Below, in pieces: positions 1-49,016 of a stretch of DNA of 49,016 bases. Under the pieces are notes generated by a model. That model was not told where the DNA came from. It saw only the letters and a list, made by a program, of their open reading frames with translations, and did not search any database. How positions within the stretch are numbered: the stretch's first letter is position 1; each line of letters starts with the position of its first letter. Location of the stretch: positions 1-49,016 of the forward strand of contig DMXI01000559.1 in NCBI GenBank assembly GCA_003483885.1, read 5' to 3'. This stretch comes from Microscillaceae bacterium. GTDB taxonomy: Bacteria > Bacteroidota > Bacteroidia > Cytophagales > Microscillaceae. Both the position numbers and the translations under genes were made by a program.

Positions 1-2277
1 GTGGCGTTGTTATTCACATTTATTAGGTCTGCTTGGGTATCAAAGCAAGACATTGGTTCCGATAAAATGAAACGCATCGCTCAAAACATTGCTACTGGAG
101 CCATGGCTTTCCTCAAAGCCGAATATAAAGTTCTTGGAATTTTTGTAATTGGCGTTGCCATTATATTAGGTGTAACTGCCCCTTCTGATAGCTCTCCATT
201 AATTGCTCTTTCATTTGTAATAGGTGCAGTTTGTTCAGCCATGGCTGGATTTCTTGGTATGCGCGTAGCTACTAAAGCCAACGTACGTACTACCAATGCT
301 GCTCGTACAGGTTTGAGTCACGCTCTAAAAATAGCTTTTACTGGTGGTTCTGTAATGGGACTAGGAGTAGTTGGTTTAGCCTTATTAGGTTTAGGCGCAT
401 TATTTTCTATATATTTCTTTATTTGGGACGTAGGTGCTGCCGCTGACAAAAGCAATGTATTACGTATTGTATTGAATGTATTGACTGGTTTTTCTTTTGG
501 AGCTTCTTCTATTGCTTTGTTTGCTCGTGTGGCTGGTGGTATTTACACCAAAGCAGCCGACGTAGGCGCTGACTTGGTAGGTAAAGTAGAAGCAGGTATT
601 CCTGAGGATCACCCTTTAAACCCTGCTACCATCGCAGATAACGTAGGAGATAACGTGGGAGACGTAGCTGGTATGGGTGCTGACTTGTTTGAATCTTATA
701 TTGGATCTATTATAGGTACGATGGTACTAGGGGTTGCATTTATCAGCCCAACTGGTTTTGCCGATAACTTTGGTGGTTTATCAGCTGTATTATTGCCATT
801 AATGTTGGCTGGTTTGGGTATTGTTACTTCTATCATTGGTACTTTTATGGTACAAGTAAAAGAAGGTGGTAACCCACAAAGAGCCTTAAACATTGGTGAA
901 TTTGGTTCTACTGGAATTTTGATTGTCCTATCTTTCTTCTTAATCACCAACGTACTTCCTCAATCCTGGAGCGTAGGCATAGGAGCAAGCAAATTTGAGT
1001 ATACTTCTTTAAATGTATTTTTTGCTACCATCATTGGAGCAGTTGCTGGGCTTTTGATTGGTTTGATTACCGAATACTACACTGGTACTGGTACTCGTCC
1101 AGTAAAATCTATTGTACAGCAATCTTCTACGGGTTCTGCTACCAATATTATCGCTGGTTTAGGTGTAGGAATGTATTCTACCGCTATTCCTATTCTTATT
1201 ATTGCTGCGGCCGTAATTGGCGCCTACCAATTGGCCAACCTTTACGGAATCGCAATTGCGGCAGTAGGTATGTTAGCAAACACTGGTATCCAATTGGCAG
1301 TAGATGCTTACGGTCCTATCTCAGATAACGCTGGTGGTATTGCCGAAATGAGTGAATTGCCTAAGGAAGTTCGTCAAAGAACCGATAAATTAGATGCAGT
1401 AGGTAACACTACCGCTGCCATCGGAAAAGGTTTTGCTATTGGTTCTGCGGCTTTGACTGCTTTGGCTTTATTTAGTGCATTTAAAGTAACTGCTGGTATT
1501 GGTATCATTGATGTGTCTCGTCCTGATGTAATGGCTGGATTGTTCATCGGTGGTATGTTACCATTCTTATTCTCAGCAATGGCGATGCAAGCAGTAGGTA
1601 AAGCAGCCATGGCAATGATTGAAGAGGTTCGTCGCCAGTTTAACGACATTCCTGCCTTAAAAGCGGCATTAAATGTAATGCGCAAGAACGAAGGCAAAGA
1701 AATGAAGGATTGGGATGAAAAAGACCGTGAGACTTTTGAGAAAGCGGATGGGGTTGCCGAATATGACAAGTGTGTGGCTATTTCTACTCAGTCTTCAATC
1801 CGTCAAATGGTACTTCCTGGTATCGTAGCTATTTTTGCTCCTATTGTGATTGGTTTTGGTGCCAAAGCGGCTGGTCAAGATCCTCAAATGTTAGGAGGTT
1901 TGTTGGCTGGTGTAACTGTAGCTGGGGTATTGATGGCAATCTTCCAGTCAAATGCTGGTGGTGCCTGGGATAACGCCAAGAAAATGTTTGAAGAAGGAGT
2001 TAAAATCAAAGTACAAGGAAAAGATCAAACCTTCTACAAAGGTTCTGATCCTCACAAAGCCGCAGTAGTAGGTGATACCGTAGGTGATCCTTTCAAAGAT
2101 ACTTCTGGTCCTTCATTGAACATTCTATTGAAATTGATGTCAGTAGTAGCATTGGTAATTGCTCCTTATTTGGCTACAACTTCTGTAAAGAAAACAGCTG
2201 AAGTAAAACCTGAAATCAAAAAGGAAATTACTTTGTCAAAAGAACAAGCAAAAAAATATACGATTGCTAAAAAATAA
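1..2277 (+). CDS. hppA: K+-stimulated H+-translocating (membrane) pyrophosphatase, 5'-partial (N-terminus lies before window start)
   Basis: 758-aa ORF beginning at window edge; multi-TM; signature H+-PPase motifs [66 protein letters not shown]; [18 protein letters not shown] (Ala rather than Lys after GNTTA = K+-dependent subtype); N-terminal ~40 aa of typical H+-PPases missing so true start is upstream of window. Confidence 0.9.
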
Positions 2278-2335
2278 GTGCTGCCTCAAGAGAGTCACAG
2301 ACATTTTTTAAATCATTTATATATTTTCTTACAAA

Positions 2336-2362
2336 AGCCTGAACTTTGTTTCAGGCTTTTTT
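2336..2362 (+). terminator. Rho-independent terminator after hppA (stem agcctgaa/ttcaggct, then T-run)
   Basis: 8-bp perfect inverted repeat with 6-nt loop followed by tttttt, ~60 bp after hppA stop. Confidence 0.6.
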
Positions 2363-2420
2363 ATTTTTAGCTCATCATATTAATAGCATTCATAATTTCC
2401 ACCTCCACATATAATTTAAA

Positions 2421-3386
2421 ATGACACTGCTACTCTTTCAAGACACTACTAAGGCTATTCAGGATACCTCCAAACATGTCGGTCAAAAAACTCAAGAAAT
2501 TCTCGAGAAATCAAAAGACTTCTGGAATATTGAGCTGATTCCCAGCAGTAATCTTACTGTGGGTCGCATTTTGACTGATATTTTAGTCCTGATTATTATT
2601 TATGCAAGTGCCCGATTACTCATTTGGTTTTTGCAAAGGGTCATCACTCGTCGTTTGGCTAAGGTAAAAGCCATTGACCGAGGGAAACAATTTGCCATTC
2701 TTCAGATTACAAAATACGTCATTTATGTCATAGCCATTTCCATTATGCTTAATCGTATGCATATTGGTTCCGCTTTATTGGCAGGCTCTGCGGCACTATT
2801 TGTAGGGATTGGTTTTGGTTTGCAACAAATTGCCAACGATTTAATTTCAGGGTTGATTATATTGTTTGAAGGGAGAGTAAAAGTAGGTGACATGGTAGAA
2901 ATGAATGCTACCGTAGGGCGAGTTACTTCTATTGGGGTACGTACCTCTACCGTAGAAACACGTGACTCTATTGAAATCATTGTACCCAATTCTAAGTTTA
3001 TGTCCGATAATGTAATCAACTGGAGTAGTAATCGTAGCGTTACTACACGCTTTCAGATTGCCGTAGGAGTAGCCTATGGTTCTAATGTGGAATTGGTTAA
3101 AGAAAAGCTCATCGAAGCGGCCTACGCTCACGAAGATATCGTATCTAAACCCGAAAAGCCGTACGTATTATTTAAAGATTTTGCGGACAACAGCCTTAAT
3201 TTTGAACTTAACTTTTGGACCTCTAATACTTGGGATATTGAGATTGTGCAAAGTGATTTACGTTTTACGGTCGATAAACTCTTCCGTGAAGTAGACATTA
3301 CCATTGCCTTCCCTCAACGAGACGTTCACCTCACTGTGGACGACAAGGATGTAACCAAATTGAAAAAGGTCTTTGTAGGGAAATAG
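2421..3386 (+). CDS. Mechanosensitive ion channel family protein (MscS-like)
   Basis: 321 aa; N-terminal TM helices then canonical MscS beta-domain motif LIILFEGRVKVGDMVEMNATVGRVTSIGVRTSTVETRDSIEIIVPNSKFMSDNVINWS. Confidence 0.85.
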   Translation: MTLLLFQDTTKAIQDTSKHVGQKTQEILEKSKDFWNIELIPSSNLTVGRILTDILVLIIIYASARLLIWFLQRVITRRLAKVKAIDRGKQFAILQITKYVIYVIAISIMLNRMHIGSALLAGSAALFVGIGFGLQQIANDLISGLIILFEGRVKVGDMVEMNATVGRVTSIGVRTSTVETRDSIEIIVPNSKFMSDNVINWSSNRSVTTRFQIAVGVAYGSNVELVKEKLIEAAYAHEDIVSKPEKPYVLFKDFADNSLNFELNFWTSNTWDIEIVQSDLRFTVDKLFREVDITIAFPQRDVHLTVDDKDVTKLKKVFVGK

Positions 3387-4346
3387 TTATACCCAAAATC
3401 CACCAGGACGCGAGCGATTAGACAAAGTTTCGGCATATTGTTCCAATAACAGACTGGAAGGTTCTCCATCTGAAAAGTTCATAAAGGGCTGCTGAGGCAA
3501 TTTCATAGATTCTAATCGCTCGATCCGTTCTTTAGTATCAGGATGACTTCTGAAGATAGAAGGTTCAGCTATCCCCCTACTTGGGCGCATAATCTGATGC
3601 AGCCAATTACCACTATAATACTCTACTTTTTCCAACGCCTGGGCCAGTCCCGAAGGGTCATTGGTGAGCAAAGCCGCACTTAGATCAGCATTAAATTCTC
3701 TTGTACGCGATAGTGCCAGTTGTAGTAATCCTACTATCCTTGGAGCAAAAACCAATACTAGGATAGCAATCCAGGGAACTTGCATTCTTCCCATCAAATA
3801 TAAAGGTAGACTCACTAAAAGTAGTAGTTTACCCATATTAGCTAAAAAGCTGGTTAAACGACTCATAATATCAGCAAAACTCATTACACGCATATCGTTG
3901 TTGCTTACGTGACTTACCTCATGAGCCAATACTCCAGCTAACTCTCTCAAATTTAGCTTATTGAGAACGCCATCGGTAATGGCGATATGAGCGCTTTTGG
4001 GTGACCCTACCGCAAAAGCATTCATTGTTTTGCTGGGAATGTAATATAGCTTGGGTACCGAAGGCAAATTAGCTCGCTCGGTTAGCATATTCATCATATG
4101 GTAAAGATTGGGGGCATTTTTGGGATTGATCGGATGCACTTTATACATTCTAAGGATCAACTTGGGAGATATTCTGGGGGCTAAAAACATCAGCAATATT
4201 CCCAAAATAGCCGAAGCAATGAGTCCGGTTTTACCTCCTAGTAAGAAGCCCAACAATGCAACAATTGCTGTCATACTTACAAAGAGGATAATTGTATGTA
4301 GTTGGTTACGTAATTTATGCTTTTTAATAACTTCGGGCGCTAACAT
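3387..4346 (-). CDS. htpX: Zinc metalloprotease HtpX (peptidase M48)
   Basis: 319 aa; N-terminal TM segments; HEVSHV (HExxH) zinc-binding motif in M48 context (AGVLAHEVSHVSNND); size and architecture typical of HtpX. Confidence 0.85.
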   Translation of the reverse strand: MLAPEVIKKHKLRNQLHTIILFVSMTAIVALLGFLLGGKTGLIASAILGILLMFLAPRISPKLILRMYKVHPINPKNAPNLYHMMNMLTERANLPSVPKLYYIPSKTMNAFAVGSPKSAHIAITDGVLNKLNLRELAGVLAHEVSHVSNNDMRVMSFADIMSRLTSFLANMGKLLLLVSLPLYLMGRMQVPWIAILVLVFAPRIVGLLQLALSRTREFNADLSAALLTNDPSGLAQALEKVEYYSGNWLHQIMRPSRGIAEPSIFRSHPDTKERIERLESMKLPQQPFMNFSDGEPSSLLLEQYAETLSNRSRPGGFWV

Positions 4347-4488
4347 AGGTTTTTATATGGTTTATTGTACAACGCTTCTTAAGCTTGGTTGGTTTGAAAA
4401 TATAGCTTTTATACGAGATTTATTAAGAATTAGTCTAAATAAAAATATTTTTGTAATTTTGTCCTAAATTCTAAAGATAAAACAAATT

Positions 4489-4980
4489 ATGGTTCCGTCC
4501 CCGGCAAAACACCAGGAAGAAGTAAAAAAAGTATTTACCGATTTTCTCGAGAAAAAGAAAATGCGTAAAACTCAAGAGAGATTTGCCATTTTAGAAGAAA
4601 TCTACAACATAGAGCATTTCGATGCTTACTCGTTATTTGTAAACATGAAAGAAAAAAACTACCGAGTAAGTAGGGCCACAGTTTACAATACTTTAGAACT
4701 ATTGATCGAATGTGGACTGGTCAAACGCCATCATTTTGGAGCCAATTTTTCGGTGTACGAAAAAGCCTATCACTACCGTCAACATGACCATTTGGTATGT
4801 ATGGAATGCCAAAAAATCTTTGAGTTTTGTGATCCCAGAATCCAGAATATCCAGGAATTGGTACAAGACATGTACAAGTTTGACATAGAATACCACTCAT
4901 TGGTGTTTAGAGGGATTTGTCAGGCTTGTGAACAAAAGAAACAAAACGGCTCCTCTCCCCTCACCAAAACATCCAAATAA
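4489..4980 (+). CDS. Fur family transcriptional regulator (Fur/Zur/PerR-type metalloregulator)
   Basis: 163 aa; N-terminal winged-helix (RFAILEEI...[16 protein letters not shown]), C-terminal metal site HHFG...[18 protein letters not shown] with CxxC pair; subtype (Fur vs PerR vs Zur) not resolvable by eye. Confidence 0.8.
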
Positions 4981-4987
4981 AACTTGC

Positions 4988-5473
4988 TTATACTCTCTCT
5001 AACTCCAGCGCTTTTCTCACTAAAGCAATTTGCCCGGCATGGTAAATGTCATGCTCAATGATTCCGTGTAACAGCGTGTAAAAGTTATACTCTTTGCCTG
5101 GTACCAAATCATCTAATTGAGCATCTTGCCAGCTCTCTAATATTTCAAGAATTACTTGCTGATTTTCTACCAATGCTGACAAAATATTTTGCCATTTGGC
5201 TTCTATAGGAGTTTGAGTAGGTGTCCAATCATGGGTAGAGTTGATTTCAATATCAAACTCAGCATCTCCTTCCAGTTTTTTTATAACAAATTCGCGCCAA
5301 CTCAAAATATGTTGGATCAATTCCCAAATAGAGTGTGCTTGGGGGATGGGTCGATGATTGGCTTGTTGATAGTCAATGCCTTTGACCAGTTGCAAAAGTG
5401 ATTTACCGTGCCAGGGAGAACCGTTATAGGCCATTTTAAACGAAAAGCGAATACGTTGAATTTCTTTGTTCAT
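4988..5473 (-). CDS. DinB family (DinB_2 / damage-inducible protein DinB-like) protein
   Basis: 161 aa; conserved His triad pattern of DinB/YfiT-like four-helix bundle (HSIWELIQHIL..., HGIIEHDIYHAGQIALVRK). Confidence 0.65.
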   Translation of the reverse strand: MNKEIQRIRFSFKMAYNGSPWHGKSLLQLVKGIDYQQANHRPIPQAHSIWELIQHILSWREFVIKKLEGDAEFDIEINSTHDWTPTQTPIEAKWQNILSALVENQQVILEILESWQDAQLDDLVPGKEYNFYTLLHGIIEHDIYHAGQIALVRKALELERV

Positions 5474-5843
5474 GTATAGGATATTAAAGATTATTGAGCA
5501 CCTTCTAGAGTATGTTTAAACATTATAATCTAGGCTAAAAAAGTGATTTTTCTGCGTTATTTTTAGCAATTTTTGCAGCAATAGCTTAGGCTATTCCTTT
5601 AAAAATATGCTGCAATAACACTAAAAACTCATCATTTTTATCTCTGAAGACAAAATTTAAATATACTCTTAGTGGTATTATTCATTTTTTAATACCTTGT
5701 TTTAAAACATCACCAACTTGTATGAAGTTCACAGAATAACATACGAGCAAATACTCAAATTGATTTGTTTTTAAGGGACCATCATCCTTTGAATAAATCC
5801 CGCTTGTGGTAATAGTAGCAACCCAATTTAACCAAATTACATT

Positions 5844-6848
5844 ATGGCAGATATGCAAGCACTTGTGCTGGTAGAAAACGAAAAAATAGAAGTCCAAACT
5901 GTACCTGTACCCGAACTAAAACCTGGTGAAGCTCTTGTAAAAATACAGGCTGCTTCTTTGAATCACCGTGACCAATGGAGTAGAATAGGTATGTACCCTG
6001 GTCTCAAATATCCTTCTATATTAGGATCAGACGGGTGTGGTGTGGTAGAGAAAGTACACGATGGTGCAGATCAAGGCTGGGTAGGAAAATCAGTGATTAT
6101 GAACCCAAACGTAAACTGGGGTGACGATCCTCGTTTTCAGTCTTTCAACTACTCTATTCTGGGAATGCCCACAGATGGTACTTTGGCCGAATACCTGGCC
6201 GTTCCAGTACACCGTTTACACGAAAAACCACCTCATCTTACTCCCAATCAAGCTGCGGCATTACCATTAGCCGCTTTGACGGCTTATCGGGCAATATTTA
6301 CAAAAGCTGAAACTACTAAGGACTCTAAAGTATTAGTTACAGGAATTGGTGGAGGAGTTTCTCAGTTTGCCTTTCAATTTGCCAAAGCCTTGGGCTGCAA
6401 AGTATTTGTAACCTCGGGAAGCGATGAGAAACTCGCTAAAATGAAAGAAGCAGGGGCAGATGGTACAGCGAACTACAAGGCTGAAAAGTGGGAAAAAGAC
6501 TTGGTAAAACAAGCAGGTGGGCATTTTGATGTAATCGTGGATAGTGGTGGAGGGCCTGGGTTTACTGCCTTAGTAAAGTCGCTCAATCGGGCAGGTACTT
6601 TGGTTGTATATGGCGGAACGGCCGGTACCACAGTCAACATCAAACTACCCTATTTCTGGTTTGCTCAAGCCAATATCAAAGGCTCTACTATGGGAAATGA
6701 TCAGGAATTTGCAGATATGGTGAAGTTTGTAGGCGAACATAAAATTGAACCTATGATTAGCTCTACCCGTTCGCTGGCAGATGTAGTCTCGGCTTTTGAT
6801 GAAATGCACGAAGGCAAACAGTTTGGGAAACTAGTCATCGAGATTTAA
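5844..6848 (+). CDS. Zinc-binding alcohol dehydrogenase family / NADPH:quinone oxidoreductase (MDR superfamily)
   Basis: 334 aa; GroES-like N-domain, Rossmann motif VLVTGIGGGVSQFAFQFAKALGCKVFV; typical QOR length. Confidence 0.8.
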   Translation: MADMQALVLVENEKIEVQTVPVPELKPGEALVKIQAASLNHRDQWSRIGMYPGLKYPSILGSDGCGVVEKVHDGADQGWVGKSVIMNPNVNWGDDPRFQSFNYSILGMPTDGTLAEYLAVPVHRLHEKPPHLTPNQAAALPLAALTAYRAIFTKAETTKDSKVLVTGIGGGVSQFAFQFAKALGCKVFVTSGSDEKLAKMKEAGADGTANYKAEKWEKDLVKQAGGHFDVIVDSGGGPGFTALVKSLNRAGTLVVYGGTAGTTVNIKLPYFWFAQANIKGSTMGNDQEFADMVKFVGEHKIEPMISSTRSLADVVSAFDEMHEGKQFGKLVIEI

Positions 6849-6874
6849 TCTACACCTTATTACATTATATAAAG

Positions 6875-6912
6875 AAACCCTATGGAGCAAGTAAGCTACG
6901 TAGGGTTTTATT
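6875..6912 (+). terminator. Probable rho-independent terminator after the oxidoreductase gene
   Basis: aaacccta ... tagggttt 8-bp inverted repeat (18-nt loop) followed by ttattctt; 27 bp after stop. Confidence 0.45.
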
Positions 6913-7243
6913 CTTATATCAATGGAAGCCCCAAGTTTCACCTCATAAAAAGGCAAAATGACCTACGATCTCTATTACACTGTTCCCCACAAGAAGTAAT
7001 ACGGTTTTTTATAAGTAAAACCCCTTGTTTTCATCCATAAGCAGGATTAATCGCTTGTTAATCCCTTACCCGATCGTTACTTTTACTTTTGTAGAATGCC
7101 CCGAAGTTTATACATAAGGAAAGTAATCCTACTTCCTCTATTGGGTCATTCCAACAGCAAAACGATCAGGAAGTCTTCACCTGATTTATAACAATATCAT
7201 CCAAAACTTCAATAGTTAATGTTTTAAACTGAATCATTCAATC

Positions 7244-8260
7244 ATGTACTATCAAAATGTATTAGAAACTATCGGCAACACTCCCCTTATTCAGTTAAAT
7301 CACCTCACTGCATCTATTCCTGCCACAGTGCTTGCCAAAGTAGAAACCACCAATCCCGGAAACAGTGCCAAAGATCGGATGGCACTTAAAATGATAGAGG
7401 ATGCAGAAATGAAAGGGAAGCTACAACCAGGAGGAACGATTATAGAATGTACTTCGGGCAATACAGGTATGGGCTTAGCCATTGTGGGGGTAGTCAAGGG
7501 GTATCGTTGTATTTTTACAACTACTAACAAACAATCGCCTGAAAAAATAGCGATGTTGCGGGCATTGGGTGCAGAAGTAATCGTATGCCCTTGTGAAGTA
7601 GCGCCTTATGATCCAAGATCCTACTATTCGGTAGCCGCACAACTTCACCAGGAAATCTCTAACTCTTTTTGGTGTAATCAATACCATAACCCTGCTAATA
7701 CTCAAGCGCACTATGAAAGTACTGGACCTGAAATATGGCAACAAACTGATGGTAAAATCACTCACTTTGTGGTAGGCGTGGGCACTGGCGGTACTATTTC
7801 GGGTATAGGACGCTACCTCAAAGAACAAAACCCTGCCATTCAAATATGGGGAGTAGACCCTTATGGCTCTGTACTTAAAAACTATCACGAAACCGGAATG
7901 GTAGATCAAACAGAAAACTATGGTTACTCTACAGAAGGCATCGGTCAAGATATTATTCCCGAAAATGTTGATTTTGACACTATTGATCATATTGAAAAAG
8001 TAACCTGTAAAGATGCCGCCCTTATGACCCAGGCTTTGGCCAGACAGGAAGCTATTTTGGTAGGTAATTCAGCAGGTGCGGCTATGGCTGGGTTGCTTCA
8101 ACTTCAAAACCGCCTTACTCCTCAAGATATAGTCGTTGTTTTATTTCATGACCATGCCAGCCGCTATTTAGGCAAAATATTCAACGACCAATGGATGCAA
8201 ACCCAAGGTTTTGAAACAAAATCAAATACGGTGTTGGAAAATAAAATATTTGATATATAA
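7244..8260 (+). CDS. PLP-dependent cysteine synthase family protein (CysK/CysM/CBS-like beta-replacement enzyme)
   Basis: 338 aa; IGNTPLIQLN, PLP-lysine motif NPGNSAKDRMA (SxKDR), TSGNTGMGLA, GVGTGGTISG glycine loop; ~30-aa C-terminal extension relative to canonical CysK; 2-bp gap to downstream GNAT. Confidence 0.8.
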   Translation: MYYQNVLETIGNTPLIQLNHLTASIPATVLAKVETTNPGNSAKDRMALKMIEDAEMKGKLQPGGTIIECTSGNTGMGLAIVGVVKGYRCIFTTTNKQSPEKIAMLRALGAEVIVCPCEVAPYDPRSYYSVAAQLHQEISNSFWCNQYHNPANTQAHYESTGPEIWQQTDGKITHFVVGVGTGGTISGIGRYLKEQNPAIQIWGVDPYGSVLKNYHETGMVDQTENYGYSTEGIGQDIIPENVDFDTIDHIEKVTCKDAALMTQALARQEAILVGNSAGAAMAGLLQLQNRLTPQDIVVVLFHDHASRYLGKIFNDQWMQTQGFETKSNTVLENKIFDI

Positions 8261-8262
8261 GA

Positions 8263-8838
8263 ATGGACTTACAAACGTACTATGAAGGATTTACTTCCCA
8301 AAACTTGATTTTCAGAAGGTTAAGCTATACTGATTTACCAAGTTGGCGAGAGTTTTATGTAGACAACCCCAGTCTAGTATATTTAAACATAGACACTACC
8401 CGTCCTATAGACGTAATGGCCAAAGCCTGGATTGATGCCCAGGTAGAACGCTATGAGCGTAACGAATTTGGTCAATTGGCAGTGGTACTCAAAGAAAATA
8501 ACCAGCTCATAGGTACCAGAGGTTTTAAATACTGCACCTTAAATGGAGAGCGGGTACTTGAAAGTGCTGGGAGTTTTAAAAGAAAATATTGGCGACAGGG
8601 TTATGGTACCGAAAGTCTCAAACGAGTGCTAAAGTATATCTTTGAACACCACCCAGTAGATAAAATTATTGGGCGAACTCATCATCAAAATATAGCCTCT
8701 ATTAAAAACTTAGAAGTAGTAGGGTACCAACCGGTGACCACTTGCATTATTGAAGATAGGCTTACTGTAGTACAACAACTCACCCGCGAACATTGGAAAA
8801 ATCATCAAAAACAGTCTTTAGTCACACTGTCAGAATGA
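8263..8838 (+). CDS. GNAT family N-acetyltransferase (RimJ/RimL-like)
   Basis: 191 aa; acetyl-CoA binding motif region RKYWRQGYGTESLKRVLKYIFE (Q/RxxGxG/A); translationally coupled to upstream cysK-like gene. Confidence 0.7.
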   Translation: MDLQTYYEGFTSQNLIFRRLSYTDLPSWREFYVDNPSLVYLNIDTTRPIDVMAKAWIDAQVERYERNEFGQLAVVLKENNQLIGTRGFKYCTLNGERVLESAGSFKRKYWRQGYGTESLKRVLKYIFEHHPVDKIIGRTHHQNIASIKNLEVVGYQPVTTCIIEDRLTVVQQLTREHWKNHQKQSLVTLSE

Positions 8839-8929
8839 AATCTAGTCATCAAGGGGCTATTAAAATATAGAGTTATACTACCAGTATTTCTTCACTTTTT
8901 ATCCTTATAAAATCTCTAACTGAATCATC

Positions 8930-10033
8930 ATGAAAATAACAATCATCAATAGTAAAAAGCATTGGCGTAATGGCTGGCTATCCAGTCAGGCAGAATTACA
9001 AATCGTCGTTGACATTTTAAAAAAAGCTGATATTGAAGTACACATTACCGAGGTAGACAGTGTAGCATCTTTGGAAAATGTACTACAAAATGTTAGCGAT
9101 AATACCTTGGTATGGAGTAATGCTTATTATGTAAATACCAAAGAAAATGAGGTAGTTTGGCTGAACGATTATGTTCAAAAATATCAACTACCTTTGCTAG
9201 GTTCGGGAGCCACCACTTTGCGTAATTTGTTGCAAAAAGATATAACCCAACAGATGCTTCGCACAGCTCATATTCCAATACCCAATAATTTGGTGATGAA
9301 TGCTACACAAATCAATGAAATTGAACTACTACTGGCCCAAAGCAACCTGGAGTTTCCAGTGGTGCTAAAACCTACCGCCGAATCGGGAAGTGTGGGTGTA
9401 GTAATGGCCAATGACGTGGAAGATGCCAGTCAAAAAGCAAAGCAAATCCTTCATAACTATCCTCATAGTCAGGTCATTGTTGAGCCTTTTTTGCCCAGTG
9501 ATGACATTACGTGTGGTTTTTTGCAATTGGGTGATCAGACCTTGTTACTACCCACTTATTATTTGGTAAAAAGTAAAGCAGGCACCCACCATATTCTAAG
9601 CCGTACCGAACGTCTGTCTCCTTGGGATGGCAAAGATAAAATGCAACCAGTAATTACTGATGAACAGATTCGCACCCAATTAACGGTACAAGTACCACGT
9701 ATTATTGAAGCTTTTGATATTCAAGACATTAGCCGAGTAGATGGGCGATTGGATAAAACAGGTACGCTGAGGTTTTTCGATGTCAATGGTTTGCCTGCGC
9801 TTTGTTTCCCAGAAGGGGTAATGGTCAAACAATGCCTTAATAGCTTTCCTAATTATGAAGAAAAAGTAGTTTTCGAAGCACTCATTCATACCGTAGTAAA
9901 CAATGCTTTGCAACGTTATGGTTTTTCGGTTCCGCCAATTATGCAAGAGCATAACCTGTTTACTTTGCAAAGCGATTTGGTGATTACTTTACAAAAAATT
10001 GCTTCTGATATTTCTCTCGCAGATTCATTATAA
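8930..10033 (+). CDS. ATP-grasp domain protein (D-Ala-D-Ala ligase-like carboxylate-amine ligase)
   Basis: 367 aa; ATP-grasp central motif PVVLKPTAESGSVGVVMANDVEDA and downstream acidic/Asn residues typical of Ddl-like fold; same strand as and 91 bp after GNAT. Confidence 0.7.
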   Translation: MKITIINSKKHWRNGWLSSQAELQIVVDILKKADIEVHITEVDSVASLENVLQNVSDNTLVWSNAYYVNTKENEVVWLNDYVQKYQLPLLGSGATTLRNLLQKDITQQMLRTAHIPIPNNLVMNATQINEIELLLAQSNLEFPVVLKPTAESGSVGVVMANDVEDASQKAKQILHNYPHSQVIVEPFLPSDDITCGFLQLGDQTLLLPTYYLVKSKAGTHHILSRTERLSPWDGKDKMQPVITDEQIRTQLTVQVPRIIEAFDIQDISRVDGRLDKTGTLRFFDVNGLPALCFPEGVMVKQCLNSFPNYEEKVVFEALIHTVVNNALQRYGFSVPPIMQEHNLFTLQSDLVITLQKIASDISLADSL

Positions 10034-10041
10034 AAAAGTAA

Positions 10042-10071
10042 AGCCCCCGAAGATAAACTTGTTCGGGGGCT
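10042..10071. terminator. Bidirectional intrinsic terminator between convergent ATP-grasp (+) and short TonB-N-like ORF (-)
   Basis: agcccccgaa / ttcgggggct 10-bp GC-rich perfect inverted repeat flanked by A-run upstream and T-run downstream. Confidence 0.65.
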
Positions 10072-10098
10072 TTACTTTATATCATTTCACCATATTTT

Positions 10099-10419
10099 TT
10101 AAGGAAACTCCAAATCTACGGTCATATCTACTTCATACTCCAAATCTTCCATTTCTTCTGCCAAGGTTTTCTTCTTTTCTGGAGCAGTAGTTTCAATGGG
10201 TTGGGGTTTGGGAGGGGCAATTACTTTTGGACTCACTTTTACCGGATCTAGTTGATTAATATCTGCCTTGTTTACTTCTAGATCAATTCGAGACACATCA
10301 TCATAAGTAGTCCATTCAAATGCGGCAATCACCCAAAACAAGACGATAACCAAAGCAACATTAAAATATAAACCACTTTTACGGTGAATGTCTACTCTAG
10401 GATTTTTCTTAAGCTCCAT
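10099..10419 (-). CDS. Short membrane protein resembling the N-terminal anchor + Pro-rich spacer of Bacteroidota TonB (no C-terminal TonB domain)
   Basis: 106 aa: MELKKNPRVDIHRKSGLYFNVALVIVLFWVIAAFEW (TonB-like signal anchor) then PKVIAPPKPQPIETTAPEKKK; ends 28 bp before the terminator; last gene of blaI-blaR1 strand block. Confidence 0.45.
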   Translation of the reverse strand: MELKKNPRVDIHRKSGLYFNVALVIVLFWVIAAFEWTTYDDVSRIDLEVNKADINQLDPVKVSPKVIAPPKPQPIETTAPEKKKTLAEEMEDLEYEVDMTVDLEFP

Positions 10420-10470
10420 ACTTTTACTTTTGAATTTTGTCTTTTAAAAATACCACCTATTTCTGTTGCC

Positions 10471-11703
10471 TTACTTTGTTGTCAATTGCGCTTGCTTTTT
10501 AACATCAGTCAACGAAAAAGTAATGGGGATAGTCAATTTTTGTCCAATGATTGCTCCATCCATCTTGGCTGGCAACCAGTTTACATTCACAGCTTTGATT
10601 GCCCGAATGGCTTCTTTGTCACAAGCATCGTCTAATCCTTTTAAGATTTTGAATTGGGTCAGCGAGCCATCTGCCTTGATTTTAAAGTTTACAAATACCC
10701 GTCCTTCAATGCCTTTGCGTTGTGATTCAATCGGATAACGAAGTTCTTTTGACAGCCTTTTGTAAAACAAGCCAAGTCCTCCTTCTACTCCAGCAAAGCG
10801 ATAACCACCATCGTTTTGATTGATAGGCACTACCGAAGGCGAACTATTAGAAAAAGCAAATAGCATCATAGCCATCAATGGAAGTAATAAGAAGATTTTC
10901 AAAAACTTATACCCAGGGCTTCGCAATTTCTCCATCATTGCCAAACGCTTCTTAATTTCAATTTGGTTAAAATTATGGGTAAGCTGTAGGTTCATTTGTT
11001 TGAACAATGACTGTACTAATAACTTTCCATAATCTTTGGCCGAAGTTTCTTTCAAAACAGCCGCATCAGCAATAAATTCATGATGATATTTGAGCGAGCG
11101 ATCATACAAATAGATCACAGGATTAAACCACAATACAATTTTTACCAGCTCCATATACATCACATCCCAACTGTGTAGGTCGCGAATGTGGGTAAGTTCA
11201 TGATTGATTATTTTGGTGCGTTCGTTAGGGGTAAGCTCTTTGGTGTTATCCCAAAACAAATAACGCATGAACGAAAAGGTAGGAAGTTTACCTTGAGTAT
11301 TGATGAGCTTGTAGTCCATCCGAACCTGCACATTACTCTTGCGAATAATGCGGATAAGTCGGATCATACGCCAGGCAAAACGAGCAATCATCAGCACTAC
11401 CATTACAATATATATTACCAACAAGACAGTACCCAGGCTCCAGGTATTGGTTACTGTAGTTTCAAGGGTTTGTTCTACATTTGTGGCTCCTACCGAAATA
11501 TTTTCCAGTGTTACAGCAATCGTTTCACCAGAAGTCGAAGGTGTAAGGTTAAACTCCACCAATGGGATAGTTACTGCCAACAGAGAGGACAGCAACAGGT
11601 AAAAGCGATTACGCTGAAAAAACGTATCGTTCCTTAGAAAGAAAAAATACACTAGGTAAAATAAAATAAGACAAACCGACGACTCTATGAGATAATTGAA
11701 CAT
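10471..11703 (-). CDS. BlaR1/MecR1-type M56 family metallopeptidase sensor fused to TonB C-terminal domain
   Basis: 410 aa; N-terminal TM helices, HELTHIRDLHSWD zinc motif + WFNPVIY (M56 signature), C-terminal ~90 aa TonB_C-like (GVEGRVFVNFKIKADGS...). Confidence 0.85.
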   Translation of the reverse strand: MFNYLIESSVCLILFYLVYFFFLRNDTFFQRNRFYLLLSSLLAVTIPLVEFNLTPSTSGETIAVTLENISVGATNVEQTLETTVTNTWSLGTVLLVIYIVMVVLMIARFAWRMIRLIRIIRKSNVQVRMDYKLINTQGKLPTFSFMRYLFWDNTKELTPNERTKIINHELTHIRDLHSWDVMYMELVKIVLWFNPVIYLYDRSLKYHHEFIADAAVLKETSAKDYGKLLVQSLFKQMNLQLTHNFNQIEIKKRLAMMEKLRSPGYKFLKIFLLLPLMAMMLFAFSNSSPSVVPINQNDGGYRFAGVEGGLGLFYKRLSKELRYPIESQRKGIEGRVFVNFKIKADGSLTQFKILKGLDDACDKEAIRAIKAVNVNWLPAKMDGAIIGQKLTIPITFSLTDVKKQAQLTTK

Positions 11704-11874
11704 GGGTATGAAGTTAGTATAGAATATATTGTTTTGTTCACTTGATTACTTTGGCTGAAAACGCCTAATTGTTCATTACTCTTGTGCTGTTTTACTTCCC
11801 TGAATAATACAAGAGTAATACCTTACCTGAAAACCTGATTTAAAATAGTCTGACCCTCCATGGGAGGTTTTTTA

Positions 11875-12294
11875 TTAGTTTTTCTGCCCAGGATTGTTTG
11901 CTTCATGCTCCTCGGCATATTTCATCAACTCCTCGAAGTTGTCCAAATCAATATTGTTTTGCTTTACAAAGAAAGACACCATTTTCTCAAATGATCCCCC
12001 AAAGTATCTTCCAATAAAACTGTTTAAATAGAAATTGCTGTAGTTACTCTTGTCTACTAAAGGAAAATATTCGTGGGTTTTACCATAGGCTTTATGCCCT
12101 ACAAACTCTTTATCTTCTAAAATTCTTACAATGGTAGAAACTGTATTATAGGCATATTTTTTACCATCAGATTTTAAGGGTAATTGCTCAATAATATCTT
12201 TTACAAAAGCCTTTTTGAGTTTCCATAGCACTTGCATGACTTGTTCTTCGGCTTTTGTAAGCTCCTTCATTGGTTCTTGGTTTTTTGTTTTCAT
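11875..12294 (-). CDS. BlaI/MecI/CopY family transcriptional repressor
   Basis: 139 aa; winged-helix penicillinase-repressor motif (EQVMQVLWKLKKAFVKDIIEQL...TVSTIVRILEDKEFV); immediately upstream of M56 sensor on same strand. Confidence 0.85.
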   Translation of the reverse strand: MKTKNQEPMKELTKAEEQVMQVLWKLKKAFVKDIIEQLPLKSDGKKYAYNTVSTIVRILEDKEFVGHKAYGKTHEYFPLVDKSNYSNFYLNSFIGRYFGGSFEKMVSFFVKQNNIDLDNFEELMKYAEEHEANNPGQKN

Positions 12295-12610
12295 CGTTTT
12301 TTGCGCAAAATTTTGAATAGGTGTAAATATAAAACTAAAAAAATAGTTTTCAAACTAGCGGATTAGTTTATTAACTAAAAAAGTAAATGTAACGTATTTT
12401 CAGCACAAAAAATATTGCTTATCACACTTTTACTTATACGAAAACTTTAATTTGATAGTTTTTCAAAACATTTTACCTGCAAAAAAGCGCTTAAACCATA
12501 CAAACTCACTTTTTCATTCTTTAGAAGCGTTGTAATAAAGACAATGCTCACCACATAAAGGTGGTAGGTGGTTCAAAAAAATGCGTCATAAAATTTACTA
12601 AATTTGCAGT

Positions 12611-13654
12611 ATGCAAAAGAAAACCGAGCAACAAAGAACTGAATTGAAGGATTTAGGTGAATTTGGGTTGATTCAACGCATTCAGCAGCAGTTCCCTACC
12701 AAGCATCCCGAGAGCGTGTTGGGCATTGGAGACGATGCGGCGGTGATAGATACTGGCACCGATCATTATACCTTGGTATCTACCGATATGTTGGTAGAGG
12801 GTATTCACTTTGATTTGAGCTATGTGCCCCTCAAACACCTGGGATACAAGGCCGTAGCTGCAAATGTGTCTGATATTGCTGCGATGAATGGCACACCCAA
12901 GCAGTTTACAGTAAGTTTGGGGCTGAGCAATCGCTTTCCACTGGAGGCCATAGATGAGCTATACGCAGGAATCAAACATGCTTGTAACAACTACAAAATA
13001 GATTTAATAGGAGGAGATACTACCTCGACTCGTGCAGGATTGGTGATTTCGATTACCGCCATAGGAGAAGTAAAAAAAGAGGAAATTGTATACCGTAAAG
13101 GTTGTAAAGAAAACGAGCTCATCTGTGTAAGTGGTGACCTGGGAGGTGCTTATATGGGCTTACAAGTACTTGAAAGAGAAAAGCAAGTATTTATGGCCAA
13201 TCCAGATATGCAGCCCGAGCTAGACGGCAAAGACTATATTGTACGTCGCCAGCTTAAACCTGAGGCTCGTACTGATATGATTTATGAATTAAGAGATTTG
13301 GGAGTCGTACCTACTTCTATGATAGATATTTCGGATGGCCTGGCTTCAGAGTTAATGCATATTTGTTCTCAATCTGGTGTAGGGGCTATTTTATACGAAG
13401 AGCACTTACCTATTGCCAAAGTCACTTATGATACTTCGGTAGAATTTAATATTGATCCTACTACTTCGATATTGAATGGTGGAGAAGATTATGAACTCCT
13501 CTTTACGGTGAAACAAGAAGATTATGACAAGATTAAGAAAAACGCCGAAATCATCGAGATAGGCTATGTACTGCCTAAAGAGAAAGGAGTAGTTCTGAAA
13601 ACCAAAGGGGAACAAATTGTGCCGATTACTGCTCAAGGTTGGAAACATTTCTAG
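12611..13654 (+). CDS. thiL: Thiamine-monophosphate kinase
   Basis: 347 aa; AIR-synthase-related fold with GEFGLIQRI and GIGDDAAVID N-terminal motifs and DISDGL C-terminal motif characteristic of ThiL. Confidence 0.8.
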   Translation: MQKKTEQQRTELKDLGEFGLIQRIQQQFPTKHPESVLGIGDDAAVIDTGTDHYTLVSTDMLVEGIHFDLSYVPLKHLGYKAVAANVSDIAAMNGTPKQFTVSLGLSNRFPLEAIDELYAGIKHACNNYKIDLIGGDTTSTRAGLVISITAIGEVKKEEIVYRKGCKENELICVSGDLGGAYMGLQVLEREKQVFMANPDMQPELDGKDYIVRRQLKPEARTDMIYELRDLGVVPTSMIDISDGLASELMHICSQSGVGAILYEEHLPIAKVTYDTSVEFNIDPTTSILNGGEDYELLFTVKQEDYDKIKKNAEIIEIGYVLPKEKGVVLKTKGEQIVPITAQGWKHF

Positions 13655-13751
13655 CATTAATCAAATGTTAAATTAATGTAACCCAAGTATTAAATCGACG
13701 TAAACTATCATGAGAATCATGTAGCATTCTCATTTCATTAAAAGTTTTAAT

Positions 13752-13790
13752 AAGCCAGACTAGTGTTTTTGATGCTAGCCTGGCTTTTTT
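13752..13790 (+). terminator. Rho-independent terminator downstream of thiL
   Basis: agccagactag ... ctagcctggct 11-bp stem (1 mismatch) followed by tttttt. Confidence 0.6.
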
Positions 13791-14143
13791 AATTTTTTGT
13801 ATCGATTATATTGAAAATCAGCACTTTATTCAGTTTACTTAACGTATTATTTCATTGGATATGTTGTGCAAATAAATATTTGATTGGAGACATCAACCAA
13901 CTAGCTTCCCACCCAACACAAAAACATAAATAAATATCAGAAATGATTTTGGTCTCTCGTAAAGGAATGATGAATAAAAGCATTACTTAGTTTGATCACA
14001 GGAGATAACAGTAATGCTTTCTTTTGCTTAATAAATTAATGAGGGAAATCATTATTTTCAAAATGTTATCGCTGACCACTTATATAAAAATGACTTCACT
14101 TATTTTGATAATCATTGACCACAAACTTTCCTCTGGGGTAGAC

Positions 14144-14347
14144 TTAAAGATTATGGCGATCACTTCCGCCATCACAACCACAGCTACCAGAGCTAGTTGA
14201 CCCGCTTGATCTGCCTGTATTGCGGGAATTATCCCGGACTTGATCTTTTCTACTTGGTGAACCATCTCGCTCAGTCTCACCACCTTTTATATTTACTTGC
14301 TGTTGGTGGGTCAATTGTTGCATTCTAAAATTACTGAAGCTTTTCAT
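14144..14347 (-). CDS. Small peptide with double-glycine (GG) leader; candidate bacteriocin/RiPP precursor
   Basis: 67 aa MKSFSNFRMQQLTHQQQVNIKGG|ETERDG...SSGSTSSGSCGCDGGSDRHNL: Bacteroidota-style leader ending NIKGG, Ser/Gly/Arg-rich core with CGC; isolated in 935-bp intergenic gap; possible terminator hairpin aaagcattact/agtaatgcttt at 13977-14020 downstream on minus strand. Confidence 0.45.
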   Translation of the reverse strand: MKSFSNFRMQQLTHQQQVNIKGGETERDGSPSRKDQVRDNSRNTGRSSGSTSSGSCGCDGGSDRHNL

Positions 14348-14589
14348 TTTTTGTTGTGTTTAATTAAAAATGTACTTGCATACCAAAGCTTGTCTTCATT
14401 GACATAATTACTATGAGCAAACTAACTGTACAAGCTTGATTTGCGACCAAATAAATATGATGCAAAGGAAAAAGATAAGTAGCCTAATCACTTGGACATA
14501 TCTTTCAAAAAACGGGTTAAATCAGTCAAATGAGGGTACACTTGTAATCTGTTGACCACAATAAGAAAAGAAAAGGAGGTAACAGTTAC

Positions 14590-15582
14590 TTAAATGCTTC
14601 GAATAGCACTTGGAGTGATGCCGTATTTTTTCTTAAAAGCATTGGTAAAATGACCAGGGTGACTATAGCCTAATAGGTGGGCAATTTCGGAGGTAGGTTT
14701 ATCGGTTTCACGCAGTAGGTTACGCGCTTTTTCCATTTTAAAATCCAGCAAAAAGCCAAAAATCGTATTGTTGAATACTTCTTTAAAGCCCTTCTTGAGC
14801 TTGAAATCATTGGTACCCACCATTTTGGCCAATTCATAAATGGTAGGTGGATTGTCGGCACGAGCTACCAAAATTTCTTTAGCCTCGTGGATTTTATTCA
14901 AGTCCTTGGTATTATTGATAAAAGATTTAGCCTTGATTACAGGCGTATTTTGGGCTTGTTCTACTTGCAATGCCAGTAATTCTAACACTTTGGCTTCTAT
15001 AAAAATACGCTGTAGATTTCTATCCAGTGGTTGATTAAGCAATTCATGAATAATCAGGCGCATTTCAGGAGTAATAGGAAGGTTGGTATCAGCTAACATG
15101 GCAGGCTCTCTGCGAACCACTTTTTCATAAAAATCGGCTAATAAATCGGGATAACGAACTGCCAACTGTTCAAAATAGTCTTTAGTAAAATGGACCTCAA
15201 AATTTTGATAGTTTTGTTTGCCCCGAAAATTAAAAACCCCACTTTTACTCGGTACATAACACAGGTTTTGTTGGTTTTCTTCCATCACCACCTCTTCTCC
15301 AAAATCATCCATCTTGCCCGAAACCGTTCCTTTGAGGTGAAAACTCATCTCTACCAAGTCTTCATCTGCTTTACCACGAATACGCAAGTCATCATTGAAC
15401 GAAAAACCACCACCCAACACAAAAATCCCATTGAGATTATACTGTTTGAAGTTGCCATTACCAAAACCAAAATCTAAAAAGCCGCCATCGCGATATACTT
15501 TGGGATCGGAAGCTGGGACAAGGGGTAAATCAAACTCGTGTAGAGTTTCGGGGACCTGATCAACATGCAAACTAAACTTCAT
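14590..15582 (-). CDS. AraC family transcriptional regulator
   Basis: 330 aa; C-terminal tandem HTH of AraC/XylS type (IYELAKMVGTNDFKLKKGFKEVF...IAHLLGYSHPGHFTNAFKKKYGITPS). Confidence 0.8.
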   Translation of the reverse strand: MKFSLHVDQVPETLHEFDLPLVPASDPKVYRDGGFLDFGFGNGNFKQYNLNGIFVLGGGFSFNDDLRIRGKADEDLVEMSFHLKGTVSGKMDDFGEEVVMEENQQNLCYVPSKSGVFNFRGKQNYQNFEVHFTKDYFEQLAVRYPDLLADFYEKVVRREPAMLADTNLPITPEMRLIIHELLNQPLDRNLQRIFIEAKVLELLALQVEQAQNTPVIKAKSFINNTKDLNKIHEAKEILVARADNPPTIYELAKMVGTNDFKLKKGFKEVFNNTIFGFLLDFKMEKARNLLRETDKPTSEIAHLLGYSHPGHFTNAFKKKYGITPSAIRSI

Positions 15583-15730
15583 AGATATTGGGGCTCTTTT
15601 TTAGACAAAAATCCTGATGGCGTAAGTAGTACTCCGTTTAACGTAAACAAAACTGGAGAGTTTGTGATAGCTTTGCAAACATACAATTAGGTTTTCAACA
15701 ACAATTATTCCCATATAACCGAACACTGAC

Positions 15731-16456
15731 ATGCGACACAGTTCTGATCGTTTGACTGCCAAACAGTCACCTCTTTTGTTCCAACAAGGCATCCAAACCC
15801 GCCAGGCAAGTAACAATTTCCTTCCATCTTCTCACCATACATTGGCCGCTCAACTGGGCGTTTCTCTAGATTATGGGGTATTAGACAAGGTTGTCAATGA
15901 TTTTATTAGTCAAAACCCAACAGGTACCATTATCAACCTGGGAGCAGGGCTTGACAACCGTTTTTTTCGCTTAGATAATGGCCAAATTCAATGGTTTGAC
16001 ATAGATGTACCCGAAACCATTGAATTGAGACACACTTTTTTTGAAACCAACGACCGTTACCAGCTAATTCCTAGCAATATTTTTGGCAGAAACTTGCTTA
16101 AGTACCTCCCTCCTACTTCTAATAGTTTGATTATTATAGAAGGATTGGCAATGTACTATCCTGAAAACAAGATAAAAACACTCGTACAGAATATTTGCCG
16201 TCACTATAGCTCTTGTGAAATCATTCTTGAGGTAATTCATCCGGCAGTAATGGATAGTATTGCGTATGCAACACCTAATTTACCTTTGAAATGGGCGGTA
16301 GGTAATCTACAACAGATCGAGAAATGGCATAAAAAACTATTTTTGGCTCAGGAATATCATCATTTATCCAGCGATTCTACTTCGCAGAACAAATATTTCC
16401 GCAATATTACCCAACCTCACGAAATGATTAAGTTAGGCCACTTTAAAGTAGGATAA
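15731..16456 (+). CDS. Class I SAM-dependent methyltransferase, TcmP/LCM-like (leucine carboxyl methyltransferase family)
   Basis: 241 aa; motif IINLGAGLDNRFFRL...WFDIDVPETIELR typical of TcmP-type O-methyltransferases; start codon choice uncertain. Confidence 0.6.
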   Translation: MRHSSDRLTAKQSPLLFQQGIQTRQASNNFLPSSHHTLAAQLGVSLDYGVLDKVVNDFISQNPTGTIINLGAGLDNRFFRLDNGQIQWFDIDVPETIELRHTFFETNDRYQLIPSNIFGRNLLKYLPPTSNSLIIIEGLAMYYPENKIKTLVQNICRHYSSCEIILEVIHPAVMDSIAYATPNLPLKWAVGNLQQIEKWHKKLFLAQEYHHLSSDSTSQNKYFRNITQPHEMIKLGHFKVG

Positions 16457-16545
16457 ACAATGTACAGGTTTTCAAAAAAAAGCCACTTGTCCGTATAAGT
16501 ATTACAGACAAATGGCTTTTGTATTATATATTTTTCAATAATTAC

Positions 16546-16785
16546 CTAGAAACTCGTTTTGCGAGAAGGCGAAACTACATCATCGTGCCAACGATCTACT
16601 AGTAAATCGTCTATTTTGCCCCCAGGAGGTAAACTGATAATTGGAAAATCGTTTCCGCCGGGCATGCCTCCATCATCATCGTTATTGGGTGGATAATCGT
16701 TTCGTTTGATAATGGAACGAATCATTACCCAAGTAATTAATGAGAAACACACCAGACAAATCACAAAATATATCAGTACCGTCAT
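16546..16785 (-). CDS. Hypothetical small membrane protein (one TM, acidic Pro/Gly/Asp-rich tail)
   Basis: 79-aa ORF with N-terminal hydrophobic helix; no recognisable family; may be spurious. Confidence 0.3.
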   Translation of the reverse strand: MTVLIYFVICLVCFSLITWVMIRSIIKRNDYPPNNDDDGGMPGGNDFPIISLPPGGKIDDLLVDRWHDDVVSPSRKTSF

Positions 16786-16924
16786 ACAGCAGGTAATTAA
16801 AAAATCAGGGTCTTAAACAAAATTAGGAGTTGTTGACAAACAGCCACTTTTTATATGGTATTTGTCTTTATTTCTAAAATAAAGAATTATATATAAAAAA
16901 TCAACGAATCATATTGGATAATGT

Positions 16925-17584
16925 TTAGAAAAATCCTCCCCAATTGGCCAATTGTCTAAAGAAATTGGGAATCACATTTGGTACAAACGCAATCGTAGTG
17001 GCAATCCCAAACAAGGCTCCAAACAAATGAGCCTCGTGCCCTATGTTATCATTTCCTTTTTTGGCCATATAGTATGAGTAAAACAAATAGCCTATTCCTA
17101 GTATAAATGCAGGTAATGGTATCGGGATAAATAATAACCCTAACTTGGCCGTAGGAAAGCACAAAATAAATATAAATACAATGGCCGATACGCCTCCCGA
17201 AGCTCCCAAAGCATTGTATCCAGGGTTGCCCTTATACTTGAGGTAAGCCGGAATACTGGAAATGATAATAGCTAATACATAAATGCCTAAAAAGATAAAA
17301 CTTCCATAACCCGGATAAATTTGGTCATAAATAAGAAGCTCTACATGACGCGCAAAGAAGAATAACGTCAACATGTTGAATAATAGGTGTATTCCACCTC
17401 CGTGAATAAATCCCGAAGACAAAAAACGGTAATATTCGCGGCGTGTCTCGATTACATAAGGGTTGAACATCCATTTAGACTTGAACATTCGATTTTTATC
17501 AGCATATAAACTAATTCCTACAGTAACAGCAATGATGATGGTTGTAAAAAATATATCACCATTGGGTTTAAAAAGTTCATCCAT
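16925..17584 (-). CDS. Rhomboid family intramembrane serine protease
   Basis: 219 aa; 6 TM; GFIHGGGIHLLFNM, catalytic GASGGVSA (GxSG) and HLFGALFG His motif. Confidence 0.8.
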   Translation of the reverse strand: MDELFKPNGDIFFTTIIIAVTVGISLYADKNRMFKSKWMFNPYVIETRREYYRFLSSGFIHGGGIHLLFNMLTLFFFARHVELLIYDQIYPGYGSFIFLGIYVLAIIISSIPAYLKYKGNPGYNALGASGGVSAIVFIFILCFPTAKLGLLFIPIPLPAFILGIGYLFYSYYMAKKGNDNIGHEAHLFGALFGIATTIAFVPNVIPNFFRQLANWGGFF

Positions 17585-17880
17585 ATTTCTTTAAGTTTGA
17601 TAGGTTTGGTTCATGGTATCTTTTACTTGCTATGATTTATTTAAATATAACAAATTTTATCAAGCTTCTATTCTACTAACGTTAATTTAGGGTGGATTTA
17701 ATAAATAGTCTCCCCATTAGAGCCAGTAGTTTTGCGGATAGATGAGGCTATTTCCCCGAAAAAATCGGGATTTAAACAATTTGCCCCATAGCAGCGCTAC
17801 GGGCAACAAAAATAACGAAATATATTCGTGAAAGAACGGCTATCAATTGAGTAAGTTATTTTTTGGATATTCCCTTAACC

Positions 17881-18864
17881 CTATCGGTCCCGATTCATCA
17901 ATTGAACCGTAAAGCCTCGCAATAAGCTTTTAGTCTCTTCGTGCGCCTCGATGGCAGCCAATTGATCTAAACCAGTATCGAAATACTCATTCATTTTTGT
18001 TTCAGTCAAGCGCTTGATTTCCAACTCGTTGTAAATTTCAGTCACTGCCTGTACTTTTTCTGCTTTGTCAAACTCTTTGAGACTCAACCAATGCTCTAGT
18101 GATGCTTTGGTTTTGCCCTCTGCTCTCTTGAGTGCATTGATTAATAAAAATGTTTTTTTGTTGGAGATGATGTCTCCCCCTACTTGTTTGCCAAACTTAG
18201 CCGCATCAGCGTATACATCCAGTAAGTCATCCATCAATTGGAAGCCCACCCCCACATTTACCCCAAACCCATTGAGCAAATCGGTGGAAGCTTCGGATGC
18301 ATTGGCTACAATCCCCCCTAGCTCAAGACTATAACCTAGCAAAACCGCGGTTTTCAGGCGAATCATGTTCAGGTATTCGTCCTCAGTTACTTCATCACGG
18401 GTTTCAAAATTCATATCCAATTGTTGTCCTTCACATACCTCGGCTGCACAACGGTTAAACTTTCGGATCACTCGTTTGAGGTGTTGATTGTCAATATCCA
18501 GCAGCAATTCATAGGCTTGCACCAGCATGACATCTCCAGAGAGTATTCCAGTATTGGCATTCCACTTTTCGTGAATAGTAGGCTTACCACGCCGCAGTGG
18601 AGCTTGGTCCATAATATCGTCATGCACCAGGGTAAAATTATGGAAAACTTCTACCGCCAGTGCTGGCTTCATAGCTATTTCCTGAATTTTTTGGTATTCA
18701 GGTTCAAACAAGCCATAACCCAACAAAGCCAACAGAGGACGCATGCGTTTGCCCCCTAAGCTCATAATATAACGAATGGGTTCATACAATTCCTGAGGGT
18801 GATCACCATAATTTAGCGCATCCAGTGATTGATTGATTTCAGCTTGTAAAGTCTTAATGTCCAT
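17881..18864 (-). CDS. Polyprenyl (octaprenyl/solanesyl) diphosphate synthase
   Basis: trans-IPPS fold with first DDxxD (LVHDDIMD) and second DDxxD (FQLMDDLLD) motifs; ORF extends to 18945 but MDIKTLQAE at 18864 is the more typical N-terminus. Confidence 0.85.
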   Translation of the reverse strand: MDIKTLQAEINQSLDALNYGDHPQELYEPIRYIMSLGGKRMRPLLALLGYGLFEPEYQKIQEIAMKPALAVEVFHNFTLVHDDIMDQAPLRRGKPTIHEKWNANTGILSGDVMLVQAYELLLDIDNQHLKRVIRKFNRCAAEVCEGQQLDMNFETRDEVTEDEYLNMIRLKTAVLLGYSLELGGIVANASEASTDLLNGFGVNVGVGFQLMDDLLDVYADAAKFGKQVGGDIISNKKTFLLINALKRAEGKTKASLEHWLSLKEFDKAEKVQAVTEIYNELEIKRLTETKMNEYFDTGLDQLAAIEAHEETKSLLRGFTVQLMNRDR

Positions 18865-19171
18865 AAAAATTGATTTGAGATCGGGTAAATAATAAGGTTT
18901 TATGAGCGAAAATAATGGGCAATGTCCCAAATAGAAACTAGCCAATTGGCTTTTTGTTGAAAAAAAATATATTTGGCGTAACTAATTATGAATGAGCCAG
19001 AAATAAAAGGCTTTCGTTCGGCAAATTTTTCAAATTATTTCTAAATTATACCAGAATTGTAGTGATTTTACTGGAATTGAAAGTCGATATTATGGTTACT
19101 ATCTCACAAATCCCTTTCAATTCGGCATATAATATACTATTTGATCAATAAACTATCTCTCCTGAACGAAT

Positions 19172-22100
19172 ATGGCCGATAAAAAACTCTTTGCCTTGTG
19201 TGTAGGCATCAATGAATACCCAACAGGGGTAAGCAACCTGGCAGGTTGTATTGCTGACGCCGAAAACTGGAAAAACTTTTTGGAAACCCATTATCAAAAA
19301 ACGCTCTCCCCAGAAGTACTTCTATTGACCAACGGCCAAGCTACTCGTAAAGGCTTTATAGATGCTTTTCGCAATCACCTGGGTCAAGCTCGTGACGGAG
19401 ACACGGTTTTCTTTCACTACAGTGGTCATGGCTCTCGAGAAAAATCGCCCTCGGCTTACTTAAAGTTTTTCCCCGATGGAATGAATGAAACACTGGTATT
19501 GAGTGACAGTCGGGCTACTAACGAGGATGGTAATTATACAGGGCACGATTTGGCCGATAAAGAACTAGGAAAGCTTCTCGAGGAAGTCATTATAGATAAA
19601 CCGAACTTAAACTTAATAGTATCGCTGGATTGCTGCCACGCTGGTTCAGGTACCCGAGATGTTTCTGGTCTGGCAAATCCACGCCTTACTGGCGATCGCA
19701 CTGACGATGCTCGTTCGTTTGAAACCTACCTCCCTGGTATTTTTACAGGGGCAGAAGTAACCCCTCCCTCTAGTAAACATGTATTGTTGGCTTCTTGCTC
19801 TAAATACCAAAAGGCTTGGGAAACCAAAGAACACACGGGGCTTTTTACTACTTCGGCACTAGAGATACTTGATAAATATGGTACCCAAACTACTTTTGCC
19901 GATTTATACACCCGCACCCGCACATTGATGCGAAAAACCACCAATATTCAAGACCCTCAATTAGAAGTACACGAAAAATACAATGCCAACCAAGTTATTT
20001 TCACGGGTGGAACTTTAGAAGGGGCAGGTCAATACACTCGAAGAATTTACCAAGTAGATAATGTTTGGAAGTTAGATTTTGGGGCCATTCATGGTATGCC
20101 CAATGATAAAACTATAGAGCTAGCTGTATATGAGAGTGCAGATGATTTAAATCAGCAAAAATCTCTGGGCAATGCTAAATCCGTAGACGTAACCGGACAC
20201 AAAACTACCCTTGAGCTTGATTTTGAAGCCGATGCTAATCAAGAATACATTGGGGAGTTTCTCGCGCCACCTACACCTCCCCTTAACGTGTTTATTTATG
20301 GTGCCCAAGAAGGTCAAGAGTTTCTCCAAAAAACGTTTGAAAAACACCCCAGTCTGAATTTTACCTTAACCACCATGGATGATCAGGATGGTTATACTTT
20401 TGATGCAAAATACATCGAGCAAGACAACCCTCACCCCTATTTTGGTGAAGTCAAGATCATCGATAAACAAGGGCAATTAATCACTCCTAAGGCAGGAGAT
20501 TACAACCTTGTGGCTTACTTTGATGGCTACTTCTTATTGGACGAAAATAATCGCCTGATTAAAGGTTGTAAAAGTGGTTATGATGATGATCAAGCCATTA
20601 TCATATTATTCCAACTTCTGGACAAAATCGCCAATTGGGAAAATCTAACGGTCCTTCAAAATAAAGCACCTAAACTGAATCCTGACGATGTAGAGTTCAG
20701 CCTATATGCAGGAGAGAATCAAGAACAAATCGCAGGAACAGAATTCACCGCTTCTTTGGTGGAAGTAGATGATCCTGATGTACCTTGGCCAAGCATTCCT
20801 TTTGAGTTACGATTCAAAAATAACACGAAGCAAGGTCTACACATTTCATTGATATATCTGGATGATCATTATACAGTAATCCCTCTTTATAATGACTACA
20901 TAGAGTCTAAAACTGGCGAAACTACGCTGATAAGCGATGGGTTGCAGATATTAAGTAACAATAGAGACGAAAGTGGTAGGGCATATGATGAAGTGTTAGA
21001 TGAATATCGTTTTAATCAAAGTACAATGATCTTTAAGTTACTAGTCAGTACTGAGCGTCTGGATGACTTTACATTGGAACAAGCCGGCTTTGATATAGGT
21101 CATATTTCTTATAACAGAATACTGGCTTCAAGGGTGAAAGGTGGCATTACAAAACCTGTAAAAAACGATTGGTTTACCAAAACAATCCGAACATACACGA
21201 TACGTCAACGCTCCAAACTAAGCAAAAACGACTTAGCGTTAGGAGAAACCAAACAATTGACCATCAAAGGTCAGGAACAAGTAGCAGCCAATGTAAAGCT
21301 GAGTAGCAGCAATTCTGGCAGTCGCAGCGCTGACAAAACTTCTCTCATGATGAGTTTGCTCGAACAACAGGATGGAAACCTGATCAATTTTGATGGAGCA
21401 GTGGGTGGTACTAATGTATTAGAAATCAACGATGTTCAAGGCGATGAAAAACTCGCAGAAACCCCATTGGAACTCACCCTCAAAGAGGCGGTCTCAGATG
21501 ATGAGTTGCTCCTGCCCCTTACTTTTGACGGAGAACACATCTTTTCGATTGGTGAAACCCAAAGCCTGGAAAATGGCCATACCAACATTGCCATTGATGA
21601 AATACCGGTCGTAGAAGAAGGAAGCCGTAGTTTAGGCAAATCGCTCAAGTTGGCCTTTTTTAAAATCGCCCTCAAGCGCCACCCCGAAAAGATTTATCAA
21701 TTGGCTTGGGTAGAATATTTGAATAGCCAAGATAAAAAGAGCAAGGGAATTATCCAGCGCCATCGGGATAATGACGAAATAGCCAAAAAGGTAGCCAATG
21801 CTACGAAGATCTTGCTGTTGTTGCATGGCATCATTGGTGATACCGAAGATATGGCCATTGCTGTAAAAGAAATTGCGGCCGAAAAGGGGTATGATTTGGT
21901 GCTGAGCTTTGACTACGAAAACCTCAACTCTTCTATAGAAAAAGACATTTCCTGGTCATTGAAAAATCAACTCGAGCAGGTGGGCTTCAAAGCCGATGAC
22001 AGTAAGGAATTGCATATTTTAGCCCAAGGAATGGGCTGTTTAGTAGCTCGCTGGATGGTAGAACGCCGAGGAGGCAACCAATTGGTAGATCGGATGATTT

Positions 22101-22600
22101 TAGTTGGGCCTCCTAGTGGTGGATCGGTATTGGGTACTCTGGAGGCTTATCGCAAATTGGCCACTACAGCGCTCAGTATTGCCGTCAATGTATTGTTGCC
22201 CTTTGCGGGTTGGGCTGGTGGTTTACTCAAAAACATAAAAACCGCCCTTAAACAAGGACAGAAGCTTACCACTACGTTGGCCGAAATGCACGAAAACTCT
22301 ACTTTTATCCGGGATTTGAACGACAGCGATGACCCAGGAGTGCCTTATGCCATTGTAGCAGGAGATGTACGTACATATGAACCAAGTGATGGTAGCAGTT
22401 TCTCTAAGTTTAGAGAAAAGCTTTCCACCAAATTGGGCACTTTTGTAAATGGAGGCGATGCCAATGACATGATTGTGGACTACGCCTCGATGAAACAAGC
22501 GGGAAAAAATAGCCAAGTGGAGATTACGAAGGTGGTTTGTCATCATTTAAACTACTTTCAGGAAGAAGTGAGCCTGGAGACCATCAAAAACCTTTTGTAG
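19172..22600 (+). CDS. Caspase-domain (peptidase C14, orthocaspase-like) protein fused to C-terminal alpha/beta-hydrolase-like domain; ~500-aa uncharacterised middle region
   Basis: 1142 aa; N-terminal ~280 aa with caspase catalytic dyad His (FHYSGHGS) and Cys (DCCHAGSG); C-terminal ~300 aa with alpha/beta hydrolase landmarks LLLHGIIGDTEDM, nucleophile-elbow-like AQGMGCLVARW (Ser position occupied by Gly), VGPPSGGSVLG. Confidence 0.85.
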   Translation: MADKKLFALCVGINEYPTGVSNLAGCIADAENWKNFLETHYQKTLSPEVLLLTNGQATRKGFIDAFRNHLGQARDGDTVFFHYSGHGSREKSPSAYLKFFPDGMNETLVLSDSRATNEDGNYTGHDLADKELGKLLEEVIIDKPNLNLIVSLDCCHAGSGTRDVSGLANPRLTGDRTDDARSFETYLPGIFTGAEVTPPSSKHVLLASCSKYQKAWETKEHTGLFTTSALEILDKYGTQTTFADLYTRTRTLMRKTTNIQDPQLEVHEKYNANQVIFTGGTLEGAGQYTRRIYQVDNVWKLDFGAIHGMPNDKTIELAVYESADDLNQQKSLGNAKSVDVTGHKTTLELDFEADANQEYIGEFLAPPTPPLNVFIYGAQEGQEFLQKTFEKHPSLNFTLTTMDDQDGYTFDAKYIEQDNPHPYFGEVKIIDKQGQLITPKAGDYNLVAYFDGYFLLDENNRLIKGCKSGYDDDQAIIILFQLLDKIANWENLTVLQNKAPKLNPDDVEFSLYAGENQEQIAGTEFTASLVEVDDPDVPWPSIPFELRFKNNTKQGLHISLIYLDDHYTVIPLYNDYIESKTGETTLISDGLQILSNNRDESGRAYDEVLDEYRFNQSTMIFKLLVSTERLDDFTLEQAGFDIGHISYNRILASRVKGGITKPVKNDWFTKTIRTYTIRQRSKLSKNDLALGETKQLTIKGQEQVAANVKLSSSNSGSRSADKTSLMMSLLEQQDGNLINFDGAVGGTNVLEINDVQGDEKLAETPLELTLKEAVSDDELLLPLTFDGEHIFSIGETQSLENGHTNIAIDEIPVVEEGSRSLGKSLKLAFFKIALKRHPEKIYQLAWVEYLNSQDKKSKGIIQRHRDNDEIAKKVANATKILLLLHGIIGDTEDMAIAVKEIAAEKGYDLVLSFDYENLNSSIEKDISWSLKNQLEQVGFKADDSKELHILAQGMGCLVARWMVERRGGNQLVDRMILVGPPSGGSVLGTLEAYRKLATTALSIAVNVLLPFAGWAGGLLKNIKTALKQGQKLTTTLAEMHENSTFIRDLNDSDDPGVPYAIVAGDVRTYEPSDGSSFSKFREKLSTKLGTFVNGGDANDMIVDYASMKQAGKNSQVEITKVVCHHLNYFQEEVSLETIKNLL

Positions 22601-22711
22601 TAATTGAATTAATTTATAAAAGGCCACTAAACATTTATTCTGCTATAAAAAAACGAATTTCGAATAATGAAGGAAACTGAAAATGTCCAGTAGTACGAAT
22701 TTATAAATACA

Positions 22712-22748
22712 ACGACAAATGGCTCAAAAGCTGTTTGTCGTTTTTTAT
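22712..22748 (+). terminator. Rho-independent terminator after caspase-fusion gene
   Basis: acgacaaa ... tttgtcgt 8-bp stem followed by tttttt. Confidence 0.55.
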
Positions 22749-22807
22749 GTTGCATCTCATATTTAGAGGTTTTACCTTTCTACCTTACAAAGATCAACCT
22801 CGAAAAA

Positions 22808-23773
22808 ATGAACACCCCCATACGCATAGAATTGCCCACCATTTTTGGGATGAAAACGGTGAATGCTTATTTATTTTTGGAGCCTACTCCTACCCTCGTG
22901 GATTGTGGCGAACAAACCGATAAATCCTGGGAGGTACTGCAGGCGGCACTGGCTGAACATCAATTGCAAATTCAGGATTTGGCTCGAGTAATTATCACTC
23001 ACGCCCATGTAGACCACATAGGAATGGCGGGTAAAATCGCATCTGAAAGCCCTCATACCGAAATTTGGGTTTCTGAGTATGCTTACAATTGGGCAGTAAA
23101 TCCCCAAGAAATGAACAACATTCGCCAGCAGGTAATGCAAGAATATATGCAGTTGTTTCCTCAATTTGTCAATTCACCTTTTCAGCAAATGATGGTACAA
23201 CTATACAAAAAAGCGAGTTCGACCTGGGGCGAAATACCGAAGGATCGCATCAGAAAGTTTACACTGGAAGAGAAGCTGCATCTGGGTAACCTGGATTGGG
23301 AAATTATTTATGCGCCAGGGCATTGCAATCATCAAACTTGCTTTTACCAGCCCGATACCCGACAACTCATTTCGGCTGATATGTTGCTTTCTATCACCCC
23401 TTCGCCCGTCATAGATGTCACTCTTAAGCCTCCCTATAAGCGAGAAAAAAGCTTACATCAGATGATTGAATCGTTCCATAAATTTGCGGCCATGGACATC
23501 GATCAAGTATATCCTGGACATTATGAACCCTTTCAAAACCATCGCGAAATCATTCAAAAACAATTGGACCGCATCAATATGCGCAAAAAACAATGTTTGG
23601 AACTTATCAAAACAGGGGTTGATGATTTTTTTGTATTGCTGACTGAGCTTTACGGAAAAAGTTTTCCCATTCCAGCCATTCCTATGTTGGTAGGTTATCT
23701 TGACTTGTTGGCGGAGGAGCGCCTCATTACTACCAACAAAACCAAGCAAGGTCTTAAGTACTATGTCACCTAA
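22808..23773 (+). CDS. MBL-fold metallo-hydrolase
   Basis: 321 aa; HAHVDH (HxHxDH) motif and downstream His/Asp ligands typical of metallo-beta-lactamase fold. Confidence 0.75.
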   Translation: MNTPIRIELPTIFGMKTVNAYLFLEPTPTLVDCGEQTDKSWEVLQAALAEHQLQIQDLARVIITHAHVDHIGMAGKIASESPHTEIWVSEYAYNWAVNPQEMNNIRQQVMQEYMQLFPQFVNSPFQQMMVQLYKKASSTWGEIPKDRIRKFTLEEKLHLGNLDWEIIYAPGHCNHQTCFYQPDTRQLISADMLLSITPSPVIDVTLKPPYKREKSLHQMIESFHKFAAMDIDQVYPGHYEPFQNHREIIQKQLDRINMRKKQCLELIKTGVDDFFVLLTELYGKSFPIPAIPMLVGYLDLLAEERLITTNKTKQGLKYYVT

Positions 23774-23877
23774 TGATATAACCACAGCTTGAGTTAGGTA
23801 ATGGAGCAAAGATTGTGTATTTTGGAAGTGTCCCAACCCAAAAAACTCGTTCAGACTTACCCAATTATACATTATTT

Positions 23878-24834
23878 ATGAATGATCAAATTAAAGACAA
23901 AATCCGTGGAGCCATCTTTGGCCAAGCCATTGGAGATGCCATCGGACTTGGCACTGAATTTATGACTCAGGCCATGGTCAAGCACTATTACCCAGAGGGG
24001 CTGACTGAATACACCCAAATATTACAAGACAAACATCGAAAACGCTGGAAACCAGGTGAATGGACAGACGATACAAACCAAATGCTGTGTATTTTGGATA
24101 GTATACTGGCCACTAAAAGAGTCGATGTCAAAGACATTGCGCTTACTTTGGTAGACTGGGCACATCACGATGGACGTGGGTCGGGGCGCACTATTACTTC
24201 GGTATTAGGATCACCAATTTTTATGCAACGTCCCCACGAAGCTGCCAAAAATTATTGGGAACAATCTAATCGATACGCTGCGGCTAATGGGGCCGTCATG
24301 CGCACCTCAGTATTAGGAGTTTGGGAATATGATAAGCCCGAAAAAATCAGAATCAATGCCACCAAAGTGTGTAAGATCACCCATTATGATCCGCGCTGTG
24401 TAGGCTCTTGTGTTATGACTTGCCTGGCCATTAGTCGCTTACTCCAGGGCGAAACCGATATGGAACAACTCTCCTATAGTCTTTTGTTGGAAGGCGATAT
24501 TTTTGATCAACGTATTCGTCCTTTTTTAGCAGAACATTTACACCCTAACATAGCAGTACTCAATCTGAGCGATACCAGCAACCTTGGGTACACCCTAAAG
24601 GCGTTGGGTGCTGGACTTTGGGCCTTGCAGTATGCTCCCTCGTTCGATTCGGGAATTTCTACGATTATTCATGAAGGAGGCGATGCCGACACCAATGCCG
24701 CGGTAGCAGGCGCTATCTTAGGGGCCAAGTTTGGTTATGAGGCTTTACCCACTCGCTGGAAAGATCACCTACATCGCAAAGACTGGTTGATGGAGCAAAC
24801 CGAGCAACTTATTGCCCTGTTGGAAGCGGCATAG
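23878..24834 (+). CDS. ADP-ribosylglycohydrolase family protein
   Basis: N-terminal GAIFGQAIGDAIGLGTEF motif (ARH family), C-terminal GGDADTNAAVAGAILGAKFG metal-binding Asp cluster; ORF begins 23815 but MNDQIKDKIRGAIFG (23878) is likelier start. Confidence 0.8.
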   Translation: MNDQIKDKIRGAIFGQAIGDAIGLGTEFMTQAMVKHYYPEGLTEYTQILQDKHRKRWKPGEWTDDTNQMLCILDSILATKRVDVKDIALTLVDWAHHDGRGSGRTITSVLGSPIFMQRPHEAAKNYWEQSNRYAAANGAVMRTSVLGVWEYDKPEKIRINATKVCKITHYDPRCVGSCVMTCLAISRLLQGETDMEQLSYSLLLEGDIFDQRIRPFLAEHLHPNIAVLNLSDTSNLGYTLKALGAGLWALQYAPSFDSGISTIIHEGGDADTNAAVAGAILGAKFGYEALPTRWKDHLHRKDWLMEQTEQLIALLEAA

Positions 24835-25522
24835 GGACAATTTCGCGGTGAATGTCGTTGGTAAAAAATACCGTTTCGCGGCTTTGTCTTTCTTCAAAAT
24901 AGCTTTGGTATTGCCAATCATAGTCTATGCGGGAGTTAATGACCTCATCGTAGACATTGTGCATACCCATTACTAAGTCGGTAATTTCTCGTACGGCAAA
25001 CTGTCCACTTTGGCTACCCGTGATGTAATCACATAGTTGATTGTCACGCGCAAAGTCCATCAATAAGGGGCTGGCGGCTCGGCGTACCATAAAACGCAAG
25101 CCACAGATTCGAGCCATGGGAAAATCATTGACATCGTCGAAACAACAAGCAACTTGGTAAGGCTCCAGGTCATTCATCTTACAAAAATGCTCTATGGCTC
25201 GACTTTTATCGTGAATGCGAGAATACACCGCATAAAAATGTTCTCTTTGGGCAAATTGAATGGCAGTAGGATTATTGGCCCCAGTGATAATGGCCACCGC
25301 CATTTGTTCTTCATCGTGCTTGCGCCAGTAACTGTAGCGCATCATATTGGTACCCATAGAGTCCGCTTCAGTAAAGGAACTGGAGACGCCTACCCCCTTG
25401 GCTCCCAAGCTAAATACGCCATCCCAATCGAAGACAAAAGCTTTGATATCTATCAATTTTTCGGCAATTTTTTCGGCGGCCATCACAAATTCTCCCCCTA
25501 AAGATTCAAATTGTTGTTTCAC
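24809..25522 (-). CDS. HAD-IIIA family hydrolase, KdsC-like (KDO 8-phosphate phosphatase family) with N-terminal extension
   Basis: 237 aa; motif I FDWDGV (DxD), AIITG, collinear similarity to KdsC through C-terminus; overlaps convergent ADPRH gene by 26 bp. Confidence 0.65.
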   Translation of the reverse strand: MKQQFESLGGEFVMAAEKIAEKLIDIKAFVFDWDGVFSLGAKGVGVSSSFTEADSMGTNMMRYSYWRKHDEEQMAVAIITGANNPTAIQFAQREHFYAVYSRIHDKSRAIEHFCKMNDLEPYQVACCFDDVNDFPMARICGLRFMVRRAASPLLMDFARDNQLCDYITGSQSGQFAVREITDLVMGMHNVYDEVINSRIDYDWQYQSYFEERQSRETVFFTNDIHREIVPMPLPTGQ

Positions 25523-25597
25523 GATTTTGCTCGGTTTTGGTTTGGGCCAAAGTTATAAAAAAGTAGAGGGAAATTTGAAGAGAGATGTATGAAAAGA

Positions 25598-25660
25598 CAT
25601 ACTACTAGACATTTTGGCTAAAGTTGGCCGTGAAGATACGGCCAACGGCACGATCGCCTT
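25598..25660 (+). repeat. Copy 1 of dispersed ~60-bp hairpin-containing repeat (catactactagacattttggctaaagttggccgtga...ggccaacg)
   Basis: 36-nt identical core and conserved hairpin (ttggccgt/acggccaa) shared with inverted copy at 44311-44370. Confidence 0.7.
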
Positions 25661-25895
25661 CGTTTGTGTCTCCAGCATAGCTGTCAAGCTAAGGATTTTA
25701 TCCTCCTATTTTAAGATTTAATCTTTTAAAAAACGACCTCATCGCCTCCGCTTGTGTCTCACAAGCGGATCGAGACCTTGAGTAAGTGAAATTTAAGGAT
25801 GATGTCGGTTCGTGAAGACACAGAACCGAGGCGGAAAGAAGTAATTTTTGCAATAAGTTTTGCTTAGCCTGACGGCTATGATGTCTCCACAAACG
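25652..25895. repeat. Cluster of related palindromic motifs (ATCGCCTYCGYTTGTGTCTC direct x2, inverted variant, hairpins ccgcttgtg/cacaagcgg and cggttc/gaaccg)
   Basis: Direct repeats at ~25652 and ~25741, inverted related copies ~25807-25835 and ~25873-25894; non-coding 590-bp gap between HAD gene and ohr. Confidence 0.5.
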
Positions 25896-26053
25896 AAAAA
25901 TATATAGTAGTATGATGAAAAGAATACTCTTCTCCCGATTTGAATCCCTCTGCTTGGTTCACTTTCAATCCTAAACATAAGTGCTTTTTGTTATGGCTAA
26001 TTTTATCAACTTTTCCCCACATTTCTTTGATGTCGAAAAAAAATTGCACACAT

Positions 26054-26090
26054 TTGTATCGTACACGATATAATCATAAACGATACAATT
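26054..26090. promoter_or_regulatory. Candidate OhrR operator: nested inverted repeats (tttgtatcg...cgatacaat; tatcgtACacgata) 25-60 bp upstream of ohr
   Basis: Perfect 6-2-6 palindrome tatcgt-ac-acgata plus outer 8/9-bp inverted arms; AT-rich, overlapping expected promoter region of ohr (ATG at 26115). Confidence 0.35.
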
Positions 26091-26114
26091 TTAAACATTC
26101 AAAAAACAACGCAT

Positions 26115-26537
26115 ATGAAAGCATTATATGAAGCTCAAGCTACTGCCACAGGCGGTCGTGCCCACGGAAAAGTAAAATCATCGGATGGTGTATTGGATTT
26201 GGAACTACGCATGCCTAAATCCTTGGGTGGTACTGGTGGAGCATTTACCAACCCTGAGCAATTGTTTGCTGCTGGCTATTCAGCTTGTTTCGATAGCGCC
26301 CTGAACCACGTGGCTCGCCTACAAAAAATCACCCTTGAAGGCACCGAAGTAACTGCCACAGTAGGCATTGGAGCTTTGGAAGGTGGTGGTTTTGGCCTAG
26401 AAGTAGCACTGGATGTAAAAATCCCCCATGAAGATCGTACTGTGGCCGAAAAATTATTGCACGCGGCACATCAGGCTTGCCCCTACTCTAACGCAACCCG
26501 AGGCAACATTGAGGTGAAATTGACTTTGTTAGACTAA
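26115..26537 (+). CDS. ohr: Organic hydroperoxide resistance protein Ohr (OsmC/Ohr family peroxiredoxin)
   Basis: 140 aa; two catalytic Cys in conserved contexts GYSACFDSA and ACPYSNATRGNI. Confidence 0.9.
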   Translation: MKALYEAQATATGGRAHGKVKSSDGVLDLELRMPKSLGGTGGAFTNPEQLFAAGYSACFDSALNHVARLQKITLEGTEVTATVGIGALEGGGFGLEVALDVKIPHEDRTVAEKLLHAAHQACPYSNATRGNIEVKLTLLD

Positions 26538-26879
26538 TTTTTGGTCGATCGCTTATAGTAGTTAGTCCATAACTCCTGACAGCCAGTTAATTACAACCTC
26601 TGGCCATTGTCGTTTTCGCTTGTTTCCATATCAACTACTGATACTCTATGTTTATCATATATAAGAGGACAGGGATATGAAATTCGTAAAAGCTTTTTGT
26701 TAAATTTGAAGTATCAAATTTTTAATGATAGCTGCCACCAATTTCTAACTACTCAATTAGTAGTTGATAATGGGATAGCCAAAAAAGCCAATTGAGCCTG
26801 CGAAATCCCAGTTTATCGGGAAAGCTAAGGACCAACGGCTGTCAAACGCTATGGACTACTCACTATGAACTAAATAACT

Positions 26880-27332
26880 ATGAACCAAGACGATCTTTTA
26901 AAATTAGAAAACCAGGTTTGTTTCCCCTTGTATGTTGCTTCTCGCCTGATTACACGCGCATACCAACCCATGCTAGACGAAATGGGGATTACTTATCCTC
27001 AATATTTAGTATTGTTGACGCTTTGGGAAAACGATGGTCAGACTGTCAATCAAATTTCTAAAGAACTATACCTCAATACCAACACCATTACTCCTTTGTT
27101 GAAAAGAATGGAGAAAACAGGGATTATTGCGCGAACCCGCTCGCGAGAAGACGAGCGCAAGGTATTGATCACCCTCACCGAACAAGGCAAAGCCCTCAAA
27201 GAAAAAGCGTATTGTATTCCTGAAGAGATTTTAGGCAAGATGGGGCAAACTACCAGTGAAGTATTTCAACTAAAAGATCAACTCCATGCACTGATTAAGC
27301 AAATGGAGCAGATCGAAAATAGTGGTAAATAA
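26880..27332 (+). CDS. ohrR: MarR family transcriptional regulator, OhrR-like
   Basis: 150 aa; MarR wHTH; sensing Cys near N-terminus (ENQVCFPLYVASR) as in OhrR; adjacent to ohr. Confidence 0.8.
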   Translation: MNQDDLLKLENQVCFPLYVASRLITRAYQPMLDEMGITYPQYLVLLTLWENDGQTVNQISKELYLNTNTITPLLKRMEKTGIIARTRSREDERKVLITLTEQGKALKEKAYCIPEEILGKMGQTTSEVFQLKDQLHALIKQMEQIENSGK

Positions 27333-27334
27333 AC

Positions 27335-28330
27335 TTACTTTGCCTTCCCAAATTGTTCCTTCAAATAATTCGCAATTATTTGCTTTGCCTGGGCTGCTTG
27401 CTTGAGCATATCCATAGTAACAAATCCATGAATCATTCCTGAAAAGTGCTTATGAGTTACTTTTATATTCTTTTGCTGAAGCAATTGAACATACTTTCTT
27501 CCATCGTCATACAATGGATCAAATCCAGCGGTGATTACCAGCGTCGCGGTTAATCGATTAAAACGCTTGTTCAACGCTGGGGAGGCATAAGGATTTTGCC
27601 AATCTTGCACCTGAGGGACATACCAACCACGGAATAGCTCTACTTGATCAGTAGTCAATATATACCCTTTGCCAAACTTTTGGTAAGAATCATTTTTAGT
27701 CATCTGTGCCAGATTGGTAGCAGGATATAACAATACCTGAGCCTTCAGCTCGATTTTTTGTTGACCAGCTTTCAGTGCCACTGCTGCGGCCAGGTTTCCG
27801 CCAGCGCTATCTCCCATCAATGCCATTTGCTTCGGATTTGCACCGATTTTCTTAGCCTGTTGGCTCAGCCAGCCCACTACCGCAAAGGCATCATTGAATC
27901 CCGCAGGAAAAGGGTACTCAGGAGCAAGACGATACCCTACCGAAACCACTATAGCTCCTGAAAGTTTGGCTATAGTTCGGCAAAAAGGATCGTGGGTTTC
28001 CAGATTTCCTAAGGCCCAGCCACCTCCGTGGAAAAATACCACGACTGGTAAATTTTGCTTAAGCGAAGGCCAATAAATCTTTACAGGAATTTTGAACGAT
28101 TGATGGCTAATCGTTTTATTTTCTATTCGAGGCAATTTTTCTACGGTCATTTGCATTCGTCGTACTCCAGGGTCCATCATTTGGCGAAGCTGAGGCGCGG
28201 TAAACTTGCGAACATCCAACGTGTGTGTGTTGGCCTGTTTGAGTATTTGGGCTACTACTGGGTCGAGTTGTGCTTGAGTAACCGAAAGGGTGACAATAGT
28301 TATTAATAAAATCGCAATGATTTTTTTCAT
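27335..28330 (-). CDS. Alpha/beta hydrolase (esterase/lipase, HSL-like carboxylesterase) with signal peptide
   Basis: HGGGW oxyanion motif, GDSAGG nucleophile elbow, C-terminal His; ORF extends to 28423 but MKKIIAILLITIVTLSVTQAQ signal peptide start at 28330 preferred. Confidence 0.8.
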   Translation of the reverse strand: MKKIIAILLITIVTLSVTQAQLDPVVAQILKQANTHTLDVRKFTAPQLRQMMDPGVRRMQMTVEKLPRIENKTISHQSFKIPVKIYWPSLKQNLPVVVFFHGGGWALGNLETHDPFCRTIAKLSGAIVVSVGYRLAPEYPFPAGFNDAFAVVGWLSQQAKKIGANPKQMALMGDSAGGNLAAAVALKAGQQKIELKAQVLLYPATNLAQMTKNDSYQKFGKGYILTTDQVELFRGWYVPQVQDWQNPYASPALNKRFNRLTATLVITAGFDPLYDDGRKYVQLLQQKNIKVTHKHFSGMIHGFVTMDMLKQAAQAKQIIANYLKEQFGKAK

Positions 28331-28503
28331 AGGTACATGTTGTTTGCTATGTAAAACCAAAAATTCATTGCAAAGATGAGGAGTACTTGTTTCGTAAGCG
28401 TTCCAACTGATCGGGGCGAACAAATACCATCAAAAACCTGCTTTAAATTATTTTAAGGCAAGTTTTTGTTTTTTTAGCTACGACTTAAAATAGGGAACAA
28501 ACA

Positions 28504-29682
28504 TTATTTATCCAGTGATTTTTGGTACTGAGAAGGGGTCATACCTGTTATTTTTTTAAAGACAGTATTGAAAGAAGTTTTGGAATTGAAACCACTCTCA
28601 AGGGCAATGCCTAGTAAAGTATAATGGGTAAATTTTGGATTCTGGAGTTTCTCTTTGATGGTTTCTACCCGATAGTGATTGATAAACTCAAAAAAGTTTT
28701 TACCCAGCTGTTCATTCATAATTTGTGATAAATGATGCGTAGACATATCAAGCTGGGTTGCCAATTGGACCAAGGTAAGCTTGCTGGCTAAATAAGGTTG
28801 GTGGGTTTCCATATAATGCAGGAGTTGTTGTTGATAGATGGCAGCTTGACGATCGGTAAGCCCTGAGTTTTGATATTTGACAGTGTTCTCTTTCTTTATT
28901 TGCTCTTTTTTTATTTGCGCTTCTTTTGCCTGCTTGGCTTCTTGCTCATTACCCGCTGGCAAGCGCTTGTCTACAAGAATACTTGTCTGGCGGAAGCCAA
29001 AGAATCCCATGACAAAAATTAACAGCAGGAACAGAATTGCTACAATTTGGTAAGTAGTACTTATTTGTAAAAACTTTAGGTCAGCCCCTAGTACAATTAC
29101 CCCCACTGTTATCAGAGCCATTCCTAAAGTGGTGATAAGCCAGTATTTAAGCCAGTTGAGGTTAATCTTTTCCTGAAATGAATAATGGCGGGGTAACTCT
29201 AATTGATAACGCACCAAAATAAATAACGACCACATAATATATCCTATGCCAGCAATGGCTTTAAAAACGCCATGATGCCACATCAACCAAGGTAGCTTTT
29301 GTTGCACGAGTAGTGTCCCATCTAGTACCTCATAAGCTTGTGGATACAACTGTTGATACACAATAAAGCTTATGGTATAAATCACAAATGGGCTGAGATG
29401 CAACAAATAAATGAACCAATGCAGCCGTGGTTTTATCAAGGCATTCACATAAAAAAATAAAGTAGCTCCTTGCAAAAATGGCAAACCAGTACCCATAATA
29501 AGCCACCTTTGATTATGCGTGAGTGATTGATGTAGGCTGGTATAAAAGAAAAAAATATGAGCAGCAGATACCAAAAACCACCCCACAAGTAAATAATCTG
29601 CCAAGGCTTTTTTTTGCTTACTCAACACCAGCAATGCTAAAAACAATGCTTGTACAGCTCCTACAATCAGAAAGTTATTCAT
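28504..29682 (-). CDS. Membrane-anchored AraC-type HTH regulator (N-terminal ~7 TM sensor domain, C-terminal AraC HTH)
   Basis: 392 aa; six to eight hydrophobic helices in first 230 aa, Lys/Glu-rich linker, C-terminal AraC HTH (LSQIMNEQLGKNFFEFINHYRVETIKEKL...). Confidence 0.75.
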   Translation of the reverse strand: MNNFLIVGAVQALFLALLVLSKQKKALADYLLVGWFLVSAAHIFFFYTSLHQSLTHNQRWLIMGTGLPFLQGATLFFYVNALIKPRLHWFIYLLHLSPFVIYTISFIVYQQLYPQAYEVLDGTLLVQQKLPWLMWHHGVFKAIAGIGYIMWSLFILVRYQLELPRHYSFQEKINLNWLKYWLITTLGMALITVGVIVLGADLKFLQISTTYQIVAILFLLLIFVMGFFGFRQTSILVDKRLPAGNEQEAKQAKEAQIKKEQIKKENTVKYQNSGLTDRQAAIYQQQLLHYMETHQPYLASKLTLVQLATQLDMSTHHLSQIMNEQLGKNFFEFINHYRVETIKEKLQNPKFTHYTLLGIALESGFNSKTSFNTVFKKITGMTPSQYQKSLDK

Positions 29683-29769
29683 CTACTTTATGCTTTGAAA
29701 CTAGATTTAGGCATAGAAGTCATCTCGACTTTATATTCTTAAGTACTTTTAAATGCCACAGGATCGCTA

Positions 29770-29977
29770 AACAAGCGATAACCCTCTCAGGAAGACGAAC
29801 ACAGGGTATTGATTACACTCAACGAACAAGGCAAAACCTTAAAAGAAAACATATTGGATCCCTGAAGATATTTTAGGCAAGATGGGGCAAACCACCAGCG
29901 AAATATTTCAACTAAAAGGCCAACTTCACGTGATGATTTGGCAAATGGAGCAGATAGAACAAAATACCACCAAATAA
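29770..29977 (+). pseudogene. Degenerate 3' fragment of an ohrR/MarR paralog (duplicate of 27140-27332), frameshifted
   Basis: ~85% nucleotide identity to 3' ~195 bp of ohrR incl. shared stop position; indel near aaaagaaaacatattggat breaks frame; no start codon/5' half. Confidence 0.6.
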
Positions 29978-30293
29978 TTTGCACATATTTCTCATTCAGT
30001 ATAATTATATCTCCTGTCCAAAACCACTTATTTGAATGGTCAAATTATTGCTTGAGGGTGTATAGTTATTGAACCCCTCAATGCGAGCCTGAGTTTATAA
30101 TTCATAAAATTACTTTCTTCTAATTTTTTGAGAAAATATGGCTTTATGAATAAACAATGCCTCATTTGATAAGTTTGAATAATGATATATCCATCAATTC
30201 TGTCCAGCTACATCTATTTTTTTATAAAAAAAAATTACTCTAAGCAACCTTTCTGACAAGCATTATTGTATTGATGCTGAAACTTGAGAAAAT

Positions 30294-30860
30294 TTGAACC
30301 CATCACAAACACATATTAGCGATTTGGTTGAGGGTTGCAGGAAAAAGGATGTCAAATCCCAGGAAGCGCTATATAAGCACTTCTATGCCTACGCTCTTAG
30401 CATTTGTATGCGTTATACCACCAATTACGATGAAGCAATGGAGGTAATGAATGACGGTTTTATGCGAATCTTTAAGAAGATAAAACTGTATAATTCTGAC
30501 TATCCTTTCAAATCGTGGTTGCGACGTATTATGATTAACGTAGCGCTCAATAATCAGAAAAAGTACCTGAAGCATAAGCAAAATCAGGAAATTGAGCAAG
30601 CCACGGACAAACATGCAGTGGATGATACCTATACCCAGGTACAATACAAAGAATTGGTAGCCCTAATTCAGAAATTGTCGCCAGGATATCGTGCGGTGTT
30701 TAACTTGTATGTAATCGATGGGTATACCCACGAGGAAATTGCTGATATTTTAAAAATTTCAGTAGGTACTTCTAAGTCAAATTTATCAAAAGCCAGAGCA
30801 AACCTGAGGAAGTTGCTCAGTGAACATTATGAAGAAGATTATGCAAAATATGCCCGATAG
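30294..30860 (+). CDS. RNA polymerase sigma-70 factor, ECF subfamily
   Basis: 188 aa; region 2 and region 4 (VFNLYVIDGYTHEEIADILKISVGTSKSNLSKARANLRKLL). Confidence 0.85.
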   Translation: MNPSQTHISDLVEGCRKKDVKSQEALYKHFYAYALSICMRYTTNYDEAMEVMNDGFMRIFKKIKLYNSDYPFKSWLRRIMINVALNNQKKYLKHKQNQEIEQATDKHAVDDTYTQVQYKELVALIQKLSPGYRAVFNLYVIDGYTHEEIADILKISVGTSKSNLSKARANLRKLLSEHYEEDYAKYAR

Positions 30861-32313
30861 GGAGTTGGACGAGTTGTTCAAAACCGCGGCTGACAATGTG
30901 CAGTACGATTTTGAGCAAGCCGCCTGGCAGGGCCTGCAACAAAAAATGCGGGGCGGCTGGTGGTCCAGGAGGGGTATATACTGGGGTAGCGGGTTGTTAT
31001 TATTATTAGGGACAATTTCCGTTGTTCTTTGGCTCAATCAACCCAAAAAAGAGGCACCTAATGGTATTCAACAAAGTGCTCTAACTGAGCTATCGACTAA
31101 TTATAGCACTCAAAAGTCTCCTGATCAACTTGAACCATCATCAACTGATAAAAAAGAAAAAGGAGAGGTCAACAATACCCAAAATGTACCCACTCAACAA
31201 GAACAAACTCAAAAAACTCAATGGAATAATACAAATACTGGTTCTATAACACCAAAGATAAATTCAAACCCTGTTGTAAGAACCCCTGCTAATGTAAATA
31301 CACCTAAATATGTGGATCCAACTTTCAAGAATTCATCCAAGGGTAGCAATCCATTGCAAATAAAAAAACCACCTATAACGACGAAGTCTAAGTCGCAAAA
31401 GGTGGTAGCCACTACCCCAAAACCTGGATATCAGTACAAGGATGTATTTGATCCTAAGACGAACACCGATAAAAATAAAAAGACGGATGAAAGAAAAGGT
31501 GAAAAGCTGGGTGCCAATCAGATGAATAATGGCACGAAGGATACCCCCAAAACATCGTCTAACAAAAACGAAAAGGTGGCAGTATTTATTCCACCTCGCC
31601 CAATGGGGAAATTGGTATTAATAGAGGCCAAGCATAGTTACGAACAGCGAACTTTGCTGCCCCCAATAGCCCAAAAGACGGCTGTACTCTCGGCGAATGA
31701 AAACCAAGCTCAAACGATTCGTCCAGGTAGAAAACTTAGTTTGATTGCTCAAGTAGCGCCTGATTTGAGTATGGTAGATCAAGTTGCTTTGAGTGATACT
31801 CGCTTAGGTTTTGGCTTATTGGTTGAGTATGAGGTAGTGAAAAATTTAAGCATTAGTACCGGAGCCAATTATTCTTTCAAGGCTTATCAGGCAAATGCAG
31901 AGTCATACACGCCCAAGGATGGTCAATGGAGATGGCCAGAGTCGCCCGAAAATATTGATGCTACTTGTAATGTACTGGAAATTCCGCTAAACATTCGCTA
32001 TTATTTCCATAATCAACCTAAGCATCGTTTATTTATCAGTTCTGGAATTTCGTCTTATTGGATGTTGAATGAAACTTATAACTATACGTATTCAACCCAA
32101 ACTCAATGGAATTATTCCTGGGAATTGAGTAATGAGAATCAACACATGCTGAGTATTCTCAACCTCTCGATTGGCTGGCAAAAAAAGCTAAGCAATCGCT
32201 TTAGTATCCAAGCCGAGCCATTTCTCAAACTGCCCTTGGGCCAGGTTGGTGGTGGTAGGGTCAATCTAAAAACGACTGGGATACTACTTGGGTTGAAATA
32301 TAACTTGTTTTAG
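30820..32313 (+). CDS. Putative anti-sigma/transmembrane partner protein with long low-complexity linker and C-terminal outer-membrane beta-barrel-like (porin family) domain
   Basis: 497 aa; overlaps sigma gene 3' end (alternative starts at 30829/30841/30850); single TM (~res 52-71), Thr/Asn/Lys/Pro-rich ~190-aa linker, C-terminal alternating-hydrophobic strands ending ...LGLKYNLF. Confidence 0.55.
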   Translation: MNIMKKIMQNMPDRELDELFKTAADNVQYDFEQAAWQGLQQKMRGGWWSRRGIYWGSGLLLLLGTISVVLWLNQPKKEAPNGIQQSALTELSTNYSTQKSPDQLEPSSTDKKEKGEVNNTQNVPTQQEQTQKTQWNNTNTGSITPKINSNPVVRTPANVNTPKYVDPTFKNSSKGSNPLQIKKPPITTKSKSQKVVATTPKPGYQYKDVFDPKTNTDKNKKTDERKGEKLGANQMNNGTKDTPKTSSNKNEKVAVFIPPRPMGKLVLIEAKHSYEQRTLLPPIAQKTAVLSANENQAQTIRPGRKLSLIAQVAPDLSMVDQVALSDTRLGFGLLVEYEVVKNLSISTGANYSFKAYQANAESYTPKDGQWRWPESPENIDATCNVLEIPLNIRYYFHNQPKHRLFISSGISSYWMLNETYNYTYSTQTQWNYSWELSNENQHMLSILNLSIGWQKKLSNRFSIQAEPFLKLPLGQVGGGRVNLKTTGILLGLKYNLF

Positions 32314-32393
32314 ATTGGTGAATTTTCAATAAAAAAAGCGGATAAGGTGTTTGAGCACTTTATTCGCTTTTTTTATTCGATAAGTATCCTGCT

Positions 32394-32867
32394 TTACTTG
32401 TTACAAGCAGGGAATGACTTTGTAACTGTCTTGATAATTTGATCGAATCTCTTTTTCTCACCAGGTAAATAGTCAAAAGAAACTGTGATCAGTAAATCTT
32501 TACGCAGGACCGTTTTATGATAAAAGATTCGGCCTTTGTTGATGCCGGATACCACATAAGAATTTTTGAACAATGCCTTATAAGTTATTTTTTCACCGCT
32601 TTTTTGGGCCAAAGCATAATCTTCCTTCAGGCTCTTTCCTGGCATTTGCCACGCACCATACACCAACATACGACCTGCTCCATTATCCATCATAAAAGAT
32701 CGCCCATCGCCATTGGTAGACTCTATGCCTTTTGTAAAGGTATGGGGATACAATACACAAAAATCAAAACGTTGGTTGTGATACACACTATAGCCTTGGG
32801 GAGTTTGCGCAAAGCTACCGAGGGTAATAAAAGAGATTAACAGCGTGAGTAAATGTTTTTTCATCAT
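32394..32867 (-). CDS. Hypothetical secreted protein
   Basis: 157 aa; N-terminal signal peptide MMKKHLLTLLISFITLGSFAQ; no recognised family. Confidence 0.5.
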   Translation of the reverse strand: MMKKHLLTLLISFITLGSFAQTPQGYSVYHNQRFDFCVLYPHTFTKGIESTNGDGRSFMMDNGAGRMLVYGAWQMPGKSLKEDYALAQKSGEKITYKALFKNSYVVSGINKGRIFYHKTVLRKDLLITVSFDYLPGEKKRFDQIIKTVTKSFPACNK

Positions 32868-33075
32868 AGAGTTTCTTTATAGTTTCTGGCAATAACGAAC
32901 TTGTTTAAGGTTTCCCCAAATGATTCAAAATAACATTTTTCGCGATATATGTCGTTGCAAAAATGCTCATTTAGCGCTGCTAAACTCCACTTTCTACGCC
33001 TCATCTATCACAAAAAATGAAAATTTTGCTTTCAAAGAAAAAACATTAAACAAGTTCAACGTAAAAAATGGGTGT

Positions 33076-34317
33076 TTATGCGGTTTTGGCCTTTCGGCGC
33101 TTAAGTTCTTTTTTTACCAGTTCATATTCGCGATTACTTTGTCCAGCGATGGCAGTGTTTTCCTGGGCTCGTCGGAAAAGATAAGGCATTACGTCTTGTA
33201 CTGTGCCATAAGGAACATATTTTACTACGTTGAAACCTGCCTTGGCTAAATTAAAAGTAATGTTGTCGCTCATGCCATACAACTGCCCAAAAAACACCCG
33301 AGAATCACCAGGAGCTATGCCTAATTGTTGGGTATGTTGTGCGATATGGTAGCAGCTTTGTTCGTTGTGCGTACCTGCAAATAAGGATAAAACATCCAGG
33401 TTTTTCAGACAAAAATCGACTGCCTCATTGTACATTTGATCAGTAGCAGGTTTGTCTGGATTCAGTGGGTCTTCATACCCTTGTGCACTGGCGCGAGTAC
33501 GTTCTTTTTCTACATAGGCACCCCTTACTACCTTGGCCCCTAGGCGATACCCTCCTGCTTTAGCTTTTTCTAAAGATTGTTGCAAAAAGCCCAAACCTCG
33601 TTTCAGGTACATTTGATAAGTATTGTATACAATGATTTGTTCGCGGTTGTACTGATCCATCATAGCATCGGCCACGGTATCAATAGGATCTTGAATCCAG
33701 GTTTCCTCAGCATCGATCAAAATCTTGACATTGTGCTCATAGCCTGCTGCACAAATGGCGTCTACCCGATCTTTGGCTTTTTCCCAAGCCAATTCTTCGG
33801 CCTCGCTCAATGATTGTTGATTTTGGAGTTTTTCTAACAAAGCAAAGGGTGCAATGCCTGTAAGCTTAAAAGCAGCAAATGGCACCGCTTCCCGCTGTGA
33901 TGCAAAACGAATGTAACGCACGGTTTCTTCAGTGGCCTTGTCATATTCGGCATCAGTAGCTTTGCCCTCTACCGAATACCCCAACAGGGCATACACTCTA
34001 GACTGCCACAATTGCTCCACAAAATGAGCACACTCTGATAAGGTTTCGCCTCCACAAAAGTGTCGATATAGGGTATTTTTCACCGTGTTTTTTACCATTC
34101 CCCAATGCAGGGTTTTATCAATCATTTTGGTACCCATCCCTATCAACCAGGGGTAATTCATCATTTGGTAAATACGATGGGTTAGTTTTAGTGCCTTTTG
34201 ATCCTTGGCCGCAAAGGCAATGGCCGTATTGTCAAAAGACAAAGTGTTGGGAGGAGAATTAGTATTTGTTTTTTCGGGGTGATTGTTCATGTGAGGGTAT
34301 TGTCCGTTTTTTAACAA
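33076..34317 (-). CDS. Proline dehydrogenase (monofunctional PRODH family)
   Basis: 413 aa; TIM-barrel PRODH signatures incl. conserved acidic/Tyr residues near C-terminus (VVKYVPYGTVQDVMPYLFRRAQEN). Confidence 0.85.
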   Translation of the reverse strand: MLKNGQYPHMNNHPEKTNTNSPPNTLSFDNTAIAFAAKDQKALKLTHRIYQMMNYPWLIGMGTKMIDKTLHWGMVKNTVKNTLYRHFCGGETLSECAHFVEQLWQSRVYALLGYSVEGKATDAEYDKATEETVRYIRFASQREAVPFAAFKLTGIAPFALLEKLQNQQSLSEAEELAWEKAKDRVDAICAAGYEHNVKILIDAEETWIQDPIDTVADAMMDQYNREQIIVYNTYQMYLKRGLGFLQQSLEKAKAGGYRLGAKVVRGAYVEKERTRASAQGYEDPLNPDKPATDQMYNEAVDFCLKNLDVLSLFAGTHNEQSCYHIAQHTQQLGIAPGDSRVFFGQLYGMSDNITFNLAKAGFNVVKYVPYGTVQDVMPYLFRRAQENTAIAGQSNREYELVKKELKRRKAKTA

Positions 34318-34421
34318 AAATAAGATTTTCCTTCAGATTACCTATATTCGATCCTGAGAATGTAACCTAAGGGAATAGTTTCAAGTATGATATATTAGAA
34401 TTATACAATCAAACTTACCTT

Positions 34422-35030
34422 ATGAATCATTATCAACGCCTTGGGGTAACCAAGGAAACTACCCTGAAAGAAGTAGAACAAGCTTACCAAAATCGCCTTC
34501 AGAAATATCAAACTCAAGCCAAGCAAGGACTTATCATTGACAAAGAAATCGAAGCTGAATTAGAAAAGTCCTATCAAGTAGTTACAAACTTTCTTTTAGA
34601 CACTCAGAGAAAAAAGATTCCGCACGGAATAAAGTTCTTGTTGATGGTAGTGGCTGGTACTGCCATTATATTTAGTCCAGTTTGGCTAGCTCAAGCGTTT
34701 GAAAACGACAAGCTCCTTGCGTTAATTCCGGTGTTTTTTGTGTTATTAATTGTGCTAAATGCAATACTGAGTGCCCGTAAAGTGAGTAAAACATCCAACG
34801 GCACAATGTATATTCCCAATGCAAAAGACAATAGAAAACAAAGTCAAAAGAGTGCTATTTGGATTGGTTGTATTCTTTTGGGTGTTTGTTTGGTGGGCTA
34901 TGCGGTAGGTGAAGAAACCATAGACGACAATGAAGGGTTTATTTACCTTGGTGTTGGCCTTCTTACCTTTATATGGGGAGCCACTATGTCGATAAAAGAT
35001 TGGCGAGCTTCTCATAACAAAAATCGCTAA
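34422..35030 (+). CDS. J-domain-like (HPD motif absent) membrane protein, paralog 1
   Basis: 202 aa; N-terminal helix II-like YQRLGVTKETTLKEVEQAYQNRLQKY but no HPD; 4 predicted TM segments. Confidence 0.45.
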   Translation: MNHYQRLGVTKETTLKEVEQAYQNRLQKYQTQAKQGLIIDKEIEAELEKSYQVVTNFLLDTQRKKIPHGIKFLLMVVAGTAIIFSPVWLAQAFENDKLLALIPVFFVLLIVLNAILSARKVSKTSNGTMYIPNAKDNRKQSQKSAIWIGCILLGVCLVGYAVGEETIDDNEGFIYLGVGLLTFIWGATMSIKDWRASHNKNR

Positions 35031-35087
35031 CACGCATCATCTTCTTTTTTATACTTTCTCTATTATTCTCAACGCTAATTATTATCT

Positions 35088-35585
35088 ATGACTCACTACG
35101 AAACATTAGGCGTAAGTCCACAAGCTACTCAAGAACAAATTACTGCAGCCTATCAAACCTTAACCAAAAAGTTTAAAGTATTTGGTGAAGCTCCAGGTTC
35201 TGACAAGTTCAAACGCTTGGACAAAGCCTACGAAGTATTGTCTGATGCCAGTGCTCGTAAATCTTATAACGAACATATCAGTGACCCTAATAACCGCAAA
35301 AAAGTTCGAGTACAAGCCCATAAAAATCGTAAGAAGAAAGGGGCTTATGATGATCGCAATGTGGTAAGTATCTTGATCATACTATCCATTATACTTGGGA
35401 TTTTCTTTACGCTTGCTTTTGGAACCTTTTACATGATGTTGCTCCCAGTGGCAACTACACTCATAGGAATGATCTCACTTTGGCGCTCGGGCAAGGTTAC
35501 CAGAGAACCAGTAGATTTAGAAGGTGGGGCATCTGAAGTAAAATCAAACATTGTAGAAGGCATCATAGATGGCTTGTTTGATTGA
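35088..35585 (+). CDS. J-domain-like (HPD motif absent) membrane protein, paralog 2
   Basis: 165 aa; HYETLGVSPQATQEQITAAYQTLTKKFK...DKAYEVLSDASARKSYNEH (J-domain helices II-IV) with HPD replaced by VFGEAPGSD; 2 TM. Confidence 0.45.
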   Translation: MTHYETLGVSPQATQEQITAAYQTLTKKFKVFGEAPGSDKFKRLDKAYEVLSDASARKSYNEHISDPNNRKKVRVQAHKNRKKKGAYDDRNVVSILIILSIILGIFFTLAFGTFYMMLLPVATTLIGMISLWRSGKVTREPVDLEGGASEVKSNIVEGIIDGLFD

Positions 35586-35634
35586 TTTGATTGGGGTTGA
35601 TGAAAGCCCTGATCAAAAGTAAAGACAACTTGAT

Positions 35635-35666
35635 AAAAAACCCACAACTCGCTAAAGTTGTGGGCA
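35635..35666 (-). terminator. Intrinsic terminator downstream of MVP-homolog gene (also convergent with J-like gene)
   Basis: cccacaact / agttgtggg 9-bp stem, 6-nt loop; A-run on + strand preceding = U-run on minus strand. Confidence 0.6.
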
Positions 35667-35678
35667 TTGTTTCATTGT

Positions 35679-38237
35679 TTAATCTTCGTCTTCCTCATCC
35701 ACTACATCATCTTCCATTCCATTGAGGCTAGACTCTAGCACATTGGCCAGCTTGGTCCCTTTAAGCATATTGGTAAACACCTGGGCTACACTCTTGCCTC
35801 CCAAAATAGCCAACGGTGACATCGATTTGGCCATTTTTTCAGCCAATGATTTATCAGCAAAAGCTTGCAAGGCTGCAATCAAATTGGGCGACACCGCTTC
35901 GGCTTTGTTTACTACTGCCTGTACCTCAGCTCGAAGTAGCTCAAGCTCTTGATGCAATTCTTTTTGGGCAATTTCCAGTACCAACTCCTCTTCTTTTTGC
36001 TTACGAGCCAGTTCGGCATCTTTGATCTGAGTCAATGAATCTTGTTCAGCTAAATTGGCCTCCAGCTGACGTTGCTTAGACTGTATCTCCATGTCTAGTT
36101 TTGCCAAAATAACCTCAAGCTCCTTTTTAGATTCTTTCTTTTCCAAATCAAATTGCTTTTGGGTAGTATCAGACTTGGTACTGGCAATCTGTTGGTTAAT
36201 TTCTTCGCTTTGTTGGGTAAACTCTAATTTACGTTTTTCAGCATCTATGCGCAGGGTTTGCTTAACAACCTCTTGTTGGGCCGAAATGAGTAAGTTTTCA
36301 ATACTGACATCACTCAAACGAATGTCCAGCACCTCGATGTCATAAATACGCATGTTGTTTTCTTCAAACACTCGCCCAGGACGCTTATTGTTTTCTCCAG
36401 CTTGGCCCAAGATACTGTTGCGTAAAATATCGATACCATTGGCATAAAAATCCATAATGGTGTGTTTCTTTACCACATTGCGAATAAACGAACGCATATG
36501 GTCAGTCAAAAACTTGACATAGTTCTCTACATTGAACCATTTGTCCGATTCTTCTTCAAAATTGACCCGGTAAGAAATGGTAATGCTTACTTGGGTAAAG
36601 TCAGAAGATTCGGCTTTGACAATATCAGATATTTTGTTGTGCAATACCCGTAAATACACCGTGGTAATGGTGTTATCAGAGGTTTTGGGTGTTCCGGTAG
36701 AAAGCGTGATGGGCTCCAGGCTTTCGTCATACTCTAGTAAATAAGTCTGAGGGCCAGCAATGACTTTGCGTTGCCCAGTTTTGCTTACCACTAAAATAGC
36801 ATATCCAGTCCAAAGGTTAATGGTTACAGCGCCATCGTATTTGGTATCTAGAGTGATGGTACGAGGTGGGGTAAAAGTTTGCTCCCGGGTAAATTCATCT
36901 CCCGCCATTTCTTTCGATACCTTTTCTTTCTTTTTACGACGAGGGGCTGGCATAGGAATTTCATCAGCCAGTTCTTCAGCTTCCATCGCGGCGGCGGCTG
37001 GCTCTGCCGATATTTCCAGGTACCCTTCGTTAGACTTACGTCGGTCCAGCTCTTGTTTAAGTTGGCGGTTGTATTCCAAAGCTTCGCTATTGCCCGGAAA
37101 CCACAGCTTTACTTGCTTGGGGTCTAGGACCCGTTTTACAAACACCGCCTCGCGAGGGTCAGGCAAAAACATCACGGGGCCTTTTTTGAGTGATACTTTT
37201 CCGGTTTTTCGGTTGAGGTAATAACGCCCCTCTCCTGCCGGGATGGCAATGGCGTAGTGTCGCTCTTTTTGCCCATACTTGATAATGGCATGCTCAGGAC
37301 GAGGGTAATAAATCATTTGTTCATTACCAGTTACAAACAACTCCTCCCCTTCTTTGAAAGAAGTACCATTCTCCTCATAAGGAGCAATTACTTTGATGTA
37401 CAACCCACTCATCTCGTTGAGTTCAATGGCTCGAAACTTACGCGACCCATTACGGTATACAAATTCTTCGGTAGGCTCTGGGAAAACTACCGCGGGGCCT
37501 TGAATGTAACGCTTATTGCCATCTTCATCCAATAAAATACAATACTCTAAACGCTCCAAAGTGACCGCTTCTCGCACGTAGTTTCCATTCACCCCTCGTA
37601 CTACTTCTATCCCAGTAGGAGGAATATAAAAAGAAACCGCATCCCCTTTGATGATAAGCATCTTACCCATGGTCAAATCGGGCATTTCTTCCAGGTTTGT
37701 CAAATCGGTATCAGAACCCTCCCCTCCTTCTTTATCTTCCTCCCCATCTTTTGCCTCAGTAGAATTCTTGGTTTTAATCACCGCCTTGGTCCAGTTTTGT
37801 CGAGCTTCTTCTTCGTCGTATACCCTTACAGCCAAGTACTGATTGGAGCGTAAATTATGCCCACGCAATACTTTAACCATTTGTCCAGGCCAAAGCGCAA
37901 AATTGATAGGCCCTGGAATGTTAACTTTACGTCCTACATTCAATGCAGTAAGGTTATTTACGGTACCATTCTGAGGTTGGGTACCATCCTGAGACGGGTT
38001 TTTCATGACTACATACCAACCTTCGGGAGCAGTAGTAAAGGTTTGAAGAGAATTGTCCAGGTTAGAACGTTCGAATTTTTTAGTATCGGCATCAAAAATC
38101 ACCGGTTTATCGGTGTTGGCCAAACTGGTTTTATAAGGGCCTACATATACGTTGATGTTTCCCTTGGTTTGGTCAGATATAAAAGCAAATTCATTGGGAG
38201 CGAGCACCAAATCGCGCTCTCGGTTTGAGTCTGACAT
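35679..38237 (-). CDS. Major vault protein (MVP) homolog
   Basis: 852 aa; N-terminal ~470 aa of consecutive ~55-aa beta-rich MVP-type repeats, shoulder/SPFH-like segment (VSITISYRVNFEEESDKWFNVENYVKFLTDHMRSFIRNVV collinear with vertebrate MVP shoulder), ~170-aa heptad coiled-coil (cap-helix) and C-terminal segment EAVSPNLIAALQAFADKSLAEKMAKSMSPLAILGG collinear with MVP [36 protein letters not shown]. Confidence 0.8.
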   Translation of the reverse strand: MSDSNRERDLVLAPNEFAFISDQTKGNINVYVGPYKTSLANTDKPVIFDADTKKFERSNLDNSLQTFTTAPEGWYVVMKNPSQDGTQPQNGTVNNLTALNVGRKVNIPGPINFALWPGQMVKVLRGHNLRSNQYLAVRVYDEEEARQNWTKAVIKTKNSTEAKDGEEDKEGGEGSDTDLTNLEEMPDLTMGKMLIIKGDAVSFYIPPTGIEVVRGVNGNYVREAVTLERLEYCILLDEDGNKRYIQGPAVVFPEPTEEFVYRNGSRKFRAIELNEMSGLYIKVIAPYEENGTSFKEGEELFVTGNEQMIYYPRPEHAIIKYGQKERHYAIAIPAGEGRYYLNRKTGKVSLKKGPVMFLPDPREAVFVKRVLDPKQVKLWFPGNSEALEYNRQLKQELDRRKSNEGYLEISAEPAAAAMEAEELADEIPMPAPRRKKKEKVSKEMAGDEFTREQTFTPPRTITLDTKYDGAVTINLWTGYAILVVSKTGQRKVIAGPQTYLLEYDESLEPITLSTGTPKTSDNTITTVYLRVLHNKISDIVKAESSDFTQVSITISYRVNFEEESDKWFNVENYVKFLTDHMRSFIRNVVKKHTIMDFYANGIDILRNSILGQAGENNKRPGRVFEENNMRIYDIEVLDIRLSDVSIENLLISAQQEVVKQTLRIDAEKRKLEFTQQSEEINQQIASTKSDTTQKQFDLEKKESKKELEVILAKLDMEIQSKQRQLEANLAEQDSLTQIKDAELARKQKEEELVLEIAQKELHQELELLRAEVQAVVNKAEAVSPNLIAALQAFADKSLAEKMAKSMSPLAILGGKSVAQVFTNMLKGTKLANVLESSLNGMEDDVVDEEDED

Positions 38238-38463
38238 ATAGTTGTTTTTTTTGATTAAGTTCGGTATTTCTTAGGGAAATGAATTTACATAAAAATTTGA
38301 GTTTTGAGGCATCAGTATCCTTTTTTTTGACTTTAGTGATTCATTCCTTCATTCAGAAACAAATAGTATCAAAAACAAGGTTGCTGCTCTGCTTCCAAAA
38401 GCCAGAAAGCCTTCGGAGTTACTGTTCCAAAAGCTTTCTAACAATCATAAACAGAATGGCATT

Positions 38464-39228
38464 TTAGCGCCCAAAAACCGCTTTTTGATAGAGTTTTTCT
38501 ACTGCTGGATCGCTTTTATATTTGTTATACAATGTTTTTATCATCGCTTCTGGTTGGTCTGCAAGTGGATTATATCCTTTTTTTATAAAATAGAGGTAAA
38601 CGTCATCGGCTGGTTTTAAAAATAATAAAAACATCAGGCGAGGGTTATTCAACTTCTTCAAAGCCTTTTTTGAGTCAATGAGGGTTTGTAAATATCCTTT
38701 ATAATCTTGTTTCGTCATAACCCTGAGCGGCTTTGCTTTTTGAAAGGCATCCATCTGCTTTTCGGTATACATATGCAAAAAAAATGGTGGAGGTTTAAGT
38801 GCTTCATTGGCCTCTTGAATATTGATAAAATACCCAGTAGGGCTTATTTGAGGGTTGACATACAATATAAACTTTTTTTGATTGGTGGTATCGGCTATAA
38901 ATCGCCAAATGCCTTGTTGCTTGCTTATGGTAGTAAACTTTGTAAGATGCATATCTTTAAGAGCTCCCGCCTCATAACTTTCCGTCTTCAGGGTATTCCC
39001 TTTCAGGATCAACTTACTATTGTATACCTTTACTTTGCTGGTTCCCTTGGAGTTGTTCGCTTGTTGTTGATTACTCAAATTCGAGTTAAAACTCGCTTTT
39101 ACCTTGGCTTTGAAACCACTCATGAGTACATACCAGGTTCCTTCCAGATTTTGGGCGTTTGAAACAAAACTGTACAAACAAATAAAGGTAAAGAGGAGTA
39201 CCTTTTTGAAGTGATTTATAGACATCAT
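38464..39228 (-). CDS. Hypothetical secreted protein (signal peptide), immediately upstream of MVP homolog on same strand
   Basis: 254 aa; MMSINHFKKVLLFTFICLYSFVSNAQN signal peptide; no recognised family. Confidence 0.55.
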   Translation of the reverse strand: MMSINHFKKVLLFTFICLYSFVSNAQNLEGTWYVLMSGFKAKVKASFNSNLSNQQQANNSKGTSKVKVYNSKLILKGNTLKTESYEAGALKDMHLTKFTTISKQQGIWRFIADTTNQKKFILYVNPQISPTGYFINIQEANEALKPPPFFLHMYTEKQMDAFQKAKPLRVMTKQDYKGYLQTLIDSKKALKKLNNPRLMFLLFLKPADDVYLYFIKKGYNPLADQPEAMIKTLYNKYKSDPAVEKLYQKAVFGR

Positions 39229-39461
39229 GTATTGTGAGTTAGGTGAATAATGAAAGTGTTTATAATATAACTCTTATTAATTACAGATTAATGCAAACAC
39301 TTCCTAGAATATATCTACAAACCTTGTTATTACTTCTTTTAGTCTTGAGGTGCACCCTCCGCAAGTTTTTAGTCTTACCAGTAGAGAAGGTGTTGTAGCA
39401 TCTTTTTTCGTTAAAACCCTACAGCAAATAATGCTTTATGCATTTTGGAGTCATTACAAAA

Positions 39462-39500
39462 AAGCTAAGTCTTTGGTTTCAGCACATTGAAACCAAAGAC
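39462..39500 (-). terminator. Strong intrinsic terminator after DUF4157 gene
   Basis: tctttggtttca / tgaaaccaaaga 12-bp perfect stem, 7-nt loop, followed on minus strand by ttagctttttt. Confidence 0.7.
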
Positions 39501-39541
39501 TGCATTTGTTAAGGTTCTACGAAAAACAACGCCTTGTAATA

Positions 39542-40963
39542 TTAAGCCTCTCGACGCAGGAACGTACTAGTTGCCTCATTATATTCATAACCATATTTAG
39601 CCATCAAGGCTTGAACACCCGCATAGCCATTTTCAATCGTATCTAATTCAAGTTTGTAAGAACTTGTTCTGGTACTACCTTCTTTATTACTTACTAAGCG
39701 TACTTTATCCCCCCTCTGAAAGGCAGATTCAAGAAAAGGAAGGTTGAACTGTTGCCAGACAAAAGTCTGCGCAACCGACATGGCCAATGTCAGTATAAGT
39801 TTGATATGGCCTTCACTTAAATATTCACGCGCTTTCTGTTTTACTTGTTCTAAGTTTAAATCATCCAAATCAGATAAGTGACTTTCTTGTGCAAATTTAC
39901 GCAAATGCTGTGAAAGAAAATCTTTTTGGGCATACTCTACAATTTCATCATAATCTACCACAGCCAAAACTTTGAGTCCTGGAATATCGCTATCATATAA
40001 TCCCCCACCTCCTCTCACTTTTGCCATTGTACCTTCTGGTAATCCTTTGATATCGAGATCACCTCCTTTGAATCCTACAAAATTTCGGGTACCACCGGAT
40101 AGAGGATTGGTCCATTCTTCACCAAATTTTCCTAATAGAAGCGTGGACTTGCTATCATCATCTATGACTACATCTCCTCCAAAACCGTGATATAAAAACT
40201 TGACAATGCCGTTTTCCTTTACCGCAAACTCTTTGTTGTTTTCCGCATCCTGGTAATGGGTAGTGTCCCCATCTTCAACCACATTGACGTTAGGATTACC
40301 CTCCAACTTTCTAACCAGGTTTTGAATTTTGTCATCTATGCGAGGTATCAGCCTACGTTGTACTGGCCCGCCAGAAGATACCACCCCTTGCTGCCCTAAA
40401 TTTTCGGTACCTTGATTCTCTTTCCTCTGCAAAGGCTGCGCCGCCATATTGTCTACGGTTTGCTCTCGGGTGGTATCTACCGATTGTCCATTAACTACTT
40501 TGTCGCCTTTTGGGGTGCCATTTTTAGCGTTGTCTATGGCGTGGGCCACTTCATGTTTCATGTTGGCCTCCGTGTCTTTGCCAGGAGCAAAGTCAATTTT
40601 GTTGCCTTGAATGGTGGCTTCGGCATTGACCGTGTCTGGGAAGGACGAATTATGGGTGGCTTTGAGTTGAGAAGTATCTACCCCGTGTTGTTGCCCCATA
40701 GTGGTAGCTATTTCCTTAAACTTGGCGGAGCCTTGGGGTTGCTCCCCCTTTGTTTGCCCAGTAGTGTTGCGTTGCACGGGTCGTTGCTTGGCTTGAACCG
40801 GCCTTTGTTTGGATTGGATGGGCTTCTGCTTGGCCTGAATTGGCTTTTGTTTCGCTTGAACAGGTTTTTGCTTCGCCTGAATTGTGCTCTGACTTTGTGT
40901 AGTTGATGGATTATTTTGTTTTTGAACGTTGTGGTTATCATTAGATAAAGCGTGCTGATGCAT
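39542..40963 (-). CDS. DUF4157 (eCIS-associated toxin-type metallopeptidase-like) domain protein with N-terminal QAKQKPx tandem repeat and unknown C-terminal domain
   Basis: 473 aa; DUF4157 signature layout KEIATTMGQQHGVDTSQLKATHNS ... AEATIQGNKIDFAPGK ... MKHEVAHAIDN (HExxH) ; residues 27-66 five 7-aa repeats; C-terminal ~300 aa no recognised family. Confidence 0.65.
   Translation of the reverse strand: MHQHALSNDNHNVQKQNNPSTTQSQSTIQAKQKPVQAKQKPIQAKQKPIQSKQRPVQAKQRPVQRNTTGQTKGEQPQGSAKFKEIATTMGQQHGVDTSQLKATHNSSFPDTVNAEATIQGNKIDFAPGKDTEANMKHEVAHAIDNAKNGTPKGDKVVNGQSVDTTREQTVDNMAAQPLQRKENQGTENLGQQGVVSSGGPVQRRLIPRIDDKIQNLVRKLEGNPNVNVVEDGDTTHYQDAENNKEFAVKENGIVKFLYHGFGGDVVIDDDSKSTLLLGKFGEEWTNPLSGGTRNFVGFKGGDLDIKGLPEGTMAKVRGGGGLYDSDIPGLKVLAVVDYDEIVEYAQKDFLSQHLRKFAQESHLSDLDDLNLEQVKQKAREYLSEGHIKLILTLAMSVAQTFVWQQFNLPFLESAFQRGDKVRLVSNKEGSTRTSSYKLELDTIENGYAGVQALMAKYGYEYNEATSTFLRREA
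40786..40890. repeat. 5 x 21-bp in-frame tandem repeat inside DUF4157 gene (encodes KQKPVQA-type heptads)
   Basis: Visible nucleotide periodicity cttggcttgaaccggcctttg / tttggattggatgggcttctg / cttggcctgaattggcttttg / tttcgcttgaacaggtttttg / cttcgcctgaattgtgctctg. Confidence 0.75.
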
Positions 40964-41678
40964 GTGCGTTTTTAAAATTAGATAAAACCTTGAATGCTTA
41001 ATTCAATCTGGATACAAAAAGAAGTCAACTTGCGGCAAAAGGCCTTTTGCGACAAATCACCCATTTTTTCAAGGCTTTATAACAATTACTCTTTGCTACA
41101 AACCTCAAAAATCCTCTTAAACCCAGTACTAACTTCGTTTTTAAAAACTTTTTCTTTCAGGCATACACCTGATGACTGCAATCAGTAACCCTTACAAGAC
41201 ACTGCAATATATGGTTGCCTTGAGTCAATATATTTACTAATAATGCATTGAACCACATTGTACTATATCAAGAGATCTCCTTTTTATTTAATAAGATGTC
41301 ATCCTCAGGCAATCACGCTGAAAACAGGGTTAAAAAACTCTCATAAACCAAATATAACAGTGAATGTATAGTGATTAAAATAGGTTGGGGGAGGCGTATT
41401 TATTCAAAGAATTGCCTTAGAAAAAGCATTAAGGCAATACTACTTAGGCTTCTCTATGGTTTGAAAAACTTTCAATGAATGTGCGAAATGGTTTCGTTAG
41501 CAAAAACCTAACACAGGCATTTTTTTCATAAAATCTTGGCATAATTCGTTATATTACCGTTAGCATTTTGATTGGCTATAAAAATTAGCAGATTTTGTAC
41601 AGGATACATTGCTCGAAAAAGCTAATTTTGTTTGAAAACCAACTGTTACTCATACCAAACATTCAAATAGTTATTTCT

Positions 41679-43343
41679 ATGAAGTTGAAAAGTATTTTTG
41701 TAGTAGGTTTGCTACTCGCTCAAATAGGTTTGGCCAATGCCAAAACCCCTGCTACTAAGAAGTTCCCTTATCCTATTATTCATCTCCAGGAAGTGTACTG
41801 GGTAGTAGGCAGTGACACATCCAAGACACCTCCTAAAAACTGGTTTAACCTAGACACCAAAAAAGACAACATTCGGGGAGTAAGTACCGAAAGGGTATAT
41901 GAGACCTTGTTGAAAGGCAAAAAATCTACTACCGTAGTAGTAGCCGTGATTGACTCTGGCATAGATACCAAACATCCAGACTTGAAAGAACACATTTGGG
42001 TAAACCCCAAAGAAAAACCAGGAAATGGTAAAGATGATGATAAAAACGGCTATGTAGATGACATCAACGGCTGGGATTTTATTGGTGGAAAAGACGGCAA
42101 AGATGTAGATGCAGATACTTATGAAGTAACTCGAGAGTTGGTTCGTCTAGAAAAAAAATTTGCGGATAAAGACCCCGAAAAACTACGCAAAAAAGAAAAG
42201 AAAGAATATCAGTATTATCTCAAGGTAAAAAAGTCTTATACGAGACAAGCTTCGGAAGCACGCCAGGGATATACTGTGATGAAACAAATTTGGGCGGCTT
42301 ATCAGGTCGTGCAAAAAAGTCTGGACAAAAAAGAATTCACCAAAGAGGATCTTGATAATATCAAAAGTGATGACCAGGACGTAGTACAAGCGGGTCAGAT
42401 CTTAAAACGTGCCATTGGGTTTGGTATTCCTTTGAACCAAATCGGAGATGCTTACAAGCAATACGAGTCTATGTTTAAATATGGGGTAAACAAGGATTTT
42501 AACCCTCGTACTATTGTGGGAGATGACTATAAAAAACTAGACGAAAAAGGTTATGGAAACAATGAAGTACAAGGCCCAGACGCAGACCATGGCACACACG
42601 TAGCCGGTATTATTGGTGCAGATCGCACCAACGATGTAGGCATTAAAGGTGTAGCCGACAATGTAAAAATTATGGTACTAAGAGCAGTGCCTAATGGAGA
42701 CGAAAGGGATAAAGACATTGCCAATGCCATTCGTTATGCAGTGGATAACGGTGCGCGCATTATCAATATGAGTTTTGGTAAATCTTTTTCACCAAATAAA
42801 GAATATGTAGACAAGGCTGTAAAATATGCCCAAAAGAAAGGAGTACTTCTGGTACACGCTGCGGGTAATGATGGCTCTAACCTGGATGAAAATGATAACT
42901 TCCCCAACAAAAACTTTAAGAACTCTAAGAAATTTGCCAAAAACTGGATTGAAGTAGGAGCTTCTTCCTGGGGAGATGAAAAGAATTTTGTAGGTGGTTT
43001 TTCTAACTACGGTAAAAAGACGGTAGATGTATTTGCTCCTGGAGTAGCTATTAACTCTACCATTCCTGATGACAAATATACTGAACATGATGGTACCAGT
43101 ATGGCAGCCCCAGTAGTTTCAGGAGTAGCTGCTTTGTTGATGTCTTACTTCCCTGACTTGAGCGCTGAAGATGTGAAAGAAATTATTTTGAAATCCTCTG
43201 TAAAATATACAGATAAGGAAATCAACAAGCCAGGAAGCCGTAACGGACAAACCATCAAGTTTGGAGAATTATCGGTAACTGGAGGTATTGTAAATGCCTA
43301 TGAAGCTGTAAAAATGGCGCAAAACTGGAAAAACAACAAATAA
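41679..43343 (+). CDS. S8 family serine peptidase (subtilisin-like), secreted
   Basis: Catalytic triad contexts VAVIDSGID (Asp), HGTHVAGII (His), GTSMAAPVVSG (Ser); signal peptide MKLKSIFVVGLLLAQIGLANA (ORF extends to 41595). Confidence 0.85.
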   Translation: MKLKSIFVVGLLLAQIGLANAKTPATKKFPYPIIHLQEVYWVVGSDTSKTPPKNWFNLDTKKDNIRGVSTERVYETLLKGKKSTTVVVAVIDSGIDTKHPDLKEHIWVNPKEKPGNGKDDDKNGYVDDINGWDFIGGKDGKDVDADTYEVTRELVRLEKKFADKDPEKLRKKEKKEYQYYLKVKKSYTRQASEARQGYTVMKQIWAAYQVVQKSLDKKEFTKEDLDNIKSDDQDVVQAGQILKRAIGFGIPLNQIGDAYKQYESMFKYGVNKDFNPRTIVGDDYKKLDEKGYGNNEVQGPDADHGTHVAGIIGADRTNDVGIKGVADNVKIMVLRAVPNGDERDKDIANAIRYAVDNGARIINMSFGKSFSPNKEYVDKAVKYAQKKGVLLVHAAGNDGSNLDENDNFPNKNFKNSKKFAKNWIEVGASSWGDEKNFVGGFSNYGKKTVDVFAPGVAINSTIPDDKYTEHDGTSMAAPVVSGVAALLMSYFPDLSAEDVKEIILKSSVKYTDKEINKPGSRNGQTIKFGELSVTGGIVNAYEAVKMAQNWKNNK

Positions 43344-43418
43344 GTTTTAAGCATATAATTCTACTATAGGTCTCGCAGATAAGTCATTTGCGAGACTTTT
43401 TTATATCCAGATGGCTTT

Positions 43419-44042
43419 ATGAAAACTTACTATCATTTCCACGAACTCCCTGAAGATTATCAAGCTCGCTTCAAAGCAGGGTTTGATCTCAACAACCTCC
43501 AAAATTTTTACCCTGCTGCCAATCATTATGGTACTACTTTGTTTACCTTGATAGCACTTGGCATCCCAGCCGTTTTAGTGATAGTTTTGAGTTTACTTGC
43601 TTTGTTTCAGCCAATGGCCAATCCTCCCAAAAGCACCACGGATTGGTTGATTTTTGTTGGAATTGCAATTTTCATCTTGCTCATTTTGGCGGGGATAGCT
43701 TGGTGGATCATTCGCTTATTCCAAAGTTTTAGACTAAAAGCCCAAATCAAAAAAACGCGTAAAGAGCAAGGTATCAGTCACTATGGATTGCTTTTGGATA
43801 AAGACTTGGTGTATCGTCCTATTACTACCGATAAACAAATATTAGTATTACCCCGAGCTTCGGTACGTCGGGTAAAGATGGCCTCTGAGCGGGTAGAAGG
43901 TAGTACACGCAAATATTTGCAGTTGATCTATTTTGATGAAGACCAACAACAAGAATACTTTATTGAAATGGGCCGCTATGATCTGGATAGTAAGTATACC
44001 CAAGGGAAAAGCTTGAGTCGGATTGTAGAGGATTGGGGTTGA
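43419..44042 (+). CDS. Hypothetical membrane protein (2 TM)
   Basis: 207 aa; two hydrophobic helices (res ~40-60, 75-100); no family recognised. Confidence 0.5.
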   Translation: MKTYYHFHELPEDYQARFKAGFDLNNLQNFYPAANHYGTTLFTLIALGIPAVLVIVLSLLALFQPMANPPKSTTDWLIFVGIAIFILLILAGIAWWIIRLFQSFRLKAQIKKTRKEQGISHYGLLLDKDLVYRPITTDKQILVLPRASVRRVKMASERVEGSTRKYLQLIYFDEDQQQEYFIEMGRYDLDSKYTQGKSLSRIVEDWG

Positions 44043-44088
44043 TGCATCTTAAGACTACATAACAAACTTTTATATTTATAATTATTTT

Positions 44089-44301
44089 ATGAAATACTCT
44101 ATAACTATTGCCGGCATGCCTGATAGAGAAAAATTAGCGGCAGAGATTTGGAATGAAAATAATCGCATGATTGCAGAGATCAACCAAGAAAATGAGTATT
44201 TAGAACTAGAAATATACTTTAGCAAAAAGGATGTATTAAAATTAGATTATGAAGAGTTTCTAAGTGCCTTGCAAGAAGGAAAGAAAAAACTTCTGGGCTA
44301 A
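44089..44301 (+). CDS. Hypothetical small protein
   Basis: 70-aa ORF with plausible spacing; no family recognised. Confidence 0.3.
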   Translation: MKYSITIAGMPDREKLAAEIWNENNRMIAEINQENEYLELEIYFSKKDVLKLDYEEFLSALQEGKKKLLG

Positions 44302-44310
44302 TTTCTCGTG

Positions 44311-44370
44311 CACCGCGTCGTTGGTCCTGTCCTCACGGCCAACTTTAGCCAAAATGTCTAGTAGTATGCC
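44311..44370 (-). repeat. Copy 2 (inverted) of dispersed ~60-bp hairpin-containing repeat
   Basis: Reverse complement reads catactactagacattttggctaaagttggccgtgaggacaggaccaacgacg, 36/36 identical to 25598-25633 then diverged loop with preserved stem. Confidence 0.7.
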
Positions 44371-44485
44371 TACGAATATAAAGTACTGAAAATAGTCAAA
44401 AAAGGAGGTAATGCAGCGAAAAGCCTGATAATAAAATACAGATAATCCACTGCATTTAGCCTGATTTAAGCCTGCGTAAGAATCA

Positions 44486-44869
44486 CTATAAAATGCTTTG
44501 ATACAGCACTTTATCTATTATCCAGGAATTGTTTTCTTTTGTAAGAAATAAATAGTCACAGCCTTTTTTAGCTTCTGCCCAATCCAGGGTGACTTTAACC
44601 ACTGCAATTCTTTCCTGAACATCCAAAACTTCAATATTAACTTCAGTTTCAGGCATAATACTATCTTGATTGTATGAGGCAACCCATTGTTTGATATCAT
44701 CTACTCCAACCGTTGAGATATCTAACCATTTATTTACTTCATAATCATAGATAAAACCTGTTTTAGTAGCATTTTTAGCAAAATACTTATCTACTAAGGT
44801 AGTATCGAGTTCTTTAAAAGCTTTAGGATACATTTGAGATACTTTGATAATTTCCTTTTGATTCATCAT
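44486..44869 (-). CDS. NTF2-like / SnoaL-like fold hypothetical protein
   Basis: 127 aa; size and alternating pattern consistent with NTF2-like (putative lumazine-binding type); downstream of and co-oriented with WYL regulator. Confidence 0.4.
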   Translation of the reverse strand: MMNQKEIIKVSQMYPKAFKELDTTLVDKYFAKNATKTGFIYDYEVNKWLDISTVGVDDIKQWVASYNQDSIMPETEVNIEVLDVQERIAVVKVTLDWAEAKKGCDYLFLTKENNSWIIDKVLYQSIL

Positions 44870-44929
44870 TTAAGATTTTGATTTACAATGAAACAAAAGT
44901 AGAGGAGGACAATGACAACCCTATGTCAA

Positions 44930-45619
44930 CTAGGTAGTACAAATATTTTTTAAATATTGCCGCAAGTTGAAATCATGCTGGTAGTGAAAGGTTTGCGAAG
45001 CGCTTGTCATCTTTAAAATTCTGTCTAGTCTAAATTCTCTAATCTCATCTCTCAGCCTGCAATAGGCAATAGATACCCAATTTTTGTTATCTGTAAAATA
45101 AATACCCAGTGGTTCTATTTCACGGGTTGTTTTTTCATTTCTGTAAATAGAATGATATACAATTTCCAGCACTAATGTGTTAGTGATTGATTTTTGAATG
45201 GTAGATAACCAATTACTTTTAATTTGCTTTTGTAGATAAGGCTGCGAAATTCTGTCTTCCAGCTTAGCAATATTTTCTTTGTCAGTATTTTTTAGGATTG
45301 CTTTTATTTTGATTAACAGGGAATTAAAGTTTTTTATTAGAGAAATATCGTATTGGTTTGAAATAAACTGCTCAGCAATGATCATTGTATTCGCTTCTTC
45401 TTCGGTAATCATAATGGGTGGTAAAGTGTACCCATCTACGATGAAATAACCCACTCCGTTTTCTGAGCCAATGGGTATTCCTGCATCTTGTAGCGTTTTA
45501 ATATCCCTATAGACTGTCCGTAAGCTAATCTCAAATCTTTCAGCGATTTCTTTAGCAGTTAATACCTTTTTTGATTGTAGTTGAATTAAAATAGCGGTGA
45601 TTCTTGTAAGTCTATTCAT
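44930..45619 (-). CDS. HTH-WYL domain transcriptional regulator (YafY/BrxR-like)
   Basis: 229 aa; N-terminal DeoR-type HTH (LTAKEIAERFEISLRTVYRDIKTLQDAGIPI), C-terminal WYL motif WVSIAYCRLRDEIREFRLDRI. Confidence 0.8.
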   Translation of the reverse strand: MNRLTRITAILIQLQSKKVLTAKEIAERFEISLRTVYRDIKTLQDAGIPIGSENGVGYFIVDGYTLPPIMITEEEANTMIIAEQFISNQYDISLIKNFNSLLIKIKAILKNTDKENIAKLEDRISQPYLQKQIKSNWLSTIQKSITNTLVLEIVYHSIYRNEKTTREIEPLGIYFTDNKNWVSIAYCRLRDEIREFRLDRILKMTSASQTFHYQHDFNLRQYLKNICTT

Positions 45620-45830
45620 ACTTTGTCATTGAAGGTGTTTAGAGTATAGCTCCCTCAAAAGAGTCATAGTAAAGCTTTTATAAGTTTAAGTGCGAGAAAA
45701 CCAAGATCAAACTACAACTAATAATAAAGTTAAAGAAAAAAGAGATAGAACATACCCTGACTCTGTATTTAAGCCACGCTTCTTACCTTTTTTAACCATG
45801 GTATTATTCATTTTTTTGATGCCCAAACCA

Positions 45831-46997
45831 CTAATCCACAATTCTAAACACGTTTTCAGGTGTCAACCACACTCCACTGCTGGTTTTAAACATTGTTTTA
45901 ATTGTACAAGTAGGATAAGCTCCTTCAGGGCGAGAACCATCTGTTCGCTTGAAGATAAACTTGACTGGATGATCGCGAGTCTTTTTCTTTAAAAATATTT
46001 GGGTGGCCAAGTGCGGGGCTACCTCCCATCGTCCATCTGGATTGTCCCATTGTAAGTAAAAAGTCAAATCCTGCGAGGTAGGATTACTCATCATAAAGCT
46101 TACTTCATAACCTTCTTTCACTTTTTTCAATTGGCTAAAACGTATTGCTTTGGGTTTCAGGCCATAGCGTTGCAAAAAGAAGGTTTCGTTGTCTTCTTGG
46201 CGCACCATCTTGGGCGAAAGTACACCGCCTGCTTTAATGATCGCAAAACTAAACTGATCGTCTTTTACGGTAGCTAGTAAAAAATGAGGAAAAGTGCCGC
46301 TTTCTAAATAATGGGTACCCGTTTTGCCAGTGCAATTGGTCATTACATATTGTATCCCATCTCGCTCCATATACTCATAATGGTGGTAATGTCCATAAAA
46401 TACATTTTTCACTTTATACTTTAGAAATAAAGCATGCAGTTGATCAAAGTTTTTGAGGCGGTAAATGGGATGATGAAAAAAAACAAAACGATGTTGTTGC
46501 TTTTGGGCTTTTTGGAGGTCTTGCTCTAGCCAAGCTACTTGGGCAGGACCTATTTGGGCTTCCTTGCCATCATTGGTATTCAAGATGGTAAAATGGGCAT
46601 TTTTATAATCAAATGAATAATGAAGCTTGCCCCAATAAGATTCGTAATAGGGTAAGGGCTTGCCTTTTTTGCTAAGCACATCGTGGTTGCCAGGTACAGG
46701 ATAATAGGGCGTATTTCCCAAAGGCTTCAGTTGTTCTTTGAAGCGTGCCCACTGCTTCATTGTGGTGTCTTTTGCCTTAAGTTTGCCCAAAATCATGTCG
46801 CCCACCTGAACAACAAAAGAGGGAGAAAGCAATGCTACTTCATTGACAATACGGTTAAATACATCGGTTTTATTGAATTGACTATCGCCTAGAATAGCAA
46901 AGGTAAATTCATTTTTAGGGGCTTGTTGTGCTTTGGTATACTGGGTACATATACATACGCTGGCATAAGTAATGAGTATTGCTCTCAAAATCAACAT
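45831..46997 (-). CDS. Metallophosphoesterase (calcineurin-like phosphoesterase), secreted
   Basis: 388 aa; signal peptide; GDSQ, GDMI, GNHD, GHYHHYE metal-binding motifs. Confidence 0.8.
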   Translation of the reverse strand: MLILRAILITYASVCICTQYTKAQQAPKNEFTFAILGDSQFNKTDVFNRIVNEVALLSPSFVVQVGDMILGKLKAKDTTMKQWARFKEQLKPLGNTPYYPVPGNHDVLSKKGKPLPYYESYWGKLHYSFDYKNAHFTILNTNDGKEAQIGPAQVAWLEQDLQKAQKQQHRFVFFHHPIYRLKNFDQLHALFLKYKVKNVFYGHYHHYEYMERDGIQYVMTNCTGKTGTHYLESGTFPHFLLATVKDDQFSFAIIKAGGVLSPKMVRQEDNETFFLQRYGLKPKAIRFSQLKKVKEGYEVSFMMSNPTSQDLTFYLQWDNPDGRWEVAPHLATQIFLKKKTRDHPVKFIFKRTDGSRPEGAYPTCTIKTMFKTSSGVWLTPENVFRIVD

Positions 46998-47215
46998 AGT
47001 GTAGGCTTTATTTAGTAAAGATGGTGTATAACACCTCTAAAGTAAATGTAAATTACTTGAAGCCTTGTTGCTGATTTGTTAATTAAGAAATTCTTAATAA
47101 AATGCTGATATGTTGCCCATTCAAAGCCCTCCCTATGAACCAATGTGCATTCATCAGATCATTACGAGGTATCGCAAGTCAGGAATGATTAAGGTATACA
47201 TCGGAAAGTTATAGC

Positions 47216-47965
47216 TTATTTTTTCATATTGACCAGCTCCAGGGTACGGCAAGTTTTTTCGGCCGCCGCTTGTTCTGCTTTCTTTTTGCTAAATCCTGTG
47301 CCGCTAGCTACTGGCTCATCATCTATGATTACTTGCGCCACAAATTGTCGCTGATGTTTAGAGCCCTCTTCTTTCACGATTTCAAACCTTAGCTCTCGAT
47401 TATTTTTCTGAGCCCACTCAATGACAATGCTCTTGTAGTTTTGGTTATTTTCGATGATTTCACCCAAATCAAGGTGCCCTATCACGATTTTTTTCACCAC
47501 AAACTTACGACAATAATGAAAACCTTTGTCTAAATATACAGCCCCTACCAATGCCTCAAGGGCGTCGCCTCCCATAGACTTATAGGTAAAGTTGTTTTTA
47601 CGACTACCTTCAAACTTGATCAAGTCATGAATACCCATCTTGCGAGATAGCTGATTCAGCGATTCCCGGTTTACAATTCGGGCCCGGATTTCGGTCAAAA
47701 AGCCTTCCTCTTTGAATGGATATTTTTTGAATAGGTAATCGGCTACTATTGCGCCCAGGATAGCATCACCCAGATACTCTAAGCGCTCATTAGACTCTTT
47801 GAATCCATCTTGCAACGATTTGGAAGCCGATGTATGGCTTAAGGCAAGTTGATAAAGAGAAAGGTTAAACGGCTTGTGTCCTATAATTCTTTTAATAGAA
47901 TGGGCAAGCCGTTTTTCTTCTTCGGTATGCTTTTTAAGTAGTTTAGATATAAATCTAAAAATCAC
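47216..47965 (-). CDS. rnc: Ribonuclease III
   Basis: 249 aa; RNase III signature ERLEYLGDAILG, C-terminal dsRBD (GSKHQRQFVAQVIIDDEPVASGTGFSKKKAEQAAAEK). Confidence 0.9.
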   Translation of the reverse strand: MIFRFISKLLKKHTEEEKRLAHSIKRIIGHKPFNLSLYQLALSHTSASKSLQDGFKESNERLEYLGDAILGAIVADYLFKKYPFKEEGFLTEIRARIVNRESLNQLSRKMGIHDLIKFEGSRKNNFTYKSMGGDALEALVGAVYLDKGFHYCRKFVVKKIVIGHLDLGEIIENNQNYKSIVIEWAQKNNRELRFEIVKEEGSKHQRQFVAQVIIDDEPVASGTGFSKKKAEQAAAEKTCRTLELVNMKK

Positions 47966-49016
47966 TACATCTCTAATTTTTTAAACACTAAGGTAAAATT
48001 ATGCCCACCAAAACCAAAGGTATTACTCATTGCATAATTTATTTCTCTTTGCTGAGCTTTGTTAAATGTAAAATTCAACTTTGCATCAAATTGCTCATCG
48101 TCCGTAAAATGGTTGATGGTAGGTGGAGCCGTTTGATGTTGGATCGCCAAAATAGTAGCCACGGCTTCTATTGCACCAGCTGCTCCCAACAAATGCCCAG
48201 TCATTGATTTGGTAGAACTAATATTAAGATCGTAAGCGTGTTCGCCAAATACTTTTTGAATCGCCAATGCCTCACTGTAGTCTCCTAAAGGAGTAGAAGT
48301 GCCATGTACATTGATATAGTCAATGTCTTTTGGGGTTAGACCCGCATCATTTAAGGCATCTTGCATTACTTTGATTGCTCCGAGCCCTTCTGGATGAGGA
48401 GCTGTAAGATGGTGTGCATCAGAAGACATACCCCCTCCTACTAGTTCAGCGTATATTTTGGCACCGCGTGCTTTAGCGTGCTCATATTCTTCAAGTATAA
48501 TGGCCGCACCACCTTCTCCCAACACAAAACCGTCACGCTCCTTGTCAAAGGGACGAGAAGCTGTTTGTGGAGAATCATTTCTTTCAGAAAGTGCTTTCAA
48601 GGCGTTGAACCCTCCAATACCAGTTTCGGTAACGGCTGCTTCTGAACCTCCCGAAATGGCCATGTCAATTCTGCCTAGACGAATATAATTGAAGGCGTCT
48701 ACCATCGCATTGGTAGCCGATGCACAAGCCGAAACTGTGACGTAATTGGGCCCTCGGAAGCCATATTTTATAGATACGTGACCAGAACTTAGGTCAGCAA
48801 TCATTTTAGGTATAAAAAATGGGCTAAATTTAGGGGTTCCGTCGCCGTTGGCAAACCCCATTACTTCGTCCTGGAAAGACTTCAAACCTCCAATGCCTGC
48901 TCCCCAGATTACTCCTACACGATCTTTGTTGATGGTTTCCAGGTCGATTTTTGCATCTTGGATAGCTTCTTCGCTAACCACCAATGCATAGTGGGTAAAA
49001 ATATCCATACGACGTG
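47965..49016 (-). CDS. fabF: Beta-ketoacyl-[ACP] synthase II, 5'-partial (N-terminus beyond window end)
   Basis: Aligns collinearly with FabF from ~residue 70 onward: active-site Cys (VTVSACASATNAM), His motifs (NVHGTSTPLGD, SSTKSMTGHLLGAAG), C-terminal FGFGGHN; reading frame open to window edge. Confidence 0.9.
   Translation of the reverse strand, partial: RRMDIFTHYALVVSEEAIQDAKIDLETINKDRVGVIWGAGIGGLKSFQDEVMGFANGDGTPKFSPFFIPKMIADLSSGHVSIKYGFRGPNYVTVSACASATNAMVDAFNYIRLGRIDMAISGGSEAAVTETGIGGFNALKALSERNDSPQTASRPFDKERDGFVLGEGGAAIILEEYEHAKARGAKIYAELVGGGMSSDAHHLTAPHPEGLGAIKVMQDALNDAGLTPKDIDYINVHGTSTPLGDYSEALAIQKVFGEHAYDLNISSTKSMTGHLLGAAGAIEAVATILAIQHQTAPPTINHFTDDEQFDAKLNFTFNKAQQREINYAMSNTFGFGGHNFTLVFKKLEM

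Follow-up and report, generated by a model that had tools for sequence, protein, structure and literature searches.

Peptide toxins that carry a double-glycine (GG) leader and are exported by C39 transporters have been experimentally established in the Bacteroidota (PMC6671954). The bacteroidetocins have a leader of 15–16 a.a., are cationic (+2 to +6), and usually contain four cysteines, and their genes lie in a four-gene unit with a peptidase-containing ABC transporter (PCAT), a transmembrane (TM) protein, and a thiol oxidoreductase (PMC6671954). The residues recognized by the C39 peptidase have been defined experimentally as Leu(-12), Glu(-8), Leu(-7), and Val(-4), and in the LahT150 co-crystal structure position -7 is a hydrophobic "knob" that packs into the C39 groove (PMC6363468).

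The window analyzed here is the whole 49,016-nucleotide stretch of contig DMXI01000559.1 from a Microscillaceae bacterium (assembly GCA_003483885.1). The initial annotation of this stretch had described a 67-a.a. minus-strand ORF, here called pep1, as the gene of an orphan GG-leader peptide. The ORF is present with the sequence that had been quoted, it begins with ATG, and it is flanked by the two neighbors that had been named, thiL and an AraC-family regulator. The features of the locus, in order of position, are as follows:

12611..13654, plus strand: thiL (AIRS domain), which converges with pep1 and bounds the variable gap on its other side
13977..14020, minus strand: intrinsic-terminator-like hairpin, 124 nt past the pep1 stop codon and followed by a U-tract
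14068..14124, minus strand: block of the 3' UTR that is conserved at loci L001 and L002 and in which two GTGGTCA(A/G)nGAT repeats (families D5 and D8) are spaced by 43 nt
14144..14347, minus strand: pep1, 67 codons plus stop, ATG start (ORF listing, orthologues P0002 and P0003, selection)
14144..14278, minus strand: putative core of pep1, residues 24–67 (orthologue protein alignment, dN/dS, coil model of low pLDDT)
14279..14347, minus strand: putative double-glycine-type leader of pep1, residues 1–23, ending in IKGG (residue pattern and constraint; HMM matches sub-threshold)
14491..14523, minus strand: conserved upstream element, a candidate operator/promoter module, 145 nt upstream of the pep1 ATG
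14590..15582, minus strand: AraC-family regulator (Pfam HTH_18/HTH_AraC), upstream of pep1 and in the same orientation

The pep1 gene and its orthologues

The translated ORF reads MKSFSNFRMQQLTHQQQVNIKGG|ETERDGSPS...CGCDGGSDRHNL, where the bar marks the end of the putative leader. A word-index search of 5.8 billion proteins returned three proteins, namely pep1 itself and two orthologues: (i) a 68-a.a. protein from the marine bacterium AO1-C (Cytophagales), which is 77% identical to pep1; and (ii) a 69-a.a. protein from coral and other metagenomes, which is 74% identical. All three copies occupy the same site, with the AraC gene upstream and thiL converging on them, and identical or near-identical copies of the locus are found in coral-metagenome assemblies. 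A profile searched against 1.84 billion representative proteins led back to the same cluster only, a scan of GTDB genomes gave AO1-C as its sole match, and a metagenome scan for pep1 gave no match. A search of the literature on "marine bacterium AO1-C" returned nothing relevant to the pep1 locus. The pep1 family is new and confined to one shallow clade, that of three closely related marine Microscillaceae genomes.

pep1 is a genuine protein-coding gene under purifying selection. In the DNA alignment the ORF is sharply conserved while the sequence upstream is largely unalignable, and the indels within it measure 3 and 6 nt. Whole-gene dN/dS (Nei-Gojobori) is 0.15–0.26, with residues 1–32 being the most constrained part of the protein (0.06–0.14) and residues 33 to the end giving values of 0.17–0.44. 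In the pep1 frame, pN/pS is 0.28–0.34 (Fisher p 3.6e-4 to 8.9e-9) and pN is smaller than pS in no other frame, with values close to 1 in the other two; these selection statistics come from only three orthologues and hence from little data. Third codon positions hold an excess of the changes, and the conserved start codon has an A-rich context upstream of it. A second assembly of the same species has three differences in the pep1 ORF, all of them third-position and synonymous, and approximately 23 differences and an 8-nt indel over the whole gap. An overlapping ORF of 67 a.a. (14080-14283, minus strand) was considered as the selected frame and rejected, given a pN/pS of 0.87–1.57 in frames +1/+2 and its variable ends. 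Conservation of the reading frame in relatives, a check that had been proposed with the initial annotation, is therefore found in two orthologues with in-frame indels and frame-specific purifying selection. It is this conservation that places the ORF beyond chance, and it is stronger evidence than the leader pattern described below, which was defined post hoc.

The putative leader and core of pep1

The leader carries Ile at -4, Leu at -12, Thr at -11, and Met at -15, counted from the end of the IKGG motif (residues 20–23). A leader of this type is expected to have GG (or GA/GS) at -2/-1, 15–30 residues from the start, a span into which the GG of pep1 falls. The GG is invariant in 3/3 orthologues, and across them position -4 is I/V, -12 is L, -11 is T, and -15 is M/I. 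The hydrophobic residues required at -4, -12, and -15 (PMC6363468) are all present in pep1. Positions -8 and -7 are glutamines (Gln16 and Gln17), invariant in 3/3 orthologues, in place of the Glu(-8)-Leu(-7) pair. A strict leader pattern (hydrophobic residues at -15 and -12, S/T at -11, a hydrophobic residue at -4, and GG), which was written after seeing the sequence, is carried by pep1 alone among the 564 ATG-started ORFs of the window and by 0.04% of shuffled-sequence ORFs.

Full-length pep1 gave zero matches against Pfam and NCBIfam even at E <= 10. None of the curated GG-leader HMM cutoffs (TIGR01847, NF047798, and similar) was reached by pep1 or by the orthologue leader, and TIGR04149 (cutoff 25 bits) matched neither pep1 nor the orthologue. 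When the window leader was searched alone, its best match was NF033383 (E = 0.07, 13.5 bits against a cutoff of 35), whereas the leader of the coral orthologue matched NF038153 with 15 bits (cutoff 22, E = 0.021), a model to which the window leader gave no match; both of these alignments end at the GG. An AF2 model of pep1 (pLDDT 54.7) contains a short helix at residues 7–14, inside the leader, as its sole element, the rest being coil. No hydrophobic signal of the Sec type is visible in the sequence, and any export of pep1 would thus need a leader-dependent route. Conservation is unbroken across the supposed cleavage site, where KGGETERDGSPS is invariant, and the nine residues after the GG match the leader in conservation, an unusual situation for a cleavage boundary. 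Of the GG-leader shape that had been claimed for the peptide, the GG and the residues at -4, -12, -11, and -15 stand, while the invariant glutamines at -7/-8 and the absence of any match above an HMM cutoff do not agree with it. Judging from residue pattern and constraint, residues 1–23 most likely act as a divergent double-glycine-type export leader. Since pep1 fails the curated HMM cutoffs and has no hydrophobic residue at -7, listing it as a confirmed PCAT substrate would be unwarranted.

The core comprises 44 polar residues with a net charge of 0 (7 acidic, 7 basic) and contains a CGC triad, in agreement with the earlier description. The alignment of the orthologues shows that its first residues, ETERDGSPS, are invariant, that in-frame indels fall in a variable middle rich in Gly/Ser, and that it closes with an invariant CGCxGGSDRxN(L/F). 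There are 13 Ser/Thr residues in the core, and the invariant CGC is preceded by Gly/Ser. Ser/Thr residues lie N-terminal to the cysteines (SSGSTSSGSCGC in the window), with S50, S53, C56, and C58 being invariant, although this is a compositional feature only. Class II bacteriocins, of which the core had been called typical, are cationic and amphiphilic; that comparison does not hold for a core that is neutral, highly polar, and Gly/Ser-rich. On the basis of this composition a classical membrane-active bacteriocin is disfavored, and mature pep1 would more plausibly serve as a signal, as an accessory peptide, or as a substrate for distal modification.

The AraC-thiL gap and its shared repeat

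The gap between the two flanking genes (13655-14589) measures 935 bp at 33% GC, as compared with 39.6% for the window, and is therefore the long AT-rich intergenic region that had been reported. The hairpin downstream of pep1, previously named as a candidate terminator, has 11-nt perfectly complementary arms, a folding energy of -15 kcal/mol (z = -4.06), and UUUUAUU next to it. It is kept at both orthologous loci, with one compensatory change of an A-U to a G-C pair, and the terminator is borne out as real and conserved. The terminator scan missed this hairpin, the loop of which exceeds 8 nt. Between the hairpin and the pep1 stop codon, the 3'-UTR block is conserved at the orthologous loci of AO1-C (L001) and of the coral relative (L002), and a search for the GTGGTCA(A/G)nGAT pattern gave four matches against 0.67 expected. 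An Rfam search of positions 13400-14800 at E <= 1 matched no family. Sites from a sigma-70 promoter scan were no more numerous than in shuffled sequences, and no convincing Bacteroidota -33/-7 promoter was found by eye.

The element at 14491..14523 is an island of conservation amid the otherwise unalignable DNA upstream of pep1. It consists of a degenerate repeat (GATTTAACCCGT), followed by TTTTTGAAA and then GATATGTCCAAG. In full, the two-part direct repeat reads GATATGnCCAAG - TTTTTGCA(A/C) - GATATGTCCAAG and its period is 21–22 bp; the first half is degenerate in the window copy. It occurs once in the window. In relatives, the same repeat is found upstream of pep2/pep1 (pep2 is a second peptide gene, described below) and of a gene for a 311-a.a. 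protein in L001, upstream of pep1 in L002, upstream of the 311-a.a. homologue and of a pair of pep2 genes in L016, and after the AraC gene in L011/L018. A metagenome scan for TTTTTGMAMGATATGTCCAA yielded no further regulon members, as only one of its 12 matches was related (L018, of the L011 type) and the rest were due to chance. From the presence of the same element before pep1, pep2, and the 311-a.a. gene, we infer co-regulation of pep1 with the canonical GG-leader peptides and the 311-a.a. protein. In Firmicutes, genes for GG-leader signaling peptides and bacteriocin induction factors lie behind direct repeats with a period of ~21 bp that are bound by LytTR regulators. The repeat in the pep1 region presumably resembles, in its architecture, the direct repeats that precede bacteriocin and pheromone operons in Firmicutes.

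The gap itself is a hotspot of varying gene content. In the window strain and its relatives, the sequence between AraC and thiL is occupied as follows:

L013 and L008 (AraC identity 86% and 65%): gaps of 150 bp and 74 bp, with no gene between
L015 (AraC 72%): only a 305-a.a. gene, for a protein with a signal peptide and no family match
L011/L018 (AraC 83%): a gap of 1.39 kb with no recognizable gene
AO1-C and the coral relative: pep1 and the 311-a.a. gene
Window strain: pep1 alone, with the 311-a.a. gene cleanly absent

In AO1-C, a canonical GG-leader peptide gene, pep2, lies 48 bp upstream of pep1; its product has a leader ending in ...KELQTIQGG and then a four-Cys core. With 15.6 bits against the TIGR01847 cutoff of 15.7, it served as a positive control for the leader HMMs. 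L016 has two tandem copies of the pep2 family next to thiL. Against TIGR04149, the pep2 family scores weakly (17.9 bits for a copy from L016, and 12.6 bits, with a cutoff of 25). No homology between pep1 and pep2 was detected: hhalign puts the two in register at the GG, with E = 0.42, and this register is the sole feature that they have in common. Canonical GG-leader pep2 genes are thus found in the gaps of sister genomes; pep1 itself has no TIGR04149 match. The 311-a.a. protein has a signal peptide and zero matches in Pfam, NCBIfam, or the PDB. This type of gene is found without pep1 in L015. As a maturation enzyme for pep1 in the window genome, the 311-a.a. neighbor was rejected, as neither the window nor other, independent assemblies of this strain contain the gene.

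Neither a C39 peptidase, an ABC transporter, a radical-SAM/SPASM enzyme, LanB/C/M, nor YcaO was detected among the ORFs of at least 100 a.a. in the 49 kb window, and no C39/ABC transporter or modification enzyme was detected within 20 kb in the relatives. These searches combined direct domain scans with the precomputed Pfam annotation of the syntenic genes of relatives. The earlier statement that no transporter, radical-SAM, or other maturation gene is adjacent can accordingly be extended to the whole window, within which the designation of pep1 as an "orphan" holds. The adjacent AraC regulator is not favored as a dedicated regulator of pep1: more distant relatives without the peptide keep both AraC and thiL, and the repeat is absent from the AraC-LCM divergent region. 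AraC orthologues at 63–86% identity keep their divergent LCM methyltransferase partner and have no peptide gene downstream. AraC is probably not dedicated to pep1, and given its conservation without pep1 at these identities, its adjacency implies no regulatory link. It is also not an obvious binder of the repeat, since no copy of the repeat lies between AraC and LCM and since relatives that lack the island still keep AraC.

Interpretation and comparison with known systems

The reading that we prefer, and hold at about even strength, is that pep1 encodes a precursor with a divergent GG-type leader, which would be exported and cleaved after Gly23 by a PCAT encoded elsewhere. On this reading, pep1 would be a young, lineage-restricted gene for a 67-a.a. 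precursor peptide. It belongs to a small variable gene island beside thiL, which in sister genomes also carries pep2 genes and the gene of the secreted 311-a.a. protein, and the genes of this island would be co-regulated through the repeat. Transcription of pep1 would start in a regulated promoter region of its own, where the shared direct-repeat element lies, and would run as far as the conserved hairpin. A peptidase-containing ABC transporter, with its gene elsewhere in the genome, could then recognize the precursor through its short leader helix (L-12, I-4, GG), and the cut after Gly23 would release a neutral, disordered, Gly/Ser-rich peptide of 44 residues, of which the invariant start (ETERDGSPS) and end (CGCxGGSDRxN(L/F)) may be the functional parts. 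The parts of this model that we infer are export and the site of cleavage, together with the regulator and the peptide's activity. The gap context, with its pep2 GG-leader peptides and shared repeat, backs the GG-leader reading indirectly.

A tentative alternative, which we consider rather unlikely, is that pep1 is a small disordered intracellular protein, such as a regulator, a binding partner, or a metal- or redox-active CGC peptide, in which the IKGG is coincidental and there is neither cleavage nor export. Several of the observations above would suit such a protein: full-length pep1 matches no GG-leader HMM, the glutamines at -7/-8 are non-canonical, KGGETERDGSPS is invariant over the supposed cleavage site, no transporter lies near the gene (49 kb covered in the window and 20 kb in relatives), and the AF2 model is disordered. 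However, the leader pattern is rare by chance, pep1 is co-located with canonical GG-leader peptides with which it has a cis element in common, and a conserved N-terminus with a variable, indel-prone middle resembles a precursor peptide. It is very improbable that the ORF is spurious and that conservation acts on a non-coding RNA or DNA element. Though the location in an AT-rich gap, the conserved 3'-UTR blocks and hairpin, and the apparent lack of a call for this ORF in the NCBI record of the MAG (P0001 comes only from JGI and ENA) would fit such an element, purifying selection is limited to frame 0, third codon positions carry the excess of changes, indel lengths are multiples of three, the start codon is conserved and lies in an A-rich upstream context, and the region has no Rfam match.

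Another reading, which overlaps with the export model and which we regard as unlikely, holds that pep1 is a RiPP precursor that is modified by enzymes encoded elsewhere, with lanthionine rings or azol(in)e heterocycles formed at S/G-C-G-C before GG-dependent export. The 13 Ser/Thr residues of the core and its invariant CGC after Gly/Ser are suited to such modification, and the Gly/Ser/Cys core is, to our mind, presumably reminiscent of microcin B17. RiPP precursors are usually clustered with their enzymes, which counts against this reading, as does the lack of LanB/LanC/LanM, YcaO, and radical-SAM genes in the 49 kb window and in the 20 kb of relatives. GG-leader class I lanthipeptides are abundant in Bacteroidota (PMC7268733), and the weak NF038153 match of the coral orthologue leader (15 vs. 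22 bits, E = 0.021) points in their direction, but the window leader itself is without such a match and, upon inspection of the sequence, the LxLxKx5L motif of Bacteroidetes class I LanAs is missing from it (PMC7268733). A broader proposal, to which we give a slightly smaller chance again, is that pep1 is the founder of an undescribed family: a recent GG-leader cargo, arisen de novo or highly diverged, with a Gly/Ser/Cys core that would either be distally matured into a new RiPP scaffold or act as a diffusible signal. Together with the bacteriocin-like peptides and the 311-a.a. protein, it would be controlled by a repeat-binding regulator, as a Bacteroidota counterpart of the pheromone/bacteriocin regulons of Firmicutes.

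If the export model is true, pep1 would extend the substrates of Bacteroidota C39 transporters by an atypical cargo, neutral and disordered, with a leader that is non-canonical (Gln at -7/-8), and would illustrate the gain and loss of small peptide genes at one intergenic hotspot over short evolutionary distances. If that model fails, pep1 would be another taxonomically restricted small protein. The most useful by-product of the analysis is the combination of the shared repeat with the pattern of gain and loss at a single intergenic hotspot, as the repeat element offers a handle on the regulator and the remaining regulon, and possibly on the transporter. Peptide-based competition and signaling are little studied in marine and coral-associated Cytophagales.

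Among the known systems, pep1 comes closest to substrates of the PCAT/AMS type (TIGR01847-type), which have, like pep1, a short precursor with a leader of ~23 a.a. and GG at -2/-1. They also share with it hydrophobic residues at -4/-12/-15, T at -11, a predicted leader helix, no Sec signal, and a leader in which conservation exceeds that of the core's middle part. They differ in having Glu-Leu at -8/-7, where pep1 has Gln-Gln, and pep1 further departs from them in falling below every curated HMM cutoff, in having no nearby transporter, and in the invariant residues just after its GG. The bacteroidetocins resemble pep1 in that they are small Bacteroidota peptides with a GG-terminated leader, two or more cysteines, and a mature length of ~42–48 a.a. 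On the other hand, the 23-a.a. leader of pep1, its charge of 0, its two cysteines, and the lack of PCAT, TM-protein, and thiol-oxidoreductase neighbors all place it outside the criteria for that group, to which pep2 of the sister genomes comes closer.

The TIGR04149 (GG_sam_targ_CFB) precursors, which are RiPPs modified by radical-SAM enzymes, are comparable in their occurrence in Bacteroidota, their GG-ending leader, and their small Cys-containing core, whereas pep1 has no match to the HMM and no radical-SAM/SPASM gene in the window or at the syntenic loci. The class I lanthipeptides of Bacteroidota (NF038153 L1a, pinensin family) share with pep1 a GG-ending leader and a Ser/Thr-rich core with cysteines; pep1 is set apart from them by an NF038153 score that is below the cutoff and limited to one orthologue, and by the lack of LxLxKx5L (PMC7268733) and of LanB/LanC. 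To the ComC/EntF-type peptides of Firmicutes (NF033383), pep1 is related by its weak leader match (E = 0.07), by the repeat with a 21–22 bp period upstream, and by a core that is likewise non-toxin-like, while it belongs to another phylum and has no adjacent histidine kinase or response regulator. The kind of peptide that pep1 most resembles is already well known, and the locus does not contradict the ordinary expectations for accessory small peptide genes.

A probable rearrangement and conserved elements at the AraC-thiL gap

Window 14.5-32 kb was set against two loci of one relative that come from sample SRR24820228, L009 and L016. In the relative from this sample, the AraC gene adjoins MarR and OsmC, whose place in the window is 26-27 kb, and the thiL side adjoins an ECF-sigma/OMP pair, which the window carries at 30-32 kb. 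These arrangements point to a rearrangement whose breakpoint falls at the same AraC-thiL gap. Several sequence elements lie within this gap:

13740-13763 / 13775-13798, 24-nt inverted repeat
14068-14124 (-), two copies of GTGGTCA(A/G)nGAT, 43 nt apart, in the 3' UTR of pep1, the putative GG-type leader peptide gene
14552-14561, a further copy, TTGTGGTCAA, directly past the AraC stop codon

Both 3'-UTR copies are kept in the orthologous pep1 loci. The 10-nt exact repeat by itself could be a chance match. At the other end of the gap, the ~135 bp adjoining the thiL stop codon (window 13655-13800) retain 79-93% identity in all relatives, and stay conserved even in those whose remaining gap differs. 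The inverted repeat falls within this conserved stretch and is probably the thiL terminator.

The AraC gene and other genes of the window

Some distant homologues of the AraC gene (14590-15582, minus strand) carry the JGI annotation 'AraC family transcriptional activator of pyochelin receptor' (PchR-like). The AraC gene of the window has a conserved, divergently transcribed partner, an LCM-type methyltransferase gene, and in some relatives a SnoaL gene joins the pair. Three further genes were considered:

16546-16785 (-), 79-aa ORF flanked by the rhomboid gene and the LCM methyltransferase gene
19172-22600 (+), gene for a 1142-aa protein
35679-38237 (-), 852-aa ORF matching Pfam MVP_shoulder (9e-31), Vault_3 and Band_7

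The 79-aa product, which has a hydrophobic N-terminus and a tail rich in Asp/Pro/Gly, gave no family match; its gene is called at the same length in all the relatives that were examined, as far out as an AraC identity of 63%. The 1142-aa protein is likewise kept in all relatives examined, and its syntenic orthologues bear Peptidase_C14 (caspase-like) and DUF7379 domains. By its three domain matches, the 852-aa ORF encodes a bacterial homologue of the major vault protein of eukaryotes, and such a homologue was also found in L016.

Genes in the gap of relatives

The gap of relatives holds genes of two further kinds:

L001 10569-11534; L002 10748-11683; L015 1238-2155; L016 8615-9517, gene for a 305-311-aa protein
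L001 9747-9953; L016 9713-9943 and 10001-10195, pep2 family genes

The 305-311-aa protein is basic, has a signal peptide and found no match in Pfam, NCBIfam or PDB. In relatives its gene is placed between the peptide genes and thiL, and it shares with the peptide genes the upstream direct-repeat element; from the window strain it is cleanly missing (corresponding region 13655-13976). The pep2 family, known from the L001 and L016 relatives only, combines a canonical GG leader with four conserved cysteines in the pattern RCPxxLxPxGxCEKYWGDDxxGxRRCxxxC, and in outline these peptides are like the bacteroidetocins.

Follow-up and report, generated by a model that had tools for sequence, protein, structure and literature searches.

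Caspase-linked alpha/beta-hydrolases have only recently been shown to be protease-activated death effectors. In Lysobacter capsici, the caspase-driven double cleavage of a separate alpha/beta-hydrolase zymogen was shown experimentally for the pair LcCaspase/LcHydrolase, and caspase-like proteases also cleave MBL-fold effectors in protease-MBL modules (Evans et al., 2025, PMC12642450). An obligate pairing of caspases with alpha/beta-hydrolases was described in NTP-dependent conflict systems; these NTPase-centred systems are enriched in bacteria with a multicellular or social lifestyle, among them Cyanobacteria, Bacteroidota and Planctomycetota (Kaur et al., 2020, PMC7159879). The nSTAND1 proteins were named as conflict-system NTPases (Kaur et al., 2021, PMC8195603).

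The gene analyzed here (the query) is located in a stretch of 49,016 nucleotides from a Microscillaceae bacterium (contig DMXI01000559.1), the whole of which is called the window below. As in the LcCaspase/LcHydrolase modules, a caspase-like cysteine protease is combined with a lipase-like alpha/beta-hydrolase, here genetically coupled by fusion in one ORF. The link of those modules to STAND or beta-transducin-repeat sensors also resembles the present family, as do conserved sites in which Arg is followed by a small residue (R-G in LcHydrolase, candidate R-S or R-G sites here), and by analogy a latent effector licensed by proteolysis may be the shared logic. However, the query protein is one chain of 1142 aa, with about 590 aa of beta-rich domains between protease and hydrolase. 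Its candidate sites are located in linkers upstream of the hydrolase core, while those of LcHydrolase lie inside the hydrolase, which makes the analogy inexact. The partner NTPase of the family is nSTAND1, and the hydrolase of the query lineage is without a nucleophile. The comparison between LcHydrolase and the DUF7379 domain of the query was based on the published description. In the systems of Kaur et al. (2020), caspase-superfamily proteins and alpha/beta-hydrolases co-occur as effectors of NTPase-centred systems, as in the present family, but they are encoded by neighbouring genes in the MoxR-vWA (VMAP) and GAP1 systems, whereas they are fused here. A literature search found no description of proteins fused in this way, of DUF7379 or of a variant lacking the nucleophile. 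The fusion itself is common; what is unusual here is a lineage-specific and conserved loss of the nucleophile.

Gene and domain architecture

The ORF starts with ATG, has no internal stops and encodes a protein with Peptidase_C14 at residues 7-266 and DUF7379 at 881-1050 according to Pfam (Table 1). The same full-length architecture was present in more than 100 homologs. The original prediction of a caspase fused to a degenerate hydrolase was confirmed in its ORF, in both domains, in the register of the Ser-to-Gly replacement and in the quoted motifs FHYSGHGS (81-88), LDCCHAGSG (152-160), LLLHGIIGD (882-890), LAQGMGCLVA (950-959) and VGPPSGGS (978-985). The protein has no signal peptide and was called intracellular; that it is a cytoplasmic, single-chain family member forms part of the overall explanation given below, which we hold with moderate confidence as a whole. 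The terminator-like hairpin between this gene and the downstream MBL-fold gene suggests that the caspase-lipase gene is monocistronic in the window.

Table 1. Features of the caspase-lipase gene and its downstream neighbour (positions in the window).
Feature	Residues	Position	Strand	Evidence
Fusion gene (caspase, beta-rich middle region, putative pseudo-lipase)	1-1142	19172..22600	+	ORF listing, Pfam, homologs
Peptidase_C14 domain (metacaspase/orthocaspase-type)	1-280	19172..20011	+	Pfam, PADLOC, conservation, Foldseek
Catalytic His86	86	19427-19429	+	Invariant, n = 87 sequences
Catalytic Cys155	155	19634-19636	+	Invariant, n = 87 sequences
Disordered loop within caspase domain	162-181	19655..19714	+	Low pLDDT, basic columns
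Middle region (~590 aa)	281-870	20012..21781	+	Beta-rich
Arg649, candidate P1 cleavage site in disordered loop	649	21116..21118	+	Conservation, low pLDDT
Arg718-Ser719, candidate P1-P1' site in disordered loop	718-719	21323..21328	+	Conservation, low pLDDT
Arg819-Ser820, candidate cleavage site	819-820	21626..21631	+	Conservation, low pLDDT
Lipase-like alpha/beta-hydrolase domain (DUF7379), catalytically degenerate	871-1142	21782..22597	+	Pfam, Foldseek, profile, omega
Degenerate nucleophile elbow LAQGMGCL	950-957	22019..22042	+	Alignment columns
Asp1099, retained acid of former catalytic triad	1099	22466..22468	+	Invariant, 87/87
His1125, retained catalytic His position	1125	22544..22546	+	H in 85/87
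Terminator-like hairpin, 14-bp stem then T-run		22711..22742	+	Consensus scan
MBL-fold hydrolase gene		22808..23773		Adjoins caspase-lipase gene, downstream

Caspase domain

The N-terminal domain matched PF00656 (Peptidase_C14) with an E-value of 2e-22 and 80.5 bits against a cut-off of 21.4, and the PADLOC 'caspase' model with an E-value of 7e-30. In the AF2 model its pLDDT was mostly above 85, and Foldseek matched the fold to GSU0716 (3bij) and metacaspases with E-values of 1e-9 to 1e-12. The match to 3bij had an E-value of 2.5e-12 and a TM-target of 0.69, and metacaspases 4 and 9, Yca1 and MCA2 were matched as well. Peptidase C14 was thus recovered by both Pfam and structure. The predicted His/Cys dyad was intact in its conserved SGHG and DxCHSG contexts, and all family-invariant residues were kept, with H86, C155, D153, G85, G87, G158, D112 and S113 invariant in an alignment of 87 sequences.

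The fold, the His/Cys dyad and the D-x-C-H motif, of which Asp153 is part, are common to this domain and the metacaspases/orthocaspases (C14B; 3bij GSU0716, 4af8 TbMCA2, 4f6o Yca1). In contrast to these, no p10-type Ca-binding extension was identified in the 1142-aa protein and the caspase domain carries a very large C-terminal fusion; its activity and specificity are predictions. In metacaspases, the Asp two residues upstream of the catalytic Cys forms a basic-P1 pocket. Asp153 of the S1 pocket is conserved here, and an Arg/Lys P1 specificity is predicted. The loop at 162-181 had a pLDDT below 50 at 164-177, and its R162, R171 and R181 columns were 100% basic. This loop is a candidate autoprocessing linker, in which these Arg residues may serve as processing sites.

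Middle region and candidate cleavage sites

No specific match to the middle region was obtained in Pfam, NCBIfam or structural comparison, in agreement with the earlier impression that it resembles nothing recognised. It is composed of several Ig-like or beta-sandwich domains and one alpha/beta subdomain, and it was the fastest-evolving part of the protein. A counterpart of residues 1-682 also occurs elsewhere by itself, as a separate protein of about 640 aa.

Fourteen columns of the alignment are at least 90% basic, and seven of them lie in the approximately 9% of the AF2 model with low pLDDT. Position 649 is R/K in 98% of the sequences, followed by G/A/F, and is located in a low-pLDDT segment (648-663). 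Position 718 is R/K in 86 of 87 sequences and is followed by S/G/N, with variable columns around it and a pLDDT below 50 at 715-721. Position 819 is R/K in all 87, with Ser next in 82, and the pLDDT is below 50 at 814-827; Arg819-Ser820 immediately precedes the conserved helix SLGKSLKLAFFK, and K831 is invariant. From this conservation and predicted disorder we infer cleavage after R649, R718 and R819. All three candidate sites are located upstream of the hydrolase core and are intact in the query lineage.

Lipase-like domain and its nucleophile elbow

The C-terminal domain follows the lipase-type alpha/beta-hydrolase pattern, as had been predicted. It matched PF24096 (DUF7379) with an E-value of 2.5e-9 and 37.8 bits against a cut-off of 33, while DUF676 and Palm_thioest scored under their Pfam cut-offs. 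Foldseek matched it to the family I lipases 1ys1, 1tah, 5h6b and 6wpy, and the domain profile aligned 'ahsmGGLvsR' with AHSMGG of Bacillus subtilis LipA and GHSQGGLTSR of Burkholderia glumae lipase. With family I lipases (B. subtilis LipA; Burkholderia and Pseudomonas 1ys1, 1tah, 1qge) it shares the minimal alpha/beta-hydrolase fold, the HG oxyanion motif (H885-G886, retained in the query) and the GTPxxGS after the next strand; the AHSMGG/GHSQGG elbow is common to these lipases and the canonical family members. However, only the first half of the domain resembled them in sequence (E 1e-5 to 1e-7), and the query differs from these lipases in being intracellular, without a signal peptide, and in having Gly in place of the nucleophile.

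In 100 full-length homologs the elbow columns read [AV]HSMGG, and the family has 99-100% H, S and G at positions 952, 953 and 956, whereas the degenerate clade reads Q, G and C/S. The changes in the query are H952Q, S953G (codon GGA at 22028-22030) and G956C. Ser occupied position 953 in all 81 canonical sequences of alignment A1, and in a survey of 237 sequences it did so in about 94%. In the AF2 model this position follows strand 946-952 and precedes helix 954-965, where the nucleophile elbow is located. A canonical Ser missed through mis-registration was looked for by alignment, and residue 953 is Gly at the true elbow; the predicted Ser-to-Gly and His-to-Gln replacements are in the correct register with respect to the 100 homologs, LipA, the B. 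glumae lipase and the modelled elbow. The degeneracy therefore stands, but the consensus expected at first, GHSMGG, has to be replaced by AHSMGG. Of the 87 aligned sequences, only two, P0004 and P0005 from one sub-branch of the clade, have Tyr at 1125, the position of the catalytic His.

The original prediction had offered a catalytically dead domain or a non-canonical nucleophile. The former was favoured over the latter by the His1125Tyr change in P0004 and P0005 and by purifying selection. In its specific form, the hydrolase would still be an enzyme in which residue 956 acts with Asp1099 and His1125. Residue 956 is Cys in five listed clade members and Ser in two, both potential nucleophiles, compared with 100% Gly in the family; Asp1099 is invariant, His1125 is present in the query, and the domain is under strong purifying selection. 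However, the Ser956 carriers P0004 and P0005 have Tyr at 1125, so the general base is not conserved clade-wide, the elbow His952 is lost too, and position +3 falls in the helix after the elbow and not at its tip in the AF2 model. The small-to-larger change at +3 is equally explicable as packing compensation for the Ser-to-Gly replacement, and other Ser-less members keep Gly at this position. We know of no nucleophile relocation of this +3 kind in the alpha/beta-hydrolase fold. A relocated nucleophile is therefore very unlikely, and the pseudoenzyme reading is favoured because P0004 and P0005 are also without the catalytic His.

Distribution of the family and linkage to STAND NTPases

The caspase-lipase fusion was detected in at least 551 loci of species-representative genomes from many phyla, and 983 cluster representatives carry the C-terminal (DUF7379-type) domain. 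The supposition that the domain combination is unusual was thus not supported, and the pairing had already been described (PMC7159879, PMC12642450). A neighbour cluster identified as nSTAND1, with or without WD40, C14, CHAT or iSTAND, was present in 44 of 80 loci. When the HMM-based count was restricted to loci with at least 5 kb on both flanks (n = 49), nSTAND1 was found within 5 kb in 34. It was adjacent in 29 loci, in 22 of them downstream on the same strand. In P0175 (2973 aa), C14-middle-DUF7379 is fused to C14-nSTAND1-Peripla_BP_6. The suggested tie to conflict and cell-death systems is in agreement with these data, as family members usually adjoin nSTAND1 NTPases.

No nSTAND1-like ORF was found by HMM search anywhere in the window, nor was any defence-system context found around the gene within it. 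A STAND neighbour was also absent from most members of the query clade (L007, L082, L086), while L081 has a C14-nSTAND1 gene 1.4 kb downstream. The canonical sister P0006 likewise has no STAND neighbour. The absence of Ser correlates with that of the STAND neighbour in a single clade, and a causal link is not claimed. The missing STAND partner of the query copy lay beyond the view of the original prediction.

The degenerate clade

The ortholog survey showed that the fusion is widespread and that the degenerate elbow is rare. It is fixed in a single clade of syntenic, Cytophagaceae-like genomes, to which the query, P0001-P0005 and L007 belong. Other Ser-less elbows (HGMGG, HGLGG and SGMGG) were sporadic in a few other lineages, all with Gly at +3, and the sister protein P0006 (50% identity) retains HSMGG. 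The codon of Gly953 differs among clade members (GGA, GGT, GGC), and by this synonymous drift the Gly953 state is old and maintained.

The dead domain had NG86 omega values of 0.058-0.135 within the clade, compared with 0.06-0.37 for canonical 'live' domains. Across all three domains of the clade proteins omega was 0.06-0.14, as low as or lower than in canonical members. The dead hydrolase domain was the most conserved part of the clade proteins; in diverged clade pairs its amino-acid identity was 69-84%, versus 43-53% for the middle region. Compared with L007, identity was 83-94% for flanking genes, 79% for the dead domain, 65% for the caspase domain and 46% for the middle region.

A decaying relic, in which the STAND partner and then the catalytic residue of the effector were lost and the protein is functionless, would agree with the missing STAND neighbour in the window, L007, L082 and L086 and with the stepwise catalytic loss, Ser in all members and then His in P0004 and P0005. 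It is nevertheless extremely improbable: intact ORFs of 1135-1152 aa occur in eight independent assemblies diverged to 55-62% identity, omega is low in all three domains, the caspase catalytic residues are invariant, and the drift at the Gly953 codon indicates an old, maintained state. The strong conservation of the dead domain thus argues for a preserved pseudoenzyme rather than decay. A hydrolase maintained as a pseudoenzyme in the query lineage, neither decaying nor using a relocated nucleophile, is part of the explanation to which we give moderate confidence as a whole.

The clade members share a chromosomal site adjoining polyprenyl synthase, and the ordinary genes around it encode polyprenyl synthase, a rhomboid protein, the MBL-fold hydrolase and a KdsC-like phosphatase. 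The caspase-lipase gene is vertically inherited at this stable site among housekeeping genes, and it may therefore no longer act in defence. It could have been domesticated for housekeeping or developmental proteolysis, e.g. in a gliding or filamentous Bacteroidota lifestyle, with the dead lipase as a substrate- or membrane-targeting module. The stable syntenic place, the gene's own terminator-like hairpin and the absence of defence-system context from the 49 kb are consistent with such a role. However, the middle region is far more diverged than the flanks (46% versus 83-94% against L007) and the similarity pattern of the caspase domain disagrees with that of the flanks, which is more typical of conflict genes; L081 also keeps genes for C14-nSTAND1, a pentapeptide-repeat protein and an LRR protein beside the caspase-lipase gene. 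We consider domestication unlikely, though with some real chance of being correct. As to what the dead domain does, it overlaps with the preferred explanation, from which it departs in biological context only.

The adjacent MBL-fold hydrolase might instead have replaced the dead lipase as the caspase-activated effector, since cleaved MBL-fold effectors of caspase-like proteases exist (PMC12642450). In the window, L007, L082, L086 and L087, the MBL gene is the next one after the caspase gene, with a gap of 6 bp in L082 and L086. A weak, partial match to PADLOC LmuA (E 1e-5) was obtained, and in the orthologs a weak one to Apyc1. However, it was missing from all 80 other homolog loci and from the clade member L081, its evolution resembles that of the housekeeping genes around it (84% against L007), and its best NCBIfam matches were generic (Strvi_7410, B3 lactamase, GloB) and all far under cut-offs. 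In the window, the hairpin separates the two genes. Such a replacement is highly improbable.

Proposed mechanism

The most likely explanation, in which our confidence as a whole is moderate, is that the family consists of an Arg/Lys-specific metacaspase-type protease, a variable Ig-like/beta-sandwich array and a lipase-like alpha/beta-hydrolase, and acts as the executioner arm of a STAND-type conflict system (immunity or regulated cell death), because the gene directly beside it typically encodes an nSTAND1 NTPase that carries a caspase or CHAT domain. By analogy with the caspase-activated alpha/beta-hydrolase zymogens of Evans et al. (2025), the effector may be protease-gated. Activation of the sensor would switch on the caspase, if signalling runs in this presumed direction. 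The caspase would then cut after Arg in disordered linkers, at R649, R718, R819 and possibly R171 in the caspase domain, and these cuts would free or unmask the C-terminal lipase, which would be the toxic output. This hydrolase output would be lost in the query lineage, with the caspase as the sole remaining catalytic output, and the dead lipase domain would persist for some function other than catalysis, for instance in autoinhibition, as a scaffold, or in binding a ligand or the membrane.

Biological significance

The family represents a large single-chain version of the caspase-linked alpha/beta-hydrolases, and concrete predictions follow from the three conserved Arg sites of its disordered linkers, from its nSTAND1 partner and from the protein in which both genes are naturally fused. 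The query lineage is a natural experiment, in which the chemistry was removed (Ser, and later His) and the domain is still under strong constraint. Such persistent constraint hints at a further function of the domain besides catalysis. If the domain were active after all, it would be an alpha/beta-hydrolase with an unprecedented nucleophile position.

More speculatively, and with considerable doubt, the dead lipase could have given up its effector role and become a module for regulation or sensing, such as a lid on the caspase that binds lipids or other ligands. A STAND-dependent executioner would thereby have become a caspase switch that is self-contained and fixed in the chromosome, and nature would have reused an enzyme of immunity, once an effector, as a regulatory pseudoenzyme. 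The wider family would then run a two-tier cascade, from a STAND-borne initiator caspase to the caspase-lipase executioner, comparable to the apoptosome and executioner caspases. By comparing live with dead versions, the catalytic role of these effectors could be told apart from their structural or regulatory ones.

Domain architecture and distribution of the caspase-hydrolase family

According to the ORF listing, the query gene is one unbroken reading frame, and all motifs quoted for it in the original prediction were found at the positions given there. Pfam assigned Peptidase_C14 to the N-terminus and DUF7379 to the C-terminus, both exceeding their curated cut-offs (see the table of features); DUF676 and Palm_thioest stayed under their Pfam cut-offs. 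NCBIfam returned a caspase match alone, which was sub-threshold, and PADLOC recovered its generic "caspase" model (E 7e-30). An AlphaFold2 model built from an 87-sequence alignment had a mean pLDDT of 78, with both terminal domains mostly above 85-90. In the PDB, Foldseek paired the N-terminal domain with metacaspases and with GSU0716 (3bij), a bacterial caspase-like protein; the matches of the C-terminal domain were true lipases (1ys1, 1tah, 5h6b and 6wpy).

Proteins of ~640 aa matched residues 4-682 of the query and no more, which shows that the N-terminal two-thirds are an independent module. The 635-aa relatives at locus L088 consist of the caspase and the N-terminal middle module only. 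A gene beginning MEKINDRLKQKPVIFLAFANDRVDYAAYLRNL starts 15 bp after the 635-aa relative and is ended by the contig edge; it was considered as a split-off C-terminal half and ruled out, as it displayed no similarity. The other flank carries an opposite-strand ORF of >3400 aa.

The domain combination had been regarded as unusual, which is unsupported by its distribution. The caspase-middle-DUF7379 architecture was detected in more than 100 protein clusters and, in a collection with one genome per species, in at least 551 loci from Planctomycetota, Bacteroidota, Proteobacteria, Cyanobacteria, Acidobacteriota, Chloroflexota and other phyla. When the C-terminal domain was searched for exhaustively, 983 representatives at 50% clustering were retrieved.

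Features of the query protein, its contig and homolog loci
Feature	Sequence	Position	Strand	Remarks
Caspase-hydrolase gene	window	19172..22600	+	1142 aa
Caspase domain	window	19172..20011		
Peptidase_C14	query protein	residues 7-266		Pfam E 2e-22
DUF7379	query protein	residues 881-1050		Pfam E 2.5e-9
Low-pLDDT basic columns	query protein	R162, R171		internal loop of caspase domain
Low-pLDDT basic column	query protein	R649		
Low-pLDDT basic column	query protein	R718		followed by S/G/N
Low-pLDDT basic column	query protein	R819		followed by S in 82/87
Low-pLDDT basic columns	query protein	K826, K831		
Terminator-like hairpin	window	22711-22742		14-bp stem
MBL-fold hydrolase, then ADP-ribosylglycohydrolase	window	22808..24834	+	directly downstream of query gene
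Vault protein homolog	window	35679..38237	-	852 aa; Pfam MVP_shoulder (E 9e-31), Vault_3 (E 1e-8)
473-aa ORF	window	39542..40963	-	no Pfam match
Subtilase S8	window	41595..43343	+	
Region in slot of MBL and ADP-ribosylglycohydrolase genes	L081	13487-19493		
635-aa relatives	L088	6001-8066		
Ser-less homolog	L033	4697-5488		

Loss of the nucleophile serine

The elbow columns read [AV]-H-S-M-G-G in 100 full-length homologs and A-Q-G-M-G-C in the query. A profile of the C-terminal domain placed the elbow on AHSMGG in B. subtilis LipA and on GHSQGGLTSR in the lipase from Burkholderia glumae, and aligned the later GTPxxGS motif with lipase GTPHRGS. In the AlphaFold2 model, residue 953 is located between strand 946-952 and helix 954-965. 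The homolog columns, the lipase alignment and the modelled position thus confirm the predicted Ser-to-Gly degeneracy and its register.

The Ser-less sequences with a QGMG[C/S] elbow formed one clade, comprising only the query, the homologs P0001-P0005 and locus L007. The next relative outward, P0006 (50% identity), retains HSMGG. In the exhaustive search the clade supplied the top three representatives only, and the rest were at ≤46% identity. Among 237 family members surveyed, about 94% retained the Ser. It was also gone in seven other cluster representatives (P0138, P0150, P0192, P0201, P0236, P0239 and P0257) and in locus L033, being replaced by Gly in six of these eight; their elbows read GHGLGG, HDMGG, HGMGG, QTSGG, HGSGG, SGMGG and FGMGG.

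The query retains the family acid D1099 (87/87), the base H1125 (85/87) and the HG oxyanion motif. The catalytic His1125 is replaced by Tyr in P0004 and P0005, the sole two of the 87 sequences so changed, which speaks against continued selection of the active site for catalysis. The same replacement argues against Cys/Ser956 as a relocated nucleophile that would keep the hydrolase domain an enzyme, and we consider that reading very unlikely.

Constraint on the hydrolase domain

All clade members share one chromosomal site, at which the gene is divergent from an adjoining polyprenyl synthase gene, with rhomboid, LCM and AraC genes beyond it. The gene was therefore vertically inherited while the clade diverged to 55-62% identity. 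Pairwise omega values of the hydrolase domain (Nei-Gojobori) were 0.058 for the query and P0001, 0.062 for P0002 and P0003, 0.099 for P0004 and P0005, and 0.11-0.135 in comparisons with L007; 13 pairs of canonical Ser-bearing homologs gave 0.06-0.37 for the same domain. It is extremely improbable that the query gene is a decaying relic. Gly953 is encoded by GGA, GGT or GGC across the clade, indicating that the replacement is old. Among residues of the hydrolase domain conserved in at least 86% of canonical members, the clade displayed the changes T920S, A927S, H952Q, S953G, G956C/S, I963V, T980P, Q1038E and A1101I/V.

That the hydrolase domain evolved faster along the clade's stem was also considered and was unsupported, the difference being within one standard deviation: the hydrolase/caspase identity ratio was 0.82 for clade-versus-canonical pairs and, within the same divergence bin, 0.91 ± 0.10 for pairs of canonical members.

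Between the query and L007, identity was 83-94% in flanking genes, 79% in the hydrolase domain, 65% in the caspase domain and 46% in the middle region. In the caspase domain, the query shares 75-78% with L081 and L085, more than with L007, at odds with the flanks of the window, which are closest to L007. This incongruence could stem from recombination or allelic exchange, or from rates that differ strongly within the gene.

Candidate cleavage sites

The D-x-C-H motif (D153) is invariant in the family. In metacaspases, as the structures of TbMCA2 and Yca1 show, the Asp of this motif forms the basic-P1 pocket. In the 87-sequence alignment, 14 columns were at least 90% Arg/Lys, and seven of them fell in the low-pLDDT ~9% of the model (10-residue block value below 55), where the surrounding loop residues are variable. 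From the alignment and the model we infer that R649, R718 and R819 are candidate P1 sites. Cleavage after these residues would detach the C-terminal region 820-1142. The conserved helix after R819 was evaluated as an amphipathic membrane helix and rejected (hydrophobic moment 0.11, rank 198 of 1124 18-residue windows).

In the system of Evans et al. (2025, PMC12642450), the caspase-like protease and the alpha/beta-hydrolase zymogen are separate proteins; the protease was shown to cut the zymogen at two conserved R|G sites, yielding fragments that kill cells. The sites in that zymogen, LcHydrolase, are inside the hydrolase, whereas the candidate sites here are outside the hydrolase core. Kaur et al. 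(2020, PMC7159879) had observed earlier that caspase domains of conflict systems always occur with an alpha/beta-hydrolase gene.

Genomic context and linkage to STAND NTPases

Neighbouring ORFs were clustered over 80 homolog loci, and one cluster, identified by Pfam as nSTAND1 NTPases or iSTAND proteins, was present in 44 of them. The nSTAND1 neighbours often carry WD40 propellers and often an N-terminal Peptidase_C14 or CHAT domain of their own. Of the 49 loci flanked by 5 kb or more on each side, 34 had an nSTAND1 gene ≤5 kb away by HMM search; it was adjacent in 29 loci, and downstream on the same strand in 22 of these. The metagenomic protein P0175 (2973 aa) joins C14-middle-DUF7379 and C14-nSTAND1-Peripla_BP_6 (a periplasmic-binding-protein/ANF-receptor domain) in one ORF, a putative natural fusion of two usually neighbouring genes. 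Kaur et al. (2021, PMC8195603) named nSTAND1 as an NTPase of conflict systems, and it is also present in putative antigen sensors diversified by DGRs (PMC10907252).

No nSTAND1-like ORF was detected anywhere in the 49-kb window, nor in loci L007, L082 and L086 or in the canonical sister L083. At L033, no nSTAND1 gene was found inside the flank present. Locus L081, a clade member from the organism encoding P0002, has pentapeptide-repeat, C14-nSTAND1 and LRR genes directly downstream. These genes occupy the chromosomal slot of the MBL-fold and ADP-ribosylglycohydrolase genes of the window. The Peptidase_C14-nSTAND1 product has 677 aa and lacks a repeat sensor, the LRR product is an LRR_14 protein, and several further ORFs there had no Pfam match. 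The segment looks like a variable island adjoining the target gene.

In the window, the genes 3' of the target encode an MBL-fold hydrolase, an ADP-ribosylglycohydrolase and a KdsC-like phosphatase. The closest NCBIfam models of the ADP-ribosylglycohydrolase were the Tri1 ADP-ribosylarginine hydrolase and DraG, both under cut-off. MBL orthologs in L082 and L086 gave a weak Anti-Pycsar Apyc1 Pfam match, and the window copy a weak partial LmuA match (PADLOC). The MBL-fold protein is highly unlikely to be a linked effector replacing the dead lipase: like the other two downstream genes, its gene is confined to the query lineage and evolves at the pace of the housekeeping flanks, its profile matches are to generic MBL only, and the terminator-like hairpin divides it from the target.

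Elsewhere in the window, the 852-aa ORF encodes, by its Pfam matches, a bacterial counterpart homologous to the major vault protein of eukaryotes. Few such homologs are known from bacteria. The 473-aa ORF and the subtilase gene are located nearby.

Implications for the family

The family appears in databases as "caspase family protein" or DUF7379, and no mention of it was found in the literature searched: a search for DUF7379 found no papers, and the literature on orthocaspase architectures contained nothing specific to the caspase-DUF7379 fusion. The general theme of caspase plus alpha/beta-hydrolase is already known, and the new details are the fused architecture with its linkage to nSTAND1 and the conserved clade that lacks the nucleophile.

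In the query, the caspase and the candidate sites are intact, the lipase domain is conserved but chemically dead, and the sensor neighbour is absent. The best-supported reading of these sequence features is that the caspase is now the only catalytic output, with the pseudo-lipase kept for a non-catalytic role, which might be autoinhibition or scaffolding, or the binding of a ligand or of membranes. The protein may still act in defence, or it may have been domesticated.

Follow-up and report, generated by a model that had tools for sequence, protein, structure and literature searches.

The vault is a particle whose function has been an open question since 1986, and it is usually called exclusive to eukaryotes. 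The self-assembling protein shells of bacteria, i.e., encapsulins and bacterial microcompartments, are functional analogues only. Their folds (the HK97 capsid fold and BMC/BMV domains) are unrelated to the fold of MVP, the major vault protein, and their cargo genes normally lie adjacent to the shell gene.

Eukaryotic MVP alone assembles vault-like particles, even in E. coli (PMC9778704). In human vaults, an NAD+/ADP-ribose pocket between adjacent shoulders includes R504, K506, R507, P508, H509, R511, and K573, among other residues, and K506 contacts the NAD+ diphosphate (PMC12280208). The exterior of the human vault cap is described as positively charged (PMC12915596).

MVP homologs of bacteria have been described before. 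Daly et al. in 2013 gave the name of bacterial MVP to A1ZGE7 of Microscilla marina and I4AHY9 of B. litoralis, and in-silico docking of these two proteins predicted lateral association (PMC3762200). Other published members come from S. grandis (H6L4P8), Plesiocystis, Corallococcus, and Herpetosiphon (PMC3762200; Sokolskyi 2019, bioRxiv 10.1101/872010). Bacterial homologs were treated again in papers of 2019, 2023, and 2026, and the JGI annotation calls them "major vault protein". MVPs of Asgard archaea and predicted vault proteins of Borgs (PMC12962969; PMC12660748) likewise belong to prokaryotes or their mobile elements and show the series of repeats, shoulder, and cap helix; we liken them to the bacterial proteins by published description, and both groups are characterised only in silico. 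The Asgard homologs are reported to have five repeats and were modelled as decamers (PMC12962969).

The MVP homolog analysed here is therefore to be seen as an added member rather than a discovery, as the prospect of a bacterial vault is already published for the same orthologous group. That is, such homologs have been known in silico since 2013, and the group includes A1ZGE7 (84% identity) and I4AHY9 (65%); our protein is another member, from a different strain. The novelty implied by the original prediction was thus overstated, while its remark on the lack of any experimentally characterised bacterial vault is in line with the literature searched.

The gene, its protein, and the repeats

The window, i.e., the whole 49-kb stretch of DNA that was analysed, carries the gene on its minus strand. 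The 852-aa ORF, with an ATG start, occupies exactly the coordinates first given for it. The four window peptides quoted with the original prediction are found at aa 33–55, 328–359, 550–576, and 780–814, and the three vertebrate peptides were located in human MVP, the reference sequence of which is 100% identical to PDB 11dr_A. The product matches GenBank HAS45813.1 at 100%, a "hypothetical protein" of an uncultured Microscillaceae MAG. The features are as follows, all on the minus strand.

38238..38463 (-), upstream intergenic region of 226 bp, presumed promoter region (sequence; terminator scan)
35679..38237 (-), complete CDS of the bacterial MVP homolog, 852 aa, stop codon 35679-35681 (ORF list)
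37032..38222 (-), N-terminal beta-repeat array, aa 6–402, about 7 modules (AF2, Foldseek, hhalign, global alignment)
37668..37769 (-), acidic low-complexity loop, aa 157–190 (pLDDT <50; mean top-residue frequency 0.25; 30% gaps; composition)
36846..37031 (-), disordered loop, aa 403–464 (pLDDT <50; conservation 0.40; opposite human 414–453 in hhalign)
36681..36845 (-), last repeat, aa 465–519, equivalent of human R9, Pfam Vault_3 (E=9.8e-9)
36309..36680 (-), shoulder domain, aa 520–643, SPFH/Band-7 fold (MVP_shoulder E=9e-31; Band_7 E=1.2e-5; pLDDT ~90)
35898..36308 (-), cap-helix equivalent, aa 644–780, predicted as one continuous 137-residue helix (AF2 pLDDT ~80–88)
35736..35897 (-), conserved C-terminal segment, aa 781–834, at the cap-ring position (conservation 0.58; aligned to human 797–829)
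35682..35735 (-), variable C-terminal tail, aa 835–852 (conservation 0.18; charge)
35640..35665 (-), intrinsic terminator with an 11-bp stem, a loop, and a T-run (terminator scan and sequence)

The gene stands alone. Its own terminator, first placed at 35635-35666, is real: the 11-bp stem and T-run run from 35665 to 35640 on the minus strand, beginning 14 nt past the stop codon. A terminator scan of the 226-bp upstream intergenic region detected none. The maximal 19-residue Kyte-Doolittle mean of HAS45813.1 is 1.03, the N-terminus is hydrophilic, a lipobox is absent, and the only Cys is residue 233. From its sequence, the protein is predicted to be soluble and cytoplasmic, with no membrane anchor.

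Judged from sequence and modelled structure, the gene encodes a genuine full-length member of the bacterial MVP family, the ortholog of A1ZGE7. Pfam MVP_shoulder (PF11978) is matched at E=9e-31 (106.8 bits against a cut-off of 25) over profile positions 2–118 of 118, and Vault_3 at E=9.8e-9 (35.7 bits against 28.8) over aa 486–529; the Vault, Vault_2, and Vault_4 models do not match the protein. In a family-wide Pfam scan, run on a 43-member alignment, MVP_shoulder and Vault_3 are each present in 43/43 members. Against the MVP chains of the PDB, phmmer gives 2.5e-13. Comparison of the family profile with human MVP by hhalign yields 99.6% probability, E=1.7e-24, and 501 collinear columns, pairing aa 221–809 with human 273–829. 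Global alignment with human MVP gives 715 collinear pairs at 24% identity, the R1 motif P..DQ..VGP included, and identity to the human protein overall is ~24–26%. With the AF2 model as the Foldseek query, the best 12 matches are full-length vault structures only (6e-27 to 6e-21), followed by crystal structures of murine MVP R1-R7 (~7e-9). Secondary matches are to the SPFH cages QmcA, flotillin, erlin, prohibitin, HflK/C, and stomatin (5e-7 to 1e-3). The monomer model has a pTM of 0.44, with low confidence at aa 226–325, in the C-terminal segment, and in relative domain placement. The profile and Foldseek checks that had been proposed for this ORF thus returned strong MVP matches, and the full architecture claimed for it, i.e., repeats, an SPFH-type shoulder, a long cap helix, and a C-terminal segment, is supported by sequence, profile, and predicted structure.

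We considered and rejected contamination by eukaryotic DNA and a recent eukaryote-to-bacterium transfer. The flanking genes are bacterial, the locus is syntenic with that of marine bacterium AO1-C, and the composition is ordinary. A recent eukaryotic origin is also contradicted by the human MVP identity of only 24–26% and by the existence of hundreds of bacterial clusters.

The domain order is that of the eukaryotic MVP (rat 4V60/4HL8, human 9BW5 and 11dr), and the length, 852 aa, compares with 861–893 aa. Features in common are beta repeats at the N-terminus, the next-to-last of them holding a flexible loop, then an R9-type repeat, the SPFH shoulder, a helix of ~140–155 residues, a P-K keyhole-loop motif, a helix periodicity read as two stripes, and, more weakly matched, a conserved C-terminal segment. 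Unlike eukaryotic MVP, the window protein appears to have about 8 motifs rather than 9 repeats, an extra acidic loop (aa 157–190), different waist residues, different residues at most NAD+-pocket positions, and an acidic C-terminal tail.

In the N-terminal array, G-P...P motifs recur at G33, E72-G73, G109, G198, G247, G304, and G353. The array is all-beta in the AF2 model, confidently so at aa 6–155, 185–225, and 330–400. Residues 225–402 align to human repeats R6-R8 (in hhalign, aa 221–402 against human 273–450). Global alignment pairs aa 1–224 with human 1–273 at 24% identity, and P14, D22, G33, and P34 correspond to human P12, D20, G31, and P32. Sub-profile hhalign for repeats within aa 1–225 gave weak, non-significant matches, the R1 match being positionally collinear. 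AF2 re-prediction of the fragment aa 185–400 was worse (mean pLDDT 55.9), and aa 226–325 were of low confidence in both runs; therefore, the fold assigned to aa 226–325 is taken from the profile alignment with R6-R7 of human MVP. The acidic loop varies in length and sequence across the family, and the loop at aa 403–464 is in the position of the flexible insertion in human repeat R8. Counted by eye, hence not rigorously, the G-P-type motifs number eight (G33, G73, G109, G198, G247, G304, G353, and G495). Of the consecutive beta-repeats originally described, then, the beta-repeat region itself stands (aa 6–519), but it is broken by the low-confidence loops at 157–190 and 403–464, and it appears to have about 8 motifs, not 9. 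With such a count, the geometry may differ. Waist residue F6 of human MVP is, by global alignment, a nearly invariant Arg in the bacterial family.

Shoulder, long helix, and C-terminus

The shoulder was said to be collinear with that of vertebrate MVP, and the MVP_shoulder match and hhalign bear this out. It also matches Band_7 (25.9 bits against a cut-off of 23.6, E=1.2e-5), as do the shoulders of 15/43 family members. The last repeat closes with a nearly invariant L-S-T-G-x-P-K "keyhole loop" at aa 512–518, in which P517 and K518, aligned to human P505 and K506, are invariant in 109/109 family sequences. The human NAD+-pocket positions are mostly changed (R504 to T, R507 to T, H509 to D/N, R511 to I, and K573 to D). 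That is, only P505/K506 are kept in the bacterial family, and the other positions are nearly invariant with different residues. R530, N534, and K535 are also nearly invariant in the family. We suggest that the P517-K518 loop, which would be placed between adjacent shoulders, may form with R530, N534, and K535 a putative inter-subunit site for a small phosphate-bearing ligand. Such a site would be an analogue, though no exact copy, of the NAD+/ADP-ribose pocket that human vaults have, and is the more speculative step of our proposal.

The helix at aa 644–780 directly follows the shoulder and aligns to human 648–796. It had been described as a heptad-rich coiled coil of about 170 aa; instead, the model gives a single 137-aa helix lacking 3.5-residue periodicity. 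A canonical heptad coiled coil is rejected: the window protein, the family profile, and the human cap-helix all lack a 3.5-residue peak. The dominant hydrophobic periodicity is 2.24 residues (2/2000 shuffles), also seen in the family profile, and that of the human cap-helix is 2.22 residues (24/2000 shuffles). We interpret the 2.24-residue peak as an alias of the 1.8-residue second harmonic, i.e., as two opposite hydrophobic stripes.

The C-terminal segment carries the motif AVSPxLIAALQAF...MSPLAILGGKS; G814 is invariant, and A781, A789, L790, A803, G813, and G827 are nearly so. Its match to human 797–829 is weak (17% identity), with monomer pLDDT below 50. The last 20 residues of the protein are strongly acidic, with a net charge of -10.

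The SPFH cages (HflK/C-FtsH, QmcA-YbbJ, flotillin, prohibitin, erlin, and stomatin) likewise have an SPFH domain and, after it, a long helix from which a closed helical barrel or cap is built, and by this analogy the principle of assembly is probably common to them and the window protein. In contrast to the window protein, which is anchorless and matches MVP far better, the SPFH cages are anchored in the membrane and have no MVP-type repeat array.

Neighbourhood, selection, and proposed assembly

For 83 bacterial loci, the ORFs lying up to 6 kb to either side were clustered by all-vs-all BLASTP, and no conserved partner or cargo gene emerged. The largest cluster of non-MVP neighbours, found at 11 loci in variable positions, comprises histidine-kinase and response-regulator proteins of generic type. 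Downstream of MVP, AO1-C and Rifleibacterium have unrelated genes, and the immediate neighbourhood differs even between 95%-identical orthologs. Because other genomes do not share these neighbours, genomic context is uninformative on function. The 473-aa neighbour had been called a DUF4157 gene, an identity that we reject, as the PF13699 match (E=0.12, 13 bits) falls below the cut-off of 22. The search that had been suggested for PARP-like, TEP1-like, and small-RNA partners found none in the 49-kb window: no Rfam family, vault RNA or Y RNA included, reaches the gathering score there, and TROVE (TEP1), PARP, and vWA domains are absent from the window ORFs of at least 150 aa. In this the locus is unlike the eukaryotic vault with its TEP1, PARP4, and vault RNA, and the lack of a cargo-like neighbour among the 83 loci (+/-6 kb) sets MVP apart from encapsulins and microcompartments. 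With no conserved neighbour, Rfam RNA, or TROVE, PARP, or vWA domain at hand, MVP appears to be self-sufficient, which fits the ability of eukaryotic MVP to assemble alone.

The bacterial MVP family comprises at least 416 species-representative genomes from more than 10 phyla. Ka/Ks against orthologs is 0.022–0.028, with Ks of at least 1; the gene is under very strong purifying selection and is functional. The repeats, the shoulder, and the C-terminal motif are highly conserved; poor conservation is confined to the two loops and the tail. Protein identity across phyla is 57–61%, which implies horizontal transfer. New here are the size and conservation of the family, far greater than the literature's "a few Bacteria" would suggest, the MVP with no partner genes, and the helix with the packing signature of the human cap-helix.

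The reading that we favour, with somewhat better than an even chance of being right as a whole, is that of a functional bacterial MVP, orthologous to A1ZGE7, that would self-assemble into a vault-like shell. Self-assembly would be the most likely mechanism on the grounds of homology and helix periodicity. Many copies would line up laterally in the manner of eukaryotic MVP. The long helixes would make a closed helical barrel, each meeting two neighbours via its two opposite hydrophobic stripes, and the shoulders and repeats would form the wall of a large hollow shell. This shell would be a half-vault, possibly paired via the conserved N-terminus, and its assembly would require no other gene. 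Points against the shell are the low AF2 confidence in parts of the model, the apparent count of ~8 repeats, the changes in most pocket residues, the replacement of F6 by Arg, and an acidic tail where the human cap exterior is described as positive.

Some of these points suit a real MVP homolog that makes no closed cage, i.e., a monomer, open ring, sheet, or filament that might, for instance, be a scaffold or bind nucleotides or RNA. Assembly of bacterial MVPs is absent from the literature searched; the repeat number, waist residues, and C-terminal tail are unlike those of mammalian MVP; and the five-repeat Asgard homologs were modelled as decameric cups, not 39-mers (PMC12962969). We consider this unlikely, as strong selection acts from end to end, on the N-terminal R1 and the C-terminal segment too, parts that serve only assembly in vaults, and as the helix periodicity matches that of the human cap-helix. 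A role like that of HflK/C, QmcA-YbbJ, or flotillin, in which a cup or ring on the cytoplasmic membrane would enclose a membrane patch or a client protein, draws on the SPFH/Band-7 shoulder (E 1.2e-5; 15/43 family members), the Foldseek matches to SPFH cages at 5e-7 to 1e-3, and the membrane association in situ of a subpopulation of Dictyostelium vaults (PMC13100048). It is made improbable by several results: segments for membrane crossing or lipid anchoring are absent (maximal hydropathy 1.03), ~520 aa of MVP-type repeats stand where an anchor would be, the 83 loci share no NfeD, FtsH-like, or other membrane partner within +/-6 kb, and MVP structures outscore SPFH cages by 20 orders of magnitude while covering the full length.

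Lastly, the gene might be phage-derived or take part in phage conflict, as a moron or in defence or counter-defence, so that the bacterial copy would act mainly during phage infection. The homologs in three curated huge phages and 226 IMG/VR contigs (see below), the horizontal transfer implied by the 57–61% cross-phylum identity, and a neighbourhood that changes even between 95%-identical orthologs speak for it. Against this very improbable account, no phage genes flank MVP in the window, neither MVP nor its neighbours have a PADLOC defence-system match, no plasmid-borne copies were found, and the composition of the gene is within the range of the whole window. Moreover, the phage MVPs fall into separate lineages that branch deeply, with identities of 57% at most, and so are not recent donors. 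This account addresses role, not assembly, and is compatible with the favoured reading of a self-assembling shell.

If bacterial MVP assembles, it would be a new class of large protein compartment in bacterial cell biology, would bear on the origin of the eukaryotic vault, and would open genetics in simple organisms. A broader and tentative proposal, possible but on balance doubtful, is that prokaryotic MVPs are true self-assembling vault-type cages, widespread in bacteria and independently kept by huge phages. The vault would then be an ancient prokaryotic and phage nanocompartment, possibly related to RNA or nucleotides, that eukaryotes inherited. If so, culturable M. marina ATCC 23134 or B. 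litoralis DSM 6794 would offer a tractable route to the 40-year-old question of vault function.

Homologs in viruses

Full-length MVP homologs are present in 226 viral contigs of IMG/VR and in three curated huge-phage genomes of 462–735 kb. The literature searched holds no report of phage or viral MVP homologs. As huge phages carry MVP, they provide a new handle on its function. In the huge phages, the MVP gene sits among RNA-repair and nucleotide-metabolism genes.

The MVP gene and its product

The major vault protein (MVP) gene lies at window 35679-38237 (-), an unbroken ORF of 852 aa with an ATG start. The predicted protein is 96.5 kDa with a pI of 5.1. A 226-bp intergenic region precedes the gene, and the terminator ascribed to it by the original prediction is a clean intrinsic one: 14 nt separate the stop codon from an 11-bp stem followed by a T-run (35665-35640). 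The identical protein is found in GenBank as HAS45813.1, "hypothetical protein [Microscillaceae bacterium]", on a 96.6-kb MAG contig. Around the gene, the window is a typical stretch of Bacteroidota chromosome, with genes for H+-pyrophosphatase, MscS, Fur, ECF sigma, proline dehydrogenase, an S8 peptidase, RNase III and the like, and base composition is unremarkable. No hydrophobic segment or lipobox was found in the protein, which is predicted to be soluble. The peptides originally quoted from the window are all present in the ORF, and the vertebrate peptides set against them are from human MVP. The human sequence used here is 100% identical to PDB 11dr_A over 893 residues.

The protein is almost certainly an MVP family member along its whole length. 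Pfam finds MVP_shoulder (E=9e-31; 106.8 bits, cut-off 25), Vault_3 (E=9.8e-9) and Band_7 (E=1.2e-5), and in a phmmer search of the PDB the only significant matches are MVP chains (2.5e-13). A 109-sequence family profile matches human MVP with 99.6% probability (E=1.7e-24) over 501 collinear columns, pairing aa 221-809 with human 273-829, i.e., R6-R9, the shoulder, the cap-helix and the first part of the cap-ring. When human MVP is added by global MAFFT, there are 715 collinear pairs at 24% identity, and aa 1-224 lie opposite human 1-273. An R1 motif is common to both proteins: P14, D22, G33 and P34 correspond to human P12, D20, G31 and P32.

The AF2 model has a mean pLDDT of 73 and is confident at aa 6-155, 185-225, 330-400 and 465-780. 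Its repeats are all-beta, its shoulder is alpha/beta, and a single unbroken helix spans aa 644-780. Foldseek ranks twelve full-length vault structures at the top (6e-27 to 6e-21, about 900 aligned columns), followed by murine R1-R7 crystal structures (about 7e-9). Cages of the SPFH type come after these, with QmcA, flotillin, erlin, prohibitin, HflK/C and stomatin at 5e-7 to 1e-3. The TM-scores are low because domain orientations are undefined in the elongated monomer model (pTM 0.44). Thus Pfam, profile, MAFFT, AF2 and Foldseek all agree with the full MVP architecture proposed at the outset; the observation was correct and its interpretation essentially right.

Some details need revision. The repeats, described as about 470 consecutive aa, form an array broken by two poorly conserved and poorly predicted loops, an acidic low-complexity one at aa 157-190 and a 60-aa disordered one at aa 403-464. 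Human MVP has its flexible R8 insertion at the position of the latter. Eight G-P-type repeat motifs were counted versus nine, in a count that is not rigorous. The segment aa 226-325 (window 37263-37562 (-)) is among the family's most conserved, with a mean top-residue frequency of 0.75-0.81 and many invariant G, P, Y and F residues, and has a pLDDT <50 in both full-length and fragment AF2 runs. Possible reasons are a fold that needs adjacent subunits or an alignment of too little depth.

The heptad coiled coil of about 170 aa gives way to a helix of 137 residues with no heptad pattern: a 3.5-residue peak is absent from the protein, the family profile and the human cap-helix alike. The dominant hydrophobic periodicity is 2.22-2.24 residues in all three (reached in 2/2000, 2/2000 and 24/2000 shuffles, respectively). 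We read this peak, in an interpretation of our own, as a sampling alias of a 1.8-residue period. Such a period would give two hydrophobic stripes on opposite helix faces, as expected of a barrel-wall helix with a neighbour packed on each side.

Proposed assembly and a candidate ligand site

The protein is proposed to self-assemble laterally into a hollow vault-like shell, in which the helices would form the barrel cap, and the shoulders and repeats the wall. Half-shells may pair via the conserved N-terminus. With modest confidence, we favour such a cage, because the architectural homology is complete, selection acts on segments that serve only assembly in vaults, the helix signature is common to the human cap-helix, no partner gene is required, and MVP by itself, even in E. 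coli, makes vault-like particles (PMC9778704). Constraint on the protein is strong in the numbers, with Ka/Ks of 0.022-0.028 versus three orthologs, at synonymous sites near saturation. A non-cage oligomer or scaffold is possible but unlikely. A membrane-associated cup of the SPFH type, the class that Foldseek places third, is improbable, as the protein carries no anchor. Slimmer still is the chance of a primarily phage-related role, which would be compatible with assembly into a cage.

The shell, if formed, may also hold a ligand. In the loop L-S-T-G-x-P-K (aa 512-518), P517 and K518 are invariant in 109/109 sequences, and they align with P505/K506 of the human "keyhole loop", where K506 touches the NAD+ diphosphate between adjacent shoulders (PMC12280208). 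The remaining human pocket residues are substituted in the bacterial family. The matching positions R530, N534, K535, V558, E571 and D579, in an alignment that could be shifted by one or two residues, are themselves nearly invariant, which suggests a candidate conserved ligand site with a specificity unlike that of the human pocket.

Bacterial relatives and huge-phage copies

An exhaustive HMMER search found 1358 clusters (50% identity) at E<=1e-3 and 647 at E<=1e-30. Almost all of the best 150 span the full length, at 41-65% identity. Relatives occur in at least 416 GTDB species representatives, among Bacteroidota, Riflebacteria, Chloroflexota, Sericytochromatia, Desulfobacterota, Myxococcota, Vulcanimicrobiota, Gemmatimonadota, Planctomycetota, Synergistota, Bacillota and others, while the 2026 literature still speaks of "only a few Bacteria". 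Cross-phylum identity is 57-61%.

Bacterial MVP homologs were listed by Daly, Sutherland-Smith and Penny in 2013, who report MVP-like folding and docking for them in silico (PMC3762200). Among those listed are Microscilla marina A1ZGE7 and Flexibacter (Bernardetia) litoralis I4AHY9, 84% and 65% identical to the window protein (our P0007, UniRef100_A1ZGE7, and P0062). Bacterial, phage and Asgard MVPs are also treated by Sokolskyi (2019), Santos et al. (2023) and a 2026 Nature Microbiology paper, and JGI already annotates these proteins as "major vault protein". The window protein is thus a further member of a family known for more than ten years from in silico work only, and for the gene itself we found nothing absent from the literature. 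Reviews still describe vaults as eukaryote-exclusive. A bacterial MVP would surprise non-specialists. In line with the original statement that no bacterial vault has been characterised experimentally, our literature search found no such work on any prokaryotic MVP.

The MVPs of huge phages are more novel than the window gene. By tblastn, full-length homologs (41-42% identity, 97-98% coverage) were found in three curated huge-phage genomes, as follows.

Phage MVP genes found by tblastn
LR756500.1 (locus L168), 20970-23387: MVP, 462-kb genome
LR756501.1/LR756503.1, 17227-19602: MVP, 735 kb

A scan of IMG/VR gave 226 viral contigs with a relative, an upper estimate as IMG/VR may include misassigned cellular DNA. 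Clustered at 90% identity, the best 80 of these give 55 groups; 16 of the 80 are on contigs >=200 kb. Over both sources, full-length phage homologs show 40-53% identity. MVP_shoulder, Vault_3 and the family's invariant residues are kept in all six phage copies tested. In a rough NJ tree, phage copies branch outside the bacterial subgroups, in three or more deep lineages, with <=57% identity to any sampled bacterial copy. Their neighbours in LR756500 (L168:517-12459) are polymerase-like, RNA ligase, polynucleotide kinase-like ATPase, phosphatase and DprA-like genes, and in a second phage clade (IMG/VR locus L139:1220-11483) a DNA methyltransferase, a nucleotidyltransferase and a metallophosphoesterase. 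That is, at both loci examined MVP sits within nucleic-acid modules, RNA-repair-type genes included, not virion, capsid or tail modules. No PHROGs v4 family matches phage MVP. Two gut phages with MVP are all that a 2023 preprint lists, predicted vault proteins have been reported from Borgs, and a 2026 jumbo-phage review never mentions vaults; no paper in the searched literature ties MVP to huge or jumbo phages.

Genomic neighbourhood

The MVP gene stands alone. Flanking genes differ among the window, M. marina, B. litoralis, Rifleibacterium and a JGI genome, and adjacent genes are gained or lost even at the 95% identical locus of marine bacterium AO1-C. Clustered flanking ORFs of 83 loci held no recurrent neighbour family except generic two-component proteins. 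The genomic context first noted, a secreted protein and a DUF4157 toxin-like gene, therefore carries no functional weight. As to the PARP-like, TEP1-like and small RNA partners suggested for a search, no Rfam RNA reaches its gathering score in the 49-kb window, and none of its ORFs of 150 aa or more has a TROVE, PARP or vWA domain. PADLOC has no match for the MVP gene, and no plasmid copies were found. Other features of the loci are as follows.

Window 38464-39228 (-): 254-aa signal-peptide-like protein directly upstream of MVP
Window 39468-39501: strong 14-15-bp hairpin terminator between the 473-aa gene and downstream genes
Window 39542-40963 (-): 473-aa protein, N-terminal run of near-identical QAKQKP(V/I) repeats, HEVAH metalloprotease-like motif
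Window 34422-35030 (+) and 35088-35585 (+): adjacent small membrane proteins with N-terminal J-domains, convergent to MVP
Window 19172-22600 (+): 1142-aa protein, N-terminal Peptidase_C14 (2e-22; PADLOC "caspase" model 7e-30), C-terminal DUF7379
Window 23815-24834 (+): ADP-ribosylglycohydrolase (PF03747, 6e-66)
L001 (M. marina) 16348-18544: four tandem paralogs of about 134 aa, without Pfam match, downstream of MVP

The 254-aa gene is missing from the AO1-C locus, where MVP is instead followed downstream by an unrelated gene of 293 aa; the surroundings thus turn over even among close relatives. The supposed DUF4157 neighbour is the 473-aa protein, whose single Pfam match, PF13699 (eCIS_core, formerly DUF4157), is sub-threshold at E=0.12. 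The DnaJ match is 1.8e-13 for the 35088-35585 protein and weak for its companion; the pair also adjoins MVP in AO1-C and is absent in more distant genomes. The 1142-aa caspase-domain protein could be a defence- or cell-death-related protease. The ADP-ribosylglycohydrolase gene, about 11 kb from MVP and outside the +/-6 kb neighbour test, is curious in that the human vault shoulder binds ADP-ribose; its proximity is probably coincidental.

Follow-up and report, generated by a model that had tools for sequence, protein, structure and literature searches.

A probable orphan DUF4157-type effector with an exchanged C-terminal cassette in a Microscillaceae bacterium

The 49,016-nucleotide stretch of Microscillaceae DNA analysed here (contig DMXI01000559.1; "the window") carries on its minus strand, at 39542-40963, a gene that according to the ORF listing opens with ATG and encodes 473 residues followed by a stop codon. 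Its product is identical to the Microscillaceae MAG protein DCS93_35365, its orthologues open with the same MHQ start, and we found three full-length relatives of it (P0002-P0004). The protein has the modular make-up of a DUF4157-type effector and showed neither a Sec signal peptide nor, by Pfam, a T9SS sorting domain. A terminator scan placed an intrinsic-terminator-like hairpin behind the gene at 39468-39501 (minus strand; 14-bp stem, 6-nt loop and T-run). The strong hairpin proposed from the sequence alone therefore stands, with a 14-bp stem at 39501-39468 in place of the 12-bp stem once placed at 39462-39500. Further downstream lies an ORF of 254 aa with an apparent Sec signal peptide (38464-39228, minus strand; ORF listing), for which we found no match in Pfam and no homologue in the 961 kb of loci compared; it is a candidate partner, immunity or passenger gene.

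Residues 1-78 (40730-40963, minus strand) form a hydrophilic and basic region rich in Q, K and P (GRAVY -1.69, pI 11.3, 24% Gln) that is a putative loading sequence. By the proxy of its composition, with 83% disorder-promoting residues, the region is probably disordered, and its strongly hydrophilic sequence bears no Sec signal. Within it, residues 30-64 (40772-40876, minus strand) read as five in-frame heptads of the form A-K-Q-[KR]-P-[VI]-Q, running from A30 to Q64 as AKQKPVQ, AKQKPIQ, AKQKPIQ, SKQRPVQ and AKQRPVQ, and TRF reported at 40784-40884 a period of 21 with 4.8 copies, 71% matches and a score of 90. The sequence-only reading had recognised the five in-frame 21-bp units correctly, had set them to within about 15 nt (40786-40890) and had taken them to be recent. 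This latter view did not hold, since the nucleotide units are only 71% alike and five copies are also present in a strain of ~98% identity and in the ~75-80% identical orthologue of marine bacterium AO1-C. P0002 and P0003 show these same five heptads and a paralogue carries six; the repeats are old and conserved. The variation in copy number that had been anticipated was not seen between the two strains compared; across the 120 listed homologues the number does range from 0 to 6.

The central domain (residues 79-175; 40439-40729, minus strand) aligns at residues 84-146 with positions 5-76 of the 79 positions of the DUF4157 profile PF13699, with 13.0 bits and E=0.12. As the curated gathering threshold of PF13699 is 22 bits, the Pfam match on which the DUF4157 assignment had been expected to rest fails for the window protein taken alone. 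The assignment itself is nevertheless upheld by members adjacent to eCIS operons (see below) and by the subfamily profile. An HMM of 120 homologues aligns to the full-length PF13699 region of P0129 (residues 207-309, i-E 5.5e-13) and, again over its full length, to that of P0152 (5.6e-11), and PF13699 is matched by 15 of 80 close homologues, the best at 4.1e-12. A search of PDB sequences with the N-terminal profile returned no match. The HExxH zinc-binding motif reported earlier is present as H137-E138-V-A-H141 (40541-40555, minus strand), and H137, E138, H141 and E167 are invariant among 80 homologues. E167 aligns with a Glu of bona fide DUF4157 proteins and is a candidate third zinc ligand. 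Judged by these sequence features, the core is a divergent DUF4157/eCIS_core domain, predicted to be zinc-peptidase-like, with an intact HExxH...E arrangement. With its curated threshold Pfam overlooks an entire sub-branch of DUF4157 in marine Bacteroidota, and therefore censuses of eCIS effectors probably undercount orphan effectors.

Behind the core two short linker motifs coincide with the ends of nucleotide similarity to related loci. Directly behind the first, P-L-Q-R-K (residues 177-181; 40421-40435, minus strand), the nucleotide similarity shared with the syntenic locus L017 breaks off at 40420, and 38 homologues have a motif of this type at position +40 relative to HExxH. The second, P-V-Q-R-R, covers residues 200-204 (40355-40369, which encodes residues 199-203, G-P-V-Q-R, plus the R204 codon at 40352-40354, minus strand). 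Here the ~98% identity to locus L006 stops at 40355, the final base of the R203 codon, and the exchangeable part thus starts after R203; Q202 is at least 90% conserved across the 120 listed homologues. Motifs of the form P-[VLI]-Q-R-[KR] flank the core, lying about -75, +40 and +60 residues from HExxH, and match the two observed recombination breakpoints to the base. The linker motifs P-[VL]-Q-R-[KR] mark the start of the variable part.

Comparison of the window with L006 and L008 by blastn delimited an exchanged cassette at 38458-40354 that takes in the C-terminal domain, the terminator and the downstream ORF. Against L006 the flanks are ~98% identical with no similarity over 40354-38458, where the L006 strain has another C-terminal domain followed by another ORF. 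From strain to strain the domain and the ORF that follows it change together, as one cassette, and L017, in the same syntenic slot, carries an unrelated C-terminal domain. This behaviour extends to the wider family: in 116 of the 120 listed homologues similarity is confined to residues ~1-205 with divergence beyond, the C-termini of homologues including ACTMAP-like, Peptidase_C80, VirD5, calpain, M91, OTU, HopA1 and deaminase domains, and at least 11 paralogues, with other effector-like ends, occur in the same genome. Among paralogues and strains alike a conserved N-terminal part is thus joined to unrelated C-terminal domains, as is characteristic of polymorphic toxins. One variant of the cassette is from Florida and the other from Guam, both from black-band-disease populations of a single species. 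A compositional sign of foreign origin was also looked for in the cassette, and its GC content of 0.374 is unremarkable beside a window mean of 0.396.

The order of an S8 peptidase, the gene and a major-vault-protein (MVP) homologue is conserved in four relatives. The sequence-only reading would have counted ordinary housekeeping synteny against an effector; such synteny does exist in the S8 peptidase-MVP slot, but the C-terminal domain is replaced there, which supports a polymorphic effector rather than opposing it. The shared order could also mean that the gene is tied to its neighbour, as a cargo or processing factor of a bacterial vault-like particle and not of an injection system, and the MVP-bearing genera Microscilla, Saprospira and Moorea are indeed rich in DUF4157 effectors too. 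We regard this as very improbable. The four genomes are so closely related that plain synteny suffices for the order, the two genes are kept apart by a strong terminator and in two strains also by an unrelated ORF, the paralogue P0004 and the other family members examined have no MVP within 10 kb, and the MVP homologue is 97% identical between strains although the C-terminal domain has been swapped.

The exchanged C-terminal domain (residues ~204-473; 39545-40354, minus strand) belongs to an unannotated, polymorphic-toxin-like family. It has no match in Pfam, in NCBIfam or, by profile search, among PDB sequences, and PHROGs gave weak noise only, in agreement with the earlier remark that the C-terminal ~300 aa belong to no recognised family. 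A word-indexed search with the domain retrieved only the query and one with its profile 18 matches; an exhaustive HMMER search gave 66 representative clusters. In most of these the domain stops 0-5 residues before the end of the protein, and its carriers are diverse: TssD/Hcp (P0138), Fil_haemagg_2 with DUF637 (P0143), PF13699 proteins (P0129, P0140) and Tox-MPTase4 (P0134). One and the same domain at the extreme C-terminus of carriers of different secretion routes is a further mark of polymorphic toxins. The AF2 model of core residues 244-473 has a pLDDT of 89.8 and found no fold match in the PDB. The number of clusters, the extreme C-terminal position and the mixed carriers sustain the suggestion of a novel, putative toxin domain. 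The ~270-aa domain behaves as a polymorphic toxin module; its architectural settings are seen directly, and its toxicity and target are inferred.

Immunity-like genes accompany part of the family. Mutually homologous ORFs of 128-147 aa stand behind the C-terminal domain in L012, L013 (twice) and L014, on three unrelated contigs, one of which also has an Imm74 gene. A 142-aa ORF of the Guam strain matches this family weakly (HMM E=3.3e-4, hhalign E~1e-3), no partner ORF follows the AO1-C orthologue, and the 254-aa ORF of the window was ruled out as a member (hhalign probability 0.1%).

The lack of an immunity-family ORF next to the window and AO1-C genes bears on a second reading, in which the C-terminal domain has ceased to be a toxin in this particular clade and is instead a degenerate or repurposed module, for example a binding or regulatory one, or part of a non-lethal effector directed at eukaryotes. 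This would account for there being no need of a cognate immunity gene. In the N-x-L-D motif, whose Asp occurs in 40 of 45 family members, the window protein has Ala334 instead, this Asp is missing in the alignment from all four Microscillaceae sequences (P0001-P0004), and many paralogues bear eukaryote-type domains (calpain, OTU, ACTMAP, HopA1). Since Ala334 replaces a conserved Asp, the window protein may be enzymatically altered. We nevertheless consider the loss of toxicity unlikely: the other invariant polar residues K279, N407, D419, R422, S425 and E439 are kept, the Guam-strain variant P0003 retains an immunity-like ORF while lacking the same Asp, and validated eCIS toxins often come without immunity genes (PMC8213781).

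How such a protein would leave the cell is suggested by its relatives. No CIS or eCIS structural gene was found among the ORFs of the 49-kb window scanned with Pfam, as had been stated before; the direct scan took in all but a few ORFs at ~24.8-35.6 kb, and some of these (~30.3-34.3 kb) were covered only via synteny with L004 of the related cultured genome of AO1-C. Nor were there CIS genes within 10 kb of the Microscillaceae family members examined (AO1-C, M. marina and the MAG). All copies seen in Microscillaceae occur either as scattered single genes or in tandem arrays, far from any CIS gene, and a type I R-M locus encloses one of them. Elsewhere in the Bacteroidota the picture differs: in 11-16 of 48 loci, from Aquimarina, Algibacter, Ascidiimonas and others, members of the subfamily come immediately after Baseplate_J, C1q fibre, CIS_TMP and AAA genes that share their strand (CIS_TMP match 359 bits). 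Microscilla marina, a relative, is catalogued with eCIS loci (PMC12923769 supplement).

The closest parallel is provided by Cgo1 and Cgo2, the proven tube-lumen cargo of AlgoCIS from Algoriphagus machipongonensis, which consist of a disordered N-terminus, DUF4157 and a variable C-terminus (PMC8894135; bioRxiv 10.64898/2026.05.27.728243). Their loading needs the disordered N-terminal region and can dispense with DUF4157 (bioRxiv 10.64898/2026.05.27.728243), so that the presence of DUF4157 is in itself no proof of loading. The window protein resembles them in its order (Cytophagales), three-part layout, absence of a Sec signal and size (473 aa vs 498 aa for Cgo1). It differs in that its DUF4157 core, from a divergent sub-branch, has six residues fewer ahead of HExxH and scores under the Pfam cut-off, and in that Cgo1/2 are encoded within a CIS cluster and their loading is proven, whereas no CIS gene accompanies the orphan window gene within 49 kb. 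By analogy with Cgo1/Cgo2, residues 1-78 with their heptads would most likely serve for loading, by threading the protein into a CIS tube, and the protein would presumably be delivered by an eCIS or a related CIS whose genes lie in another part of the genome. As neither the window nor the surroundings of the Microscillaceae copies contain injection machinery, CIS delivery is an inferred step. On balance we think it probable that 39542-40963 encodes an 'orphan' polymorphic DUF4157 (eCIS_core) effector with this presumed mode of delivery.

The scattered Microscillaceae copies, including the one in the R-M locus, would also suit a polymorphic toxin released by a route other than a CIS, such as lysis or an uncharacterised exporter, with the DUF4157-like module serving as a general pre-toxin or processing domain; the occurrence of the same C-terminal domain on CdiA-like and other carriers points the same way. 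This seems to us rather unlikely, because the same N-terminal subfamily stands directly behind eCIS operons in the 11-16 loci above, because the protein lacks a Sec signal peptide or T9SS sorting domain, and because the statistical link between DUF4157 and eCIS has an odds ratio of 2614 in the literature (PMC8213781). DUF4157 is an eCIS toxin marker (PMC8213781; PMC11297309), and of the predicted eCIS-associated toxins (EATs) with N-terminal DUF4157, 983 of 1130 have no annotated second domain (Geller 2021 PMC8213781; Danov 2024 PMC11297309). Like them, the orphan effector proposed here combines an N-terminal DUF4157 with HExxH and a C-terminal toxin-like domain; such EATs often lack an immunity gene. 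Unlike the 88% of EATs that lie within ten genes of an eCIS operon (PMC8213781; PMC11297309), the window gene does not, and its C-terminal domain is also found on Hcp and CdiA-like proteins. The gene belongs to a known class of effectors and is not a new kind of system; its C-terminal family is undescribed.

Among the predicted cargo of eCIS, DUF4157 effectors form the main group, and the roles of DUF4157 and of most C-terminal domains are poorly known. The locus offers a testable new family of putative toxin domains, with 66 clusters, a confident model without PDB neighbour and carriers of several routes, and a natural before/after case of cassette exchange (Florida vs Guam). Its sharp junction motif could help to engineer chimeric cargo for programmable injection systems. 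A more speculative possibility, which we hold to be quite improbable as a whole, is that the P-[VLI]-Q-R-[KR] motifs are functional junction signals, possibly self-processing sites, and that the C-terminal domain is a toxin with a fold absent from the PDB. Once the protein had been injected, its DUF4157 metallopeptidase would then release both the loading sequence and the C-terminal toxin, and if true this would supply the long-sought function of DUF4157.

The concept of polymorphic toxins that exchange C-terminal/immunity cassettes (CdiA-CT/CdiI, Rhs-CT) is said to go back to Zhang and Aravind. The window gene follows the CdiA-CT/Rhs-CT pattern in its conserved N-terminal part, its short junction motif (here P-V-Q-R; VENN in CdiA), the replacement of the C-terminal domain with the next ORF between strains and the occurrence of this domain on several trafficking modules. 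In contrast to CdiA and Rhs, the carrier is of DUF4157 type instead of haemagglutinin or RHS repeats, and its partner ORF bears an apparent signal peptide and has no kinship with the immunity-like family, with no partner at all for the AO1-C orthologue. T6SS effectors with DUF4157-type metallopeptidase domains have reportedly been described. With T6SS and T6SSiv the likeness is by analogy only and consists of a DUF4157 module on substrates of contractile systems, while no T6SS genes were seen near family members. The T6SSiv of Aureispira has DUF4157 effector candidates, and the grappling-hook structures of ixotrophic relatives are also present in Microscilla marina (bioRxiv 10.1101/2024.01.29.577165).

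The reading frame at 39542-40963 on the minus strand is a real gene. It starts with ATG and encodes a protein of 473 amino acids, identical to hypothetical protein DCS93_35365 of the Microscillaceae MAG, and identical gene copies occur on coral black-band-disease metagenome contigs (JGI 3300003311 ‘LKpool’ and ENA PRJNA269585) from samples described previously (PMC5394123). On the same strand as the gene (minus), a terminator scan located at 39501-39468 a 14-bp-stem hairpin with a T-run behind it. The ORF, repeats, HExxH motif and terminator noted in the sequence-only reading all proved real, with coordinates correct to about 15 nt. BLASTP against 120 homologues gave only three full-length relatives: P0002 (BKI52_24950, 62% identity) and P0004 (BKI52_14730, 47%), both from the draft assembly of the related marine bacterium AO1-C, and the coral metagenome protein P0003 (58%). 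All other matches were restricted to residues ~1-205, and the C-termini of these other homologues are effector-type domains (ACTMAP-like, Peptidase_C80, VirD5, calpain, M91, OTU, HopA1, deaminase and EEP). The family is modular with exchangeable C-termini, and its named paralogues, often in tandem arrays, number at least 11 in this MAG and 11 in AO1-C. In Microscilla marina a paralogue (P0027; L063, AAWS01000040.1, 10001-11641) is inserted into a type I restriction-modification system, with hsdR on one side and hsdS/hsdM on the other.

Exchange of the C-terminal cassette between strains occurs at a conserved junction motif. We compared the window by blastn with L006 and L008, contigs of a second strain, from Guam and from a second coral sample. 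Window positions 48682-40355 are 97.9-98.6% identical to L006, 40354-38458 show no similarity to it, and identity resumes at 97.1% over 38457-35988. On the left, similarity breaks off with the final base of the R203 codon (40355), at the end of P-V-Q-R, and the right breakpoint lies 6 nt past the stop of a 254-aa ORF. The exchanged unit thus comprises precisely the C-terminal domain, the terminator and the ORF behind them. In their place the Guam strain carries a C-terminal domain of the same family, 31% identical, and another ORF, of 142 aa. A third relative (L017) has the same synteny of S8 peptidase, gene and major vault protein (MVP) homologue with an unrelated C-terminal domain (P0005), and its similarity to the window ends at 40420, directly after P-L-Q-R-K181. 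Q202 is at least 90% conserved across the 120 homologues. In this subfamily x-[VLI]-Q-R motifs recur at fixed distances from HExxH (about -75, +40 and +60 residues), corresponding to residues 62-66, 177-181 and 200-204 of the window protein. P0121 has seven Q-R motifs in tandem, and they are absent from the true DUF4157 proteins P0129 and P0140.

The C-terminus had been described as resembling no recognised family, and indeed the domain matched nothing in Pfam, NCBIfam or PDB sequence searches. Searching exhaustively by HMMER with residues 200-473 instead revealed an unannotated family of 66 representative clusters, of which 30 fall below 1e-10. In most clusters 0-5 residues separate the end of the domain from the protein C-terminus, and the carriers measure 260-2231 aa. 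This family is common to secretion-system carriers: P0129 and P0140 have bona fide PF13699 domains (71 and 62 bits), P0138 a TssD/Hcp domain (91 bits), P0143 Fil_haemagg_2 and DUF637 (CdiA-like) and P0134 Tox-MPTase4. In the Zhang/Aravind framework a single C-terminal module on carriers of several secretion routes is reportedly the signature of a polymorphic toxin domain, and the diversity of carriers seen here corresponds to that signature. An AF2 model of the domain, built with 21 sequences, reached a pLDDT of 89.8 and a pTM of 0.84; Foldseek found no match to it in the PDB (best E 0.028, TM 0.18), indicating a fold without counterpart among solved structures. Residues conserved over 45 members include K279, W403, N407, D419, R422, S425 and E439. 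The carriers suggest that the domain would be toxic and act on a target; the alternative is a domain that is non-toxic or repurposed, and the window protein has Ala334 in place of the N-x-L-D aspartate, which 40 of the 45 members possess.

In three unrelated contigs (L012, L013 and L014) a gene with this C-terminal domain is directly followed by an ORF of 128-147 aa. These small ORFs (L012 6809-7252; L013 1029-1415 and 2639-3064; L014 6788-7198) have no Pfam match and are mutually homologous (best pair 4e-16), and the one in L014 stands in an array with an Imm74 gene. We propose them as a candidate new immunity family. The only other match to their HMM is the Guam 142-aa ORF (L006 9082-9510), which scores weakly (E=3.3e-4); hhalign paired the two in matching residue order along 116 columns (E~1e-3, probability 22%), which is suggestive of a relationship but not proof of one. 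The 254-aa ORF inside the exchanged cassette of the window (38464-39228, minus strand) was considered as a member and is unrelated. It has no Pfam match, a search of 961 kb of fetched loci gave no homologue of it, and by inspection it starts with a Sec-type signal peptide (MMSINHFKKVLLFTFICLYSFVSNA|Q). A partner ORF is absent behind the AO1-C gene.

At the other end of the protein, five heptads (AKQKPVQ AKQKPIQ AKQKPIQ SKQRPVQ AKQRPVQ) occupy residues 30-64 (nt 40772-40876, minus strand); TRF reports a period of 21, 4.8 copies, 71% matches and a score of 90 at 40784-40884. These repeats had been taken as recent and as possibly variable between strains. Neither idea was supported: the copies share only 71% nucleotide identity, and the same five are found in P0003, from a strain ~98% identical, and in the AO1-C orthologue (about 75-80% nucleotide identity), so the repeats are old, and comparison of the window with the ~98%-identical strain (five copies each) gave no evidence of strain-level variation. 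The paralogue P0004 has six copies, and the number ranges from 0 to 6 over the 120 homologues. Residues 1-78 are very hydrophilic and basic (GRAVY -1.69, pI 11.3, 24% Gln, 83% disorder-promoting residues) and lack a Sec signal. This region, followed by DUF4157 and a variable C-terminus, reproduces the layout of Cgo1 and Cgo2, the cargo proteins of the Algoriphagus machipongonensis injection system AlgoCIS, which occupy its tube lumen (PMC8894135) and need their disordered N-terminal region for loading, DUF4157 being dispensable (bioRxiv 10.64898/2026.05.27.728243). By analogy the N-terminal region of the window protein could serve as a loading signal.

The assignment of the core to DUF4157 stood at the family level and failed at the curated threshold: the window protein alone scored 13.0 bits against PF13699 (E=0.12, cut-off 22), aligned over profile positions 5-76 of 79, and had no NCBIfam match, while 15 of 80 close homologues match PF13699 (best 4.1e-12). 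A subfamily HMM of residues 78-182 from the 120 homologues aligns at full length to the PF13699 domain of P0129 (residues 207-309; i-E 5.5e-13), which Pfam itself scores at 70.8 bits, and also aligns to P0152. The HMM alignment showed that the window sub-branch is six residues shorter directly before HExxH, and this accounts for the low Pfam score. H137, E138 and H141 of the HExxH motif (H137-E-V-A-H141; nt 40541-40555, minus strand) and E167 are invariant over 80 sequences. E167 aligns with a Glu of true DUF4157 proteins and, judging from this alignment, is a plausible third zinc ligand. The core is a divergent DUF4157 domain with an intact metal-binding motif, and the HExxH core or the Q-R motifs may have a role.

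At the level of the subfamily, these genes are adjacent to operons of extracellular contractile injection systems (eCIS). Scanning one genome per species gave 48 subfamily loci, almost all in marine Bacteroidota and nine in AO1-C, and their neighbouring genes were then clustered. Of these loci, 11-16 (from Aquimarina spp., Algibacter and Ascidiimonas as well as unclassified Bacteroidota) have subfamily genes immediately downstream of, and in the same orientation as, genes for Baseplate_J, a C1q-domain fibre, an 820-aa protein, CIS_TMP (359 bits) and an AAA ATPase. These five genes form the 3' end of an eCIS operon. No eCIS genes were found within 10 kb at any Microscillaceae locus examined, and the earlier remark that the window lacks eCIS structural genes agrees with our result for the window ORFs scanned with Pfam, among which there were no CIS families. 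A catalogue lists eCIS loci and an S74 fibre for M. marina (PMC12923769), and relatives with T6SSiv also have DUF4157 effector candidates (bioRxiv 10.1101/2024.01.29.577165). CIS delivery in this organism would follow from the adjacency in the subfamily; delivery by another route is the rival explanation, and the C-terminal family also rides on CdiA-like carriers. On balance we lean towards the window gene being an orphan CIS-delivered polymorphic effector. DUF4157-toxin fusions are well known as a class, Danov et al. having predicted 1130, of which 983 lack an annotated second domain (PMC11297309). New here are the unannotated C-terminal family, which has no neighbour among solved structures, the marine sub-branch of DUF4157 that falls below the threshold and bears P-x-Q-R junction motifs, and the clean Florida/Guam cassette exchange. 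Between 2 and 8 DUF4157-subfamily genes in tandem follow the eCIS operon end at L035 (149-9796) and at 10 loci like it (in Aquimarina, Algibacter and Ascidiimonas); beyond these arrays come an Amidase_2 gene and two small genes of unknown function, all three conserved.

A functional tie to the adjacent vault-protein homologue is a further rival to the effector reading. This homologue of the eukaryotic MVP (35679-38237, minus strand; 852 aa, MVP_shoulder and weak Vault_3) is the next gene downstream of the putative effector gene in each of four related genomes. Such bacterial proteins were already known in Microscilla, Saprospira and Moorea (PMC3762200; bioRxiv 10.1101/872010), and related lineages are also reported to be rich in DUF4157 effectors, namely Moorea (PMC11297309) and Aureispira (bioRxiv 10.1101/2024.01.29.577165). 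This richness may be a coincidence. On the other side, an S8 subtilisin-like peptidase (41595-43343, plus strand) is transcribed divergently from the putative effector gene, an arrangement kept in 4/4 syntenic genomes. Gene content of the window is housekeeping, including H+-PPase, MscS, M48 peptidase, Fur, ADH, a PALP enzyme, polyprenyl synthase, RNase III, KAS II and pyruvate kinase, alongside the S8 peptidase, the MVP homologue and a caspase-domain protein. The latter (19172-22597, plus strand; 1142 aa) has a caspase domain (Peptidase_C14, 80 bits) at its N-terminus and DUF7379 at its C-terminus; with this architecture it may belong to the conflict or cell-death type of proteins. Downstream of its gene a metallo-beta-lactamase-fold protein (22808-23770, plus strand) is encoded beside an ADP-ribosylglycohydrolase (23815-24831, plus strand; 224 bits).
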